Translations under genes and position numbers: made by a program | Notes under the pieces: model-generated | Databases searched by the model: none | Seen by the model: only the letters and a program-made list of their open reading frames with translations | Told to the model about the DNA's origin: nothing | Source: an uncultured Alphaproteobacteria bacterium | GTDB taxonomy: Bacteria; Pseudomonadota; Alphaproteobacteria; RF32; CAG-239 | Direction: 5' to 3' | Length of the DNA: 64,000 nucleotides | NCBI GenBank assembly: GCA_947588655.1 | Contig: CANPYS010000002.1 | Location: forward strand, 11,912-75,911 | Part shown: piece by piece, positions 1 through 64,000 of the stretch | Numbering within the stretch: position 1 is the first letter of the stretch | Layout of the letters: every line of letters starts with the position of its first letter

Positions 1-498
1 AGGCGAAATCAAATCAATCACGCGGGTTGTATAGTCTTTTTCGCCGCAGATAATATCAAAATTAAGTTTTTCAGTCGGATACAAAGGCGTTAAGTTATCA
101 AAATTAACACGCAACTTAGATTTTTCAGGATCTTCATAATTAATTCTGTTAATTTTCATTAAAGCAAAATAACGTTCATTATCTTTTGGCGCTCTAATTT
201 CACCCTCAACCGTATCGCCTGTGCGCAAAGAATATTTTTTAACTTGACCTGGCGAAACATAAATATCATCAGGGCTTGCTAAATAATTAGACTTTGCCGA
301 GCGTAAAAACCCAAAGCCGTCTTGCATAACTTCAATAACGCCGTCGCCCTCAATAACATTATTATCGGAAGCAACTTTTTTCATAATGGCAAAAATAAGA
401 TCTTGAACACGCATAGAAGACGCATTATCAACACCCAAATCTTCAGCCCAATTCAACAATTCTTTAGGAGATTTATCCTTTAATTCTTTTATATGCAT
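1..498 (-). CDS. rho: Transcription termination factor Rho, N-terminal part (ORF runs off the 5' window edge)
   Basis: Reverse-strand translation from the ATG at 498-496 reads [15 protein letters not shown]...[46 protein letters not shown]. This matches the Rho N-terminal RNA-binding domain almost position for position (E. coli: ...[43 protein letters not shown]). Confidence 0.93.
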   Translation of the reverse strand, partial: [166 protein letters not shown]

Positions 499-938
499 GG
501 AAACCTTTTATTTGATAAATTAATATAAATTACGAATGTAATGAGCGCTTTATAATACCATTTAATTTAAAAGTCAACACTTTTTATACACCGTTCTTTT
601 TCCTTCTATTTAAATTTAAAATTTTATGTAGTTATTGTATATGATTGTTTATATTGTGGATGCAATTTTTTTAACAGATTAATCAACATTTTCCCCTCTT
701 GTGAATAAAAGATGTATAAATTTAAAATCACAATGAAGATTCAATAGGTTTTTAAAAATTAACAAGGTGTTAATTTTTTGAGTTTTTAACACATTTACCA
801 TTTGTTCATAAATTCTATGCACATGTTGATAAACTTGAGAAAATATTTTTATATTGTCTGAATAAAATGGTAAAATCGTTTCAGAAGGCTAATTTTTTAC
901 ACAGGCAATTTCTATTTTGTGGATAAAAGGCTGAAAGT

Positions 939-1508
939 ATGGAAATCATAGGCATTACAGGGCAAAGTGGCAGCGGCAAAACAACCATTGCTCAAATTTT
1001 GAGAAAAGAGGGCTTTTTGGTCTTAGACATAGATAAATGGTGCCGCCAAATGTATAATGATGCTTTGTTTTTAGAAAAAATAAGAACAAACTTTCCTTCA
1101 GCCTTTGAAAATGGTGTTTTTGATAAAAGAAAATTGAGGCATATTGTTTTTGAAAATCAAGAAAATTTAAAAGTTCTTGAAAGTTTAACGCACCCTTATT
1201 TAAAAGCCAAATTTTTAAAAACAAGGCGTTGCAATGCTTATAAAAATTATGATATTTTTGTAGATATTGCCTTGCTTTATGAAATGGGTTTAGATTGCTT
1301 TTGCACCAAAATCATAAGGGCTTGCGCGCCTTTTGAGGTTAAAATGCAAAGAGTTATAAAGCGTGATAATATTACAAAAGATGCATATAAGAAAATGCTT
1401 ATATATCAAAAAGATGATATAAAAGATGATATATTAGTAAATACGAATAAACCTTTAAACATTTTGAAAACGGATATTTTGAAATTAGTGGAAGAAATAA
1501 TATGTTAA
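939..1508 (+). CDS. coaE: Dephospho-CoA kinase
   Basis: N-terminal P-loop IGITGQSGSGKTT; 189 aa; sits immediately 5' of dnaQ as in many alphaproteobacteria. Confidence 0.88.
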   Translation: MEIIGITGQSGSGKTTIAQILRKEGFLVLDIDKWCRQMYNDALFLEKIRTNFPSAFENGVFDKRKLRHIVFENQENLKVLESLTHPYLKAKFLKTRRCNAYKNYDIFVDIALLYEMGLDCFCTKIIRACAPFEVKMQRVIKRDNITKDAYKKMLIYQKDDIKDDILVNTNKPLNILKTDILKLVEEIIC

Positions 1509-2266
1509 GAGAAATTGTTTTTGATACGGAAACAACAGGTTTTAACCCCGAAGAAGGCGACAAATTGGTTGAAATTGGCGCTGTGGAGCTCATTAACCAT
1601 ATTCCAACAGGTCGCACTTATCATCAATACATCAATCCGGATCGTGAAGTGCCGGAAGAAGTTGTTAAAGTTCATGGTTTAACGACCGAATTTTTAAAAG
1701 ATTATCCAAAAATTGGCGAAGTGGCGCAATCTTTTATAGATTTTGTTGGCGATGACGGCATTTTAGTCGCGCATAACGCCACTTTTGATATGAATTTTAT
1801 TAACTACGAATTTAAGCATAAAGGTTTTAGGACTTTTCCGGCTGATAGGGTGGTAGATACGCTTGAAATTGCTAAGTCCAAATTCCCTGGAGCGCGGAAC
1901 AATCTAGATGCTTTATGCCGTCGGTTTAATATTGATAATTCTTCGCGTACCAAGCACGGCGCTTTACTTGATGCCGAACTTTTGGCGGAGGTTTATTTAG
2001 AGCTTTTGGGCGGCGCTGAACCAAGTATGAATTTAGAAAATGCTAATTTAGAATATTCTAATTTAGAAAAAGCTAATTTAGAAAGAACTAATTTAGAAAG
2101 AACTAATTTAGAAAACGCTAATTTAGAGAATGCTAATTTAGAAAATGCTAATATACAAATCCAAAATTTTCACGAACCGCGCAGTTTTCCTTTAACTGCA
2201 GACGAGGAACAAGCACACGAAACTTTTTTAAAAGAAAAATTAACCGATGCCGTTTGGCTCAAATAA
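1502..2266 (+). CDS. dnaQ: DNA polymerase III epsilon subunit (3'-5' proofreading exonuclease) with a C-terminal pentapeptide-repeat insertion
   Basis: Exo I (VFDTETTGF), Exo II (HNATFDMNFI) and Exo III (HGALLDAELLAEVY) motifs. The C-terminal third reads NLENANLEYSNLEKANLERTNLERTNLENANLENANLENAN, encoded by 15-nt tandem units. Confidence 0.9.
   Translation: MLREIVFDTETTGFNPEEGDKLVEIGAVELINHIPTGRTYHQYINPDREVPEEVVKVHGLTTEFLKDYPKIGEVAQSFIDFVGDDGILVAHNATFDMNFINYEFKHKGFRTFPADRVVDTLEIAKSKFPGARNNLDALCRRFNIDNSSRTKHGALLDAELLAEVYLELLGGAEPSMNLENANLEYSNLEKANLERTNLERTNLENANLENANLENANIQIQNFHEPRSFPLTADEEQAHETFLKEKLTDAVWLK
2029..2163 (+). repeat. 15-bp tandem minisatellite (unit aatttagaaaatgct, about 8 units plus a degenerate unit), in frame within dnaQ; encodes pentapeptide NLENA repeats
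   Basis: Direct reading: aatttagaaaatgct / aatttagaatattct / aatttagaaaaagct / aatttagaaagaact x2 / aatttagaaaacgct / aatttagagaatgct / aatttagaaaatgct. Confidence 0.9.
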
Positions 2267-2926
2267 TTTTAAAATTATCTGATAAACTTCGGTCATATTT
2301 TTACAAAAATAAGGAATATCAAGCTTTTTAAGTTCTGAAAGATATTCTTTTTGATTTTTATGATAAAATCCAAGAAAAGCAATAGGCGTCGCGCCGGCGG
2401 CAAGGGCGGCTTTCAGACCAACAAGAGAATCTTCAACGACAACAGCGTTTTGAGGTTTTTCGCCCATTTTTTCACATGCAAGCAAAAACAAATCGGGTGC
2501 TGGTTTGCCATTTTGAACCATATCGGCGGTAAAAATATGCTTTAGAGGAAAATAATTTTCAATTTGAGCATTTTTTATTTTAAGCATTGTTTTTTCAAAA
2601 ATGCCGCCTGTGGCAATACATTGTTTAATAGGCAATTCAAAAATTTTTTCAATACCGGCGGCGCGTTCAAATTTTTGGTTTAACATAAGTTCAACATCTA
2701 AAGAATTTGCTTCATCCCAAAAGGAATCATCAACTTCAATATGATGTTCCAACAATTTTTGTGCTTTCGTTTTATCGCTCATTCCGCGCAAGGTGCGGTT
2801 AATTTTTTCCAAGTCCCAATCAATGCCAAGTTTAGATTTTAAAAGATACTGCCGATTTTTAAGCCAAAAATCTTCTGTATTGGCAATAACGCCGTCAAAA
2901 TCCCATATCAACAATTTTTTTTGCAT
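2240..2926 (-). CDS. HAD-superfamily hydrolase (beta-phosphoglucomutase-like phosphatase)
   Basis: Motif I LLIWDFDGVIANTE at the N-terminus; later motifs consistent with HAD (…VVVEDSLVGLKAALAAGA…); 228 aa. Confidence 0.7.
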   Translation of the reverse strand: MQKKLLIWDFDGVIANTEDFWLKNRQYLLKSKLGIDWDLEKINRTLRGMSDKTKAQKLLEHHIEVDDSFWDEANSLDVELMLNQKFERAAGIEKIFELPIKQCIATGGIFEKTMLKIKNAQIENYFPLKHIFTADMVQNGKPAPDLFLLACEKMGEKPQNAVVVEDSLVGLKAALAAGATPIAFLGFYHKNQKEYLSELKKLDIPYFCKNMTEVYQIILKLFEPNGIG

Positions 2927-3096
2927 TAAAACCTCGTCAAAAATTGACCTCGCCTAAAGCCCGTAGAAAGCATTTTTAATCAATTTATGATAAAGAGGTT
3001 AAAATTTCATAAAAAAGCGCTCCAAGGGCTTAAAATCGCAAATTTATAAATTTGTTAATAATTTTTGATTAAAATAAAACCCCTGATGAGGTAAAA

Positions 3097-4440
3097 ATGA
3101 CAAATCAAACCATATATGCATTATCCACGGCATGGGGCAAGTCTGGTGTGGCGATTATTCGCATATCGGGGCAAAATGCCAAAGAGGTTGTTCGTTTAAT
3201 GACCAATCTTGAAACAGTGTATTTAAAACCCCGATACGCTTATTTTACGCCCATTTTTCACAATGTTTCACGTGAAACATTAGATAAGGCGTTACTTTTA
3301 TACTTTCAAGCGCCACATTCTTTTACGGGCGAAGATTGTGTTGAAATCCAGTGCCACGGATCAAAAGCGGTTATCACGGCTATTTTAGACAGTTTATCCA
3401 CCCTGCCCGATTTCCGAATGGCAACCCAAGGCGAGTTTACCAAAAGAGCCTTTTTGAACAAAAAAATGGATTTAACAGAGGTTGACGCTCTATTAGATTT
3501 AATTAATTCAGAAACCGAAATACAACGGAAATCCGCGCTTTTGCAGATGGAAGGAAACTTAAAAGAGGTATATAAAAACTGGCGTAGTGAGTTGCTCAAA
3601 ATATATAGCTACTTAGAAGCTTATATAGATTTTCCTGATGAAGAAATACCAAATTCCATAAAAGAATCTATTTTGAACGGTGTATTTAAATTAATTAAAG
3701 AAATAGATGAACATTTTAAAACCGCACATTATAGTGAACGATTACGCGATGGTTTTAGGGTTGTTATTGCTGGACCAACCAACGCCGGCAAATCTAGCCT
3801 TTTGAACTTAATTGCCCAAAGGCAGGCGGCAATCGTATCTGACATTGCAGGCACAACGCGTGACGCTTTAGACATTTATTTAGATGTGGGCGGTTATCCA
3901 GTTATTATAACCGATACGGCGGGTTTAAGGGAGTCTTCGGATAAGATAGAGCAACAAGGCATTGAAATTACAAAAGAAAAAATCAAAGACGCCGACTATA
4001 TTTTAGCCCTTTTTGATGCCTCCAAAGATACGCCGGCGATTTTTAAAAATCTCAAAAAAGAATCTAAAAACAATATATTATATATTGCTAATAAATCCGA
4101 TACTTTAACATTTGAACAGTGTTCAGTATTTGAAAAACAAGGCTGTTTGTTGCTTTCGGCTAAGACCGGAAAAGGGCTTGAAAATTTACTTAAAACACTC
4201 GCAAACCGCATAGAATCAGATTTTTCCGGCGCGGCTTCCCTGCCCTTAACGCGCGCACGTTATCATCAATATTTGCAAAACACGCTCAACGCCTTAAAAG
4301 ACTTTAGCTTTGATAAAGAAATTGAACTTTCGGCGGAAGATATTCGCTTGGCAGCGCGTGAACTTGGCAAAATCACAGGTCAGATTGAAGTAGAAGAAAT
4401 TTTAAATAATATCTTTTCGTCATTTTGTATTGGAAAATAA
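3097..4440 (+). CDS. mnmE: tRNA modification GTPase MnmE (TrmE)
   Basis: 447 aa. G1 motif GPTNAGKSSLLN, G3 DTAGLRE, NKSD G4, C-terminal CIGK tetrapeptide. Followed by mnmG and rsmG. Confidence 0.95.
   Translation: MTNQTIYALSTAWGKSGVAIIRISGQNAKEVVRLMTNLETVYLKPRYAYFTPIFHNVSRETLDKALLLYFQAPHSFTGEDCVEIQCHGSKAVITAILDSLSTLPDFRMATQGEFTKRAFLNKKMDLTEVDALLDLINSETEIQRKSALLQMEGNLKEVYKNWRSELLKIYSYLEAYIDFPDEEIPNSIKESILNGVFKLIKEIDEHFKTAHYSERLRDGFRVVIAGPTNAGKSSLLNLIAQRQAAIVSDIAGTTRDALDIYLDVGGYPVIITDTAGLRESSDKIEQQGIEITKEKIKDADYILALFDASKDTPAIFKNLKKESKNNILYIANKSDTLTFEQCSVFEKQGCLLLSAKTGKGLENLLKTLANRIESDFSGAASLPLTRARYHQYLQNTLNALKDFSFDKEIELSAEDIRLAARELGKITGQIEVEEILNNIFSSFCIGK
3262..3281. promoter_or_regulatory. 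parS: parS centromere-like site (perfect palindrome AATGTTTCACGTGAAACATT) inside mnmE
   Basis: Exact 16-bp core TGTTTCACGTGAAACA matches the ParB-binding consensus; copy 1 of 3 identical copies. Confidence 0.85.
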
Positions 4441-4499
4441 AAAAAGCTTGCAATTTAAAGACATTTTTCTATGATGTGCCTAATTAAAAGGAACTGAAA

Positions 4500-6317
4500 A
4501 TGCAAACAGATAAAGATGTCATAGTTGTTGGCGGCGGTCATGCCGGTTGTGAGGCGGCGGCCGCGGCGGCGCGAACAGGTGCTCAAACGGTTTTAATAAC
4601 GCACAAAATCAGCACCATTGGCGAAATGTCATGCAATCCGGCAATTGGCGGTTTGGGCAAAGGTCATCTTGTGCGTGAAATTGATGCTTTAGACGGACTA
4701 ATGGCGCGCGTGATTGATAAGGCAGGCATTCAGTTTAGAATGCTTAATTCTTCCAAAGGGCCGGCAGTGCGTGGTCCGCGTGCGCAAGCTGATAGGGCTT
4801 TATATAAAAAATATATGCTTGAGGCGCTAAGAGCCGAAAAAAATCTTGAAATTTTAGAAGCCGCGGTTGAGGGTTTGCTCATCAATTCAGATAACAGTGT
4901 TGGCGGTGTCATTTTATCTAACGGACAACAGATTTCGGCAAAGGCGGTTATTTTAACAACAGGCACATTTTTAAACGGCGTGATGTTTGTTGGTCATCAA
5001 ACTTCTGAAGGTGGCAGAATTGGTGACAAATCGTGCAAAGGTATAACACCGTATTTAAATCAGCTTGGGTTAAATTTAGGGCGACTTAAAACAGGCACGC
5101 CCGCGCGATTAAATGGCAAAACAATTCATTGGGACGCGCTTGAAGTGCAATCAGGCGATGAAAACCCCGAGCCATTTTCATACTTAACGGAAAGTTTACC
5201 TCAAAAGCAAATAAACTGTTTCATCACGCACACCAACGAGCGCACACATCAAATTATTCGGGACAATTTTTCCAAATGCGCTTTGTTTTCGGGGCTGATA
5301 AAGGGTGTCGGTCCGCGTTATTGCCCAAGCATTGAGGACAAGCTTATTAAATTTGCGGGCAAAGACAGTCATCAAATTTTCTTAGAGCCTGAGGGTTATG
5401 ATACAGATGTGGTTTATCCAAACGGCATATCCACGTCTTTGCCGGCAGATGTGCAAGACGCGTTTATTCACACCATCAAAGGGCTTGAAGACGTTGAGAT
5501 TTTGCGTTACGCCTATGCCATTGAATACGATTTTGTTGATCCGCAGGAGCTTAACCGTCGGTTAGAACTCAAAAAAGCGCCCAACTTGTTTTTAGCCGGT
5601 CAAATTAACGGCACGACGGGTTATGAAGAGGCGGCGGCGCAAGGTTTGGTAGCGGGTGTCAATGCTGCTTTAAAAGCAATTTCGCCTGAAAAAGAGTTTG
5701 TGATTGACCGTTCAGAGGCTTATATAGGCGTGATGATTGATGATTTAATCAGCAAAGGTGTGGACGAGCCTTATCGTATGTTTACATCGCGTTCTGAATA
5801 CAGGTTATATTTACGCGCGGATAACGCCGATATGCGTTTAACGGAAAAAGGTTATCAAATCGGCTGTGTTGGCGAAAAACGGAACACTGTATTTAAAACG
5901 AAAAAGCAAGATGTTGAAAAGTTAAGAAACTTAGCTCAAACGCTCAAATCAAACGCAATAACTGGTCGCAAAGAAACGCTTTGGCATTTAATGACTTTAA
6001 ATAATGTTTCACGTGAAACATTGTTTAAAACCTTTCCTCAACTTGCTGAATTTTCTGATAAAATTTATGAACAGATTGAAATTGAAGCGCGTTATGAAGG
6101 CTATATGAAGCGCCAACTCGCCGACATTGAAGTTTTCAAAAAAGATGAAAGTCTTAAAATAAGAGAAGACATAGATTATAAAAAAATCGGTGGTTTATCG
6201 CGTGAAATGGTAGATAAACTTAATCGCTTGCGTCCAGAAACAATCGGGGCGGCATCGCGTATTTCAGGGGTCACGCCGGCGGCAATCACGGCGCTTTTGG
6301 GTTATTTGAAAAAATAA
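4500..6317 (+). CDS. mnmG: tRNA uridine 5-carboxymethylaminomethyl modification enzyme MnmG (GidA)
   Basis: 605 aa; N-terminal FAD-binding [14 protein letters not shown]; conserved mnmE-mnmG-rsmG order. Confidence 0.95.
6003..6022. promoter_or_regulatory. parS: parS site (AATGTTTCACGTGAAACATT) inside mnmG
   Basis: Identical 20-bp palindrome; copy 2. Confidence 0.85.
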
Positions 6318-6363
6318 ACCGGAAAGGCGACTTATTTAAAATCGTGTTTATAACTTACAAAGA

Positions 6364-7023
6364 TTGTTTATTAAAGTGGCAAGCCGCGTTATAAATTTTT
6401 TTATGGAAAATTTTATCAAAAAATATAATGTTTCACGTGAAACATTGGCCTCTCTTCAAAGGTATGTAAGCCTTTTGGAAGAATGGCAAAATATGTTTAA
6501 CCTTGTCAGCAAAAACTCGTTACCCGATGTTTGGCAACGTCATATTGCCGATTCGGCGGAACTTTTTCAATATATTGATAAAAAAGCCGGTCTGGTTTAT
6601 GACTTTGGAAGCGGCGCGGGCTTTCCGGCAATTGTTTTAGCGATTATGGCGGCAAAAGAAAAACCCAAACTTAGGTTTTTGCTGATAGAAAGTACCACAA
6701 AAAAAACAGTGTTTTTAAATGCCGTTAAAGAAGCGCTGGTGCTTAAAAATGTATATGTCATCAACGACCGAATTGAAAATTTGAAACTCCAAAAAGCCGA
6801 TTTTATAACCTCGCGCGCCTTAGCGGCGCTTCCCCAACTTTTGGAATATGCCCTGCCCTATACCGAGCTTGAGCGTACAAAGCTGATTTTTCCAAAAGGG
6901 CGCAAATATAGAGGGGAAATAGAAGAGGCCCGAAAGCAATGGTCGTTTACAACAAACGTTTACCGGAACACATCTTCAAATGACGGTGTAATTTTGGTTT
7001 TGGAAGATTTACGGAGAAAATAA
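6364..7023 (+). CDS. rsmG: 16S rRNA (guanine527-N7)-methyltransferase RsmG (GidB)
   Basis: SAM-binding YDFGSGAGFP motif. The likely true start is the ATG at 6403 (MENFIKKYNVSRETL...), the typical alphaproteobacterial GidB N-terminus. Confidence 0.9.
   Translation: MFIKVASRVINFFMENFIKKYNVSRETLASLQRYVSLLEEWQNMFNLVSKNSLPDVWQRHIADSAELFQYIDKKAGLVYDFGSGAGFPAIVLAIMAAKEKPKLRFLLIESTTKKTVFLNAVKEALVLKNVYVINDRIENLKLQKADFITSRALAALPQLLEYALPYTELERTKLIFPKGRKYRGEIEEARKQWSFTTNVYRNTSSNDGVILVLEDLRRK
6427..6446. promoter_or_regulatory. parS: parS site (AATGTTTCACGTGAAACATT) inside rsmG
   Basis: Identical 20-bp palindrome; copy 3. Confidence 0.85.
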
Positions 7024-7791
7024 ATGAAAATTATTGCGGTTGCCAACCGAAAAGGCGGTGTCGGAAAAACAACAACAGCCATAAACATAGCCACAGCCAT
7101 GGCGGCAATTGGCAAAAAAGTTTTGGTGCTTGATTTAGACCCGCAAGGCAACGCCACCACTTCTATGGGTTTGAACAAAAAAACATGCCCTTATTCTTCT
7201 TACGATGTTTTAATTAATGGTGTTGAGCCCTTAAAAGCGGTTAAAACGACAGACATTCCAAACTTTTATATTTTACCGTCTGCCCCTGCCCTTGCCGCCG
7301 CTGAAATTGAAATTGTGAACGCCGCTCAACGCGAATATATTTTAAAACGAATGCTCAAAATGTTGGAAGGGCGCTTTCATTATGTGCTGATAGATTGCCC
7401 GCCTTCGCTCAATTTTATCACAATCAACGCCTTGGTTGCCGCCGATTCGGTGATTGTGCCGCTCCAGTGCGAATTTTTGGCGCTTGAGGGTTTGACTGAT
7501 TTAATTCAAAACATAGACCGAATTAAGAAAAACTTTAACCCGACGCTCAAAGTTCAAGGCATTGTTTTAACAATGTTTGATAAGCGCAACAATTTGAGTC
7601 AAATGGTTGAGGCTGATGTTCGGCGCTACTTTGGCGATTTGGTTTATAAAACCGTTATACCGCGCAGTGTGCGTATATCGGAAGCGCCTTCGCATGGCAA
7701 GCCTGTAATGATTTATGACTTCAAGAGTGTTGGGGCGCAGGCTTACATTCAGTTGGCAAAAGAAGTTTTAACGCGTGAAAAGGAGATATAA
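7024..7791 (+). CDS. parA: Chromosome partitioning ATPase ParA
   Basis: Deviant Walker A KGGVGKTTTA; 255 aa; followed by parB. Confidence 0.93.
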   Translation: MKIIAVANRKGGVGKTTTAINIATAMAAIGKKVLVLDLDPQGNATTSMGLNKKTCPYSSYDVLINGVEPLKAVKTTDIPNFYILPSAPALAAAEIEIVNAAQREYILKRMLKMLEGRFHYVLIDCPPSLNFITINALVAADSVIVPLQCEFLALEGLTDLIQNIDRIKKNFNPTLKVQGIVLTMFDKRNNLSQMVEADVRRYFGDLVYKTVIPRSVRISEAPSHGKPVMIYDFKSVGAQAYIQLAKEVLTREKEI

Positions 7792-7793
7792 AA

Positions 7794-8669
7794 ATGCCGT
7801 CAAATAACAACAAACATGGATTGGGCAGGGGCTTAAATGCGCTTTTCGGGGACGAAAGCTTTAATTTAGACGAGGTTTTAAACGCCGATGACAAAGGCAT
7901 TAAAACGGTATCCATTGAAAAATTGCGCCCTTGTGCTTTTCAACCGCGCAAAAGCTTTGATGAAGAGGCTATAAAATCTTTAGCGCAATCCATAAAAGAG
8001 AAGGGGGTTTTGCAGCCCATTTTGGTACGTCCCAAAAACGGATTATATGAAATTGTGGCGGGTGAACGCCGTTACAGAGCCGCCAAAATGGCAGGGTTAA
8101 TTGAACTGCCTGTTATTGAAAAAGAGCTTAAAGACAACGAGGTTTTAGAAGTAGCACTGGTTGAAAACCTTGTCCGAAAAGATTTACTCCCCTTAGAAGA
8201 GGCGCACGGACTTAATTGTTTGATTAATCAGTTTAATTATACGCAAGAACGCCTTTCGGAAATTGTTGGCAAATCCAGAAGCAACATCACAAACATCTTG
8301 CGTTTGCTAACTTTGCCGGCATCTGTTCAAAAATATTTAGACGAGGGCAAATTAACCTCTGGACATGCGCGCGCCTTGGTTGGGCTTGAAAATGCCGCCG
8401 AGTTAGCCGAGCAAATTATAGGGCAGGGGCTAAGCGTCCGTCAGGTGGAAGAAATTATCAGCAAAATCAAAAAACAGGGCAACAACCCCAAGCCCAAAAA
8501 GCCCGCCATTGTAAAAGATAAGGAATTATGCCAAATTGAGCGCGATTTATCGCAAAAAATTGGAGTTCGGGTTATCATTAAAGCCGGTCAAAATGGGCGA
8601 GGGCGCGTTGTTTTGGAATACAAACAGCTTGCCGAGCTTGAAAATATTATTGATAAGCTTGAAAAATAA
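7794..8669 (+). CDS. parB: Chromosome partitioning protein ParB
   Basis: ParB box GERRYRAA, HTH region and C-terminal dimerisation domain; 291 aa. Confidence 0.93.
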   Translation: MPSNNNKHGLGRGLNALFGDESFNLDEVLNADDKGIKTVSIEKLRPCAFQPRKSFDEEAIKSLAQSIKEKGVLQPILVRPKNGLYEIVAGERRYRAAKMAGLIELPVIEKELKDNEVLEVALVENLVRKDLLPLEEAHGLNCLINQFNYTQERLSEIVGKSRSNITNILRLLTLPASVQKYLDEGKLTSGHARALVGLENAAELAEQIIGQGLSVRQVEEIISKIKKQGNNPKPKKPAIVKDKELCQIERDLSQKIGVRVIIKAGQNGRGRVVLEYKQLAELENIIDKLEK

Positions 8670-8710
8670 AAACAGAGTCTTTTCAAGCGCTGAACGGTGT
8701 ATTTAAAAAT

Positions 8711-8744
8711 CGCGGACATAAAAATTGTGTGCGCGATTTTTTAA
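8711..8744. terminator. Bidirectional intrinsic terminator between parB and recX
   Basis: aaaaatcgcg-(loop)-cgcgatttttt: GC stem flanked by an A-run and a T-run. Confidence 0.5.
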
Positions 8745-9298
8745 AAGTCGTTATCGTCATCAGCTGAGCTTTGCAAAATTTCCGAAACAACGTCATAATC
8801 AAAACCGGCGCGGATTAATGTCGCCATATCTTTTTGCCGATTCGCACGGCGGATTTCCTCATCAAAACGAAAAGGCCCAATCTTTTTCTTTTTTGCAAAT
8901 TTGAGCGCCATTTCTTTAACATCATAACCCTGATTTTCTAAAATCTGTTGCGTTAAATCTGCGTTAATGCCCTTTTGACGCAATTTAAGCTCAATATAAC
9001 GCGCGGGCTTGCCGGCGGCGAGGTAATCGCGCGTTTTAAGTTCGGCATAACGCGCGTCATCAAGATAACCCCAATGCTGAAAATCGGCCAAAACTTCTTC
9101 AATCCAGCCCAAAGCCTCGGTTTTATCAAACGAAGGATCAGCGCGCGCATAATCTGAAACGCGCCGCTTTAAAACCTGCCGCAGGTTTTCGGTTGAAGAT
9201 TCAAAGCGCTTCAAATAATAAAGCCCAATGTTTTTAAGCCGAGATTTTGTAATTTTGCGAGGCATTTTGCCGCGATTTTGAATACTTGAATCTTTCAC
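8741..9298 (-). CDS. recX: Recombination regulator RecX
   Basis: 185 aa; three-repeat helical RecX pattern (…LYYLKRFESSTENLRQVLKRR… ARYAELKTRDYL…); start may be the internal ATG (MPRKITK). Confidence 0.75.
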   Translation of the reverse strand: MKDSSIQNRGKMPRKITKSRLKNIGLYYLKRFESSTENLRQVLKRRVSDYARADPSFDKTEALGWIEEVLADFQHWGYLDDARYAELKTRDYLAAGKPARYIELKLRQKGINADLTQQILENQGYDVKEMALKFAKKKKIGPFRFDEEIRRANRQKDMATLIRAGFDYDVVSEILQSSADDDNDF

Positions 9299-9363
9299 TT
9301 GAAAAACCTTTCGTTTTGCATTAAATTTAGTTTGTACGAATTTATTATAAAGGATTTATCACA

Positions 9364-10287
9364 TTGAGTAATAAAAATTTTGATAGTTGTGTATCTTTTC
9401 ACATTAACAACGGGGCGTTTTTAGGGCGGATTGTGCGCTTAAACAACGTTTTGGATAAAATTTTAGGCAAGCATTGTTATCCGCTTGATGTTTCGGCGGC
9501 GTTAGCAGAAACAACGGCTTTGGCGACCTTACTTTCAAGCCTTTTGAAGTATGAGGGGTTGTTTACGCTCCAGATTCAGGGCAACGGGCCGGTTTCGCTT
9601 TTGGTGGCAGATGTGACTTCCGAGGGCAAAATCCGCGCTTGCTCCACATATGATGCCGAAAAACTTGCCTCTGCCAAGGCTTTGCGCAAGACCGAAAATC
9701 AAATAGAGGCGCTGCCGCACTTGGTTGGTGGCGGTTATATGGCGTTTACGGTGGATCAGGGGCAAAATACGCAGCCTTATCAAGGCGTGGTTGACTTGCA
9801 GGGTAAAACATTAACAGAAATGGCTTTGCGTTATTTCAAGCAATCGGAGCAGATTGACACAACCTTAAAATTATTTTTGAAACACCCTGAGGGCGAGAGC
9901 GACAGTTGGCTTTCAGCCGGAATTTTGCTTCAAAAAGCGCCGCTTAAAGGTGGAAAAACAATCCAAGAATCGCCGGAAGACTTAGCACAAGCTTGGGAAG
10001 ACGCCGAGGCATATATTCAGAGCCTAACAGACAACGAAATTTTTGACGAAGGCTTAACTTCGGCTGACATTTTATACCGCTTGTTTCACGCCAACAATTT
10101 AACTTTAGGCACTGAAAAGTCTTATAGTTTTAGATGTCGTTGCAGTCGTGACAAACTTTTGAACACTTTAAGAGGTTTCAAGGAAGATGAAATTGAATCC
10201 ATGCTTGAAGAGGGCAAAATTACGTTAACTTGTCATTTTTGTTCTGAAAAGTATGTGTTTGATAAGTCCGAGCTGTCCAAACACTGA
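9364..10287 (+). CDS. hslO: Redox-regulated chaperone Hsp33
   Basis: 307 aa; C-terminal zinc centre CRCSRD…CHFCSEKY (CxC…CxxC) typical of Hsp33. Confidence 0.85.
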   Translation: MSNKNFDSCVSFHINNGAFLGRIVRLNNVLDKILGKHCYPLDVSAALAETTALATLLSSLLKYEGLFTLQIQGNGPVSLLVADVTSEGKIRACSTYDAEKLASAKALRKTENQIEALPHLVGGGYMAFTVDQGQNTQPYQGVVDLQGKTLTEMALRYFKQSEQIDTTLKLFLKHPEGESDSWLSAGILLQKAPLKGGKTIQESPEDLAQAWEDAEAYIQSLTDNEIFDEGLTSADILYRLFHANNLTLGTEKSYSFRCRCSRDKLLNTLRGFKEDEIESMLEEGKITLTCHFCSEKYVFDKSELSKH

Positions 10288-10302
10288 AATTTTAAAATTT
10301 AA

Positions 10303-10965
10303 TTGATTTTTTACTTAAAACGTTGTAGCATACATTTACGTTTTCGTTTTAAGGGAAAAACTATGATAACTTTTAAAAAATTGTTTGCTCTTTCAGCCTT
10401 GGTTTTACTAGGTTCTTGCGCGCATTATAATGATACGGCGGAAACACCTAAATTTACGGAAATTCGCTTTCAAGATGAGGCTCCGATTGTTTTAGAAGTG
10501 GGGCAGATTGAAATAAAATCTGAATTTACGCCAACTTTTCAACGCCCAAATGTGGAGCATTTGTTCCCTGTTTCCATTGAAAAGAGCGCCCGCCTTTGGG
10601 CAACAGACCGCTTAAAAGCCTCGGGCGAACCGGCTGATCGCACGGCAGAATTTATCATAAAGGATGCTTCTGTTACGGAAGAAGAAGTCCCCTCTGAAAA
10701 GGCTTTTTATAAAGACAACCTGCACTACAAGGCGGTTTTATCCGTGGTTTTGAGAATAAACACACCCGACGCGCATACCCAAACAGCAATGGAGTCGTGG
10801 CGTGAAATCAGCATTCCGGTTGACACAAGCATTGAAAACAAAGAAATTGCTTGGTCAAAAATGACGGATAAACTGATGGAATCGTTTAACCAAAGTATGG
10901 AAAACAACATTCGCCAATACTTAAATATGTACGTTAAAGATAACCGCGTTATTTTTGAATACTAA
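10303..10965 (+). CDS. Hypothetical lipoprotein
   Basis: Probable start at 10363 (MITFKKLFALSALVLLGSCAH: signal peptide plus lipobox LLGSC). No recognisable domain. Confidence 0.55.
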   Translation: MIFYLKRCSIHLRFRFKGKTMITFKKLFALSALVLLGSCAHYNDTAETPKFTEIRFQDEAPIVLEVGQIEIKSEFTPTFQRPNVEHLFPVSIEKSARLWATDRLKASGEPADRTAEFIIKDASVTEEEVPSEKAFYKDNLHYKAVLSVVLRINTPDAHTQTAMESWREISIPVDTSIENKEIAWSKMTDKLMESFNQSMENNIRQYLNMYVKDNRVIFEY

Positions 10966-12347
10966 AATTTTTCCCAGTTTATAGACTTGGTTTTATGCAA
11001 ATCCAAAGGTGTTTGCGCTTGCGCTTTGGGCATATATTTTGTCATTAAGCGCTCCAAAGCCGCGGCGTTTTCTTCTTCAGTAATATAAGGCTTTAGCTCT
11101 TTACCTGCTTTTTGGACAAGGTATCTTTTTTTCTCGGCAGAAATTTTTTTACTGCGGATAGTTTCCTTTAACGCGCGTTCAAAATAAGCGCGTTTTTTGT
11201 TCGGATCAGAAAATTTTTGCCCAATATCAAGCAAGACATGAACCCTATCTTCATTTTCAAGCAATTTCAGAGCCATGTGAGTGCGTGTTTCAACCCAATC
11301 ATCAAAATGTCCGACTTGTTTTTGCAAAAGCGAAATTTTTTTGAGCATACTTAATTTATCGCCCTCAGGGGCATTTTTATAAGCTTCTTTCAAATAAAAT
11401 TCGGCGCGATTAAATTTTTCTTCCTTATCGGTTGTAATAAAGCCGACGGCGCTACTTTCATCAATATAAGTTTGAGCCAAAGCCATATTAATTTTATACA
11501 AATCGTAAGGTTTTTCGGCAGTTGTTAAAGCGCGCCGATAAGCCGCCCGAATAGCATGCATATTGCTTTTGCTATTTTTAAGGCGGTTTGTGCAATATTC
11601 AATACGTTTATAATCGGCGCTATAATCCAGCACTTTTTGCAAACAAGCGCTTTCATCCTCATTAATTTCTTTGCTAGAAGAATAAAGCAGAACATTTTTT
11701 CCCAAATTGCGATACAAAACCGAAAGATTATAATAACCGGCCGCCAAAAATTCAGGCACTAATTCAGGCGCAACATCTTCAAACATTTCCTGAATTTTAT
11801 GAATCTGATAAGATGTGTTCTTTTTATTATCGGAATCCGTTAAAATCGTTTCAACTTCGGTTTGCATGTCAAGAATTTTTTGCGCTTCAGAAAACCCTTT
11901 AATCGCGTTAATTTCCGGACGAATGGCGTTCCATTTTTGCAAAAGTTCATCCCAATCTGTTGACGAAGCGCCAGCAGGAATTTCAATGCCGATATAATCA
12001 TAAAACTTTTTAAGCCCGTCAGAAAGCCCATTTTCCAAAGTGTCGCGAATAATGTCTGAAGCCCCGTAATGAAGGCAAAATTCAGCAAAATTTTCATCAT
12101 TGACATTAACCGTCAATTCGCCGCTTTCCGAAATGGATTCGGGTTGAAAATTGGCGTAATAAGTTGCCAAATTACTTAAAAAGCAAGAATCTGCTTTTAA
12201 GTGATTATAAACCGAAAAAACAATCTTGTTTTGCATAAGCTCAATAAGCTTTTCCTGCGAAACAGATTCCTCTTCCGCGGCCTTATTTTCAGTGTTATTT
12301 TCAGACAATTTTAAAACTCCATTAAATATTTTTTCTCTATTTTGCAT
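10962..12347 (-). CDS. Hypothetical protein (461 aa, helical/TPR-like C-terminal half)
   Basis: Long uninterrupted ORF with coding-like composition; no motif I can assign. Confidence 0.5.
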   Translation of the reverse strand: MQNREKIFNGVLKLSENNTENKAAEEESVSQEKLIELMQNKIVFSVYNHLKADSCFLSNLATYYANFQPESISESGELTVNVNDENFAEFCLHYGASDIIRDTLENGLSDGLKKFYDYIGIEIPAGASSTDWDELLQKWNAIRPEINAIKGFSEAQKILDMQTEVETILTDSDNKKNTSYQIHKIQEMFEDVAPELVPEFLAAGYYNLSVLYRNLGKNVLLYSSSKEINEDESACLQKVLDYSADYKRIEYCTNRLKNSKSNMHAIRAAYRRALTTAEKPYDLYKINMALAQTYIDESSAVGFITTDKEEKFNRAEFYLKEAYKNAPEGDKLSMLKKISLLQKQVGHFDDWVETRTHMALKLLENEDRVHVLLDIGQKFSDPNKKRAYFERALKETIRSKKISAEKKRYLVQKAGKELKPYITEEENAAALERLMTKYMPKAQAQTPLDLHKTKSINWEKF

Positions 12348-12427
12348 GTTTTTGTTTATTTGTCAAGAAAAAATATATAAAAAAAGCCTTTCAAAACCGA
12401 AAGGCTTTGCAGTGATTTAAGCCAGAC

Positions 12428-12940
12428 TTATGGATTCGGTTGGTCATAAAAAGCCTTAGCGACGGTCATATCTTTCAAAAAGTCTTCCATTTCCTGCTCA
12501 TGCTCAATTTCTTTTGATAAAAGTTGTTCAGCAATCTGAAAAGTTTTATAATCTTTGCCAAAGCACATATCGCAAATGCCCTGATAACGCCCCACAGCGC
12601 AACGTTCAGCTTGCAACACTTGTTCCACGAGGGTTTTGGTATCGGGTTTAATCGGCGCATCGTACTTGCATTTTGCAATTTTGCTCCAATCGTCAGGATT
12701 AATAACGGGTGTGCCGCCAAGCTCAATAATACGATCCGCCAAAAGTTCGGCTTGTTCGCGTTCGTCATGGGCGTGTTCTTTAAATTCAGCCACAATCGCG
12801 CCGCGCATTTGCCCTTGCGCAACGCGTGCGCCAATCCAATATTGATAATAAGCCAGCCATTCTTCTGAGAACGCCTCATTTAAAACTCTAATTAACTCGC
12901 TAATATCTAGTTTAACAATTTTTTGCGCCATATCTCCCAT
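12428..12940 (-). CDS. Ferritin-like protein (bacterioferritin family)
   Basis: Four-helix-bundle di-iron ligand pattern (…EEWLAYYQYW… EHAHDEREQAELLADRI…) resembling Bfr/ferritin. Confidence 0.6.
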   Translation of the reverse strand: MGDMAQKIVKLDISELIRVLNEAFSEEWLAYYQYWIGARVAQGQMRGAIVAEFKEHAHDEREQAELLADRIIELGGTPVINPDDWSKIAKCKYDAPIKPDTKTLVEQVLQAERCAVGRYQGICDMCFGKDYKTFQIAEQLLSKEIEHEQEMEDFLKDMTVAKAFYDQPNP

Positions 12941-13076
12941 TGATTTTTCCTTTCTTAAAAATGGTTTTCAAAACATAAATAAGCGCGGTGGATTTAAAAT
13001 CAACGCGGCGGGTTTAATTTTTACGAGTATTTAAACTTTTGCCTTTATTCTAAAACCTAAAAGACAAGGAGAATTT

Positions 13077-13712
13077 ATGGTTCTGATTGCCCCCAGTATT
13101 TTATCGGCCGATTTCAGCCGTCTTGACGCCGAAATTGAGGCTTTAGACAAAGCTGGTGCCGATTATATTCATCTTGATGTTATGGACGGTCGTTTTGTGC
13201 CGAATTTTACTTTTGGTGCGCCACTGATAAGGCAGGTGCGTTCGGCAAGCAAGCTTCCGTTTGACGTGCATTTAATGATAACCGAGCCCGACAAACAGCT
13301 TGGCGCATTTGCGGCGGCGGGCGCGGATATTTTAACCGTTCATTTTGAGGCTTGCCCAAAGCTTGAGCCCATCATAAATCAGATTCATCTCTTAGGGCTA
13401 AAAGCGGGCGTGAGCCTCAAGCCCAAAACGCCGCCCGAGGTTTTGAACGGTGTTCTAGACAAGCTAGATCAAGTGTTGGTTATGACGGTTGAGCCGGGGT
13501 TTGGCGGACAAACATTTATGCAAGACCAGCTCTTTAAAATAGCTTGGCTTAAAGAACACACAAAAGGCAAAAATATCAAAATTGAGGTTGACGGCGGCAT
13601 CAATCCGCAAACGGCGGCGCTTTGCCGCGCGCAAGGAGCGGATATTTTGGTTGCTGGAACAGCGGTTTTTAAAGACAAGAATTATCGCGCCAATATGGAC
13701 GCCCTAAGATAA
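13077..13712 (+). CDS. rpe: Ribulose-phosphate 3-epimerase
   Basis: APSILSADFSRL…HLDVMDGRFVPN… signature of Rpe; 211 aa. Confidence 0.9.
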   Translation: MVLIAPSILSADFSRLDAEIEALDKAGADYIHLDVMDGRFVPNFTFGAPLIRQVRSASKLPFDVHLMITEPDKQLGAFAAAGADILTVHFEACPKLEPIINQIHLLGLKAGVSLKPKTPPEVLNGVLDKLDQVLVMTVEPGFGGQTFMQDQLFKIAWLKEHTKGKNIKIEVDGGINPQTAALCRAQGADILVAGTAVFKDKNYRANMDALR

Positions 13713-13723
13713 AGGAGAATAAA

Positions 13724-14416
13724 ATGGCAAAAATTATGGTTGTGGAAGACGAGCAAGCTTTGGCATTGTTGCTTAAATATAACCTTGAGAAAGACGGGCA
13801 TGAAGTTTTGATAGTTGAAAAGGGGAATCGCGTTGTGGCGGAAGTGGAGCGTTGGTGTCCGCAACTCATTTTACTTGACTGGATGTTGCCTGAATTAAGC
13901 GGGGTTGAAATTTTAAAAATCATTCGCACCAAGCCCGATATTAAAAATATTCCTGTCATTATGCTTACCGCCAAAGGGCAGGAAGAAGATAAAATTAAGG
14001 GCTTAAACGCGGGCGCGGACGATTACGTTACCAAACCTTTTTCAGTGCCGGAGCTTATGGCGCGCGTAAAAACAAATTTGCGCCGTGCGCCTGAGGTTAT
14101 GACGATTCGTGAAATCTGTTTTGAAGATATTCGTATGGATTTAGTTGCTAAAAAGGTATTTCGGGGCGAAAATTATGTGCATTTAGGACCAACGGAATTT
14201 AGGCTTTTGAAGCTTTTAATGGAAACGCCTGGCAAAGTTTTTAGTCGCGAATATTTGCTTAAAACGGTTTGGGGCGATAATATTTATGTTGAAAGTCGCA
14301 CAGTAGATGTTCATATCAGACGTTTACGCAAGGCGCTAAACGCATTTGGCGCGGATTATATTCGCACAGTGCGCGCCAACGGCTATGCCATAGATTGTCA
14401 GCCCATTTTGGAATAA
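13724..14416 (+). CDS. phoB: OmpR/PhoB-family response regulator (PhoB-like)
   Basis: REC domain (VVEDE…LLDWMLP…DDYVTKPF) plus winged-helix output domain (…VDVHIRRLRKAL…); near-colinear with E. coli PhoB. Confidence 0.75.
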   Translation: MAKIMVVEDEQALALLLKYNLEKDGHEVLIVEKGNRVVAEVERWCPQLILLDWMLPELSGVEILKIIRTKPDIKNIPVIMLTAKGQEEDKIKGLNAGADDYVTKPFSVPELMARVKTNLRRAPEVMTIREICFEDIRMDLVAKKVFRGENYVHLGPTEFRLLKLLMETPGKVFSREYLLKTVWGDNIYVESRTVDVHIRRLRKALNAFGADYIRTVRANGYAIDCQPILE

Positions 14417-14937
14417 ACCGCCGGCACGTTGCGAAAATGCGCGTGCGTGATAGCAATAGCTAAAGCATCGGACGAGTCGTTATTTTTGGGTTTGCAACCG
14501 GGGAGCAAAATTTTAACCATTGTTTCCACTTGTTTTTTTTCCGCTTTGCCAACGCCGACCGTTGCTTTTTTAATTTTGTTTGGCTCATATTCAAACAAAG
14601 GCAGATTATACGTCCCAGGAGCCAAAACAACCACCCCGCGCGCCATAGAAAGCTTGAGTGTTGAAACAGGGTTACTGTTTAAAAACACTCTTTCAATAGA
14701 GGCCTCATTTGGCTTATACATTTCAATCACGCCGCAGAGGGTTTTATAAATAAGGCTCAAGCGTTGTTCAATAGGTTTTTCGGCGGTTGTAGGAATAAAA
14801 CCGTCGTCAATATAACGCATGCGGTTGTTTTCAACCTCAATGACGCCCCAGCCAGTTGATGAAAGACTAGGATCAAGCCCTAAAATTCTAATCATTTTAT
14901 TCTCCGAAGAAGTATTATGAGGGCAAAAAGTAAACAT
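14398..14937 (-). CDS. ruvC: Holliday junction resolvase RuvC
   Basis: Likely start at 14895 (MIRILGLDPSLSSTGWGVIE); RNase H-like fold with catalytic D and E. Confidence 0.85.
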   Translation of the reverse strand: MFTFCPHNTSSENKMIRILGLDPSLSSTGWGVIEVENNRMRYIDDGFIPTTAEKPIEQRLSLIYKTLCGVIEMYKPNEASIERVFLNSNPVSTLKLSMARGVVVLAPGTYNLPLFEYEPNKIKKATVGVGKAEKKQVETMVKILLPGCKPKNNDSSDALAIAITHAHFRNVPAVYSKMG

Positions 14938-15231
14938 AAGATTAAGGGAACGCGTCTAATGGGCGCCTAGAGCAATTTTTTGGGCTTGTCCAATTCACGT
15001 ACCCCAACGTACGCTAAAATTGTCCAAGCCCAAAGAAATCACTCTATCCACCTCATTATCCGCATTCCCCAAACCCCTAAAAACGTCATTCTGAGGCGGT
15101 TTACCGCCGAAGAATCCAGAAAAAACGAATCAAATTGTCATGCTGAACTTGTTTCAGCATCTCTTTATGAGATCCCGAGACGTTCTTGCTCGTAAGTTTT
15201 ACGATAAAAAACAGTGCCAGAGTGGCATTTT

Positions 15232-15819
15232 TTATTTTTTTGTGGTGATGATTTTTAAAATCCGGTCAATGGATTCATCAATTAAAGCGGCGTGTTCAGC
15301 AGAATCTGAAACCTTAGTCATATAAGCCGAAACAAGCGAATCAGTGCGCTTAAGCACCGTCTGATAAATTTCGTTTCGCGTGCGGCTGATGCTCATTTTA
15401 ATATCGTTTTCAGCCTCTTGCATTTTAATTTTCGTCTTTCTTTTAAGCGCGGCGCGTTGCTCGTTCCGCAAATGCTCAATCCGCCCCTCGGCGCGCGATG
15501 AAATCTGAAAAGTCTCGTCTTTTAAATCAACGTTTTTTCGCTCGTACTTGGCAAGCAAAACTTGTGCATCATCACGCAAATTTTGCGCCTCGTTTATCTG
15601 ATGAATAACGCTTTCACGCCGCTTGCTCAAAAAGCTATAAACACCTTTGCACGCAGGTTTTAAAAGCACAGCCACCGCCAAAACAAAAGCCATTCCAACC
15701 CAAAACTCTGCCGAAAGATAAAACGGCTCGGCAGAAACATTGGTCGGCTCTAAAACCGTTTCTTCAAATGTTTGCGCCATGCCGTCCCTCTTTTTCAGAT
15801 AACGCCTCAAGTTTTTCAA
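15232..15819 (-). CDS. atpF: F0F1 ATP synthase subunit b
   Basis: Single N-terminal TM then a long charged helix; operon order atpI-atpB-atpE-b'-b typical of alphaproteobacteria; likely start at 15780. Confidence 0.8.
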   Translation of the reverse strand: MKNLRRYLKKRDGMAQTFEETVLEPTNVSAEPFYLSAEFWVGMAFVLAVAVLLKPACKGVYSFLSKRRESVIHQINEAQNLRDDAQVLLAKYERKNVDLKDETFQISSRAEGRIEHLRNEQRAALKRKTKIKMQEAENDIKMSISRTRNEIYQTVLKRTDSLVSAYMTKVSDSAEHAALIDESIDRILKIITTKK

Positions 15820-16261
15820 GCGTCGCCGTGGTTATGCCCGCTTTGTTTAACAAGCTTAGCGCAAGCAAAACCGATGTCTTGTTTAGCTTGTTTAAGCTTT
15901 CAGCGCGGAGTTTTGACATTTTTTCATCGTTTTCTTGTATTTTGCACAAAAGCGATGCCTCAAGCTCTGCCGAACTCTTTAAAGCGTCTTGCTCTAAATC
16001 TTTGCTTGCGTCTTTCAGCCTTTGCGTGGCATCTGCCTGCGCTTTCGCAAGGGCTTTTTCATACTTTTCAAGCGAGATTTGCGCCTTTTTGTTTAGTTCT
16101 TCGGCTTTTTGAATATAATCGTCAATTTTCAGGCGGCGGCTTTCTAAAACTTGCTCAATTTTTGGCACAATCAAAAAAGCCATAATTGCCCATAAGCTGA
16201 AAAAACTTATCAGCAACCAGAAAATTTGCGAAAGATATGTCGCGGTTTCAAGCTGAGGCAT
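15764..16261 (-). CDS. atpG: F0F1 ATP synthase subunit b'
   Basis: Same architecture as subunit b; lies between atpE and atpF. Confidence 0.78.
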   Translation of the reverse strand: MPQLETATYLSQIFWLLISFFSLWAIMAFLIVPKIEQVLESRRLKIDDYIQKAEELNKKAQISLEKYEKALAKAQADATQRLKDASKDLEQDALKSSAELEASLLCKIQENDEKMSKLRAESLNKLNKTSVLLALSLLNKAGITTATLEKLEALSEKEGRHGANI

Positions 16262-16268
16262 TTTTTAC

Positions 16269-16499
16269 TTAAAACAATATAATTAACGCCACAACTAAGG
16301 CATACAAAGCAATAGCCTCAATGGCGGCAAAACCTGCCCAAGCGTATAAGTCAACATCTTTTTTGACTTGCGGATTGCGCCCAACCGTTTCAATAATTGT
16401 TGTCCAAAGTTTGGTCACGCCCCATGCGGCAACAGTCATTGAAAGCGTGCACATTCCAGCGGCAATATAAGCTAATGGTTCCATTTTATTTCCTTTCAA
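16269..16499 (-). CDS. atpE: F0F1 ATP synthase subunit c
   Basis: Hairpin proteolipid …GRNPQ…AIEAIALYALVVALIILF; likely start at 16484. Confidence 0.9.
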   Translation of the reverse strand: MKGNKMEPLAYIAAGMCTLSMTVAAWGVTKLWTTIIETVGRNPQVKKDVDLYAWAGFAAIEAIALYALVVALIILF

Positions 16500-16503
16500 T
16501 CAA

Positions 16504-17226
16504 TTAATGTTGATGCAAAGCATCGCCTAAATATATGCAACTTAAAACAGTATATATATATGCTTGTAAAAGTGCAATAAACATTTCAAAAATAATAATA
16601 CACGCGTCAAACAAAAGCGGCACAACGCCCGCAATGCCTAACGCCACAATAAAACCCGCTAAAATTTTGAGCATAATATGCCCAACCGTCATATTTGCAA
16701 CAAGACGAACCGTTAAACTAAACGGCTTTGAAAGCAACGATATAGCTTCAATCGGGGCAATCAAGGGCGCTAATACAAGCGGAATCCCCTTGGGTAAAAA
16801 TGTGCGCAAGTAGCCCCATTTTTTGGTATAAATGCCTACGCAAACGTTAATCAAAAATGCTAAAACCGAAAGACACCCTACCGCCGCAACATGTGACGTG
16901 AACGTAAAACTATAAGGAAAAAGCCCTAAAAAGTTGCCAAATGCCACAAATAAAAAAAGTGAAAAAATAAGCGAAAAATATTTTAACCCTTCGTTGCCAA
17001 TTGTATCGCGTATGAGGTTTTTAATAAAATCGTACGCCGCCTCAGGCACAGATTGCGCCATTGTTGGCACAACCGCCCGATTTTTTAGGCATAATAAAAA
17101 CAAAACCGTAATCGCTAGCACAGAAACAAACATCATCAACGACGAGTTTGTAAACGAAACGTCATAACCCTTGATATAAACAGGGATTAAGGGCTGAACC
17201 TCAAATTGTTCCATGGGGTTTGACAT
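16504..17226 (-). CDS. atpB: F0F1 ATP synthase subunit a
   Basis: Polytopic 240 aa with conserved R in …LSLTVRLVANMTVGH…. Confidence 0.9.
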   Translation of the reverse strand: MSNPMEQFEVQPLIPVYIKGYDVSFTNSSLMMFVSVLAITVLFLLCLKNRAVVPTMAQSVPEAAYDFIKNLIRDTIGNEGLKYFSLIFSLFLFVAFGNFLGLFPYSFTFTSHVAAVGCLSVLAFLINVCVGIYTKKWGYLRTFLPKGIPLVLAPLIAPIEAISLLSKPFSLTVRLVANMTVGHIMLKILAGFIVALGIAGVVPLLFDACIIIFEMFIALLQAYIYTVLSCIYLGDALHQH

Positions 17227-17534
17227 TAGCGACGTTCCTCCTTTTCCGAGGCGTTTTTAAACGCGCGGTAAATGTTCAAAAAACCTGCCGCGCCGCCAAA
17301 AATTGTAAACAAAGCCAAACACAAAGGCTTTGAATGAAACACACCGTCTAAGAAATAACCAATCGCCGCGCCAAGCAAAACCGCTGCAATTAGCTCCACA
17401 GAAATTTGATAACCAAAGCCCGCGTTGGTATAAGTTTTTTGCTCCGCGAGGCTTTTTTGCGTGCGTTTGTGGTGCTTTGCCTTAAAGCCTTTAATGCGCT
17501 TGTCTAAATTTTTTATTTCTTCCGTCTGTTTCAT
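17226..17534 (-). CDS. atpI: ATP synthase protein I (AtpI)
   Basis: Small two-TM protein at the head of the atp F0 operon. Confidence 0.7.
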   Translation of the reverse strand: MKQTEEIKNLDKRIKGFKAKHHKRTQKSLAEQKTYTNAGFGYQISVELIAAVLLGAAIGYFLDGVFHSKPLCLALFTIFGGAAGFLNIYRAFKNASEKEERR

Positions 17535-17545
17535 AAAACAACCTA

Positions 17546-18274
17546 CTATTTTGCGCCGCGTTCTTCTAAATAAGCTTTCAATTCATCATAATTCGGTACG
17601 CCATAAATAATTTCATTGCGGCCACCACCTGAAATCAAAAACGCCGGAGTGCCTTGCATATTAAGTTTATCTATGCCCTCTTGGCGCGTTGCTAAAATTT
17701 GTTGCGCCAACGAATCGTTTTTAAGGCATTCTTCCGCGGCGGCTTTATCTAAACCCTCGTCAAGGGCGTATTGAATTAAAACATTTTCAGCATCTGCCGA
17801 TAAAACCCATGAACGCTGGCGACTAAATAGCTTGTTCAAAAAGTTCTCGCGTTGCGAATCCTTTAAGCACTCAGAAAGCATTGCCGCCTGCATTGCTTTT
17901 TTCTCAAGCGGAAAATTCACAAAAACCACGTTTAACAGATTTTTTGAAATAAAATCTTCTTTAAGCTTGGGCAAAATATGTAAATGAAAATCAGCACAAT
18001 GAACGCAACTTAAGGACGAAAGCTCATATAACGTTAAGGGCGCGTCAGGATTGCCGATAAGATCTGATGAGGAAAAATTAAGCGCGACATCTGGCGCTAT
18101 AGGCGTGGCAAAGCTCTGCTCCTCAGGTGTTTCAGCCGCTTGCGCCGGCGCAATCAAATCAAACCCGTTGCCCGTCCAAACAAAACCTTTCCACGACAGA
18201 TAACTGTACGCGAAAAAAACATAAACCAAAACACTTGTTACAATTAAGCTGATTGTGCGAACGACCTTTTCCAA
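17546..18274 (-). CDS. DsbA-family thiol:disulfide oxidoreductase
   Basis: N-terminal TM/signal anchor and thioredoxin-fold CVHC active site. Confidence 0.75.
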   Translation of the reverse strand: MEKVVRTISLIVTSVLVYVFFAYSYLSWKGFVWTGNGFDLIAPAQAAETPEEQSFATPIAPDVALNFSSSDLIGNPDAPLTLYELSSLSCVHCADFHLHILPKLKEDFISKNLLNVVFVNFPLEKKAMQAAMLSECLKDSQRENFLNKLFSRQRSWVLSADAENVLIQYALDEGLDKAAAEECLKNDSLAQQILATRQEGIDKLNMQGTPAFLISGGGRNEIIYGVPNYDELKAYLEERGAK

Positions 18275-18283
18275 AAATGCCTC

Positions 18284-18811
18284 CTATTTTTTGTGTCCGA
18301 ATATTTTGTTGCCCAAACTTTCAAGGCGCGATTTTAAGCCCTCGTTTTGAACATCTTTTACAATTTGCTTAATATAATTTTCTTCATGCGCGCTGACAAG
18401 ATTTTTATTAGGGTTATCTTCATTTTTTATTGAGTTTTCATTTAAGCTTAAAGAGGCGTTTTGCATTGTTTTGATTTGAGCAACCGCCTTATAGCCGAAA
18501 AAGGTGTTGACTTTATCAATTATCATCTGCGATTTATGCTGAATTTCTAGAGCGTCAGCGCCTGTTTGGCACATCAGGTGCAAAACGCCGTCTGTACGTT
18601 CGCCCCGCTTAAAATCTATTTTCATCGGCAGTGTCGTTTGAGAAAGCTCCGCGCCAACGATGTTTTTCCATTGCGCCAAAATTTCAATTTCGGTCATACC
18701 CTTATTGCCCAAAAGTTTTTGCGCCAATGAGCAAATGTTTTCGCTCATACTTTTTAAGCCACCGCCCTGATGTTCTTGAGAAATGATGTTTTTTTGCTTT
18801 TTTTGAGGCAT
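18284..18811 (-). CDS. DUF721 (DciA-like) protein
   Basis: …ILAQWKNIVGAELSQTTLPMKIDFKRG…GVLHLMCQTGADALEIQ…IIDKVNTFFGYKAV pattern of the DUF721 family. Confidence 0.5.
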   Translation of the reverse strand: MPQKKQKNIISQEHQGGGLKSMSENICSLAQKLLGNKGMTEIEILAQWKNIVGAELSQTTLPMKIDFKRGERTDGVLHLMCQTGADALEIQHKSQMIIDKVNTFFGYKAVAQIKTMQNASLSLNENSIKNEDNPNKNLVSAHEENYIKQIVKDVQNEGLKSRLESLGNKIFGHKK

Positions 18812-18815
18812 CTGT

Positions 18816-19721
18816 TTATCCTAAATCAAAATCTTTTAACGGATGTTTTTGCGCCACAGTTTGCAACAAGCGCTCCGAGGTTATGTGCGTATAAATTTCG
18901 GTGGTGGCAATATTTTCATGCCCAAGCATTTTTTGAACCGAGCGCAAATCTGCCTTGTGATTAATCAGGTTTGTCGCAAACGAATGTCTTAATGTGTGCG
19001 GCGAAACTAAAGCCGCGTTAAAACCACACTCAAGCGCCAACTTTTTAAGCGCCTTAAAAAACATATCGCGCGTGATGTGCCCGCTTGTCGCCGACTTGGA
19101 CGGAAATAAATAAGCCGAAGTTTTGCCGTTTTTGATAAACATTTGCCTGTCAGGGGCATAATCAGCAAGAACTTTAACAGCGCGCTCTGAAACAGGCACA
19201 AGCCGCTCCTTACTGCCCTTGCCTTTTACAAAAACTTGCTTTCTATCAAAATTAACATCGTTTTCTTTTAACGCCACAAGCTCCGAAACGCGCAACCCTG
19301 TCGCAAACATCAGCTCAATCATCACGCCAATTCGCCGCATACTTAAATTTTGGTGCGAAAAAGCGGCATCGCACATTTTGGCAATCTGAACGGGCGTTAA
19401 AAACTTGGGCAAAGGCTTTTGTTGCTTGGGCGCTTCAATGCTTTCCGCCGGATTTTCTTTCAAAAACTTTTCACCATATAAAAATTTGCAGAACTCTCGT
19501 ACCGCCGAAAGTTTGCGCGCTTGAGATTTTGGCGCGTAATGCTTTTGTGAAAGTGCCTGCAAATATAAGGCAATTTCTTGCGCGCCGATTTGATCTGCCG
19601 AAACGTGGCATAAGCTTAAAAATTGGCGCAAGTCATATTCGTAGGCCTCAACCGTTTTGGGCGAAGCGCCTTTTTCGGCTGAAATCATATCCAAAAACAT
19701 TTCAAGCGGTGATAAGGGCAT
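18816..19721 (-). CDS. xerD: Site-specific tyrosine recombinase XerD
   Basis: C-terminal catalytic motifs …HTLRHSFATNLINHKADLRSVQKMLGHENIATTEIYTHI. The ORF track begins at a TTG (19733); the ATG at 19721 (MPLSPLEMFLD) is the likely start. Confidence 0.9.
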   Translation of the reverse strand: MPLSPLEMFLDMISAEKGASPKTVEAYEYDLRQFLSLCHVSADQIGAQEIALYLQALSQKHYAPKSQARKLSAVREFCKFLYGEKFLKENPAESIEAPKQQKPLPKFLTPVQIAKMCDAAFSHQNLSMRRIGVMIELMFATGLRVSELVALKENDVNFDRKQVFVKGKGSKERLVPVSERAVKVLADYAPDRQMFIKNGKTSAYLFPSKSATSGHITRDMFFKALKKLALECGFNAALVSPHTLRHSFATNLINHKADLRSVQKMLGHENIATTEIYTHITSERLLQTVAQKHPLKDFDLG

Positions 19722-19722
19722 T

Positions 19723-19860
19723 TTAATCCTCAAAAATCTTTATTGTCTTTTCAGTGTGCGTGACTTCAGGCTCAACGCTTGTAAAACCTAAGTAAAAAAA
19801 GCCCCCGATAAAGGCTAAAATCAAAATGTAAAATAACCAGTTATAGTTTTTTCTTTTCAT
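19723..19860 (-). CDS. Small membrane protein (45 aa) translationally coupled to xerD
   Basis: MKRKNYNWLFYILILAFIGGFFYLGFTSVEPEVTHTEKTIKIFED; GAGGT RBS 9 nt upstream; its stop and the xerD ATG form TAAAATG. Confidence 0.4.
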   Translation of the reverse strand: MKRKNYNWLFYILILAFIGGFFYLGFTSVEPEVTHTEKTIKIFED

Positions 19861-19945
19861 CGTTTATTACCTCATAAAAAATGTTGCGCATGATTAATTA
19901 TTTTTATATTATCTAACATAATATTTTTGAAAGAAGCGTTAAAAA

Positions 19946-20500
19946 ATGATAAAAAACAACAAAATAATTCTTCTTGTCGGACTTATGGGCAGCGGTAAGA
20001 CAAGCGTGGGCAAAAGACTGGCTCAAAGACTCGCTCTTCCCTTTGTTGATGGCGACCGTGAAGTTGAAAAAGCCGCCGGCCTTTCTTTGATTGATGTTTT
20101 GAAATGCTTTGGTCCGGAAGAATATCGCGCTGGCGAAATGCGCGTGATGAAAAGGCTTTTGCAAGGCACGCCCTGCGTTTTGGCATCAGGCGGCGGCTCG
20201 TTTGTGGCGGAACAAACGCGCAATCTTGCCAAGCTTAACGCCTTGACAATTTGGCTTAAAGCCGACTTGGATTTGCTTTGTGCCCGCACCGCCCGACGCA
20301 AAAACCGCCCCTTTTTAATAGGCGCGGAAACACGCCTCAAAGAAAAATTGGAATCGTACATTGAAGTAGAATATCCTTTTTATTCTGAAGCTGATATTGT
20401 GGTTGAAACACGCAATGAAAAGGTTGAAAATACAGTCAATCGCGTGATTGAAGCTATTAACAAATTTCAACAAAAGGAAAAATCTTATGCGAAACGATGA
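19946..20500 (+). CDS. aroK: Shikimate kinase
   Basis: P-loop LVGLMGSGKTSVG; 184 aa. Confidence 0.88.
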   Translation: MIKNNKIILLVGLMGSGKTSVGKRLAQRLALPFVDGDREVEKAAGLSLIDVLKCFGPEEYRAGEMRVMKRLLQGTPCVLASGGGSFVAEQTRNLAKLNALTIWLKADLDLLCARTARRKNRPFLIGAETRLKEKLESYIEVEYPFYSEADIVVETRNEKVENTVNRVIEAINKFQQKEKSYAKR

Positions 20501-21200
20501 ACGTTTGGAAAATGCTCTACGGCAAATTGAAATTATACCCAATGTCAACCCTTACGCAGAGGGTTCTTGCTTAATTAAATGCGGCAATACGCATGTTCTT
20601 TGCACGGCAACGGTTGATGATAGAATTCCGTCATGGCTAAAAGCACAAGGTAAAGGCTGGATTAGTGCCGAATATGCGCTTTTGCCCCGCTCCACACAGA
20701 CGCGCGTTGCCCGCGAAACTTCCGGACATAGTGGCCGTACGCATGAAATTCAGCGGCTTATTGGGCGCTCTTTACGCGCTGTGACGGATTTATACGGCCT
20801 TAAAGATTTTATGGTACAAATTGATTGCGACACTCTTTTGGCAGACGGCGGCACACGCACGGCGTCTATCAGCGGTGGCTTTGTCGCTCTTTATTTGGCT
20901 ATGGAAAAATTGGTTTCAGAAGGCAAGCTTAAAGAAAACCCAATACGCGAATTTGTAGGCGCTGTTTCTTGCGGATTGCAAGGCGATGTGCCTCTTTTGG
21001 ACTTGGATTATAGCGAAGATTCCACCGCGCGCGCGGACGCTAACTTTGTTTTAACCGAAAGCGGGCGGATTGTTGAAATTCAGACCACCGCCGAAGGCGC
21101 ACCTTTTAACAGAGATCAGTTTAACGCGCTCTTTGAGCTTGCTCAAAGAGGCATTCAGCAAATCATCAAATTACAAAAACAAGCTTTGGGGTTAAAATAA
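20448..21200 (+). CDS. rph: Ribonuclease PH
   Basis: Colinear with E. coli RNase PH (…GRTHEIQRLIGRSLRAV…DCDTLLADGGTRTASISGGFVAL…); probable start at 20487 (MRNDERLEN…). Confidence 0.9.
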   Translation: MKLLTNFNKRKNLMRNDERLENALRQIEIIPNVNPYAEGSCLIKCGNTHVLCTATVDDRIPSWLKAQGKGWISAEYALLPRSTQTRVARETSGHSGRTHEIQRLIGRSLRAVTDLYGLKDFMVQIDCDTLLADGGTRTASISGGFVALYLAMEKLVSEGKLKENPIREFVGAVSCGLQGDVPLLDLDYSEDSTARADANFVLTESGRIVEIQTTAEGAPFNRDQFNALFELAQRGIQQIIKLQKQALGLK

Positions 21201-21790
21201 TGGACTTTCAAAAAATTGTTTTTGCCAGTCGCAACAAAGGCAAAATTACTGAAATAAGGGAAATGCTTGCGCCTTTTAACATTGAGGTTTTATCGGCGCT
21301 TGATTTAAATCTGCCCGATGTGGAAGAAACAGGCGCAACTTTTGAGGAAAACGCTAAAATTAAGGCGTTATCTGCCACGCGCGCCACGGGGCTTGTCGCT
21401 TTGGGCGATGATTCTGGCTTATGCGTGAACGCCTTAAACGGTCGCCCCGGGGTTTATTCGGCGCGCTATGCTCCTCAACGCAACTTTGAACTTGGCATGC
21501 AAAAACTTTTGGACGATATTGCTCAATCAGGCTCTGATGACCGGAGCGCTTATTTTGCTTGTACCTTGGTTTTGGCGTTTCCAAACGGACAAACGCAAAC
21601 TTTTGAAGGGCGCGTTGACGGCATTATCGGGCAAAGTCCACGGGGTTCGGGCGGCTTTGGGTATGATCCGCTTTTTCTCCCGCTTGGGCAAGATAAAAGC
21701 TTTGCTGAACTTTCCGCCGATTATAAAAATAAAACATCACATCGGGCGCGTGCTATGGCTAAATTTTTAGATTATCTTCGTCACAATTAA
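21200..21790 (+). CDS. rdgB: Non-canonical purine NTP pyrophosphatase RdgB (Ham1 family)
   Basis: …VFASRNKGKITEI… SARYA… FGYDPLF motifs; conserved rph-rdgB pairing. Confidence 0.85.
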   Translation: MDFQKIVFASRNKGKITEIREMLAPFNIEVLSALDLNLPDVEETGATFEENAKIKALSATRATGLVALGDDSGLCVNALNGRPGVYSARYAPQRNFELGMQKLLDDIAQSGSDDRSAYFACTLVLAFPNGQTQTFEGRVDGIIGQSPRGSGGFGYDPLFLPLGQDKSFAELSADYKNKTSHRARAMAKFLDYLRHN

Positions 21791-21799
21791 AGGGGTTTT

Positions 21800-24709
21800 A
21801 TGCAAAATCATATCTTTAATATTCCGGCAAGCTGTTCTTTTGCAGACACTCTCGCCACGCGCTTTTTGAAAGATATTGAGGATAATCCGCAAAGCTTGTC
21901 GTCGTGTTTGTTTTTGTTGCCAAATCGGCGCTCCGCATTATCTCTTCGCGATGCTTTTGTGCGCCTTTTTGGGACGAAACCCGCTATTTTGCCAAAGATG
22001 ATTCCTATTGCCGATATTGATGAAGACGAGGTTCTGTTTGGTGGCGCCGATAATGCCGATGTGCTTAAAAATCTGCCGCCAGCTATATCTTCAACCGAAA
22101 GGCTCTTTTTGCTTGCTAAGCTCATTAATGCCCGACCAACACAATACGGCTTGCCTGAAATGTCGTATGCGCAAGCGTTAGCGCTTTCTGAAGAACTTTG
22201 CAAACTGATGGATAATGTTTATAATCAGCAGTTAAGTTTTGATAAGCTCCAAGATATTGTGCCGGCGCAATATGCCGTACATTGGCAAGAAACGCTCCGC
22301 TTTTTGAAAATTATCACGCATTGGTGGCCTGAAATTTTGGCGCAAAGAGGTGTGTGCGATGTCGCCCAACGCCGCAACGCCCTTTTAGACGCTCAAGCCG
22401 ATGTTTGGGCACGGCATTTTCCAAAGCATAAAGTTATTGCCGCCGGTATTGAGGCTTGTTTTCCAGGGCTTGTGCGGATTTTGAAAGTTATTGCGCAAAT
22501 GCCTCAAGGCGAAATTTATTTTTATGGACTTGACCGCTTTTTAGATGAAAATTCGTGGCAGATGATTGATGAAAATCATCCACAATATCAGCATAAGCTA
22601 ATATTAGAAGCTTTGAATATTCAGCGCGCAGATGTTACCGATGTCGTCCAAGCGCAAAATTTGCCGCGCGAGCAATTTGTGGCTGAAATTATGCGCCCCG
22701 CCGCCGACACCCTTCGTTGGCAAGAGCTTGCAGGTAAAGAATTGCCGTCAGAGGCTGTTAAAAATCTGCACTGCATCAATTGTTTTGATAGTAGGCAAGA
22801 GGCTTTAAGCATTGCGCTTTTGCTCCGCGAAACCCTAAACACGCCCGAAAAAACCGCCGCTTTGGTCACGACTGATCGGCAATTGGCGCGCCGTGTTTGC
22901 GCTGAAATGAGGCGCTGGAACATTGAAGTTGACGACTCCGCTGGTAAGCCTTTGCACCTTTGCCCGATTGGCATTTATCTGCGCCTTATTCCGAATTTGA
23001 TTGAAACAGATTTTAGCGCCAAGGCAATTTTAGCGCTTGTTAAAAATCCGTTTGTTCGGCTTCAAACTCATCGGGTTGAGTTGTTGCAACAAATTAGGCT
23101 TTGGGAGTATCAAGAACGCAAGCCTGTTTTTGATATTTCGCAAAAAAATGCTCTGCCCGAGCCTTTGTGGCTTAAGACTTTAAAAGAAAATTACGCGCCG
23201 TTCGCCGCGCTTTTTAAAGAAAAAACGGCCGATTTTAAAACTCTTTTGACAGCACATCTCAAACTTGCCGAATCGCTTGCGGCTGATACGGAAAAATCAG
23301 GGGCGCAAAATTTGTGGCAAGGCGATGACGGCCGTATGGCGGCACAGTGGCTGAGTGAAATATTAGAAAAAGCTCATGAAATTGGCGCGATTGAAACAAG
23401 TCAATACGCTTTTGTTTTGACGGCTTTGCTTTCAACACAAACCGTGCGCCCGATTTATGGCACGCATCCGCGGCTTAAAATTTTAGGGCCGATTGAGGCG
23501 CGTTTTAATCAGTTTGACCGCGTGATTATTGGCGGCTTAAACGAAGGCGTTTGGCCGATGTTGCCTTCTAGCGATGGTTGGCTTTCGCGTCCGATGAAAA
23601 AAGAGTTTGGGCTGATGATGCCTGAAACCGCTATTGGCGCCGCCGCCGCTGATTTTGCCCGTCTGCTCTCTGCGCCAGAAGTTTATTTAACACGCGCGGA
23701 GCGTTGTGGCGGTACGCCGGCGAATAAGTCGCGTTGGTGGCTGAGGCTTGAGACAGTTTTAGAAGCTTATGGTCTGCCCAAAGACGCTCTTTCTGAAAAT
23801 GTTTATTATCCGTTGGCGCTTGCTTTGGATAACCCCATTAAAACCGAAACCCCCAAGCGGCCTATGCCCAAGCCAAGCATTCAACATCGCCCGAAAGAAC
23901 TTTCAGCAAGCGCGGTTGAAGTTTTGATGCGCGATCCTTATGAAATTTATGCCCGATATATTTTGAAATTGTATCCGCTTGAAGATATTGATTCTTCTCT
24001 TTCCATGCGCGAGTATGGTTCTGTTGTTCACAAGGTTTTGGAGCGTTTTAATCGGGCTTATCCTGAAAAATTGCCCGAAAACGCCGAAGATATTATGCTT
24101 TCCATGGGGCTTAAACTTTTTGATGAAATGGGCGTTGAACCCGAAAGCAAAGCCTTTTGGTTGCCACGGTTTGAAAAGACTGTTCGCTTTATTGCTCATC
24201 ATGAAAAAATTTATCGGCAAAACATTGTTAAAGTTGTGCCAGAAGTAGCCGGCTCGTTTTCGTTTGATACTAAAAACGGCAAATTTACCATTAAGGCGCG
24301 CGCTGATCGGCTTGATTTGACAACCGAAGGAAAAATTAATATTATTGATTACAAAACAGGCAAAATCCGCACAAAAGCCGAGGTTTTTAAAGGCTATGCG
24401 CCACAGTTGCCGATTGAGGGGCTTATTGTTCGTGAAGGCGGTTTTCAAACAAATGAATTTTCGTTTCAAACAACTGATGTCGGACGTTTGATTTATTGGC
24501 AACTTGGTGAAAAAACATCTGAAATTGACGCTGATGAAAAAAATTTGCTCAACGACACTTTAACGCGCTTGAAAATGTTAATTGAACCATTTGCAGATTT
24601 TGACACACCTTATCCGGCGCGACCAAACCCGAAACATTTGCTTGAATACGCCGATTATGAACATTTGGCGCGCGTGCAAGAATGGGCAAGCGGAGGCGAT
24701 GATGAATAA
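21800..24709 (+). CDS. addB: Double-strand break repair protein AddB (alphaproteobacterial type)
   Basis: 969 aa, immediately upstream of and overlapping addA; C-terminal PD-(D/E)xK-like nuclease region (…IIDYKTGK…). Confidence 0.8.
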   Translation: MQNHIFNIPASCSFADTLATRFLKDIEDNPQSLSSCLFLLPNRRSALSLRDAFVRLFGTKPAILPKMIPIADIDEDEVLFGGADNADVLKNLPPAISSTERLFLLAKLINARPTQYGLPEMSYAQALALSEELCKLMDNVYNQQLSFDKLQDIVPAQYAVHWQETLRFLKIITHWWPEILAQRGVCDVAQRRNALLDAQADVWARHFPKHKVIAAGIEACFPGLVRILKVIAQMPQGEIYFYGLDRFLDENSWQMIDENHPQYQHKLILEALNIQRADVTDVVQAQNLPREQFVAEIMRPAADTLRWQELAGKELPSEAVKNLHCINCFDSRQEALSIALLLRETLNTPEKTAALVTTDRQLARRVCAEMRRWNIEVDDSAGKPLHLCPIGIYLRLIPNLIETDFSAKAILALVKNPFVRLQTHRVELLQQIRLWEYQERKPVFDISQKNALPEPLWLKTLKENYAPFAALFKEKTADFKTLLTAHLKLAESLAADTEKSGAQNLWQGDDGRMAAQWLSEILEKAHEIGAIETSQYAFVLTALLSTQTVRPIYGTHPRLKILGPIEARFNQFDRVIIGGLNEGVWPMLPSSDGWLSRPMKKEFGLMMPETAIGAAAADFARLLSAPEVYLTRAERCGGTPANKSRWWLRLETVLEAYGLPKDALSENVYYPLALALDNPIKTETPKRPMPKPSIQHRPKELSASAVEVLMRDPYEIYARYILKLYPLEDIDSSLSMREYGSVVHKVLERFNRAYPEKLPENAEDIMLSMGLKLFDEMGVEPESKAFWLPRFEKTVRFIAHHEKIYRQNIVKVVPEVAGSFSFDTKNGKFTIKARADRLDLTTEGKINIIDYKTGKIRTKAEVFKGYAPQLPIEGLIVREGGFQTNEFSFQTTDVGRLIYWQLGEKTSEIDADEKNLLNDTLTRLKMLIEPFADFDTPYPARPNPKHLLEYADYEHLARVQEWASGGDDE

Positions 24710-27700
24710 TATTGAGCAAGAAACAAACGCTTTAAGTCAAATTGCGACAAGGCAACAACAAAAAGCCGCTAATCCTAAGCTTTCTGTTTGGGTGCAAGCT
24801 TCCGCCGGCACAGGCAAGACAAAAGTTCTGTCTGACCGCGTGTTGCGTCTTTTGTTGCAAAATGTTAATCCGTCACGAATTTTGTGCCTAACTTATACCA
24901 AAGCCGCCGCCGTTGAAATGAACGCGCGTATTGCGAATCGGCTTTCACACTGGGCTGTCGCGCCACAAAAAGATCTTATAAAAGACTTGCAATCTTTGGT
25001 TTCAGAAAATATGTCTGAAAAAGAATGCCAACAACTTGTTAAACGCGCACGCATTTTGTTTGCCTTGCTTTTAGATGTTCCCGGTGGGCTTAAAATTCAG
25101 ACAATTCATAGTTTTTGCCAAGAAATTTTAAAGCGCTTTCCAATAGAATCGGGCGTTTCACCTTATTTTAACGTTTTGGACGACCGCGCCGCCAAAGAAG
25201 CCCTTAACACCGCCGCCACAGAACTTTTAAGCCGTATGGAAACCGCGCCACATACGCCGGAAGCACAGGCAATGGCGTTTTTGACGACGCAGATTAAAGA
25301 ATTTTCTTTTAATAAATTAATGTCGCTTTTGATTGAAAAACGCAGTGCTTTTGCCGATATTTTAAGCGCTTATGATTGTATTCAAGACTTTGAAAAAGCT
25401 CTGATGACTCGGCTCGGACTTAAGCAAATTAAATCTTTGGCTGAGGCTGAAAAAGATTTTTATCAGACGCTTGATATAGAAAAATTGCGCCAAATCGCCG
25501 ATGTTTTGGGGCAAAGCGCCTCTGTAAACGATAAAAAAGCCGCGCGCATTATATTAGAACAAACTAATTTAGATATTGCTAAATTAGAAAATGCTAAATT
25601 AGATATTGCTAATTTAGGAAATGCTAAATTAGGAAATACTAATTTAGAAAACGCTAAATTAGAAAATACTAAATTAGGAAATGCTAAATTAGAAAACGCT
25701 AATTTAGAGAATGCTAATTTAGGAAATGCTAATTTAGGAAATACTAAATTAGAAAACGCTAATTTAGAAAACGCTAATTTAGAAAATGCTAATTTAGAAA
25801 ATGCTAAATTAGAAAATGCTAATTTAGGAAATACTAATTTAGAAAACACTAATTTAGAAAACACTAATTTAGAAAACACTAATTTAGAAAATGCTAATTT
25901 AGAAAATGCTAATTTAGAGAATGCTAATTTAGAAAATGCTAATCAATTTGATTTTGACACGTTTAAAGGCGTCTTTTTAACGGGCGATGATGAAATTCGC
26001 GATGCGATAGCCACAAAATCGTTTGTTAAAAAATTTCCGTTCGTGGGCGAATTTTTGGATAAACTGGCGCAAGATGTTTTGGCATTTGTAATGTATCTTA
26101 AACGGCTTAATTTGTTTTTATCTACGCGCGCGGTAATGATTATTGCCGGTACATTAGGAAATGCTTATACAGCCTTTAAGCGCCAAAACGCCGAGCTTGA
26201 TTATGAAGACCTTATCCACTTAACAAAGCGTCTGCTTGAAAATGAGGGCGCGGCATCATGGGTGCTATATAAACTTGACGGCGGCATTAGTCATATTTTG
26301 ATTGACGAGGCGCAAGATACTTCGCCCCAACAATGGGCTATTATCAAGGCTTTAAGCGCCGAGTTTTTTGACGGCGCAGGGCAGTCTGATGAAACGCGAA
26401 CAGTTTTTGCCGTCGGCGATCGGAAGCAATCTATTTATAGTTTTCAGGGCGCAGATCCTGCCGCTTTTGATGAAATGTCAAAATATTTTGCTCAAAAAAG
26501 CACCTCTTTTGAAAAAGTGCGGCTTGATGTTTCGTTTAGGTCAACGGCGGCGGTTTTGGAAACGGTTAATCATTTGTTTGATATGCCAACAGCTCAATCC
26601 GGCGTGGTTTTAGAAGATGAAAAAGTGTCGCACCTGCCCTTTAGGCTCGGGCAAGGCGGCCGCGTTGAAATTTGGCCCTTGATTGAACCCGAAGATGATG
26701 AAGAAGATGTTTGGTATCCGCCTGTAGAGCGCGCGCACAAGCCTTTAGCGCGAACACGGCTCGCCGAAAAAATTGCGCAAACTATTCAGCAAATGGTGGC
26801 GCGGCAAGAGGTTTTGGAATCAAAAGGGCGGGCGCTCCAATATAGCGATTTTATGGTGCTGGTGCAACGGCGCAACGCTTTTATGGACGACTTTATCCGC
26901 GCGTGCAAGCAAATTGGCGTGAATATTGCCGGCGCCGATAAAATTAAGCTTTTAGAGCATATTGCCGTTCAAGATTTGATTTCTTTGGCAAAGTTTTTGC
27001 TTTTGCCTGAAGATGATTTGAGCTTGGCGGAAGTCTTAAAATCGCCTTTGTTCGGGCTTGACGATGACGACTTAATGCAACTTTGCATTGACCGTGGCGC
27101 AACCGCATTGTGGCAAAGGTTGAAAACAAATTCAAAATATGCTCCCGCTACTGAAACGCTTTCTGCGCTTTTAGCCAAGGCAGATTATATTCGTCCGTTT
27201 GAGCTTTTTTCATACGTTTTAAGCGTTTATGGCGGGCGGCAAAAATTTGTGGCGCGCTTGGGCAAAGAAACCGAGGACGCCTTAGATGAATTTATGAATT
27301 TGACGCTTGATTTTGAGCGTGAACATACACCCTCGCTTCAGGCTTTTTTGCAATGGCTTGAAGAAGACGATGTTGAAATTAAGCGCGAAACAGAACAACC
27401 CCAAGCCAATGCTGTGCGCATTATGACGGTTCATGGTTCAAAAGGCTTGCAAGCGCCTGTCGTTATTTTGCCTGATACCGTGCGTGTGCCAAACATTAAG
27501 CGAGAGGCGGCGCTTTTGGTTGAAGATAATCAGCGCGCTTATTTTCCGCTTAATGCCGATGGTTATGAAGATATTTGCAATGCACTTTATGAAACCGAAA
27601 AGCAAAAAGAATATGACGAATATCGGCGACTTTTATACGTTGCCTTAACGCGCGCGGAAGATAGGCTTTATGTTTGCGGCTATAAATCTAAAAACAAAAT

Positions 27701-28433
27701 TAATGAGCAATGCTGGTATAATTTGTGCGCAGAAACGCTTAAAACTTGGGGCAAAGAAAAAGACGGTAATTTGGTTTATGAATCGGAACAACTCGTTGCG
27801 CCCAAAACAGCCTTAAATCAGCTGGAAGAAACGCCTCAAATTAAGCTCCCTTCATGGACTTTGGAAGACGCTCCTCAAGCCGAGCCTTTGGCGCGTCCTT
27901 ATACGCCCTCAAAGCCTGATGATGACGAAATTGCCGCAGCATCGCCTTTAAATGATGAGGGTTTTTATTATAAGCGCGGGTTGCTTATTCATAAGTTGTT
28001 GCAGTTGTTGCCTTCTGAAATTGACAAGGCGGCGCGCGAAAATTTAATGCGAATCTTTTTTAAGAAAAACGCCCCTGAACTTTCGGAAAAAACTCAAAAT
28101 CAGCTTGTGTCTGAAATTTCCGCCTTGTTTGATAATCCCTCGTTTGCCTTTATTTTTGGCGCTTGTTCGCAAGCCGAAGTACCTATTATTGGGCGCGTGG
28201 AAAACAAAATTGTTTCTGCGCAAATTGACCGTCTGATTGTTCTTAATGACAGGGTTGTTGTGGTTGATTTCAAAACAAATCGTCCTGCCGCGCAAGACAT
28301 TGCCCAAGTGCCGGCGGTTTATAAAAATCAGCTTTCAACTTATCAAAAACTTGTGGCGCAAATTTATCCCGACAGGCCTGTTGAAGGCTACATTTTGTGG
28401 ACAAATACCGGCGATTTGATGAAAGTGATTTAA
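24582..28433 (+). CDS. addA: Double-strand break repair helicase/nuclease AddA, carrying a ~130-aa pentapeptide-repeat insertion
   Basis: UvrD/Rep motif I (QASAGTGKTKVLSDRVLRLL), motif II (ILIDEAQDTSP), C-terminal RecB-type nuclease (…VVVDFKTNRP…). True start probably ATG 24699 (MMNNIEQ), overlapping the addB stop. Residues ~330-465 are (N/K)L(E/G/D)(N/I)(A/T) repeats. Confidence 0.88.
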   Translation: MNHLQILTHLIRRDQTRNICLNTPIMNIWRACKNGQAEAMMNNIEQETNALSQIATRQQQKAANPKLSVWVQASAGTGKTKVLSDRVLRLLLQNVNPSRILCLTYTKAAAVEMNARIANRLSHWAVAPQKDLIKDLQSLVSENMSEKECQQLVKRARILFALLLDVPGGLKIQTIHSFCQEILKRFPIESGVSPYFNVLDDRAAKEALNTAATELLSRMETAPHTPEAQAMAFLTTQIKEFSFNKLMSLLIEKRSAFADILSAYDCIQDFEKALMTRLGLKQIKSLAEAEKDFYQTLDIEKLRQIADVLGQSASVNDKKAARIILEQTNLDIAKLENAKLDIANLGNAKLGNTNLENAKLENTKLGNAKLENANLENANLGNANLGNTKLENANLENANLENANLENAKLENANLGNTNLENTNLENTNLENTNLENANLENANLENANLENANQFDFDTFKGVFLTGDDEIRDAIATKSFVKKFPFVGEFLDKLAQDVLAFVMYLKRLNLFLSTRAVMIIAGTLGNAYTAFKRQNAELDYEDLIHLTKRLLENEGAASWVLYKLDGGISHILIDEAQDTSPQQWAIIKALSAEFFDGAGQSDETRTVFAVGDRKQSIYSFQGADPAAFDEMSKYFAQKSTSFEKVRLDVSFRSTAAVLETVNHLFDMPTAQSGVVLEDEKVSHLPFRLGQGGRVEIWPLIEPEDDEEDVWYPPVERAHKPLARTRLAEKIAQTIQQMVARQEVLESKGRALQYSDFMVLVQRRNAFMDDFIRACKQIGVNIAGADKIKLLEHIAVQDLISLAKFLLLPEDDLSLAEVLKSPLFGLDDDDLMQLCIDRGATALWQRLKTNSKYAPATETLSALLAKADYIRPFELFSYVLSVYGGRQKFVARLGKETEDALDEFMNLTLDFEREHTPSLQAFLQWLEEDDVEIKRETEQPQANAVRIMTVHGSKGLQAPVVILPDTVRVPNIKREAALLVEDNQRAYFPLNADGYEDICNALYETEKQKEYDEYRRLLYVALTRAEDRLYVCGYKSKNKINEQCWYNLCAETLKTWGKEKDGNLVYESEQLVAPKTALNQLEETPQIKLPSWTLEDAPQAEPLARPYTPSKPDDDEIAAASPLNDEGFYYKRGLLIHKLLQLLPSEIDKAARENLMRIFFKKNAPELSEKTQNQLVSEISALFDNPSFAFIFGACSQAEVPIIGRVENKIVSAQIDRLIVLNDRVVVVDFKTNRPAAQDIAQVPAVYKNQLSTYQKLVAQIYPDRPVEGYILWTNTGDLMKVI
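25563..25940 (+). repeat. 15-bp tandem minisatellite (~25 units of aatttagaaaatgct and variants), in frame within addA
   Basis: Direct reading: actaatttagatattgct aaattagaaaatgct aaattagatattgct aatttaggaaatgct … aatttagaaaatgct. Confidence 0.92.
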
Positions 28434-28504
28434 ACAAATTTTGCTTAAAAAAAGACGCTATTTATCTTTTGCAAACATAAAAACACCTCTTAAAGAGATG
28501 TTTT

Positions 28505-28930
28505 TTACCGCCCTTGAAAGCGATTAAAATTGTTTGCTAATTTCCGATACATGTTTGACACGGGTGCCCAATGCAGTTTTTTCGGCGCTGGTTCAGGAGC
28601 AAGATGTTTTTTAAGGTACTCTGGATCTTTATGCCTTTCCTCAAGTATTTCTTTAAAATTCCGCACATATATTTCTTCCACTTGACGAATAATATCAGCA
28701 AGAGCACGACTTTTATCTTCAAACTCTGTATAACCTTGCTCCTCTAACATTTTAAAAAACTTCTCTCTCTCTTCTACGGATGATTTAAAATTCGGCCAAA
28801 TACCGCTTGAACGCGGTCCCATAGTTCTCCAACCGCCCACAAATCCACATTTATGGGTCATCTTCAAGTGCTCCATATCAAGATTCCAGTCTTTGATATA
28901 TTCCTCATATGGTGGTGGGGTGTATTGCAT
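28505..28930 (-). CDS. Hypothetical protein (141 aa) in a low-GC insertion
   Basis: Intact ORF MQYTPPPYEEYIKDWNLDMEHLKMTHKCGFVGGW…; AT-rich surroundings; no recognisable motif. Confidence 0.45.
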   Translation of the reverse strand: MQYTPPPYEEYIKDWNLDMEHLKMTHKCGFVGGWRTMGPRSSGIWPNFKSSVEEREKFFKMLEEQGYTEFEDKSRALADIIRQVEEIYVRNFKEILEERHKDPEYLKKHLAPEPAPKKLHWAPVSNMYRKLANNFNRFQGR

Positions 28931-29059
28931 TTTCTACCTTCCTTACCTGTATATATACATATTTTTTGAAATTTGTCAAGCATTTTTTAATCTTTTTACG
29001 GTTGATTTTAGAGATAAAATATAGTATAATAGGTTTATATAATTTTAAGAGAATACCCC

Positions 29060-30364
29060 ATGGAAGAATATGAAGTTTATAGTAAAATGTTAAATGATTA
29101 TTTAGATATTAATGAATATATAGATAATCACACTTTAGAAAAATTAACCGAACCAGTTATGTTGGTTTTTGGCTATGTAGAAGAAAAAAACATAAATTTA
29201 CGAAAAAGTGGCAACGCCAAGGCTGTTGAACAATACAAAAATGATAATGGCAAACAAGTTGTCCAAACTTTAAAAGATGCTGGTTATAAAGCTGCATTTT
29301 ATACTGAAAAAAGAGCTTCCCGCCCCAGTTATATTGCTGTTACTAAAACCGGTATCATCACACCTTTTTACCAACCTGATGAAGCCCCTCAAATTGCCCG
29401 CGATATTTTAGAAACGCTTGTCCGCGCCAATGTTGCCTTACCTTTAAGCTATGTTTGGGGAACAACCTTTAATCAGCTGACATACCCCGCACCACGCACC
29501 CCGGAAGATTTTCGCTCGGTTTTGGCGGGAAAATTAGCGCATCCTAACCCGAAACGTTTTGATGAAATTATGAAAAAGCATGGAAAAGATTTTTATAAAA
29601 AGATGCTTGGTGAAGCATTTAACAACAAGATGGCTCGCGCAGATATATATAAAAAATATGAGTCTTTAAATAGAGCTTATCATGGCGGTATCACAAGCCA
29701 ACCTATGGTCATTTTTGCCAAAAACAACCTTGAATCAAGGCATCTTGTTTATGGCTCTTTAGGGTTTGCCCAGGCTTATAAACATTCTATCATAGATAAT
29801 GAATCTAGAGGGCAAGGCTTTAATTATGAGCACGCTTATGGATTTTTACATATTTACAAGATTATCGGAAGCACTAAACTAGAACCTACAGGTTCTTTAG
29901 AAACACGCGGTAGTCCTAGACTTCCTATAGATATTAATGATATGGAGTTTCCTCTTTGTAAAAGCAATGTAGAATATGTTGAAACGCTCGTTTGCTTTGA
30001 AGACGGGGCTTTTTTAATCCCTAATAATGACAAAGATTGGGAAGACTTCAAAGAACTCTCTCAAGTTTCGTATTATGATGAACGAGAAAGAATGCTCTTT
30101 CGTCGTGAAAATCTAATTATGCAGCAATTTTTAAATAATAACGCTGTTATCACATATAGCCCAAGAGGAAGAATGCAAAAAGAAAGCATTGATAACGACG
30201 TTAAAAATTATATGTCTAAAGTCAGGAACAAACTGGCAAAAAAAATTGATAAAGCTCTTGGTACAAAAACAGCCCCCTTAAAAGCACCACAAATTATAAA
30301 AAAGCTTGAACGAGTAGCAAGCATTTTACGCTTCAAAGCCCTTAATAAAATGAATACAAAATAA
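29060..30364 (+). CDS. Hypothetical protein (434 aa) in a low-GC insertion
   Basis: Long intact ORF; markedly AT-rich codon usage compared with flanking addA/trxA; no recognisable motif. Confidence 0.5.
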   Translation: MEEYEVYSKMLNDYLDINEYIDNHTLEKLTEPVMLVFGYVEEKNINLRKSGNAKAVEQYKNDNGKQVVQTLKDAGYKAAFYTEKRASRPSYIAVTKTGIITPFYQPDEAPQIARDILETLVRANVALPLSYVWGTTFNQLTYPAPRTPEDFRSVLAGKLAHPNPKRFDEIMKKHGKDFYKKMLGEAFNNKMARADIYKKYESLNRAYHGGITSQPMVIFAKNNLESRHLVYGSLGFAQAYKHSIIDNESRGQGFNYEHAYGFLHIYKIIGSTKLEPTGSLETRGSPRLPIDINDMEFPLCKSNVEYVETLVCFEDGAFLIPNNDKDWEDFKELSQVSYYDERERMLFRRENLIMQQFLNNNAVITYSPRGRMQKESIDNDVKNYMSKVRNKLAKKIDKALGTKTAPLKAPQIIKKLERVASILRFKALNKMNTK

Positions 30365-30468
30365 ATGTATTATAAGATTTAATAAAAGGTTGTAATTTTT
30401 TTGTTTCTATTTAATATAAGAAAAAATTTACTATATTTTTAATCTCAGATTTTACGAAAGGAAAAACC

Positions 30469-30783
30469 ATGCAGTCAATTAAAGATGATGAATTTCAAAA
30501 AGAAGTTTTAGATTCAAAAGGTCTTGTTTTGGTGGATTTTTGGGCAGAATGGTGCGGCCCTTGCCGTCAGCTTGGCCCTGTTTTGGAAGAGGTTTCTAAA
30601 GAAATGGGCGATACTGTTAAATTTTGCAAAATGAATGTTGATGAAGCGCCAAATACCGCCGCACAATTCGGCATTAGGAGCATTCCGACAATGTTTTTGT
30701 TCAAAGACGGCAAACAAATTGATGTTAAAGTCGGCTTTAATGCCCAATCTGCTATAACTTCATGGCTCAATGGGCATAAATAA
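30469..30783 (+). CDS. trxA: Thioredoxin
   Basis: WCGPC active site; 104 aa; conserved addB-addA-trxA context. Confidence 0.93.
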   Translation: MQSIKDDEFQKEVLDSKGLVLVDFWAEWCGPCRQLGPVLEEVSKEMGDTVKFCKMNVDEAPNTAAQFGIRSIPTMFLFKDGKQIDVKVGFNAQSAITSWLNGHK

Positions 30784-30797
30784 TTTGAAACTTTGTT

Positions 30798-30828
30798 TAA
30801 AAATCCGGCTTTTTGCCGGATTTTTTAA
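30798..30828 (+). terminator. Intrinsic terminator after trxA
   Basis: aaaaatccggc-ttttt-gccggatttttt hairpin plus T-run. Confidence 0.7.
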
Positions 30829-30890
30829 TTGTTCAGTAACATTTTTAAGATAATTTATTTGTAATTGTAATATAAATAAAGGTTATATCT

Positions 30891-31853
30891 ATGGTCAAAA
30901 TTAATGACGTCCCTTTTTCGGATATTTACATCACCCCTGAAAAAGTTGCTTATATCCCCGATACACAAACCGAAAATGGCTTGCAAATTTTTGAGCCTGA
31001 AGATTTTGGCGTTTTTTATGCTCTGCTTGAAGAAAAATATAAGGGCAACTCTAGCTACTCGGTTTGTTATGAAAACGTTTTTTTCCGCGTTGAAAAAAGT
31101 ATGACCGTTACAGGCGTGCAATATTGCGCGCGCAAAATGCCCAAAACTGTGCCTGATTTTAGAAATTTGGGCTTTCATAAAGAATTAACCGAATATCTTT
31201 TAAACCTTTGCAAAGCATCGGGGCTGATTTTGTGGTCGGGCGCAACAGGCTCGGGCAAAACAACCGCGATTTCATCGCTCTTAAAAGAGTTTTTAATTCA
31301 AGAGGGCGGCTTTGCTTATACGATTGAAGACCCTGCTGAAATGCCTCTTGACGGCGAATATACCGCCTTAAACGGCTCGTTCGGACTATGCAAACAAACC
31401 AACCCGATTGATGATAAATGGGGCGAATCGTTAAAATCGGCTTTGCGTTCTAAACCGCGTTATATTTTGGTTGGCGAAATCAGAACGCCTGACGCCGCCT
31501 CTGAGTGCCTACGCGCCGCAACATCAGGGCACTTGGTGTTGTCTACCATTCACGCCAACAATATTCCTGACGCTGTTAACGCCCTTGTGAAATATGCCTC
31601 GGCAGGCGATATGAGTGAGGATTTGGCTTATGATATGCTCTCGCGCGGACTTTTGGGCGTGATGCACCAAACACTCCGCGGTACAGGCGTTAAAACGCCA
31701 GTGTTACGCTTTTTGTTCGCTAACCCCGATACGCGCAAAGGATGTCAGGTAAGATCTATTATCAAGAGCGGCAAAGTCAACCTTGCCACACCAATTGAAA
31801 CGCAAATGACGCGCTTGGCACAAGGTCGTCCTATTTTTGAAGATTATGAATAA
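30891..31853 (+). CDS. PilT/BfpF/DotB-like hexameric secretion ATPase (putative pilus retraction ATPase)
   Basis: 320 aa. Walker A WSGATGSGKTT, Asp box …YTIEDPAEM…, Walker B/His box RYILVGEIRTPDAASECLRAATSGHLVLSTIHANN. Colinear with PilT and lacks the long N-terminal domain of GspE/PilB. Confidence 0.72.
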   Translation: MVKINDVPFSDIYITPEKVAYIPDTQTENGLQIFEPEDFGVFYALLEEKYKGNSSYSVCYENVFFRVEKSMTVTGVQYCARKMPKTVPDFRNLGFHKELTEYLLNLCKASGLILWSGATGSGKTTAISSLLKEFLIQEGGFAYTIEDPAEMPLDGEYTALNGSFGLCKQTNPIDDKWGESLKSALRSKPRYILVGEIRTPDAASECLRAATSGHLVLSTIHANNIPDAVNALVKYASAGDMSEDLAYDMLSRGLLGVMHQTLRGTGVKTPVLRFLFANPDTRKGCQVRSIIKSGKVNLATPIETQMTRLAQGRPIFEDYE

Positions 31854-32417
31854 TTATTCAAAAAACCAGCTCAACGCGTTGGTTTTGCCGCAGATTTCTG
31901 CGGCTTTTTCTTTATCAATCGGGAGCGTGTTTTCGCCACCCCATTCAAACGTTTGCGTCTGATTGTCGGTGCTGATTACAATTTTTAACAAACCCGCTTT
32001 AAACGAATCGGACATCGGCGCGGCAGCTAAATAGCGGCAAGCCTTGGCGCTAATTTCAGGAATTGTAACCACAAACTCGCGACTTCCGATTGAAACCGCA
32101 TTCCCAAGCGAATCGCCACCAATTAAAAGCTCTTTGCCAAGCGCTGATATAATTTTACCGTTACGATTCATTTGCGGATCTATAATGCCTTTTTGGAGCG
32201 CTGTTGCCGTGTCTAAACCCCAATAATTGGGTTGGCGGTTATAATGCTGTCTGATAGATTCTGCTAACGATTCAACCTGAATTTGCGTCTTTTCAAAGCT
32301 TTTTTGCGCTGAAGGCCAAAGCAATATCAATAACAAAAATGCCAAAAACGCAATGCCGAAAGCCAAAACATATTTGTTTTGATAGTTTCTGATTTTCGGC
32401 AAGTTTATGGTTATCAT
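31854..32417 (-). CDS. Pilin-like / pilus structural protein candidate (occupies the pilS position after pilR)
   Basis: Start ATG 32417 is coupled to the pilR-like stop (TAAAATG). It encodes MITINLPKIRNYQNKYVLAFGIAFLAFLLLILLWPS…: a basic N-region then one hydrophobic helix, but no canonical G/(F,M)xxxE prepilin site. Confidence 0.3.
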   Translation of the reverse strand: MITINLPKIRNYQNKYVLAFGIAFLAFLLLILLWPSAQKSFEKTQIQVESLAESIRQHYNRQPNYWGLDTATALQKGIIDPQMNRNGKIISALGKELLIGGDSLGNAVSIGSREFVVTIPEISAKACRYLAAAPMSDSFKAGLLKIVISTDNQTQTFEWGGENTLPIDKEKAAEICGKTNALSWFFE

Positions 32418-32418
32418 T

Positions 32419-33537
32419 TTAGCCTCCCATAGCGCTGGTGATTTGATCTTGCATCTCAAACACGCCAAACACCGCCCAAGCAATAACGCCTGCGATTGAA
32501 AGCAACGCCACCATATTCAAAATGCCGGCTTTTTGTTCAATCATATAAACCGATTCTTCAAGCCACTCGTTGGCGAGTTTTTCAAGCGCCTCTTCAAAGT
32601 TATCCAATTCAGAATAAATTTTCAAATCGGCAATAATTTCTTTATCAGGAAAGCCCAAGCCCGTTTTCATAAGCGCTTGCCCTAAGTTATCGCCGTTTTT
32701 GATGTAAATAAGCGTTTTATCAATGCGCTCTTTCAAATAAGTGTTTGAATCGCGCCGTAAAGACGTTAAAGCGGTTGAAACAGGCACGCCACCTTTTACT
32801 AGAGCGGAAAGCGCCAAAAGCCATGTAATGCCTGAAAACACCTTGTATAATGACCAAGGCGGAATGTTATCAAACATCGCGCGAATCGGCCCCGTCCAAA
32901 TGCCGATGGTCACATATATCACAAACATAATGATTGGGAACGTTAAAAACGCCGCCAACCAGTTTTCTTTAATCCAGGCGGAAAGGTCAACCAATGTTTT
33001 TGCCGTGCCAACCCAGCGCGTGCCAGGGGCGGCATCAATCATCGGCGGCACCATATACACACCAATTGCCCAAATAATTAAAACCGCCGCCATTAACAAA
33101 AACGACGGATAAGAAATTGCGCCGATAATCGGGCGAATCATTTTGGTTGAACCCTCAGTCACTTTAATCAGGTTTAAAAGCGCGCTTTCCAAGTCTGAAA
33201 CATCGCCCACGGAAAGCATTAGTCTTTCACGGCTCGGTGCCCAACCCTTTAAAGCATCTGAAAAAGGCAAACCATTTTGTAGCGAACGTCCCCAACTTGC
33301 TAAAGCAATTGCCATAGGCTCTCCAGGGTTTTTGCCACCATTTGTTATGCCGTCATGCAACATATCAAGCGCGTCCATTAATGAAAACCGGTTGCGCATT
33401 AATGACGCTAGTTTACGATAAATTTTTAACCGCGCACTGTTTGAAAAATTGCAAACCATTTTGGCATAATAAACCTCTATGGTGTTTAATGATCTGATTG
33501 CACGACTAAAAGATTGCGTTTTATTATGTTCAGGCAT
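32419..33537 (-). CDS. Type IV pilus/T2SS inner-membrane platform protein (GspF/PilC/PilR family)
   Basis: 372 aa; cytoplasmic N-terminal GspF-like domain followed by three hydrophobic segments; adjacent to and coupled with the GspE-family ATPase. Confidence 0.72.
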   Translation of the reverse strand: MPEHNKTQSFSRAIRSLNTIEVYYAKMVCNFSNSARLKIYRKLASLMRNRFSLMDALDMLHDGITNGGKNPGEPMAIALASWGRSLQNGLPFSDALKGWAPSRERLMLSVGDVSDLESALLNLIKVTEGSTKMIRPIIGAISYPSFLLMAAVLIIWAIGVYMVPPMIDAAPGTRWVGTAKTLVDLSAWIKENWLAAFLTFPIIMFVIYVTIGIWTGPIRAMFDNIPPWSLYKVFSGITWLLALSALVKGGVPVSTALTSLRRDSNTYLKERIDKTLIYIKNGDNLGQALMKTGLGFPDKEIIADLKIYSELDNFEEALEKLANEWLEESVYMIEQKAGILNMVALLSIAGVIAWAVFGVFEMQDQITSAMGG

Positions 33538-33547
33538 AAATTATCTC

Positions 33548-35224
33548 CTAGTAAACAGGACGCTGATCCAACAAGCCGCACCAACGCTCCACTTCGTCTA
33601 AATCAATATAACCCTTTAACATACGTTCAAGCGCCGCATCACGCAACGGCCGACCGTCAAGTTCACTTACCCAATAGTCAATGGCACGTTTGGTATCGCC
33701 GCTTATCATCAACTGCAAAAACATCGCGTCTGGCAAAATAATTTCAGGCACAGACAAGCGTCCGTTAAAGCCCTTGTAGCCACACGCCTTGCACCCTGGG
33801 CCACGCACATATGTATTTTCAATGCCAAAGTCGCCCAAGGCTGTTTTTAAGCGTTCAAACGAGGGGTCTTGCATGCGCTGCTTAACCGAAACACGACAAT
33901 GCGGGCAAAGCCTTCTAAACAAACGTTGCGAGATAAGCCCTTTCATCAATTCAGGATCTGCAAGCATATAAGGCTGAACACCCATATCGCGCAGACGGGT
34001 AATAATCGCCGGCGCCGAGTTGGCGTGCAACGTTGTCCACACGCCGTGACCAGAAAGCGCGCCCTTAAAGGTTAATTCTGCGGCGGAAAGCGAACGAATT
34101 TCACCGACCATCATCACATCAGGGTCAGAACGCAAGGCGGCGTTCAAAGCTTTTGTAAATTCGCCCTCTTTTTCTTCTTCAGTGTTGGCGTTCGTCACAG
34201 GCATTTGTCGCGCACCCGGGATTGGGTACTCCGGCGGATCTTCCACTGTTAAAAGGTTGATTTCATAGTTCTTTTCTTGCAAAAGCTTAATCATATTTCT
34301 TTGCAAGGTCGTTGATTTACCGGAGCCCGTCGGACCTGCAATAATGTTTAAGCCAACCGGCACGGCGCGTAAGCGATAAAACAAATTTTCTTCACGCTCG
34401 CCAAAGCCCAAAGCACGCAAGTCCGAACTTCCGTCAGGGTTGTCATCGGCGTACAGAAGACGCATAACCAAATATTGCGAACCAAAAGCAATTGGGTTAA
34501 ATTGTAAACGAATAGCCAAAACGTTGTGTGGCAACATCAAGCGACCGTTTGAACCACGCAACGGCGTTTCGCCTAATTTTTGCGCGCCCTGAAACTCGTT
34601 CTGCGCATAGTTTGAGTCTGAAATATCGGCAGATGCAAACGCGGCACGCACAAACGCCTCGCCCCATTCTTTGTTGTATTCCATTTGCCGAACCATCATA
34701 CCGTTGATTCTGAACATCACAAGCGTTGAATCAGCCACAACAATATGCACGTCGGACACCTTTTGCACAGATGCGCGCGATACAATATTGATGAAGTCAA
34801 TCTGCATTTGCATCTGGTCAAGGTTTTCGCCCTCAATGTCCGTTAAACCGATACCGCGCTCGGCATAAGCATAAATGGCGCTGATTTCGTTTTGCGAAAC
34901 ATAATTTGGCGGATTTATCGGCAGTTTGCGGCGCTTGATGGTCTTTTCAAAGTTATAAACCAAACCGTCAAAACGGTGTTCTTTTGAAACCAAATATGTG
35001 CCGTCTGAAAACAACGCCAACAGGCGGCGCGTTTCATCGCTGATTTGAATATCAGGGTTGCTCGGCAGTGTGATAAGCTTGTTGCCTGCGCCAAAAAGCT
35101 TTTCTAAGATATTAACCTTATGCGTCTGCTCAGTAGATGTTTCAAGCAAATAAGAACCGGAAGAAGGCGTCTCGGTTTTGGCGTCTTGCTGATTGGGCGA
35201 AGTATTTTCCTTTTTATCGGCCAT
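33548..35224 (-). CDS. Type IVb pilus assembly ATPase (GspE/PilB/PilQ-R64/BfpD family)
   Basis: Walker A GPTGSGKSTTL, Asp box LLTVEDPPEYPIPG, Walker B DVMMVGEIR, His box SGHGVWTTLHANSA, tetracysteine CPHC…CKAC; 558 aa. Confidence 0.88.
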   Translation of the reverse strand: MADKKENTSPNQQDAKTETPSSGSYLLETSTEQTHKVNILEKLFGAGNKLITLPSNPDIQISDETRRLLALFSDGTYLVSKEHRFDGLVYNFEKTIKRRKLPINPPNYVSQNEISAIYAYAERGIGLTDIEGENLDQMQMQIDFINIVSRASVQKVSDVHIVVADSTLVMFRINGMMVRQMEYNKEWGEAFVRAAFASADISDSNYAQNEFQGAQKLGETPLRGSNGRLMLPHNVLAIRLQFNPIAFGSQYLVMRLLYADDNPDGSSDLRALGFGEREENLFYRLRAVPVGLNIIAGPTGSGKSTTLQRNMIKLLQEKNYEINLLTVEDPPEYPIPGARQMPVTNANTEEEKEGEFTKALNAALRSDPDVMMVGEIRSLSAAELTFKGALSGHGVWTTLHANSAPAIITRLRDMGVQPYMLADPELMKGLISQRLFRRLCPHCRVSVKQRMQDPSFERLKTALGDFGIENTYVRGPGCKACGYKGFNGRLSVPEIILPDAMFLQLMISGDTKRAIDYWVSELDGRPLRDAALERMLKGYIDLDEVERWCGLLDQRPVY

Positions 35225-35241
35225 CTTCCAGTTTTCCAGTC

Positions 35242-36789
35242 TTATTTAACAAACATACCCGCACCTAATGAAGGCATACCTTTCGTTGCGGTTAAGCCTG
35301 CATTTGTATTGCCCTTTTTCTTAGGAGCAATAATCTTTTTGGCTTTATTGATTGTGCCTGAAAGCGTTTCCTCAGATTCAACAAAAGGCTCCGGTTCAAC
35401 ATTTGTCGCTGATGTGCTGGTGTATAAAAAGTCTTTTAAGCCGTTTCTATCAAACTGAATATAGTTCTTGCCGATTTTTTCAACCGCGTGCCCTGTTTGC
35501 AAAAGCGTGCCCTCGCGCACCATAAACGACTGACCATCCTTGTTCATTAAGGTCGCGTTCATTTCATCGCCTTTGCCTGTGATGTCTAAAATGGCATATT
35601 CCTTGGCAATGGCAATAGGAGCAATTTCTGCGTCAATCTCATCACCCTCATCTGTTACGGTTTTGCCGTCAGCTGTTGTTGTTTCGCTAGGTTTGCCCGA
35701 GAACGGATTTTCGGTTTTATTTTTAAGCTCTAATTCGGTTGCTTCCAAACGCTTGCGCAACTGCACATTCTGCGCCGTTAAATTTGCAATGGCGCGGTCA
35801 TGATTGCCCTTTGCCTCGCTGGCAACGTTGACAAGCTTGTCCGTCCTGTTTGAAAGATTTTCTAGCTTTTCTTTATAAACATCTGAAATGCGCTTGCGGT
35901 CTTCTTCAACATCTTGAATTTTTTTGTAAAGCTTGGCATTTTCTTGAATCCAAGTCTGATTTTCTTTCAACATCTGATTCATATAAGCCGTTAAAACTTT
36001 GCGCTGTTTTAATTTTTCAAGCTGAATTTCCTTTTCCTTTAAGGCTTGCTGTTCGCGCAAAATTTTAGCTTTCTGTTCTGTTTCCCATTCTTGTTGCTTG
36101 CGCTGTTTTTCTTCTTCAGCCGCCAATTTTTCCTGATAAGCTTTTTCGCGCTGTTCCTTAATTGCCGCCAATTCGTTCTTCAATTTTTCGCGGCGCAGTT
36201 CAAGCGTTAAAAGCGTTGTTTGCTTTTCAATATCTGACATCTGGCTGAAAAGATCATTATTAATCAACGAAAGCAGGCTATCACCAAATTGCGGTTCAGA
36301 TTTCGGTACAATTTCTTCAACCGTGGCAAGCGGTGCAGTTGCCGTTGCCGTTGTTGTTTCCGGCAAAGCTGGTTTTGTTTCAGGCGAGGCTTGCTCCGGC
36401 TGATTTTTTAATTCAAGCGAAAAATCTTCCGGTTTGCTATCCTCCGCAGGTTTTTCTTCAGCCTTAGGCGCTTCTTCAGCCTTAGACGTTTCTTCAACTT
36501 GCGTATCAGGAAGAGCCTCTTCCGGTGTCGGTGGGGTTATCAGAGCACTCTCGTCAAGCGGAATAATCTCGTCAGTTGTTTCCAAAACCTCAACTTCCGC
36601 CTGTGGCTTTTCTTCTTCCGTGGTCGCGGGTGTTGCCGCCGGTTCTTTATTTTCCAAAGAAGGCGCGTCGGTTTCTTCAACAAGCGTAACCACGCCTTGT
36701 GCCTTAGCATTGCTCACCCCAAGCAAAACCAAAACAACGGCGAAAAGCATATTTTTATTCAACTTATAAAACATAGATTGCTCCTTCAT
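35242..36789 (-). CDS. Periplasmic coiled-coil protein with a PilP-like C-terminal domain (PilP position)
   Basis: Signal peptide (MLFAVVLVLLGVSNAKA); ~150-aa P/E/T-rich low-complexity region; ~170-aa K/E/Q coiled coil; C-terminal β-rich segment (…AILDITGKGDEMNATLMNKDGQSFMVREGTLLQTGHAVEKIG…) resembling PilP/GspC secretin-binding domains. Confidence 0.4.
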   Translation of the reverse strand: MKEQSMFYKLNKNMLFAVVLVLLGVSNAKAQGVVTLVEETDAPSLENKEPAATPATTEEEKPQAEVEVLETTDEIIPLDESALITPPTPEEALPDTQVEETSKAEEAPKAEEKPAEDSKPEDFSLELKNQPEQASPETKPALPETTTATATAPLATVEEIVPKSEPQFGDSLLSLINNDLFSQMSDIEKQTTLLTLELRREKLKNELAAIKEQREKAYQEKLAAEEEKQRKQQEWETEQKAKILREQQALKEKEIQLEKLKQRKVLTAYMNQMLKENQTWIQENAKLYKKIQDVEEDRKRISDVYKEKLENLSNRTDKLVNVASEAKGNHDRAIANLTAQNVQLRKRLEATELELKNKTENPFSGKPSETTTADGKTVTDEGDEIDAEIAPIAIAKEYAILDITGKGDEMNATLMNKDGQSFMVREGTLLQTGHAVEKIGKNYIQFDRNGLKDFLYTSTSATNVEPEPFVESEETLSGTINKAKKIIAPKKKGNTNAGLTATKGMPSLGAGMFVK

Positions 36790-38056
36790 ATTGCCAGTTG
36801 TTACTGTCTACGTTATACCTTATAGTATTGACCTTAAGTCCTGAAAATTTTGTTAACAAATCGTTCCATTCCAACGGATTATGCGTTGAACCAAAACTAA
36901 AGCCTATCAGCCTATATACTTTTTGCTGTGGCGATGTCCAGGTTTGTGGTTGCATTGAGATAGGCATTTCCAAGGCTTGAAACAAGTCGTTTATTGTATT
37001 AATTAAATCTGTCTGATTTTTATCAGGTGGCGAATTAAGCGTTTGAGGCTTATCAACCGCGATTGAAACAATAACACTGTTGCCGTCTGGCGATATTGAA
37101 CGGCTTGTAAAAGGCAAGCCCGAATTATTTAACGCTTTATCAATCCATGTAATACGCCCAATTTCACGCCGCCAAGAAGTGACAAGCGATGACGAATTAC
37201 AAGTGATGCCCTGCAACTTCCACCCCGGTGTCATTAACTGCACAACCGCTTGTGTGGCATAATAACAATGCGCTAAAACTTGCGTTGGATTTTCCACGCT
37301 TTCCCAAGGTTTTGGCTCAGGCGGTGGCGGTGGTGGCGTTTCAATGCGGCGCACCGGCACCGGCGCGATAATCGGCTTTTTGGGCGCTGATAAGAACAAA
37401 CTGTTCACAAGCGTTGAAATAAGCCAAATTCCAACAATGCCCGCCGCCGCCCATACCGCTAAAAGCTTGGCGCCGCGCAAAGCACGAATTTTTTCAAGTT
37501 TGGCGACTGTGCCTCTTTGTAAAATTTCGGCTAAATCAGGGTTTTCAGTTTCATCAATGCCCCATTCCGCCGGCGCAATCTTGCGTCCCCAATCCGGCAC
37601 GGCAAGCATAGACATAAACTGATCTTTAGCGTCTTGCTCGTTGACAAAGAGCATATCGCCATCGGAAAGGATAATATCGTTACGGGCGCAGACATACCAC
37701 CAACCTTTGTCAACCTTGAAAACCGCTAAAAATGATGTCCTATCCGACCAAGCCGTTGCCAAAGCGACTGCTGCCGCCGGCATACCCTTTTTATAACCCT
37801 GAAAAGATATGCACAAACCAAATTGTGTGGCTTTGCCAGGTTTAATTGTAAATAAATCAGCACCCTCTAAAACGTTTTCAGAGGCGTCAATAATTTCAGG
37901 AAACGGATCATCGCGGCGTTGCAAGGACTGCCAAAACAGGCTTGCGGCATAGCTCACACCACCAAGCGTAAAGTTTGTTTCCCAAGCTTTAGCTTCGTCC
38001 CTTGGCGCTTGCTCCGTGACCGGCGTGTTCTCGTCTAATTTGGCGTCCTCTAACAT
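36764..38056 (-). CDS. Bitopic inner-membrane assembly protein (PilO of R64 / BfpC-like)
   Basis: 430 aa; ~200-aa cytoplasmic domain, a single TM (KLLAVWAAAGIVGIWLISTLV), proline-rich linker, ~200-aa periplasmic domain; it sits between the secretin and PilP-like genes as in R64 pilN-pilO-pilP. Confidence 0.45.
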   Translation of the reverse strand: MLEDAKLDENTPVTEQAPRDEAKAWETNFTLGGVSYAASLFWQSLQRRDDPFPEIIDASENVLEGADLFTIKPGKATQFGLCISFQGYKKGMPAAAVALATAWSDRTSFLAVFKVDKGWWYVCARNDIILSDGDMLFVNEQDAKDQFMSMLAVPDWGRKIAPAEWGIDETENPDLAEILQRGTVAKLEKIRALRGAKLLAVWAAAGIVGIWLISTLVNSLFLSAPKKPIIAPVPVRRIETPPPPPPEPKPWESVENPTQVLAHCYYATQAVVQLMTPGWKLQGITCNSSSLVTSWRREIGRITWIDKALNNSGLPFTSRSISPDGNSVIVSIAVDKPQTLNSPPDKNQTDLINTINDLFQALEMPISMQPQTWTSPQQKVYRLIGFSFGSTHNPLEWNDLLTKFSGLKVNTIRYNVDSNNWQYEGAIYVL

Positions 38057-38072
38057 TTACGTTCCTTTTAGC

Positions 38073-39725
38073 CTAAAGTTTCATACGCGATTCCGGCATT
38101 AAGGGTGATTCCAAAACCACCGGCGTCAACATAATAACCAAAATACTGCGTGTTTTTTCAGCTGTGGCGGTACCGCCCAAAATTGAATTTTCAGCCGAGC
38201 CCGTACCTGTCTTATTCACAGAGTTTTCAACACGCTCATAACCGCTCAAAATAAGCGTTTCGCCTGATGTTAAAGCAACTTCCTGCGTAAAACCGCGCGT
38301 TTCAATAATCGGGTTTTGAATGTATTGACCGCTATTCGGATTTTCCGGATCGCTTGAACCGCCTAAGTCAACCTTTTCAAGCGCAATCAAGTCAGAAAGC
38401 GTAAGGTTAAACATCATCATCATACGACCATGCTCCAAAATGCGGGGCAAAACGTCAAGCGTGAAACCTGTTTCAATTTCTTCCGTTTCGGTGGAAAGAT
38501 CATAATAACTGCCGTCCGAACCCGAGTTTGTTTTGGTAATTTCAGAAATGTAGTTTTGTGTCTGAATAACTTGAATCGGCGCGGGCTTGTTGTTCAAGGT
38601 TGTCACCGTACCGCTCGTAATTAAGTTCGTGGTGCCTTGCTCTGAAAGCGCTTGCAAAACGGCGTTAATGTTCCAATCGCCCGAAACAATGTTCATAGAA
38701 AGCGTGTTCGGGACTTCAGCACCCAAGCCACCCGCACCGGCAATACCGACGTTACGAATCGCATTTTTAGAGCTTGCAAACGCCGCGTTTAAGTCTAAAC
38801 CATACTGGTCGCTATCTGTTATATTAACTTGCAAGACTTTAACACTAATTGCCACTTGGCGCGAAAGTCTGATGTTTTGCTCGTGGATAAACTTCGCCGC
38901 CTTGCGAATATCCATCGGCGTACCCGTTAAGGTAATTGTGCCGTTAGATTGGTCGGTTGTCATTGTCGCGCCCTTGCTGATTAAAGACTTTAAGGAGCTT
39001 TCAATGTTTGACCACAAATCAATAGAAATGTTGGAGCTTAAAGAAACAGACGACGAACCGCCACTTCCTTCTGTGGACGAGCCACCAACGTTAACAGACA
39101 ACGACGGCTTGGTTGGCAACGAATATAGCACAAATGTTTTGGTGATGTATTTATAAAACGTGATTTGTTTCTTTTCATACTTCCACCAAATGCCAAAACG
39201 ATTGCTCACTTCATCAAGCAAGCCGCTTAAAGGCCCTTTATATGAGAGGAGCATTTTATCGCTTTCTGTCCATTGTGCGCCAATCGTTTCCAAACTGGGC
39301 TGATTGTTATCCGCAACACGAATCGCATCTTGCTCTAAGTCATTTTCATAGCGCACGGACAATGATGTGATTTTATTAATCATATCGCCAATTTCATAAA
39401 GCGAAATCGGGCGGTTGCTGATTAAAGTAATGCCGTCCGGCCCTTCTAAGTAACTTGGCAAAGGCAAGCCCTCGTATTCAACCTCGCTTGTATCGCCAAG
39501 CCAAATATCGTTTTTAACCCGCACCACATCATTCGTGGCAACGGGCATGGGCGTTTTTGCCTCTTCTTTTAAACGCACCGTATTTTCAACCTCGCGCTCA
39601 ATGGTCGCGTCCATATCGGTTGAGATGGAGCAGGCGGCCAAACCCGTTAAAGCCGCACCCAAGGTTAAACAAACAGCCTTATTCATACGCATTTTCATCC
39701 TCCATCGTTTCAACAACCAAGACAC
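38073..39725 (-). CDS. Outer-membrane lipoprotein secretin (PilN-R64 / BfpB type)
   Basis: Lipobox LTGLAAC after an n/h region. C-terminal secretin signature …GETLILSGYERVENS…KTRSILVIMLTPVVL; glycine/serine-rich central region; ~530-550 aa like R64 PilN/BfpB. Confidence 0.8.
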   Translation of the reverse strand: MSWLLKRWRMKMRMNKAVCLTLGAALTGLAACSISTDMDATIEREVENTVRLKEEAKTPMPVATNDVVRVKNDIWLGDTSEVEYEGLPLPSYLEGPDGITLISNRPISLYEIGDMINKITSLSVRYENDLEQDAIRVADNNQPSLETIGAQWTESDKMLLSYKGPLSGLLDEVSNRFGIWWKYEKKQITFYKYITKTFVLYSLPTKPSLSVNVGGSSTEGSGGSSSVSLSSNISIDLWSNIESSLKSLISKGATMTTDQSNGTITLTGTPMDIRKAAKFIHEQNIRLSRQVAISVKVLQVNITDSDQYGLDLNAAFASSKNAIRNVGIAGAGGLGAEVPNTLSMNIVSGDWNINAVLQALSEQGTTNLITSGTVTTLNNKPAPIQVIQTQNYISEITKTNSGSDGSYYDLSTETEEIETGFTLDVLPRILEHGRMMMMFNLTLSDLIALEKVDLGGSSDPENPNSGQYIQNPIIETRGFTQEVALTSGETLILSGYERVENSVNKTGTGSAENSILGGTATAEKTRSILVIMLTPVVLESPLMPESRMKL

Positions 39726-40515
39726 GGTTTCCTTTATAGAACGTGGCTATCGGCGCAGGGCGCGCTCTGGCAAATGCCCTGATTAAAGCCGAACTCACAT
39801 CGGCAAAATTACCTCTAAAGATGGCGCCCGCACTTAAAACATAGTTGCGGTTTGTGTTCCAAATTAAGCGCCAACCCGAAATCTCGCTCCATTCGGTCAA
39901 CAAAGCCTTTAAGTTTTGCCCTTCATCAGCCACCCAATCTTTGACTTCATCGTCTGAGGGTTCTTTTTCTTCGTCTTCATCTTCAATGGCAACGCAAGTT
40001 TCTTCATACATTAAGCCTTCGGGGCAATTTTCGCCTTCTGTCGCAAGCTCGGCAGGAGCAGGCGCAGGCTCTGATGTTTGTTCAGCTGTCGGTTCTGACG
40101 CCTTTTCTTCAGGCTCGCTTATAATTTGCGCACCGGCTTCGTAAGCCACAACTTCATCTTCAATGGACGGGGGAATAGACGCCGAGATGTTGTTGCCGGC
40201 CGCCGCCTGCGAAATGCGTTGATCACGTGGTGTGCGCTCGCCGTAACGTCTAAAATCAGCCGGTGTGCGTGTGTAGTTTACAAATGGATCTGTGGCGCAA
40301 AGGCTTGGATCGCCACCGTCTTGGCAAACAGTTGCCGGCGCTGGCGCATACGACTCTTCTACAATAACCGTACTATTTGGACAATCCGGCCCAAAGCAAT
40401 CACTCTCGCCCCACAATCTGTTCCATGTGGAATTAAATGTGGAACAGCCACAAAGAGCAAGAATTCCGGCCAATAAAAACATTTTATTGTACATATTTAT
40501 TCCCCTGTTATTCAT
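39679..40515 (-). CDS. Pilus-associated lipoprotein (PilL/TcpQ-like)
   Basis: Lipobox LALCGCS; acidic/proline-rich middle; C-terminal …WSEISGWRLIWNTNRNYVLSAGAIFRGNFADVSSALIRAFARARPAPIATFYKGNRVLVV resembling the TcpQ/PilL domain. It overlaps the secretin start. Confidence 0.4.
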   Translation of the reverse strand: MNNRGINMYNKMFLLAGILALCGCSTFNSTWNRLWGESDCFGPDCPNSTVIVEESYAPAPATVCQDGGDPSLCATDPFVNYTRTPADFRRYGERTPRDQRISQAAAGNNISASIPPSIEDEVVAYEAGAQIISEPEEKASEPTAEQTSEPAPAPAELATEGENCPEGLMYEETCVAIEDEDEEKEPSDDEVKDWVADEGQNLKALLTEWSEISGWRLIWNTNRNYVLSAGAIFRGNFADVSSALIRAFARARPAPIATFYKGNRVLVVETMEDENAYE

Positions 40516-40581
40516 AATTTTTTAACCATCATACATACCTTAAAACAAATAATCAAGCTCAACAAAGCACTTATTACCAAC

Positions 40582-42126
40582 TCAATAATAGCTTTCTTTT
40601 ATCGGCAATTGAACTCCCTCTAACGTATTTTCTTCCTCCTCATCGCCAAACCGAATGTTACGAATAACAAAAGAGTTTGGCTCACGCGCCGTAAAGACAA
40701 CGTTTATTTTCCTAAAATCAACACCGCGCTCGGCTAATATGCTTGAAAGCAAATTTAAGCGCTTTTTCTGCAATGCTTGTGGCGCGGACGCATCTATGCG
40801 GATTTCAATAATCACGTTATCGTTATCGCGCGCATTGTCGGCAAAGCCACGAATCCATTTAAGCGTTTGCCCTGAAATTTCAGCGCGGTTCGGCTGGAAC
40901 GACAAACGCAATTCAGCCGGCAAGATCGTGGCAGGCTTGTCAATTGGCGGCGGGGTGGCTGATTTTTTAGGTTTGTTCGCTTTTGGATTAGATGGCGTTG
41001 CCGTTTCGGCCAAGTTTTCTTCCGTCACGTTCTCTTCGCCCCCGCTTTTCTCATCGGCCTTTTTCTCGGAAAACCACGATGTTATGCGTTTAAACAAGCC
41101 CGATTTTTTATCGGTTTCATCAAGCGGCTCGTCTTGAACTTGAGGTTTTTCCTCAGTTTTTTCCGCTTTCTCTTTATTTTCAGGTGCATTCGGCTCAAAA
41201 GAAAGTTGCGGCGTTAAATCGGCATCGTTTAAAATCTCGTCCGGAATAGGAATAAGCAGATTTTGAATCATCTTATAAGCAAGTTTGCTTGCCTCGTCAG
41301 GCGTTTGCAACAGTTTGGGACGAAAAGTTTCTTCAACGCTCGCCACATCCGCCGCCGGCAATTCGGGCGCAACCTCAACCGCAGGTTCCGGCGCCTTTAA
41401 TTCTTCTTTGGGCGCGGTTTCTTCTTTTGGCGCTGGCTTTAGCTTTTCAAAGGCCTCAACCGCCATTTTGTTCTTGGCATATTTGTTGCCCCGCGCCATT
41501 GTCCACGGATTTTCAGGTTTATCTTGCGCCAACTCTTTTAAGTTTTCATCAACAATGTCACGGCTTGTTTTACCGTAAGCCACGCCGCCGTCATAAACAG
41601 CGCCGTCCAAAATAACCGACTTTGCCAATGCCGCAAAATCCGCTCGCTCCACGTTTTGATGCACAACCTCGGTCGTTTCCTCAATCGGTAAAATGGTTTC
41701 CCCTGATATTTCAGGTTCATAAACAACTTTTTGCCCGTCAAAGGGCTTTCTGCTCACAATTTCTTCATCTAAAACAATAGCGTGCGCTTTATCAAGCCCA
41801 TAAGTCGTATCAGGCTTAATTTTCCAAGGTTTTTGCCGTGGCACAGGCGCTTTGGCTATTTTTTGAGGTTTCGGTTTTTCAACCGCAAGCGTTTCTATGG
41901 AAGAATAATCAACCTTTTCAAAGGGTGTCGGGGAGATATTTGACAACTCCGTGACTTCAGCTTTATCTTCTGCAAATAGCGAAACGCTTTGCACATCAAG
42001 ATTTTTGGAAGAATTTGCTAAATTTTTGCTTTGGGGCGACTGAAAGAACGTTTTGTCGGCCAATATAACCGCAAATATGGATAAAATAAAACTGCACACA
42101 AAATTTTTAATGCCGTTTTTTTGCAT
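40582..42126 (-). CDS. Secreted/periplasmic proline-lysine-glutamate-rich protein with an OmpA/MotB-like C-terminal domain (first gene of the pil operon)
   Basis: N-terminal signal sequence; long disordered K/P/E region. The last ~100 aa (…LKWIRGFADNARDNDNVIIEIRIDASAPQALQKKRLNLLSSILAERGVDFRKINV…) resemble a peptidoglycan-binding OmpA-like fold. Confidence 0.3.
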   Translation of the reverse strand: MQKNGIKNFVCSFILSIFAVILADKTFFQSPQSKNLANSSKNLDVQSVSLFAEDKAEVTELSNISPTPFEKVDYSSIETLAVEKPKPQKIAKAPVPRQKPWKIKPDTTYGLDKAHAIVLDEEIVSRKPFDGQKVVYEPEISGETILPIEETTEVVHQNVERADFAALAKSVILDGAVYDGGVAYGKTSRDIVDENLKELAQDKPENPWTMARGNKYAKNKMAVEAFEKLKPAPKEETAPKEELKAPEPAVEVAPELPAADVASVEETFRPKLLQTPDEASKLAYKMIQNLLIPIPDEILNDADLTPQLSFEPNAPENKEKAEKTEEKPQVQDEPLDETDKKSGLFKRITSWFSEKKADEKSGGEENVTEENLAETATPSNPKANKPKKSATPPPIDKPATILPAELRLSFQPNRAEISGQTLKWIRGFADNARDNDNVIIEIRIDASAPQALQKKRLNLLSSILAERGVDFRKINVVFTAREPNSFVIRNIRFGDEEEENTLEGVQLPIKESYY

Positions 42127-42383
42127 TTAACGTTCTTCTCCCCTGTCGGCAAAAGCCCGAAAAACCTAGGTATTGCCGATATATATGTTATTTTCAATAC
42201 CTTAAAGCCGATTCGCCGTCAAGAGCTTTTTTTGATTACTCCACTTCATTTTACATTTTTAAAAAAACAAGCAATTGTCGCGAGTCTCTTACAAGGAAAA
42301 GTGTATATAAGCTTTATCAAGCATAATTAAACCCTTTTATAGAAAAATATGCTTGATAAACTTAGATGTTGAGAAGTTTTTGT

Positions 42384-43013
42384 TTAGATTAAGCCCATTT
42401 TTTGCGCCGTGACGACCGCTTGTGTGCGATTGTTGACCTTTAGTGAACGCAAAAGCGCATTAATATGCAGTTTAACCGTCGCTTCAGAAACGCCTATTTC
42501 ATAAGCTATTTGCTTGTTTGACTTGCCTTGCGCAATGAGGTCAAGAACTTGCGATTGCCGATTTGTGAGCATTTTGCCACTCGCGCGGCGACCTGTTCCG
42601 TTTAAGCCTTCAGAAGAATTTTCTATCAGCGCTGGAGGAATATAGGTGCCACCATCTAAAATAAGTTTGAGCGCATTATTCATAACTTTGGGCTCGGAGC
42701 GCTTGGGAATGTAGCCCTTTATGCCACTTGATAAAACTTTTCGGATATTACGAATGTCTTCAGAGGCTGAAACAACAACAATATCAATGCCTTCGGCCTT
42801 TTGGCGGATTTGCTCAATGCCGTCTTCCCATTTCATATCGGGCATATCTAAATCAACAATTATGAGGTTCATACCTGTTTCTTTATCCAAAATTTTTATT
42901 GCCTGCGAAAAGGTTGCCGCCTGCTCTATAACAATTTCCGGATTAATTTCTTCCAGACGCATTGCCAAACCGTCCCTGAACAATGCGTGATCGTCGGCAA
43001 TCAAAACTTTCAT
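42384..43013 (-). CDS. NarL/FixJ (LuxR-HTH) family response regulator at the head of the pil locus
   Basis: REC domain (MKVLIADDHALFRDGL…IIVDLDMPDM…) and C-terminal LuxR HTH (LTNRQSQVLDLIAQGKSNKQIAYEIGVSEATVKLH). True start is ATG 43013 with an AAGGAGG RBS. Confidence 0.85.
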   Translation of the reverse strand: MKVLIADDHALFRDGLAMRLEEINPEIVIEQAATFSQAIKILDKETGMNLIIVDLDMPDMKWEDGIEQIRQKAEGIDIVVVSASEDIRNIRKVLSSGIKGYIPKRSEPKVMNNALKLILDGGTYIPPALIENSSEGLNGTGRRASGKMLTNRQSQVLDLIAQGKSNKQIAYEIGVSEATVKLHINALLRSLKVNNRTQAVVTAQKMGLI

Positions 43014-43126
43014 ATTATCCTCCTTAACTTGTTCATCAGGCGTTTTTAAACGCCACTTGTCCGCTGATATAATCATAAGTGCAGACATTTAAAGTCCAGA
43101 AGTCAAAAAAAACAGTTCTTTGCTTG

Positions 43127-43627
43127 TTAAGCTTTATCCACAGGAAGCTCAATATATTCTACGCCAGCTTCCTTAAACATCTCGGCAGAATATTGGAGCT
43201 TGTCGCGCCAAGTGCCTTTGGGCGTGTTTTCGGTTATTTCAACCGCATTGGTAATAACGGTTTTAATGCCTGCCTGAATGATAGCGCGTGCGCAATCGGT
43301 GCAAGGCGCATGTGTGGCATACATCACGCAGCCTTTTAACGATGTGCCTGTTAAGCATGCATTATAAATAGCGTTGCGTTCGGCATGTTCAAAAAAGTCA
43401 TATTTTGTAGGGCGTTCCAACCGTTCGGGCTTGTTATCATCTACACCGCGCACCAAACCATTGTAACCCGTGGCGCGAATCTCACGATCAGGGCCAACAA
43501 CAACCGCGCCCGTTTTGGTTGACGTGTCTTTAGACCACGACGCCACCAAAAATGCCATTTCCATAAAACGCTTGTTCCACTTGTCCGAAAACATACTTTT
43601 CTCCCTTTGAAAACAAATTTTATCCAC
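43127..43627 (-). CDS. dCMP/cytidine deaminase family protein (ComEB-like)
   Basis: Zinc-binding HAERNAI … PCTDCARAI motifs; probable start at 43594. Confidence 0.8.
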   Translation of the reverse strand: MDKICFQREKSMFSDKWNKRFMEMAFLVASWSKDTSTKTGAVVVGPDREIRATGYNGLVRGVDDNKPERLERPTKYDFFEHAERNAIYNACLTGTSLKGCVMYATHAPCTDCARAIIQAGIKTVITNAVEITENTPKGTWRDKLQYSAEMFKEAGVEYIELPVDKA

Positions 43628-43710
43628 ATATTATTAAAAAAAAACTAAAATTTAATCTTTCTCTTGACAAGCGCAAAAAAATAGTCCAGTTTATAAAAGT
43701 TATATTTTGA

Positions 43711-45033
<1,323 letters not shown>

Positions 45034-45034
45034 C

Positions 45035-45075
45035 ATTCTAAATTAGTATTTCTAAATTAGTATTTCAAATTTTGT
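45035..45075 (-). repeat. Intergenic remnant of the 15-bp minisatellite (two units, reverse orientation)
   Basis: ttctaaattagtatt tctaaattagtattt is the reverse complement of aatttagaaatacta x2; it starts directly after the eno stop. Confidence 0.7.
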
Positions 45076-45089
45076 TATAAACTTACAAA

Positions 45090-45126
45090 AAATATCCGAG
45101 GTAATTGCCTCGGGTATTTTTTTTGT
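45090..45126. terminator. Bidirectional intrinsic terminator after eno
   Basis: aaaaaatatccgagg-taattg-cctcgggtatttttttt. Confidence 0.65.
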
Positions 45127-45195
45127 TTTAATCGCTAAAAATCAGATTTTTGCGGGGTGTTTTTTACGATTTTAAATGTGCGAGTGTTGTTTGTT

Positions 45196-45888
45196 TTAGA
45201 TTTCTGCAGGAGTTTCAGATTTCTGCCTGCACAAAACAAGGGCGTCAACGCATTCTTCAACGCCTTTATATGCCGCGTCAATAAACGTTTTATCTTTGGT
45301 GGAATTTTCATTATAAAAAATGCGAATGGTTGTTAGACCGGCCTCTTTTGCCATTTCTAAATTAGAATAACTATCATCAACAAAAAGGCATTCTTGTGGC
45401 GCAAGCCCAATTTTTTTGCAGCAACGGCGATAAATTTCGGCATCTTCATTTTTTTTGGTCACGCCAAAATCTTCCACTGAATAAAATTTGTCGGCAAACA
45501 TTTCCCATAAGCCGATGTGCTTTAAAATACGCACCGTACATTCGCGCGTGCTGGCGGTAAAAATATATTGCAAAAACGGCACTTTCGCCAACTTTTGCGC
45601 CAAATTTTCATAAGGTTTAATCAGCTCAACCGGAATGCGCTGATGATAAGCCTTTGAAAGCGCCTCGGGCGTAATGCCGTAGCGGCGGTAAAAAACCTCG
45701 CCGCCATCGCGATATTGTTTGTAAGAGGCTTTGACTTCATGCTTGCAGGTTAAAAAATCCATAGGGACATTTAAATCTTGAACAAGCGCATGCGCCATAA
45801 CCTCGTCAAGCTTGTCGGCAAGCTCAGGCGTGATGCGGTATAATGTGTTGTCTAAGTCCCAAATAACGGCTTTTTTATCGCAAAACAC
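45196..45888 (-). CDS. HAD-family hydrolase (nucleotidase-like)
   Basis: Motif I VIWDLDNTLY; motif IV …CLFVDDS…. Confidence 0.7.
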   Translation of the reverse strand: MFCDKKAVIWDLDNTLYRITPELADKLDEVMAHALVQDLNVPMDFLTCKHEVKASYKQYRDGGEVFYRRYGITPEALSKAYHQRIPVELIKPYENLAQKLAKVPFLQYIFTASTRECTVRILKHIGLWEMFADKFYSVEDFGVTKKNEDAEIYRRCCKKIGLAPQECLFVDDSYSNLEMAKEAGLTTIRIFYNENSTKDKTFIDAAYKGVEECVDALVLCRQKSETPAEI

Positions 45889-46046
45889 GAAAAATTTATC
45901 CTTTTTTATTTAAACCTTCTATTTTTTAGCCGAAAACAAGCGTGCGGTCAAGTAAAAAAAGCTCAAGCCTATTGATTATATTGAAGATTTTTTCTTAAGG
46001 CTTACCTCAAAGTTTGGAAAATAATCTTTTATAAGGAGTTTTTTAT

Positions 46047-46538
46047 ATGAGAAAAATGACATATATAGCCGGCGCGGCGGTTGTGGCTTTGGCCGGTCTT
46101 GGAATTTATGCTTCTGAGGCACAAAACGCCGGCACAAACAACAATGCCGATACAGGCGTTTTGGTTATTGAGGAAGAAAGTTACACACCTGAACAAAATA
46201 ACGGCATGAGGGCAGAAAACCCGAACCGTATGCAAAACACAGGTGCGTTTAATAATTCGCAAAACCCGCGTCAGGGTGTGAATGACGGGCTTTCAAGCGG
46301 CAACAATTCAGGCAATATGAATAGTCGCGCCAATATGAATAATCCGTCCACCAACACAAATACCGCACCAAACCAAGGGTTTGAAAATCTGCCAGACAAT
46401 CCGGGCGTTGAGGTTGCCCCTGATAATCAGCCCGTTGTTTCAAAGGCTATGAAAAACCAAAACCCAAATTATAACAACGGCAACGCAATGCCAACTGATA
46501 CAATTATTGAAGAAGATATGATTGAAACCGCTGAATAA
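46047..46538 (+). CDS. Secreted Asn/Gly/Pro-rich low-complexity protein
   Basis: Signal peptide MRKMTYIAGAAVVALAGLGIYASEA followed by N-rich repeats (…NNSGNMNSRANMNNPSTNTNTAPN…). Confidence 0.5.
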   Translation: MRKMTYIAGAAVVALAGLGIYASEAQNAGTNNNADTGVLVIEEESYTPEQNNGMRAENPNRMQNTGAFNNSQNPRQGVNDGLSSGNNSGNMNSRANMNNPSTNTNTAPNQGFENLPDNPGVEVAPDNQPVVSKAMKNQNPNYNNGNAMPTDTIIEEDMIETAE

Positions 46539-46542
46539 GATA

Positions 46543-46572
46543 AAAGCTCCTCAAATGAGGAGCTTTTACCCT
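46543..46572. terminator. Intrinsic terminator
   Basis: aaaagctcctc-aaat-gaggagctttt. Confidence 0.65.
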
Positions 46573-46625
46573 TTCTAAAAAAGTTATTGATATAAAAAAT
46601 AAAATAAAAAAAAGATTAATAATAA

Positions 46626-47213
46626 TTAGAAGATATATCGTGTTCCGACATAGACTTCCTGAGCCGATATATCGGCTTTTTCCAGTCTACCCATGTCATA
46701 GTAGCGATAACCTACGTCAATATTCCAGCGATTGGTCATCTTTAAAGACAAACCACCGCCGATTGCCCATGTAAAACGAGTCGTATCAAAACTATTACGA
46801 ACCGTCTCAAGGGCAATAGAGTGATATTTTACCTTTGAAAAGCCTAAACCTAAATCAACATAAGGTGTAAGCCAGTTATATGGCAAAATATCCCAATAGA
46901 AGTTCAACATATAAGAATATGTTTTGAATTTTTGCGAAATGTCTTCATCGCCTTGTTTAACATAATCACGCCAAACAAATTCAAGCTCTGTTCTAAACCA
47001 TTCATAACGGTAACCGATTGAACCAGCCAACATCAGCTTTTCATCATCAAAATTACCGTCACCGCCACCAATGATACCACTATCATCAGAAACATCGTTG
47101 GAAACAGCACCTGCTCTGGCGCCTAAGTACCAGCCATTGCATTCAGCCTCAGCCGGTGCGCTAAAACCAAACAACATCAAGGCCAATGAAAGCATTGAAA
47201 TTATTTTTTTCAT
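46626..47213 (-). CDS. Small outer-membrane β-barrel protein (Omp25/Omp31/Pap31-like porin-family fold)
   Basis: Signal peptide (MKKIISMLSLALMLFGFSAPAEA), alternating amphipathic β-strands, C-terminal aromatic …YVGTRYIF. Confidence 0.65.
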   Translation of the reverse strand: MKKIISMLSLALMLFGFSAPAEAECNGWYLGARAGAVSNDVSDDSGIIGGGDGNFDDEKLMLAGSIGYRYEWFRTELEFVWRDYVKQGDEDISQKFKTYSYMLNFYWDILPYNWLTPYVDLGLGFSKVKYHSIALETVRNSFDTTRFTWAIGGGLSLKMTNRWNIDVGYRYYDMGRLEKADISAQEVYVGTRYIF

Positions 47214-47380
47214 AAAATAGCTCCTTAAAAAAATTTAACTAAGCTTATTTAAGTAAAATAATCTTAAAAAATTCTTAATGCCACATTATATACATAAAAA
47301 TTTTTTAAATGCAACAACTTTTTTAAAAAACTGTGATTTTTTTCAGTTGCTTTTTTAAAAATATGCGTTAGTCTTGTTCA

Positions 47381-47770
47381 AAGAGGCGGCCGGACAGCTG
47401 CGCGGCAAAAAGTAAGATTTGACTGTGAGGAAAGTCCGGGCTTTATGGAAACAAGACACCGGATAACTTCCGGCCGGAGGAATCCGAGGGAAAGCGCCAC
47501 AGAAAATTACCGCCGAAAATTTTTTCGGTAAGGTTGAAAAGGCGAGGTAAAAGCTCACCGCTGGGGCAGAAATGTCACAGGCAAGGCAAGCCCTGTCTAA
47601 AGCAAGACCAAGTTAGGGTAAGGTTTATCCTTAGTGGAGCGTTTTCACTCCGGCCCAGGAGGTAGGTCGCAAGAGCGGTTTGGCAACAATCCGCCAAGAT
47701 GAATAGCTGTCGCGGATATCTTTGCTTGCAAAGCAATATCTGTCACAAAACCCGGCTTATAGGTCGCCTT
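47381..47770 (+). ncRNA. rnpB: RNase P RNA (bacterial type A)
   Basis: Universally conserved GAGGAAAGUCCGGGCU (P4 5' strand), …AAGGUUGAAAAGGCGAGGUAAAAGCUCACCG… (P10-12 region), 3' …ACAAAACCCGGCUUAUAGGUCGCCU pairing with the 5' AAGAGGCGGCC (P1). Confidence 0.85.
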
Positions 47771-47791
47771 AAATTTTGAATTGGAGGATAG

Positions 47792-48637
47792 ATGTTTCAA
47801 AAAACCTTAAAAGCAGATCTTCAAATTGAAGGTGTCGGACTCCATTCGGGCGAGGCTTCCGTTATTCAAATTAAGCCGGCGGAAGCAGATAGTGGCATTG
47901 TGTTTGAACGTGACGGGCAAAAAATTGGCGCGCTTTATTCTCATGTTTCAGATACTTTAAACTGCACGGCTTTGGCGCAAAACGGCGTAAACATTAGCAC
48001 CATTGAGCATTTGATGGCCGCTTTATATGCCGCGGATATTGACAATGCGCTCATCACATGTTCGGCGTTAGAATTGCCAATTATGGACGGCGCGGCAGAA
48101 ATTTTTTATAAAAAGCTCAAGGCTGTCGGCACACAAACGCAAAACGCCCCTCGCCGCTTTTTAAAGGTTTTGAAACCCGTTGTTTTTGAGGACGGCAAAG
48201 GCGCAAAAGCTGAGCTTTTGCCAGCTAAAACGAATGCGCTTTTCGTTCATTTTGAAATAGATTTTCCGTCCGCGGTTGTTGGGCATCAGGTTTTTGAGGG
48301 CAATCCGCTTGATGTCTTTGAAAGCCAAATTGCGCCTTGCCGCACTTTTTGCGAAAAGCAACAAATTGATTATTTGCGTTCGCTCGGCTTAATTAAAGGC
48401 GGAAATCTTGATAACGCGGTTGTTTTGGACGGCGATTCAATCTTGAATCCAAACGGCTTTAAAGTGCCCAATGAATGTGTGAATCATAAGGTTTTAGACG
48501 CTTTGGGCGATATGTTTACTTCGGGCTTTCACCTTATTGCTGATTTTAAAGGCTTCAAAACCGGACATTATCATAACAATCAGCTCTTGAAAAAACTTTT
48601 TGAAAATCAAAATAATTATGAAATATGGATAGGATAA
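47792..48637 (+). CDS. lpxC: UDP-3-O-acyl-N-acetylglucosamine deacetylase
   Basis: MFQKTLK…GVGLHSGE… N-terminus and HxxxD zinc motifs; 281 aa. Confidence 0.93.
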   Translation: MFQKTLKADLQIEGVGLHSGEASVIQIKPAEADSGIVFERDGQKIGALYSHVSDTLNCTALAQNGVNISTIEHLMAALYAADIDNALITCSALELPIMDGAAEIFYKKLKAVGTQTQNAPRRFLKVLKPVVFEDGKGAKAELLPAKTNALFVHFEIDFPSAVVGHQVFEGNPLDVFESQIAPCRTFCEKQQIDYLRSLGLIKGGNLDNAVVLDGDSILNPNGFKVPNECVNHKVLDALGDMFTSGFHLIADFKGFKTGHYHNNQLLKKLFENQNNYEIWIG

Positions 48638-49374
48638 ATATCATGAAATACAAATATATTTTACTTTCAGTTCTCTTGCTTTTAGGCGCTTGCGCCTCGC
48701 ATACGGACGATTCTTCCAAAACCGCGGAAGAACTTTATCGCCAAGGCTATGAATATATGCAAAAAACTTCATGGGAAAAGGCGGCAAAATCTTTTGAAAA
48801 GGTTGAAATTGAACATCCTTATTCGCGCTGGGCGGTTAAAGCTAAGCTGATGAGCGCTTACGCTTATTATAAAAACGAGCAATATGACGATGCCGTCATG
48901 AGTTTGGATAGATATATTAAATTTCACCCCGGAAATAAAGACGCGCCGTATGCTTATTATTTAAAAGCATTGTGCTATTATAATCAAATTGGGCCGGCGG
49001 AAAAAGATCAATCAAACACGCTTAAGGCGCAAGATGCTTTTCAACAGGTTATTTTGCTTTATCCCGAAACGCCGTACGCTATTGACGCCTCGCACAAAAT
49101 GAACCTGATTTTGGATCATTTGGCAGGGCAAGAAATGCAAATTGGGCGTTATTATCTCCAAAACCAAAACTATTTATCGGCGCTTAATCGGTTTCAGACC
49201 GTGGTTAAAAATTATCAGCTAACCCCTCAGATTGAAGAGGCGCTTTATCGGCAAACAGAGCTTTATACCATTTTGGGCATGCAAGATGAGGCTTTGCTGT
49301 CGTTAAAGGTTATGGAAACGAATTATCCGCAAAGCGCGTGGACCGAAAAAGCCCGCAATGTGCTGAATAACTAA
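48625..49374 (+). CDS. bamD: Outer-membrane protein assembly factor BamD
   Basis: Lipobox LLLGACASH (start probably 48643), TPR repeats; lpxC-bamD-recN order. Confidence 0.85.
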   Translation: MDRINIMKYKYILLSVLLLLGACASHTDDSSKTAEELYRQGYEYMQKTSWEKAAKSFEKVEIEHPYSRWAVKAKLMSAYAYYKNEQYDDAVMSLDRYIKFHPGNKDAPYAYYLKALCYYNQIGPAEKDQSNTLKAQDAFQQVILLYPETPYAIDASHKMNLILDHLAGQEMQIGRYYLQNQNYLSALNRFQTVVKNYQLTPQIEEALYRQTELYTILGMQDEALLSLKVMETNYPQSAWTEKARNVLNN

Positions 49375-49383
49375 GGGCTTAAA

Positions 49384-51051
49384 ATGTTAAAAACGCTGTC
49401 GGTGCGTCATGTTGTTTTGATTGATAAGCTGGACTTGGATTTTTCCGGTGGCTTGGTTGTTTTGAGTGGCGAAACAGGCGCGGGAAAATCTGTCTTGCTT
49501 GATTCTTTGGGGCTTTTGCTTGGGAATCGGGCGGATACGGGGCTTATTCGCGCCGGTGCGGAAAAACTCTCGGTTTGCGGGGTTTTTGAGCTTAAAGATA
49601 AAAACAATCCATTTTTTGAGCTTTGCGCTGAAAATGAAATTGAGCTTGATCAGGAAATTATTATCAAGCGCACGCTTGACCGCAGTGGCAAAGGCAAAAT
49701 TTTGATTAATGATCAGCCCGTCAGTCAGCGCTTTTTGAAAGATGTCGCGCCTTTTTTGGTTGAAATTCATGGACAATTTGATAATCAGGGCTTGCTTAAT
49801 CCCGCCACGCATTTAAGCGTTTTAGACGCTTTTGGTGGCTATAAGCAAGCTTTGCTTGAAACATCGCAGGCGTTTTTTTTATATCAAAACCTCAAAAACG
49901 AGCTTTGCAATGCTCAAAACGCGTTGGCTTCAGCGCTTGCTGATGAAGAAAATCTGCGTCATTGGGCTGATGAGCTTGAAAAAGCAAATGTTTTGGAAAA
50001 TGAAGAAGAAACGCTTAATCGCAAGCATGCCGATTTTATGCACGCTGAAAAACTGATTGAAAACCTTAATACCGCGTATCAATCTTTGCAAGGGCGCGAT
50101 ATTGCCTCGTTTATTCAACGGGCGCAAGGTGCTTTGGCGCGCGTTAATCAGCTGACTGAAAATCGCTATGCCGATGTTTCAGAGGCTTTGGACACGGCTT
50201 TGGTTCAACTTGACGAGGCAACCGCGCGGATTGAAAAAGCGAGCGCGGAAATCAGCCTTTCCGCCTCAGAGGCCGATTTTGTGGAAGAGCGTCTTTTTGC
50301 CCTCAAAGCCTTGGCGCGCAAACATCAGACTGAAATTAACAATTTACCAATGGTGCTTTCGGAAATTAAGAAAAAGCTGGCGGCGCTTGATAAAGGTGGC
50401 GAAAATATTGCTGATTTGGAACGTGCCACAAAAAGTGCCTTTGAAAATTATCAAAAAGCGGCCAAAAATCTTTCAGCCTTACGGCAAAATGCCGCGCAAA
50501 CGCTTAGTTCCGCGGTTATGCGCGAGTTGCCGCCGCTTAAAATGGAACGCGCGGTTTTTAAGGTTGAAATGAGTGAATTGCCAACTTCAATGTGGGGCGA
50601 AAAAGGCATAGATTCTGTTTGCTTTACCGTTTCAACAAACCCTAACACACCGCAAGGACCGTTGCAAAAAATTGCTTCCGGTGGCGAATTGGCGCGCTTT
50701 ATGCTTGCCTTAAAGGTTAATTTGGCACAAAAAAGCAGTGTTGAAACGCTTGTTTTTGATGAAGTTGATTCCGGCATTGGCGGCGCAACGGCGCAGGCTG
50801 TCGGCGAAAGGTTGGCGCGACTTTCAAATTCGGTGCAGGTTTTTGTGGTGACGCACGCGCCGCAAGTTGCCGCTTTTAGTCATGAACACTTTAAGGTTTC
50901 TAAAGCCCTTATAAACGGGCAAAATGTGACAAGCGTTACCCTTTTAAATGCCGAACAGAAAAAAGAAGAAATTGCGCGTATGCTTTCAGGGCAAACCATT
51001 AGCGATGAGGCGCGCGCTGCCGCTGATATTTTGATTGCGGGCGCTAACTAG
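49384..51051 (+). CDS. recN: DNA repair protein RecN
   Basis: SMC-like: Walker A GETGAGKS, long coiled coil, signature/Walker B …LVFDEVDSGIGG…. Confidence 0.93.
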   Translation: MLKTLSVRHVVLIDKLDLDFSGGLVVLSGETGAGKSVLLDSLGLLLGNRADTGLIRAGAEKLSVCGVFELKDKNNPFFELCAENEIELDQEIIIKRTLDRSGKGKILINDQPVSQRFLKDVAPFLVEIHGQFDNQGLLNPATHLSVLDAFGGYKQALLETSQAFFLYQNLKNELCNAQNALASALADEENLRHWADELEKANVLENEEETLNRKHADFMHAEKLIENLNTAYQSLQGRDIASFIQRAQGALARVNQLTENRYADVSEALDTALVQLDEATARIEKASAEISLSASEADFVEERLFALKALARKHQTEINNLPMVLSEIKKKLAALDKGGENIADLERATKSAFENYQKAAKNLSALRQNAAQTLSSAVMRELPPLKMERAVFKVEMSELPTSMWGEKGIDSVCFTVSTNPNTPQGPLQKIASGGELARFMLALKVNLAQKSSVETLVFDEVDSGIGGATAQAVGERLARLSNSVQVFVVTHAPQVAAFSHEHFKVSKALINGQNVTSVTLLNAEQKKEEIARMLSGQTISDEARAAADILIAGAN

Positions 51052-51122
51052 CCTTTTTGCCGGCTTATTTTTCTTGACAATTTCAATAAAAATGATATTT
51101 GTAACGTTATAAAATTCCTATT

Positions 51123-51647
51123 GTGTTTATATTATTAAAATTAAAGATTATGAAAAAGATTTTTAAAAAAGACGGCTGGTATCTGAAAGATAAGCCCGAT
51201 GGTAACGCTTTATACCGTCATGATGGAACGCTCGTTGCCGACAAATTGCTTTTCTGTTTTTCGTGTAAAAATGGTTGGTACGGTTTGCAAACAAAAGACG
51301 GGTTTGCGCTTTACCGCGCTGACGAATCGCTCGTTGCTGACAAATTGCTTTCGTGCTTTGTTTATAGCAACGGTTGGTACAAGGTTCAAACAGAAGAAGG
51401 TGTTGCTTTGTACCGCGCCGACGGCTCTTTGGTCGCTGATAATTTGCGTTCTTGTTGTGTTTTTGACAACGGTTGGTATGAATTGCACACCAAAGAAGGC
51501 TCTGCCCTTTATCGTGATGACGAATCACTCGTCGCTGATAACTTGCTTTTCTGCCTTGCCTATGGCAATGGCGCTTACGAATTACATACAACAAACGGCG
51601 TGTGTATATACACAGGCGACAATACATTAAAAAAATTTATGCCGTAA
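51123..51647 (+). CDS. Repeat protein with five tandem ~30-aa WG-like modules
   Basis: Modules NGWY(G/K/E)LQTK(D/E)G(F/V/S)ALYR(A/D)D(E/G)SLVAD(K/N)LL…; likely start at 51150. Confidence 0.55.
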   Translation: MFILLKLKIMKKIFKKDGWYLKDKPDGNALYRHDGTLVADKLLFCFSCKNGWYGLQTKDGFALYRADESLVADKLLSCFVYSNGWYKVQTEEGVALYRADGSLVADNLRSCCVFDNGWYELHTKEGSALYRDDESLVADNLLFCLAYGNGAYELHTTNGVCIYTGDNTLKKFMP

Positions 51648-51666
51648 GTTTAGCTGTTTCATTAAA

Positions 51667-51704
51667 AAACGCCGAATACTTTATGTGTTCGGCGTTTTTT
51701 GTTT
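51667..51704 (+). terminator. Intrinsic terminator
   Basis: aaaaaacgccgaa-tactttatgtg-ttcggcgttttttg. Confidence 0.7.
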
Positions 51705-52017
51705 TAAACTTATTTTTGAGCTTTGGAATTCCACTAAAAAAGCGCATAAAAATATCAAGCAAAATCAATTGATTACATAGAAAAACATCAAGAAAACGTA
51801 CGTTTAAATGCGAAAAATGTCAAGTATTTTTTTTCAAAAAAATCAAATATTTATTTTTTTAAAAATACCTGAAAAAATGCACATTTAAACGTACAATAAA
51901 ATTGTAAAAACTATTATTATGGATATTATAAGTAAATCTTGCAGATTGCATGGTTTCATATGTATTTATAATAATAGTTTTTTTATAAAGATTATTATTA
52001 ACTAAAATACAAAAAAT

Positions 52018-52260
52018 ATGAAAACAACGAAAAATTTAAAAAAGAATAAAGATATAATTACATCTTCACTGATGTTATTAGTATCTATTTCTTCCTTAAT
52101 TGTTTTTATTTTATTTTTTGAAAATCTGGATCTCAGGGTAGCAATATTGCTCGGCACCGGTGTGTGTCTGGGCATGGTGGGTTGCCCTGTCCTCCTTGAC
52201 ATCGTCAGTTGTTTCTTTGAAACAACTGAAACAGAGGAGGAATCTGATTCCGATCTGTAA
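52018..52260 (+). CDS. Small hypothetical membrane protein with an acidic tail
   Basis: 80 aa, two hydrophobic segments, C-terminal ETTETEEESDSDL. No clear RBS, but a strong terminator lies immediately downstream. Confidence 0.3.
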   Translation: MKTTKNLKKNKDIITSSLMLLVSISSLIVFILFFENLDLRVAILLGTGVCLGMVGCPVLLDIVSCFFETTETEEESDSDL

Positions 52261-52267
52261 GGTTTAT

Positions 52268-52305
52268 GAACCCCCGAATACTTTATTGTATTCGGGGGTT
52301 CTTTT
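52268..52305 (+). terminator. Strong intrinsic terminator
   Basis: gaacccccgaata-ctttattg-tattcgggggttctttttttg. Confidence 0.8.
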
Positions 52306-52330
52306 TTTGAGGGGTGGCCGTTTGAAAAAT

Positions 52331-53500
52331 TTATTTTTTTAATTCAATGATGATGTCTTTCTTTATGGTATCATAGCATAAAATTGCTTTACCCTTGCGA
52401 AAAGCCAAAGCGTATTGCCCAAACATTTCATATCGCCAGCCTTGAAGCGCAGGGTTTTCTTTGTCGTTATTTCCACAGGCAATTTGGCGCAAATCCTGCT
52501 CGGTGGCAATCAGGCGCGCCACAACGCCCTCTTGCTCGCTCCTGATTTTTAAAACCATACGCAAAACTTCCATTAAAGCGGCGGAAGTCGGCGGAACGAT
52601 AACTTGTTTTTCGCGCTCAATTTTGCGTAAATCGTTGCTTAAAGGCTCGGCAAGCGCTTTTTGCACAGCCTCAACAATCTCAGCCCCGAGTTTGCCTTTT
52701 GCCACATCGGCGCGCATATTGCGCACTTTAGCCAATTCCTCAAGGCTTTGAGGCATCGCGGCGGTAATATTTAACAAAAGCTCGTCTTTTATAAGCGTTC
52801 GGCGCGGCTGATTATATTTTATGGCTCGGGTTTCGCGCCATGTTGCCAAGGCTTTTAGCACCGCCAAAAACTTGGGGCTATGCGCCGTATGGTGTATTTT
52901 TTGCCAAGCATTTTCAGGATCAGGCTTGTACAAAGCCTCATCGCAAAGCGCGGCGGTCTCTTCTTTTATCCAGCTTTCGCGATTATGCGTTTTAAGATAA
53001 TCTGCCAAATATTGATAGCACGGAATTAAAAACGTCACATCACGGAGCGCGTATTCCAGTTGCGTTTTATCAAGGGGGCGCTTGCTCCAATCGGTTAAAC
53101 GGCTAGATTTATCAAGCTCGGTCTGCGTTATCGCGCGAACCAAGCCGTCATAACTGATTGACGCGCCAAAACCTGCCACCATAGCGGCAATTTGCGTATC
53201 AAAAACAGGGGTCGGGATTTTGCCGCTGATGTTATAAAAAATTTCAATATCTTGCCGCCCCGAATGAAAAACTTTTAAGATTTTTTTGTTTTGCATAATC
53301 TTTAAAAAAGGCTCTAAATCAAGCCCTTGCGCCAAAGGGTCAATAATAGCGGCATCGTCTAACCAGCCCACTTGCAAAAGGCAAAGCATAGGAAAATAAG
53401 TTTTTTCACGCACAAATTCCGAATCTACCGTGATAAACTTCTGCTTTTTTAACTCACGACAAAGCGTTTTTAAATCTTTGGTATTTTCAATTATTCTCAT
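52331..53500 (-). CDS. rnd: Ribonuclease D
   Basis: DEDDy exonuclease motifs (…FITVDSEF…), HRDC region; 389 aa. Confidence 0.88.
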   Translation of the reverse strand: MRIIENTKDLKTLCRELKKQKFITVDSEFVREKTYFPMLCLLQVGWLDDAAIIDPLAQGLDLEPFLKIMQNKKILKVFHSGRQDIEIFYNISGKIPTPVFDTQIAAMVAGFGASISYDGLVRAITQTELDKSSRLTDWSKRPLDKTQLEYALRDVTFLIPCYQYLADYLKTHNRESWIKEETAALCDEALYKPDPENAWQKIHHTAHSPKFLAVLKALATWRETRAIKYNQPRRTLIKDELLLNITAAMPQSLEELAKVRNMRADVAKGKLGAEIVEAVQKALAEPLSNDLRKIEREKQVIVPPTSAALMEVLRMVLKIRSEQEGVVARLIATEQDLRQIACGNNDKENPALQGWRYEMFGQYALAFRKGKAILCYDTIKKDIIIELKK

Positions 53501-53617
53501 TTTTTTCCCTAAAAGGGGATTTTAACGGGCATTGCTTAATATTTTTTTAATTTTGTGTTGCTTTTTAGAGAAAGTGATTCTAAAACTAAACCAGATTAAA
53601 AATTAAACGAGGAAATT

Positions 53618-55384
53618 ATGAAAGAATATCGGACTCATACCTGCGGCGAACTCCGCAACACCCATATCGGGCAAAAAGTTAAGCTCGCCGGCTGGATTCA
53701 TCGCAAACGCAACTTGGGTAATTTGTGCTTTGTGGACTTACGCGATCATTACGGCATAACGCAATGCGTGGTGGATTCATCGTCCGATTTGTTTGAAAAA
53801 ATTGAAAATACGCGCGTGGAAAGCGTGGTTGGCTTTGAGGGCGAAGTTGTGGCGCGTGAAAGCGTTAATAAAAATATGCCAACCGGCGATATTGAAATTA
53901 AGGTTTCAAGCATGGTGGTTTATTCCGAGGCCGATGTTTTGCCGATTCAGGTTTTTGGCGAAGATGACTCTCCTGAAGAATTGCGCTTGAAATATCGGTT
54001 TTTGGATTTGCGCAAAGAGCGGATTCATAACAACATCAAACTCCGCTCGCAAGTAATTGCCGAAATGCGCCGCTTGATGACCGAGCAAGGCTTTACAGAA
54101 TATCAAACCCCTATTTTGACCGCGTCATCGCCCGAGGGCGCGCGCGACTTTTTGGTGCCTTCGCGGATTAATCCGGGGCGGTTTTATGCCTTGCCCCAAG
54201 CGCCACAACAGTTCAAGCAACTTTTAATGGTTTCAGGCTTTGATAAATATTTTCAAATTGCGCCGTGTTTCCGTGATGAAGACCCGCGCGCCGACCGTAG
54301 CCCTGGCGAATTTTATCAGCTTGATATGGAAATGTCTTTTGCCACGCAAGAAGATGTCTTTGGCGTGATTGAACATACCATGGGTGGCATTTTTAACAAA
54401 TTCGCCAATGGTAAAACCGTTTCGCAAGCGCCTTGGATTCGCATTCCGTTTAGAGAGGCGATGCTTAAATATGGCTCTGATAAGCCTGATTTGCGCAACC
54501 CGCTCATCATTCAAGACGCAACAGACTTTTTTCACAATTCCGGCTTTGGGCTTTATGATTCCAAAGTCCAAAATGATGAAAAAATTCGCGCTATTGTTGC
54601 ACCTCAAGCCGGCGATAAGCCGCGCTCGTTCTTTGATAAAATGGACGGCTTTGCTAAAGAAGAAAATATGGGTGGCGTGGCGTATGTGGCGTTTTCTGCC
54701 TCGGGCGCCAAAGGTATTGCCAAGTTTTTGAGCGCCGAAAAGCTTGATGAACTTAAGCAAAAATTCGGCGTTGCCGAAGGCGATGCTGTTCTTTTTGTTG
54801 GCGGAAAAGAAAAGGTTTTGAATAAATTTGCCGGCAAACTCCGCAATAAATTGGGCGAAGAGCTTGGCTTGTTTGATTATAATGCGTTCAAAATTTGCTG
54901 GATTGTTGATTTTCCGATGTATGAGGAAAATGAAGAAACCGGCAAAGTGGAATTTTCGCATAATCCGTTTTCTATGCCCCAAGGCGGTATGGATGCTTTG
55001 CAAAACAAAAACCCGCTTGATATTTTGGCTTATCAGTATGATATGGTTTGCAACGGCGTGGAGCTTGCCTCGGGCGCGGTGCGTAACCATAAGCCCGAAA
55101 TTATGTATAAGGCGTTTGAAATTGCCGGTTATGACCACTCGGTTGTTGATTCTAAATTCGGCGGTATGATTAATGCCTTTAAATATGGCGCGCCACCGCA
55201 CGCGGGAGCGGCGCCAGGGGTTGACCGTACGGTGATGTTGCTCCTTGATGAGCCGATTATTCGGGATGTGATTATCTTTCCGCTAAACGGCAAAGCGCAA
55301 GATTTGTTGATGCAAGCACCGAATGTGGTGACGGAGGAGCAACTTGCAGAACTCCACATTGCTATCGTAAAGAAAGACGTATAG
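53618..55384 (+). CDS. aspS: Aspartate--tRNA ligase
   Basis: Class II aaRS motifs (…[21 protein letters not shown]…, C-terminal …[23 protein letters not shown]…); 588 aa. Confidence 0.95.
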
Positions 55385-55392
55385 CAGCACAG

Positions 55393-57567
<2,175 letters not shown>

Positions 57568-58044
57568 TTAAGCTTGCATAGGTTCTTTTTTGCCTTTTTT
57601 CTTGACGTTAATTTTTTTATAATTTTCTTGTTCCAGATGCATTTTTGGAATTTTGACAGTTAGCACGCCATCGTCGTATTGAGCGTCAGCGGCGGCATAG
57701 TCCAAATTCCTTGGCAGAGGAATACTGCGTTTAAACATACCGTAAGAAATTTCTGAAAAATAATTATTTTTAGAAGTTTATTCCGTTAAGTGCCGTTTTT
57801 CGCCTGAAATGGTCAAATAGCCTTCATCTGAGATTTTAAGGTCAATATCATCTTCCTTAATCCCTGGCATTTCAGCCGCGACCAAAACAGAGTCTTTATG
57901 ATCCGTAACGTCAATTTTAGGCTCTAAATCGCCCATATCTTCGCCACTAAAGTCAAAAAAGTAGTTCCAAAGGCTTTTCAAGTCGTGCGAGCGTGTGCTT
58001 AAAGCCTGATTTTCTTTGGCAGAATTTGAAACAAGGTTTTTCAT
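57568..58044 (-). pseudogene. Hsp20/α-crystallin small heat-shock protein gene interrupted by an in-frame TAA
   Basis: ATG 58044 (AAGGAG RBS) …EPKIDVTDHKDSVLVAAEMPGIKEDDIDLKISDEGYLTISGEKRHLTE-TAA-TSKNNYFSEISYGMFKRSIPLPRNLDYAAADAQYDDGVLTVKIPK… The same frame continues for 69 codons after the stop at 57780-57778 and completes a normal ~155-aa Hsp20. Confidence 0.6.
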
Positions 58045-58066
58045 CTTCTGTACTCCTTGGAAAAAA

Positions 58067-58252
58067 TTAGTATTCAAAATCTTCTTCTTCAATTTCAACG
58101 ACTTCATCATCAGCCGGATGAGCTTTACAGCCACAGCCGCAACCGCCACTTTTTTCAGCGCCTTGTTTTTTATTTTCGCCTTGGAAAGTGTTGCCGCTTT
58201 CATTATTGTTTTCCGAAGAGTTATTTTCGTTATCCATTGCGTATTTATCCAT
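58067..58252 (-). CDS. Small acidic Asn/Glu-rich protein with a GGCGCGC motif (61 aa)
   Basis: AGGAGG RBS 6 nt upstream of the ATG; MDKYAMDNENNSSENNNESGNTFQGENKKQGAEKSGGCGCGCKAHPADDEVVEIEEEDFEY; located just upstream of the Hsp20 gene. Confidence 0.45.
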   Translation of the reverse strand: MDKYAMDNENNSSENNNESGNTFQGENKKQGAEKSGGCGCGCKAHPADDEVVEIEEEDFEY

Positions 58253-58345
58253 GGTATCCTCCTAAATGTTAAAGTTAAAAAAAGTTTTAGTTGTTCCACG
58301 CACAAAGATATGAGTTCTTTGCCTAATTTTTAGCTAGACAATCGG

Positions 58346-59290
58346 TTAAGCCGTAAACATTCCGCCTGTCACGCTATAAACCTGCGCGGTTGTATAAGAC
58401 GATTCGTCTGAGGCCAATAAGACATAAACGCCCGAAAGCTCCACAGGTTGCCCAGCACGTTTTAAGAGTGTTTCTTGCCCAAAGGGCGGAATTTTTTCAT
58501 CAGGTTGTCCGCCGCTAATTTGCAACGCTGTCCAAATTGGCCCTGGCGCAACGGCATTCACGCGGATTCCTTTTGGGGCGAGTTGCGTTGCCAAAGCCTT
58601 TGTAAAGGCAATAATCGCGCTCTTGGTAGCGGAATAATCAAGCAAAAGTTCGCTTGGCTGAAAAGCCACCACGGAGCTTGTTGTAATAATGCTTGAGCCG
58701 GCTTCCAAAAACGGCAGGGCGGCTTTGACTGTCCAAAACATTGAAAAGAGGTTTACTTCAAAGGTTTTGCGCAGTTGCTGAGTGTCTAAATCTTCAATTT
58801 TGCGTACAAACTGTTGCTGACCGGCATTCAGCGTTAAAATGTCTAAACCGTTGAGTTCTTGGTGCGCGCGCTTGACCATTTCGGCGCAAAAAAGCTCGTC
58901 GCTTACATCGCCTTCAATCAAAACAGCCTTTTGTCCGGCGGCTTCAATCAAGTTTTTCACTTCTTCGGCGTCTTGGCGCTCTGAGGGCAAAAAGCTAATC
59001 GCCACATCTGCCCCTTCGCGAGCATAAGCAATCGCCGCCGCGCGCCCAATGCCCGAGTCGCCACCGGTGACAAGGGCTTTGCGTCCTTGCAAGCGGGCGC
59101 AACCCTCGTACGATTCTTCGCCGCAATCGGGCTTGGGGAGCATATCGGTTTCAACGCCAGGGCGTTTTTGGTGCTGAAGCTCAAAATCGGTGTGATGAAA
59201 TTTTGTTAGCGGGTTGATTAAAATGCTTTTCTTTTTCATGATATTTCTCCTTTTCAGGCAATATGTAGAATAAGAAACGCAAAAATCCAT
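58346..59290 (-). CDS. SDR-family NAD(P)-dependent oxidoreductase (YghA/YhxC-like)
   Basis: Rossmann TGGDSGIGRA, catalytic YSATKSA; probable start at 59239 (MKKKSIL). Confidence 0.8.
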   Translation of the reverse strand: MDFCVSYSTYCLKRRNIMKKKSILINPLTKFHHTDFELQHQKRPGVETDMLPKPDCGEESYEGCARLQGRKALVTGGDSGIGRAAAIAYAREGADVAISFLPSERQDAEEVKNLIEAAGQKAVLIEGDVSDELFCAEMVKRAHQELNGLDILTLNAGQQQFVRKIEDLDTQQLRKTFEVNLFSMFWTVKAALPFLEAGSSIITTSSVVAFQPSELLLDYSATKSAIIAFTKALATQLAPKGIRVNAVAPGPIWTALQISGGQPDEKIPPFGQETLLKRAGQPVELSGVYVLLASDESSYTTAQVYSVTGGMFTA

Positions 59291-59384
59291 AATCCGAAAG
59301 GCTAAAACGTCTTGACAAAATTTGAAAAAAGAGTAACATGCGCTTACAAAAAAATTATGATGTTTAACTATTAATTCTTATATT

Positions 59385-60494
59385 ATGGGAACAAAGTTCT
59401 TTTATGCAGGATCTTTTGATCCTTTTACTTGCGGACATTTAAGTATTGTGTTGCAAGCGCTAAATGTTTTTGACAAAGGAATTATTGCCATTGGCAAAAA
59501 TGATAGCAAAGAGCCTTGGTATAGCCTCAACCTACGCAAACAGATGATTGCTGAGAGCCTAAAGTATTATGATCGGGTAACGGGCAGAAACTTTTCCTCA
59601 AGGGTTGAGATTACTTCTTACGAGGGCTTAACAGTTGATGCGGCTTATCGGCTTGGGGCAACGCACATGGTGCGCGGCTACCGCAACCGTGATGAAAAGC
59701 GAAAAGAAAACCTTTTGTCTGATGTCAATAACAAGCTGTTATCAATCCGTGGAATAAGCATCATTCAGGAGAGCTTTTCGGCGGGGCGAGGGCTAGAAGG
59801 TGTTTCTTCTTCATTAACCAAGAGCCTTTTGGAGCAAGCGGAGTTTATCGCCGCGGCGGCGTATGTGTTGCCACCGGTGTTTAACTTATGCGTTGGCGGC
59901 TTGTCAAACTTTAACCAACAAATGGTTGAGGCGGGCTTTTCTAACAATGTTCAATGGCTAGCAACAATGTCAAAGAGGGAATATCACAACATCGGGCATG
60001 TCGCCTATATGCTGAATTGGCTCAAGATATATCGGAGTCTTTACGGCAAAGAGGAAGATACGCAAAGCCTGTTAAGAGCGATATTCTACCACGACTATGT
60101 TAAGGACGATATTCAAAAATCGTTTGAGGAGTCGGGTTTGCCGGAAGAAAAGTTCGGGTTGTTTGAGGCAACGGATCACTTAAACCTCAAGCGCGAGCTT
60201 AAAGGCGATGAAAGGCTAATACATGACTTTGATTTGGCAATTCTTGCCAATGATGAGCTTTATTACCACTATAAGTGTTGCGTACGTCTTGAATATGCCG
60301 ATGTGCCTTTATCTGCGTATATTGAAGGGCGGCTTGAGGTTTTGCGAAAGCTTTACCGTAACTTCAGGTTTTATGTGTTAAACCCTGTGCTTGAAAGAAA
60401 AGCCAAAGAAAACATCTCGCGTGAGATAGCTTTTTGGGAAAAAGTCAAAAAGCATGGGCTACCGACACATTATGCTGGACTTGAAAATTGCTAA
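59385..60494 (+). CDS. Fusion protein: phosphopantetheine adenylyltransferase-like nucleotidyltransferase (N) plus HD-motif domain (C)
   Basis: N-terminal 130 aa colinear with CoaD (YAGSFDPFTCGHLSIV…IAIGKNDSKEPWYSL…MVRGYRNRDEKRKENLLS). The C-terminal ~200 aa carries H…H(x32)HD…D (…EYHNIGHVAYM…AIFYHDYVKD…DFDLAIL). Confidence 0.6.
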   Translation: MGTKFFYAGSFDPFTCGHLSIVLQALNVFDKGIIAIGKNDSKEPWYSLNLRKQMIAESLKYYDRVTGRNFSSRVEITSYEGLTVDAAYRLGATHMVRGYRNRDEKRKENLLSDVNNKLLSIRGISIIQESFSAGRGLEGVSSSLTKSLLEQAEFIAAAAYVLPPVFNLCVGGLSNFNQQMVEAGFSNNVQWLATMSKREYHNIGHVAYMLNWLKIYRSLYGKEEDTQSLLRAIFYHDYVKDDIQKSFEESGLPEEKFGLFEATDHLNLKRELKGDERLIHDFDLAILANDELYYHYKCCVRLEYADVPLSAYIEGRLEVLRKLYRNFRFYVLNPVLERKAKENISREIAFWEKVKKHGLPTHYAGLENC

Positions 60495-60498
60495 CAAA

Positions 60499-60531
60499 AA
60501 CACCGTTCTTTTTTAAGAACGGTGTTTTTTT
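60499..60531 (+). terminator. Intrinsic terminator
   Basis: aaaaacaccgttctt-tttt-aagaacggtgttttttt. Confidence 0.8.
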
Positions 60532-60608
60532 GCTTTTTAAGGCAAAATCAGCGCAGTGTACATAAAGGTGAGGACTCTTTTAAGGATTAAAATTGCTCTA
60601 AATACCAG

Positions 60609-60860
60609 CTAGACGCATCCCCCTATAATTTGTTTGTATTCTTGAGTTAACACATAGCTCCTATTCTTTTTCGCTTTATTGCCAAGCCTTAAAAAGCCCT
60701 TACTAACCCATTTATTTAGCAATAAACGCGCAGATTGATCCGAAACGTCCAAAAATGCCGCCGCCTGCGCCGTGCTTATTTGCTGATAGCTTGAAAAGAG
60801 TTCTAAAATTCGGCGTTGTTTTAAGTCAAGCTTGCGGAGAAAAATTTCCTGTAAATGTAA
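60609..60860 (-). pseudogene. Startless 83-codon remnant encoding a winged-helix (Fic/AlbA_2-type C-terminal wHTH) domain
   Basis: …KQRRILELFSSYQQISTAQAAAFLDVSDQSARLLLNKWVSKGFLRLGNKAKKNRSYVLTQEY…; preceded by an in-frame stop and no start codon; embedded in an AT-rich junction. Confidence 0.35.
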
Positions 60861-60978
60861 TTAATTTATGATTATTTTATGATTAAATCAAGAAGATTAT
60901 TACTTGACGAAATAATAAAAGCAGGTATAGATTCCAAGAAAGTCTAGTACTTTACTGCTGAATAGAAAGGAAAAGGAT

Positions 60979-61212
60979 ATGCAACAAAAACATACCCCGA
61001 TTACATGGGTCGTTGGTTCGGATTTAAACGCGCTTCTAAAAGAAGATGAAATTTTGGTTTTAGAATTACAAAATCAAAAAATAACTGGTCATGCTCAAAT
61101 TATGCGGCGTGATCAAATTCATACGGATGATGAAAAACTGCGTGCCGAGCTTGAAAAAAAGCCTGCTTATGTTTTAATAAACAAAGAGGCAATGCACTTG
61201 TGCTTTAAATAG
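60979..61212 (+). CDS. Hypothetical small protein (77 aa)
   Basis: AGGAAAAGGA RBS; MQQKHTPITWVVGSDLNALLKEDEILVLELQNQ…. Confidence 0.35.
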   Translation: MQQKHTPITWVVGSDLNALLKEDEILVLELQNQKITGHAQIMRRDQIHTDDEKLRAELEKKPAYVLINKEAMHLCFK

Positions 61213-61216
61213 GTTG

Positions 61217-61936
61217 TTATTGCAGCGGCGGAATATTAAGCTGAGCAATATTGCCGGGCTTGATTTTAACGCTGGAATAACGCATATTTCCTGTTTCAAT
61301 CACAAAGCGCTGACGACCGGTTAATTGTGACGCTAAGTCATAAAAATCGCGTCCGTTGAGGTCTTGCCGTTGCGGATTCATGACGTATAAAACACAGCCT
61401 TGTGTTTTTTCCGCCACACCGCAGCGACTCCGACCTTGCGGCACTTCCGGATTAATAACAACGCCTTGCAAGCCGTTGCGTACGACTTGTTCCGAGGAAA
61501 ACATCAATTTGCCGAAAATAAGCCCTACAAAAAAGCATCCGAGCAAGAGCGCCACAAACTTTTTAGCGTCAAGCCGCGCCATAAACATATCAAACGATGT
61601 TTGATGTTCATAATACGATTCGTTGTCGTATTCATCAGGCTGTTGTGCATAATTTTCGTTATAAGAAGAAACAGGCGCGCGGTTAATTGCGGGTGGTTGT
61701 ATTCCAGCGCTTTGCCCCTGAGATTGAGCGTTTTGCGCCGTATTTACAACAGAAGCCCCCGAAACAGGCTGATTATAATCTGTAATTGGACCCTGATGCG
61801 TTTTCGGGCGCTTGATTTTTCTTAATCTCGGCATATTAGAATTATCAGAATCTTGAAACCAGCCGCCTTGTTCAGCGGTTTGTGTGTTATTTGTTCCCGA
61901 TTCGTTTTTATTTTCAAAATCAGCCATTTGTTTCAC
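61217..61936 (-). CDS. Bitopic membrane protein (N/Q-rich cytoplasmic N-terminus, one TM, ~90-aa periplasmic domain) downstream of a secretin-like gene
   Basis: TM FVALLLGCFFVGLIFGKLMF; starts 2 nt after the stop of the upstream lipoprotein gene. Confidence 0.5.
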   Translation of the reverse strand: MKQMADFENKNESGTNNTQTAEQGGWFQDSDNSNMPRLRKIKRPKTHQGPITDYNQPVSGASVVNTAQNAQSQGQSAGIQPPAINRAPVSSYNENYAQQPDEYDNESYYEHQTSFDMFMARLDAKKFVALLLGCFFVGLIFGKLMFSSEQVVRNGLQGVVINPEVPQGRSRCGVAEKTQGCVLYVMNPQRQDLNGRDFYDLASQLTGRQRFVIETGNMRYSSVKIKPGNIAQLNIPPLQ

Positions 61937-61938
61937 CT

Positions 61939-63201
61939 TTAAAGATTATTTTTAATTTCTTCCGTTGTTTCCATGGTGCGGATAATGCGGGGCACCATAA
62001 AAATGACCGTTTCCGAACGAGTCTCTTCATTGCCGAAAAGCTCGTTAGGCAACCCGATAATCATAAAGTTTTCGCCAAGTTTGTTGCGCACCTTAAAGCG
62101 CGTGACTTGTCCTTGCGTTGTTTCAAGCGTAATTTCAGAGCTTATGTGATTATCATCAGATACATCCGCTTTGGCAAGAATAGACATATCCGATTCGGCG
62201 CAACGCATTTTGCCGCATTTGCCGACATCAAAGCGCGAAAGCCACAAGTTGGGCGAAACAAACTTGCCCTCTGCCACGGGCACAATCCGCGCATTGCGTC
62301 CTAAAAAGCGGCTCAAGTTTTCAAGACTAAGCTCGTTGGTGGTGGTTAAAACCCTGCCAATAACGCCTGTTTGGGCGGTTGTGATTGTGCCAAAATCAAA
62401 CGTATCAAGCAAATTTTTCCACTCAATGTCGCAACCATCGTTCGGAATAATTTTGATAATACCCACGTCATAAGCCACCAACGATGGATTCGTTTTAAAA
62501 TATTCAATCAGATTGACAATGTTGTTCTGAACTTCAACATCGGCATTAAACATAATGGAATAATCCGCCCAGTTGGTTGTCATATCCGTAATGCCCGCGC
62601 CCCGCAACACATCAAGAATAGCAAGCATAATAGGGCGCGAATGTGGCGTAAAGAGCAACAAATCAACCCGACGCGAAAGTGTCATGACTTTGTTTTCGGC
62701 ATTGTAAGTATAAAAAATTTCAGCGGCTTGGGTAATCATATCCACAACATCGGCAAATTCGCCACGGAGATTATCGCCTGAAATGCTTTCGTAAGGCGCG
62801 TCTTTGGCAACAAGCTTAATGCCTGCCTCGTCGGTTAATTGCAAAAGGGCTTGCTCGGCGGGCTGTGTTTCAAACGTAAAGCCCGTAACCTCAAAGCGGG
62901 GCAAGGGGTCATTGCGCGAGGCGCGAACAAGCTTAAAAGAATTGTTAAAAGGGAGCGTTAAAAGCATTTGTTGCGTTTCCCAATTCACATTGCAACGAAG
63001 TGGCGTTTCCAAATCAAGCGCGTTGGCGCCATCAGGGGTGCGAATAGCGCTCTCGCCCATGGGATAAACGGCGTCTGCGTCATATTGCGGGGGCAAAACA
63101 ACTTCAGGCTCTTTCTTAAAATATTGACAGCCGAATAATAAAATTAAACTGCAAAAAAACAAAATCTGTTGGACAGCATGTTTCATTTTAATTTTCTCCA
63201 C
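61939..63201 (-). CDS. Outer-membrane lipoprotein with a secretin-like C-terminal domain (second, smaller secretin-family protein)
   Basis: Probable start 63186 (MKHAVQQILFFCSLILLFGCQ: lipobox LLFGC), coupled TAAAATG to the upstream gene. N0/N1-like segments (…ALLQLTDEAGIKLVAKD…); C-terminal …KVRNKLGENFMIIGLPNELFGNEETRSETVIFMVPRIIR resembling the secretin C-terminus. Confidence 0.5.
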   Translation of the reverse strand: MEKIKMKHAVQQILFFCSLILLFGCQYFKKEPEVVLPPQYDADAVYPMGESAIRTPDGANALDLETPLRCNVNWETQQMLLTLPFNNSFKLVRASRNDPLPRFEVTGFTFETQPAEQALLQLTDEAGIKLVAKDAPYESISGDNLRGEFADVVDMITQAAEIFYTYNAENKVMTLSRRVDLLLFTPHSRPIMLAILDVLRGAGITDMTTNWADYSIMFNADVEVQNNIVNLIEYFKTNPSLVAYDVGIIKIIPNDGCDIEWKNLLDTFDFGTITTAQTGVIGRVLTTTNELSLENLSRFLGRNARIVPVAEGKFVSPNLWLSRFDVGKCGKMRCAESDMSILAKADVSDDNHISSEITLETTQGQVTRFKVRNKLGENFMIIGLPNELFGNEETRSETVIFMVPRIIRTMETTEEIKNNL

Positions 63202-63787
63202 TTTCGGTCTTTAGGGCATCAGGTTTAATTTCCGGTGCTTTAGGCTCGCTTGGTGTAAAAGGTTCTTCAGGGGCAATTTGTGGCGCATTTTCAGAAGATT
63301 CTTCTGCTTCTTGATTTTCTTTTGCCTGTTGTTCGTTTAAAAGTTTGTTGACAATGTCATCCATACTCATACCCGCGCCAACAGTCGGGTCAACTGACTT
63401 ATCAACCTCGCCCAAAGCCTCTTTCATTTTATTAAGCTCCTGTGGATCTTGCTTAAGCATTTCAGGCGAAGAATTGTTGCGCAACTCTTCCTGATAAAGA
63501 TTAAGGTTGTCTTCAAGTGCTTTAATGCCGCCGGCAATCTTTTTTTCAACATATGGATGCAAAGCGGGTGTGCTTAAAATATGGTTGCCCGTATCGCAAA
63601 TTTCTTCCAACACATCTAAAATATAGCCATAAAACGGATATTCTTCCATAGCGATATTGCCCATGCGGACACATCTAGCGGCGATTCGCGAAATGGTGCG
63701 GTCGTAATAATCCCTTAAAACGAGGTAATTATCAACATACCAAAGTTCGTCTTTACGAACTGAAACAGGCTTATCATCAGCGCTCAT
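63188..63787 (-). CDS. Hypothetical cytoplasmic protein with an acidic disordered tail, first gene seen of the second secretin locus
   Basis: AGGAG RBS upstream of ATG 63787; 199 aa; no TM. Confidence 0.45.
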   Translation of the reverse strand: MSADDKPVSVRKDELWYVDNYLVLRDYYDRTISRIAARCVRMGNIAMEEYPFYGYILDVLEEICDTGNHILSTPALHPYVEKKIAGGIKALEDNLNLYQEELRNNSSPEMLKQDPQELNKMKEALGEVDKSVDPTVGAGMSMDDIVNKLLNEQQAKENQEAEESSENAPQIAPEEPFTPSEPKAPEIKPDALKTESGEN

Positions 63788-63872
63788 CTTTTTACTCCTA
63801 TTTTTTAGAATAAATAAGAGTTGTACGTTTGTAAATCAATTTTTTACAGATTTTTACAGGCAAAATAAGTTT

Positions 63873-64000
63873 TTATGACGATTTTGGCTGATTAGGGTCT
63901 GAACCGTCGTCTTCAACATAAGCCCATTCCCAATCTTCGTCGTTATTTTCTGCCGATTCGGCAGGTTTACTCTCAGAGTTTGACCCATCGTCTTCAACAT
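63873..64000 (-). CDS. C-terminal end of an ORF with acidic VEDDGS(N/D) repeats (runs off the window)
   Basis: …VEDDGSNSESKPAESAENNDEDWEWAYVEDDGSDPNQPKSS*; stop at 63875-63873. Confidence 0.3.
   Translation of the reverse strand, partial: VEDDGSNSESKPAESAENNDEDWEWAYVEDDGSDPNQPKSS

What the first reader, a model, noticed from the sequence alone, without database searches (positions are those of the whole stretch)
61217..64000. Second secretin-family locus at the window edge: cytoplasmic protein, lipoprotein secretin (420 aa), bitopic protein, plus an upstream acidic-repeat ORF
A second minus-strand operon, coupled by TAAAATG and a 2-nt gap, encodes a 199-aa cytoplasmic protein, a lipoprotein (LLFGC lipobox) with N0/N1-like segments and a secretin-like C-terminus (…GENFMIIGLPNELFGNEETRSETVIFMVPRIIR), and a bitopic protein with a long N/Q-rich cytoplasmic domain. 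The arrangement (small protein, lipoprotein secretin, bitopic partner) parallels pilL-pilN-pilO, tcpQ-tcpC-tcpR and bfpG-bfpB-bfpC. This could be the distal end of a second, more compact type IVb or secretin-based machine continuing beyond 64000. The partial ORF at the edge ends in VEDDGS(N/D) acidic repeats. Two lipoprotein-secretin systems 20 kb apart in one chromosome would be unusual.
Basis: partly seen in the sequence, partly recalled or inferred. Interest (0 to 1): 0.6.

Follow-up and report, generated by a model that had tools for sequence, protein, structure and literature searches.

The report
Compact gate-less secretin gene trio
The 415-aa lipoprotein is a real but shrunken relative of the outer-membrane secretin channels: it appears to lack the gate, it always sits between the same two unknown partner genes in uncultured gut Alphaproteobacteria, and it has no pilus or secretion motor beside it.

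Summary
The three minus-strand ORFs and the acidic-repeat ORF at the window edge are real.

**Secretin homology.** Pfam, NCBIfam and PDB sequence searches find no secretin in the lipoprotein (415 aa from ATG 63186). Deeper tests do:
- A profile-profile comparison with BfpB-like type IVb secretins gives E 1.4e-38. The C-terminal domain alone gives E 1.4e-8.
- A confident AlphaFold model (pLDDT 88.6) hits only secretins in the PDB.
- The secretin domain is about 64 residues shorter than in its relatives. The deletions map onto the two gate hairpins and the PxLGxIP loop in all 43 aligned family members.

**No second pilus machine.** In a 98%-identical contig, the DNA beyond 64000 holds the rest of the acidic protein, a CI/LexA-like regulator and five tandem VirB6/TrbL-like genes. 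It holds no ATPase, platform or pilin gene.

**The conserved unit.** The trio (cytoplasmic p199-domain protein, short secretin, bitopic protein) is intact in 75/75 testable genome loci and in lineages only 29-41% identical. Some of those lack the VirB6 genes.

**Likely function.** I infer a stand-alone envelope-spanning ring module of unknown cargo, possibly serving the VirB6-like cluster. I rate it a new variant of a known kind.

The parts
63874..64000 (-). 3' end of the acidic-repeat protein gene (390 aa in the near-identical contig L001). It has a conserved N-terminal domain of about 80 aa, then a long acidic disordered region ending in two (D/E)W(E/D)WxY(V/I)(E/D)D motifs.
   Evidence: Translation; full gene in L001 8142-9314. 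Homologues sit upstream of the module in 52/54 loci and in the distant loci L093 and L094 (acidN HMM).
63788..63873 (-). Intergenic region with a weak promoter-like site (63835-63807, TTTACA-17-TATTCT) and an AGGAG Shine-Dalgarno-like sequence before the p199 ATG.
   Evidence: The number of promoter-like matches in the region is no higher than in shuffles, so this is only suggestive.
63188..63787 (-). p199: a soluble, acidic cytoplasmic protein with a conserved helical domain of about 130 aa (residues about 14-145; invariant S33, A37, R38, C39, G43, Y50, Y53, D58, P78, G87) and a variable acidic tail.
   Evidence: It lies immediately upstream of the short secretin in 75/75 loci. In distant lineages the same domain is the C-terminus of 396-621-aa proteins. 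No Pfam, NCBIfam, PDB, PHROG or PADLOC family matches.
61939..63186 (-). Short secretin-like lipoprotein, 415 aa. Signal peptide and lipobox with Cys20 (63127-63186); linker with the invariant LDLETPLRC motif (Cys65); then the N0-N3 and secretin domains listed below.
62491..62964 (-). N0 plus N3-like (ring-building) domains of the lipoprotein, residues about 75-232.
   Evidence: hhalign of the N region against BfpB-like secretins: probability 99.9, E 2.9e-31 over 192 columns. phmmer tail hits are genuine PF00263 secretins that match query residues 80-300. AF2 secondary structure. The BfpB domain order LG-N0-N3-secretin comes from PMC12531336.
61969..62484 (-). Compact secretin domain, residues about 235-406. 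The outer-barrel strands and the bases of the inner-barrel strands are kept. The GATE1 hairpin beyond Gly322, the GATE2 loop and most of the PxLGxIPxxGxLF loop are deleted. It ends in the secretin-type motif ETVIFMVPRIIR.
   Evidence: Gate definitions come from PMC6155069. The stretch from FLG to PR is 107 aa here against 171 aa in relative P0234 (counted by hand from the sequence printed).
61217..61927 (-). Bitopic inner-membrane protein, 236 aa. The cytoplasmic N/Q/S-rich disordered region carries a basic RLRKIKRPK motif; the TM segment is at about 119-145 (61493-61573); the conserved periplasmic domain of about 85 aa (61220-61480) has two invariant Cys.
   Evidence: It lies immediately downstream of the short secretin in 75/75 loci and in the distant loci L092, L093, L094 and L097. 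No known family matches.

Best explanation
The 415-aa protein is a miniaturised secretin, anchored by lipid, that descends from BfpB/TcpC/PilN-type (type IVb pilus) lipoprotein secretins. It keeps the lipid anchor, the N0 and N3 ring-building domains, the outer-barrel strands and the base of the inner barrel. It has lost the distal halves of the two gate hairpins (GATE1 and GATE2), which close canonical secretin channels.

It is made with two obligatory partners. One is a bitopic inner-membrane protein whose conserved periplasmic domain of about 85 aa most likely docks on the N0 ring, as GspC, PilP and PrgH do in canonical systems. The other is a cytoplasmic p199-domain protein.

Together with an upstream acidic-repeat protein and a CI/LexA-like regulator, they form a self-contained module that spans the envelope. 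It would be an outer-membrane-tethered multimeric ring coupled through the bitopic protein to disordered cytoplasmic partners. It is not a pilus or type II secretion machine, because it has no ATPase, platform or pilins. I expect it to act as a permanently open (ungated) passive conduit or envelope-spanning scaffold.

Shown: the homology, the domain loss and the gene association. Inferred: ring formation, N0 docking and the conduit or scaffold role.
For: **Homology**
- phmmer finds a 147-cluster family. Its weak tail consists of PF00263 secretins.
- hhalign of the family against those secretins: probability 99.95, E 1.4e-38, 337 columns, reaching the C-terminal PR motif.
- The C-terminal domain alone gives E 1.4e-8, while the N-versus-C cross controls give E 0.4-0.6.
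- The relatives' profile hits BfpB (9u5s) at 6e-47.
- The AF2 model has pLDDT 88.6 and pTM 0.78. All Foldseek PDB hits with E <= 0.001 are secretins, led by PilQ at 6.5e-10 and BfpB at 9.6e-10.

**Gate loss**
- The deletions of 24, 22 and about 20 aa fall where PulD, ExeD and BfpB carry GATE1, GATE2 and the PxLGxIP loop. Gate definitions are from PMC6155069.
- The spacing is constant in all 43 members at 23-75% identity: G322 to L337 is 12-14 residues and L354 to G359 is 4-5 residues.
- In the model, the GATE1 strands are stubs of 5 and 8 residues.

**Module**
- p199 lies upstream in 75/75 loci and the bitopic gene downstream in 75/75.
- The same trio occurs in lineages 29-41% identical.
- No ATPase, pilin or platform gene lies nearby.
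Against: - The curated secretin HMM (PF00263) does not match, even at E <= 1, and the PDB profile search finds nothing.
- Foldseek TM-scores are low (0.13-0.28), because the monomer model does not reproduce the assembled conformation.
- No multimer model or coordinates were available, so ring formation, pore size and outer-membrane insertion were not tested.
- An ungated outer-membrane pore would be costly to the cell. The ring may therefore be plugged by something else, or may not cross the membrane.
Confidence: 0.45

Rival explanations
1. The short secretin is the outer-membrane port of an apparatus built from the neighbouring cluster of five VirB6/TrbL-like polytopic membrane proteins. One orthologue in relatives is fused to an M23/VgrG3-like peptidoglycan hydrolase. 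This would be a type IV-secretion-derived or new kind of transport system, in which the VirB6-like proteins cross the inner membrane, the hydrolase opens the wall and the gate-less secretin crosses the outer membrane. The acidic-repeat proteins would be cargo or adaptors.
For: - The VirB6-like cluster lies 5-10 kb upstream on the same strand in 49/52 genome loci and in 33/34 metagenome loci anchored on the regulator.
- PF04610 matches one paralogue at 2.6e-9, and distant homologues also carry it.
- M23 and VgrG3-C domains are fused to a TrbL core.
- The same CI/LexA-like regulator accompanies the VirB6 cluster alone (L087) and the secretin module alone (L093, L094, L061), so it bridges the two.
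Against: - The module stands without any VirB6-like gene within 10 kb in L093, L094, L024, L033 and L061.
- The VirB6 cluster is followed by rpsB/tsf, not the module, in L087.
- No VirB4, VirB9, VirB10, VirB11 or VirD4 gene was seen near either unit.
- No known type IV secretion system uses a secretin (established knowledge).
- All the adjacency data come from one clade (at least 55% identity), so they may reflect inherited gene order.
Confidence: 0.3
2. The protein is not a channel. It would be a secretin-derived periplasmic or outer-membrane sensor or anchor whose N0/STN-type domain signals to the bitopic protein (as the FecA STN domain signals to FecR) and on to the adjacent HTH regulator. 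Alternatively it could be an envelope landmark that recruits acidic disordered hub proteins, in the manner of FimV/HubP.
For: - There is no energy source or cargo machinery nearby.
- The regulator gene is conserved at the head of the module in 52/54 loci.
- Homologues give weak STN hits.
- All the cytoplasmic partners are rich in disordered regions, with acidic repeats and a basic motif.
Against: - The whole secretin domain, including the outer-barrel strands and the C-terminal PR motif, is conserved across the family. That is unnecessary for an N0-only signalling role.
- The bitopic protein has no recognisable anti-sigma or signalling domain.
- The analogy rests on my own knowledge and was not tested.
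Confidence: 0.15
3. One reading: these genes are the distal end of a second, more compact type IVb pilus or other secretin-based machine, whose ATPase, platform and pilin genes lie beyond coordinate 64000.
For: - The closest canonical relatives are BfpB-type secretins.
- The order 'secretin followed by a bitopic gene' recalls bfpB-bfpC and tcpC-tcpR (my own knowledge).
Against: - Beyond 64000 lie the acidic protein, the regulator and five VirB6-like genes.
- About 20 kb upstream in L090 holds no ATPase, platform or pilin gene.
- Distant homologues are flanked by housekeeping genes.
- The gate hairpins that accommodate a pilus are missing.
- No TcpQ-like partner was found.
Confidence: 0.05

Closest known systems
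BfpB / TcpC / PilN-type lipoprotein secretins of type IVb pili (BfpB-BfpG structure 9u5s, PMC12531336)
   Same: - N-terminal lipobox Cys.
- A linker before N0, then N0, then N3, then the secretin domain, with no S domain.
- The sequence relatives of the query family hit BfpB best (6e-47).
- Full-length profile-profile match with E 1.4e-38.
- BfpB gives the highest TM-score among the Foldseek hits.
   Different: - About 64 residues shorter in the secretin domain, with the GATE1 and GATE2 hairpins and the PxLGxIP loop removed. BfpB has a central gate.
- No BfpG/TcpQ partner.
- No pilus genes nearby.
- PF00263 does not match.
- It is not a recent copy of the window's own PilN-like secretin at 38073-39725 (BLASTP E 4.3).
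Canonical secretins of T2SS, T3SS, T4aP and filamentous phage (GspD/PulD, InvG, PilQ, pIV)
   Same: - The fold class: all 38 Foldseek PDB hits with E <= 0.001 are these proteins.
- The C-terminal '...E-L/V-x-I/V-x-x-x-P-R-I/V' strand and the conserved Gly at the GATE1 kink (Gly322) are kept.
   Different: - No gate hairpins and no S domain or pilotin.
- Only N0 and N3 are present.
- No partner machine.
- Gate-region point mutants of pIV and PulD are leaky (PMC6155069), but I found no natural gate-deleted secretin in the searched literature.
Rickettsiales-type (rvh) type IV secretion loci with several tandem VirB6 paralogues (PMC2653234)
   Same: The neighbouring DNA carries five tandem VirB6/TrbL-like genes with large extensions, in an alphaproteobacterial host.
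   Different: - No VirB3/4 or VirB8-11/D4 genes were seen near the cluster.
- rvh systems have no secretin.
- The link between this cluster and the trio is by gene order only.

Membership tests
Secretin superfamily (PF00263 and relatives) | The C-terminal secretin domain is recognised by the curated family HMM. | tested here: not met
   Pfam hmmscan gives no hit at E <= 1. NCBIfam gives none. phmmer and hmmsearch against PDB give none.
Secretin superfamily (PF00263 and relatives) | Homology of the C-terminal domain to secretin domains by profile-profile comparison. | tested here: met
   Full length: probability 99.95, E 1.4e-38. C-domain alone: probability 95.5, E 1.4e-8 over 114 columns covering template positions 8-187 of 191, with cross controls at E 0.4-0.6.
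Secretin superfamily (PF00263 and relatives) | N0 (STN-like) and N3 ring-building domains precede the secretin domain. | tested here: met
   N region against the secretin N regions: E 2.9e-31. phmmer hits to PF00263 proteins over query residues 80-300. Foldseek hits to isolated N0-N1 crystal structures and to the PilQ N0 domain.
Secretin superfamily (PF00263 and relatives) | The predicted fold matches solved secretins. | tested here: met
   AF2 pLDDT 88.6. All 38 Foldseek PDB hits with E <= 0.001 are secretins, though with low TM-scores of 0.13-0.28.
Secretin superfamily (PF00263 and relatives) | An inner barrel with GATE1 and GATE2 hairpins closes the channel. | tested here: not met
   Deletions of 24 and 22 residues lie at the positions of GATE1 and GATE2. 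They are family-wide. The conclusion rests on alignment and secondary structure, not on a 3D multimer.
Secretin superfamily (PF00263 and relatives) | Assembles into a 12-17-mer ring in the outer membrane. | not testable with these tools
   No multimer prediction was available, and model coordinates cannot be read.
Type IVb pilus machine (Bfp/Tcp/R64 Pil) | The operon carries an assembly ATPase (T2SSE), a platform protein (T2SSF), a prepilin and a TcpQ/BfpG partner. | tested here: not met
   None is present in 9.2 kb beyond the window (L001) or in about 20 kb in L090. Distant loci are flanked by housekeeping genes. All these genes are present in the first locus at 31854-42126.
Type IV secretion system (VirB/D4, rvh) | VirB6/TrbL occurs together with VirB4 and the VirB7-VirB9-VirB10 core and the VirB11/VirD4 ATPases. 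| tested here: inconclusive
   VirB6/TrbL-like paralogues are adjacent (PF04610 at 2.6e-9). No other VirB gene lies within the DNA that could be read. Whole genomes could not be searched.

The most novel reading that the evidence does not exclude
A natural, gate-less mini-secretin is the outer-membrane element of a previously undescribed envelope-spanning system in uncultured gut and rumen Alphaproteobacteria. It would work with the adjacent VirB6-like/M23-hydrolase membrane proteins as a secretin plus type-IV-secretion hybrid, exporting or displaying the highly acidic, disordered proteins encoded beside it.
Probability: 0.2. Interest if true: 0.85.

Novelty: new variant of a known kind. Interest (0 to 1): 0.6.

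Why it matters
Secretins are regarded as gated channels that always serve an ATP-driven inner-membrane machine (T2SS, T3SS, type IV pili or filamentous phage). This family differs on both counts.

- It has 147 clusters at 50% identity and no annotation.
- It keeps the ring-building and barrel parts, but has lost both gate hairpins and every known partner machine.
- It has instead gained a fixed pair of unknown partners.

If it still forms a ring, it would be the first natural ungated secretin. It would then offer a test of what the gates are for, and a possible outer-membrane component for the multi-VirB6 loci that are typical of host-associated Alphaproteobacteria. It would also give a name and a testable model to several conserved 'hypothetical' genes that are widespread in human, ruminant and other animal gut metagenomes.

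Tried and rejected
- **Curated family and PDB sequence searches on the three proteins.** Pfam, NCBIfam, PHROGs, PADLOC and PDB gave nothing usable. The IglI hit (E 0.0048, 16.8 bits against a cut-off of 100) and the capsid hit for the bitopic alignment are low-complexity or chance matches.
- **Recent duplication of the window's own type IVb secretin.** Rejected: BLASTP E 4.3.
- **Bitopic periplasmic domain as TcpQ/BfpG-like, or related to any protein of the first pil locus.** hhalign gives E 0.09-0.66, so no relation was detected.
- **Structure of the bitopic protein.** The single-sequence model is unusable (pLDDT 49.8).
- **Plasmid origin.** There is no plasmid homologue.
- **Phage origin.** The single 'Bacteriophage sp.' hit (MT835708.1, marked UNVERIFIED) is the same bacterial locus, with the VirB6 cluster, regulator and module.
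- **Looking further upstream of the VirB6 cluster.** Several contigs end 1.4-2 kb before it. L090 shows only a lipoprotein, an alpha/beta-hydrolase-like protein, an extra VirB6 paralogue and a 64-aa membrane protein.
- **Literature.** Searches for a gate-less or truncated natural secretin, or for secretion systems of RF32-type gut Alphaproteobacteria, found nothing relevant.
Full report
**1. Observation**

The minus strand of 61217-64000 carries three tightly packed ORFs and the 3' end of a fourth.

- p199 (63188-63787) has no hydrophobic segment and is acidic.
- The second ORF is listed from GTG 63201. All database homologues start at the ATG at 63186, and a GGAG Shine-Dalgarno-like sequence lies upstream. 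This gives a 415-aa protein with the signal peptide MKHAVQQILFFCSLILLFGC and a lipobox Cys20.
- The third ORF most likely starts at ATG 61927, after AAGGTGA, and gives 236 aa. It has one TM segment at about residues 119-145, an N/Q/S-rich N-terminal half and a C-terminal domain of about 85 aa.
- The edge ORF ends ...DEDWEWAYVEDDGSDPNQPKSS.

Only the '2-nt gap' depends on the choice of start codon.

**2. Is the lipoprotein a secretin?**

The curated tests say no. Pfam and NCBIfam give no hit even at E <= 1. phmmer against PDB and an HMM of the family against PDB also find nothing.

An exhaustive phmmer search of 1.8 billion cluster representatives finds 147 clusters.

- The best ~60 are proteins of 370-470 aa with no Pfam domain, mostly lipoproteins.
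- The weak tail (E 1e-10 to 1e-3) consists of proteins of 440-690 aa that all carry PF00263 Secretin. They match query residues about 80-300, which is the region of their N domains.

I aligned 43 family members (A1) and 23 of these genuine secretins (A2) and compared the profiles.

- Full length: probability 99.95, E 1.4e-38, 337 columns. Query 78-418 aligns to template 66-477, so the match runs through to the terminal '...E-x-V-I-x-x-x-P-R-I-I' strand.
- To check that the N domains were not carrying the result, I cut both alignments. C-domain against secretin domain gives probability 95.5 and E 1.4e-8 over 114 columns, spanning template positions 8-187 of 191. N against N gives E 2.9e-31. The two cross comparisons give E 0.4-0.6.
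- The A2 profile hits BfpB, the type IVb lipoprotein secretin (9u5s), at 6e-47. GspD, PilQ, pIV and RcpA follow at a distance.

AlphaFold2 with the 43-sequence alignment gives a confident model (pLDDT 88.6, pTM 0.78). Foldseek against the PDB returns 38 hits with E <= 0.001, and all of them are secretins:

| Hit | E-value |
|---|---|
| PilQ 6w6m | 6.5e-10 |
| BfpB 9u5s | 9.6e-10 |
| InvG, GspD, pIV, RcpA and isolated N0-N1 domains | weaker, down to 0.001 |

TM-scores are low (0.13-0.28), as expected when a monomer model is compared with subunits taken from assembled rings.

Conclusion: the protein is a divergent member of the secretin superfamily, closest to BfpB-type secretins. It is not a recent copy of the window's own PilN-like secretin at 38073-39725.

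**3. What is unusual about it**

Between the conserved helix 'FLG...' and the final 'PR' the query has 107 residues. Relative P0234 has 171 (sequence printed, counted by hand). Both hhalign runs place three deletions at the same spots.

1. 24 residues are missing directly after 'RFDVG322KC324G'.
2. 22 residues are missing between 'EITLETTQ' and 'GQVTRFKV'.
3. About 20 residues are missing from the loop that carries PxLGxIPxxGxLF in canonical secretins. Only 'P-NEL-F-G' is left.

Alignments of PulD, ExeD and BfpB to the same profile locate these deletions.

- Deletion 1 corresponds to PulD 'FNVGQEVPVLTGSQTTSGDNIFNTVERKTVG'.
- Deletion 2 corresponds to PulD 'EVSSVADSASSTSSDLGATFNTR'.

According to PMC6155069:

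- GATE1 is the inner-barrel hairpin of strands 4 and 5. It is kinked at InvG Asn386 (equivalent to PulD Gly458 and GspD Gly453) and at Gly407, and its spoke-like projections close the lumen.
- GATE2 is the next hairpin, formed by strands 6 and 7.

The exact residue equivalence of PulD Gly458 within 'NVGQEVPVLTG' rests on my reading of the alignment. It is uncertain by a few residues, which does not change the conclusion.

The family therefore keeps the kink glycine (Gly322, conserved in at least 90% of members) but lacks the part of GATE1 beyond it, and lacks the GATE2 loop. The AF2 secondary structure agrees. Strands 316-320 and 335-342 are short stubs joined by a 14-residue loop, and strands 347-356 and 359-369 are joined by a tight turn.

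The compact form is not peculiar to this genome. In all 43 members (23-75% identity), G322 to L337 is 12-14 residues and L354 to G359 is 4-5 residues.

Two cysteines are invariant in 43/43 sequences: Cys65, in the LDLETPLRC motif between the lipid anchor and N0, and Cys324, at the truncated GATE1.

BfpB, the nearest solved relative, has the domain order LG-N0-N3-secretin, contributes four strands to each barrel, and has a central gate (PMC12531336). I found no report of a natural gate-deleted secretin in the searchable literature.

**4. What lies beyond 64000**

An ENA contig (L001) overlaps window 55340-64000 at 98.3% nucleotide identity and extends 9.2 kb further. Going upstream from the window edge, it carries:

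- the complete acidic protein (390 aa);
- a 324-aa regulator with two HTH_3 domains, whose homologue in L093 also has a Peptidase_S24-like C-terminus;
- five tandem polytopic membrane proteins related to one another, one of which matches TrbL/VirB6 (PF04610, 2.6e-9).

In relatives, the last paralogue carries M23 and VgrG3-C peptidoglycan-hydrolase domains.

The DNA upstream of the cluster could be read in L090. It holds a further VirB6 paralogue, a 64-aa membrane protein, an alpha/beta-hydrolase-like protein, a small lipoprotein, and then divergently oriented genes including a Zeta-toxin-domain protein.

No T2SSE or T2SSF gene, no prepilin and no VirB4, VirB9, VirB10, VirB11 or VirD4 gene appears anywhere in this DNA. 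By contrast, the first locus of the window (31854-42126) is a complete R64/Bfp-like type IVb pilus operon with Bundlin, T2SSF, T2SSE, PilO, Secretin and TcpQ.

**5. The conserved unit**

A scan of one genome per species returned 259 loci. All 80 that were kept come from uncultured gut, rumen or faecal 'Alphaproteobacteria' MAGs; a few carry obviously wrong bin names. Counts in those loci:

| Neighbour of the short secretin | Loci with it / loci testable |
|---|---|
| p199, immediately upstream | 75/75 |
| Bitopic gene, immediately downstream | 75/75 |
| Acidic protein | 52/54 |
| Regulator | 52/54 |
| VirB6-like cluster | 49/52 |

L024, L033 and L061 lack the VirB6-like cluster. Metagenome loci anchored on the regulator give 33 with both neighbours and 1 with the VirB6 cluster only.

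All these loci are at least 55% identical to the query, so gene order alone is weak evidence. Homologues at 29-41% identity are more telling.

- In L093 and L094 the locus reads: regulator, a homologue of the acidic protein (244 or 501 aa), a 617-621-aa protein whose C-terminus is the p199 domain, the short secretin, then the bitopic protein. Housekeeping genes flank it and no VirB6-like gene lies within 10 kb.
- L091, L096 and L097/L098 have a p199-domain protein upstream. L092 and L097 have the bitopic protein downstream.
- Conversely, in L087 the VirB6 cluster and the regulator are followed by rpsB and tsf.

The trio is therefore the stable core. The acidic protein and the regulator usually accompany it. 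The VirB6 cluster is a frequent neighbour but not an obligatory one, and the regulator is found with either unit.

**6. Mechanism**

*Shown:*
- a secretin-superfamily lipoprotein lacking the gate hairpins;
- an obligatory bitopic partner whose conserved periplasmic domain has two invariant Cys;
- an obligatory cytoplasmic partner domain;
- the absence of any motor.

*Inferred:* in every characterised secretin system the N0 ring is held by an inner-membrane-anchored partner (GspC, PilP, PrgH, pI; established knowledge). I therefore propose three steps.

1. The lipoprotein forms an outer-membrane-tethered ring.
2. Its N0 domains bind the periplasmic domain of the bitopic protein.
3. The disordered cytoplasmic tail of the bitopic protein (with the basic RLRKIKRPK motif in this clade) recruits the acidic p199-domain and acidic-repeat proteins.

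Without gates and without an ATPase, the assembly would be a passive open conduit or an envelope-spanning scaffold. I put 0.45 on this general picture.

The main rival (0.3) is that the ring is the outer-membrane port for the VirB6-like/M23 cluster. That would make a secretin plus type-IV-secretion hybrid. A non-channel signalling or landmark role gets 0.15.

**7. Comparison and novelty**

Membership of the secretin superfamily is supported by profile-profile and fold evidence, although the curated HMM fails. One defining functional feature, the gated inner barrel, was tested and not met. Membership of a type IVb pilus system is not met.

I therefore file this as a new variant of a known kind: a compact, apparently gate-less secretin within a new conserved gene module. 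No component of the trio has any annotation in the libraries searched, and no homologue carries a source name other than 'hypothetical protein'.

**8. Limits**

- No multimer modelling was possible and model coordinates could not be read.
- The fold of the bitopic domain is unresolved.
- Whole genomes could not be searched for distant partner genes.
- The gate assignment rests on alignments and on published gate definitions, not on a 3D comparison.

Noticed in passing
window 31854-42126 (minus strand): A complete R64/Bfp-like type IVb pilus operon: Bundlin-like pilin, T2SSF, T2SSE, PilO, a 550-aa PF00263 secretin and a TcpQ-domain lipoprotein. It also has two ORFs of 514-515 aa with no Pfam match (35242-36789 and 40582-42126). 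A LuxR-type response regulator lies at 42384-43088.
   Followed up: partly
L001 1-6965 (9.2 kb beyond window end); also L005, L087-L090, L095: Five or six tandem VirB6/TrbL-like paralogues with Cys-rich N-termini and Gly-rich C-terminal tails. In relatives the last one is fused to M23 peptidase and VgrG3-C-like peptidoglycan-hydrolase domains. No other type IV secretion genes are nearby. The arrangement recalls the multi-VirB6 loci of Rickettsiales.
   Followed up: partly
lipoprotein residues 65 and 324 (window 62992-62994 and 62215-62217): Two cysteines are invariant in all 43 aligned family members. One lies in the LDLETPLRC motif before N0 and the other sits exactly at the truncated GATE1 site. 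They may form a disulfide that ties the N-terminal linker to the inner barrel. This could not be checked without model coordinates.
   Followed up: partly
L095 = GenBank MT835708.1 (whole record, 20,889 bp): A record deposited as 'UNVERIFIED: Bacteriophage sp.' from human faeces is the same bacterial locus (four VirB6-like genes, regulator, acidic protein, p199, short secretin, bitopic protein). It is evidently a bacterial contig misfiled as viral.
   Followed up: yes
window 63874-64000 and L001 8142-9314; L005 7371-9434; L090 18706-20277: The acidic proteins vary from 244 to about 800 aa through lineage-specific acidic repeats. They keep an N-terminal domain of about 80 aa. In the query clade they also keep a doubled (D/E)W(E/D)WxY(V/I)(E/D)(E/D) motif in the acidic C-terminal half, right at the C-terminus in the window's protein. 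Distant homologues end in DIEI(V/L)SD. This looks like a short linear binding or targeting motif.
   Followed up: no
window 24582-28433 (plus strand): An AddA/UvrD-type helicase-nuclease (1283 aa) carries an insertion of pentapeptide repeats (residues about 378-454) inside the helicase N-terminal domain. Its partner at 21800-24709 is a PD-(D/E)XK nuclease.
   Followed up: no
L097 2901-5287: Directly downstream of a distant copy of the trio lie four or five small paralogous ORFs (109-301 aa). They share an 'ALxxGADPN' motif that looks ankyrin-repeat-like by eye, though no family search was run on them. This may hint at a host-associated lifestyle.
   Followed up: no
L090 1786-4461; L094 1-1340: Large proteins with a Zeta-toxin or AAA_33 kinase domain (891 aa, and more than 523 aa) lie close to the locus in two unrelated lineages, on the opposite strand.
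   Followed up: no
window 60979-61212 (plus strand): A 77-aa ORF converges on the end of the bitopic gene, with only 4 nt between the two stop codons. It has no Pfam match. Among the fetched loci it has a homologue only in the near-identical contigs and in L007.
   Followed up: partly
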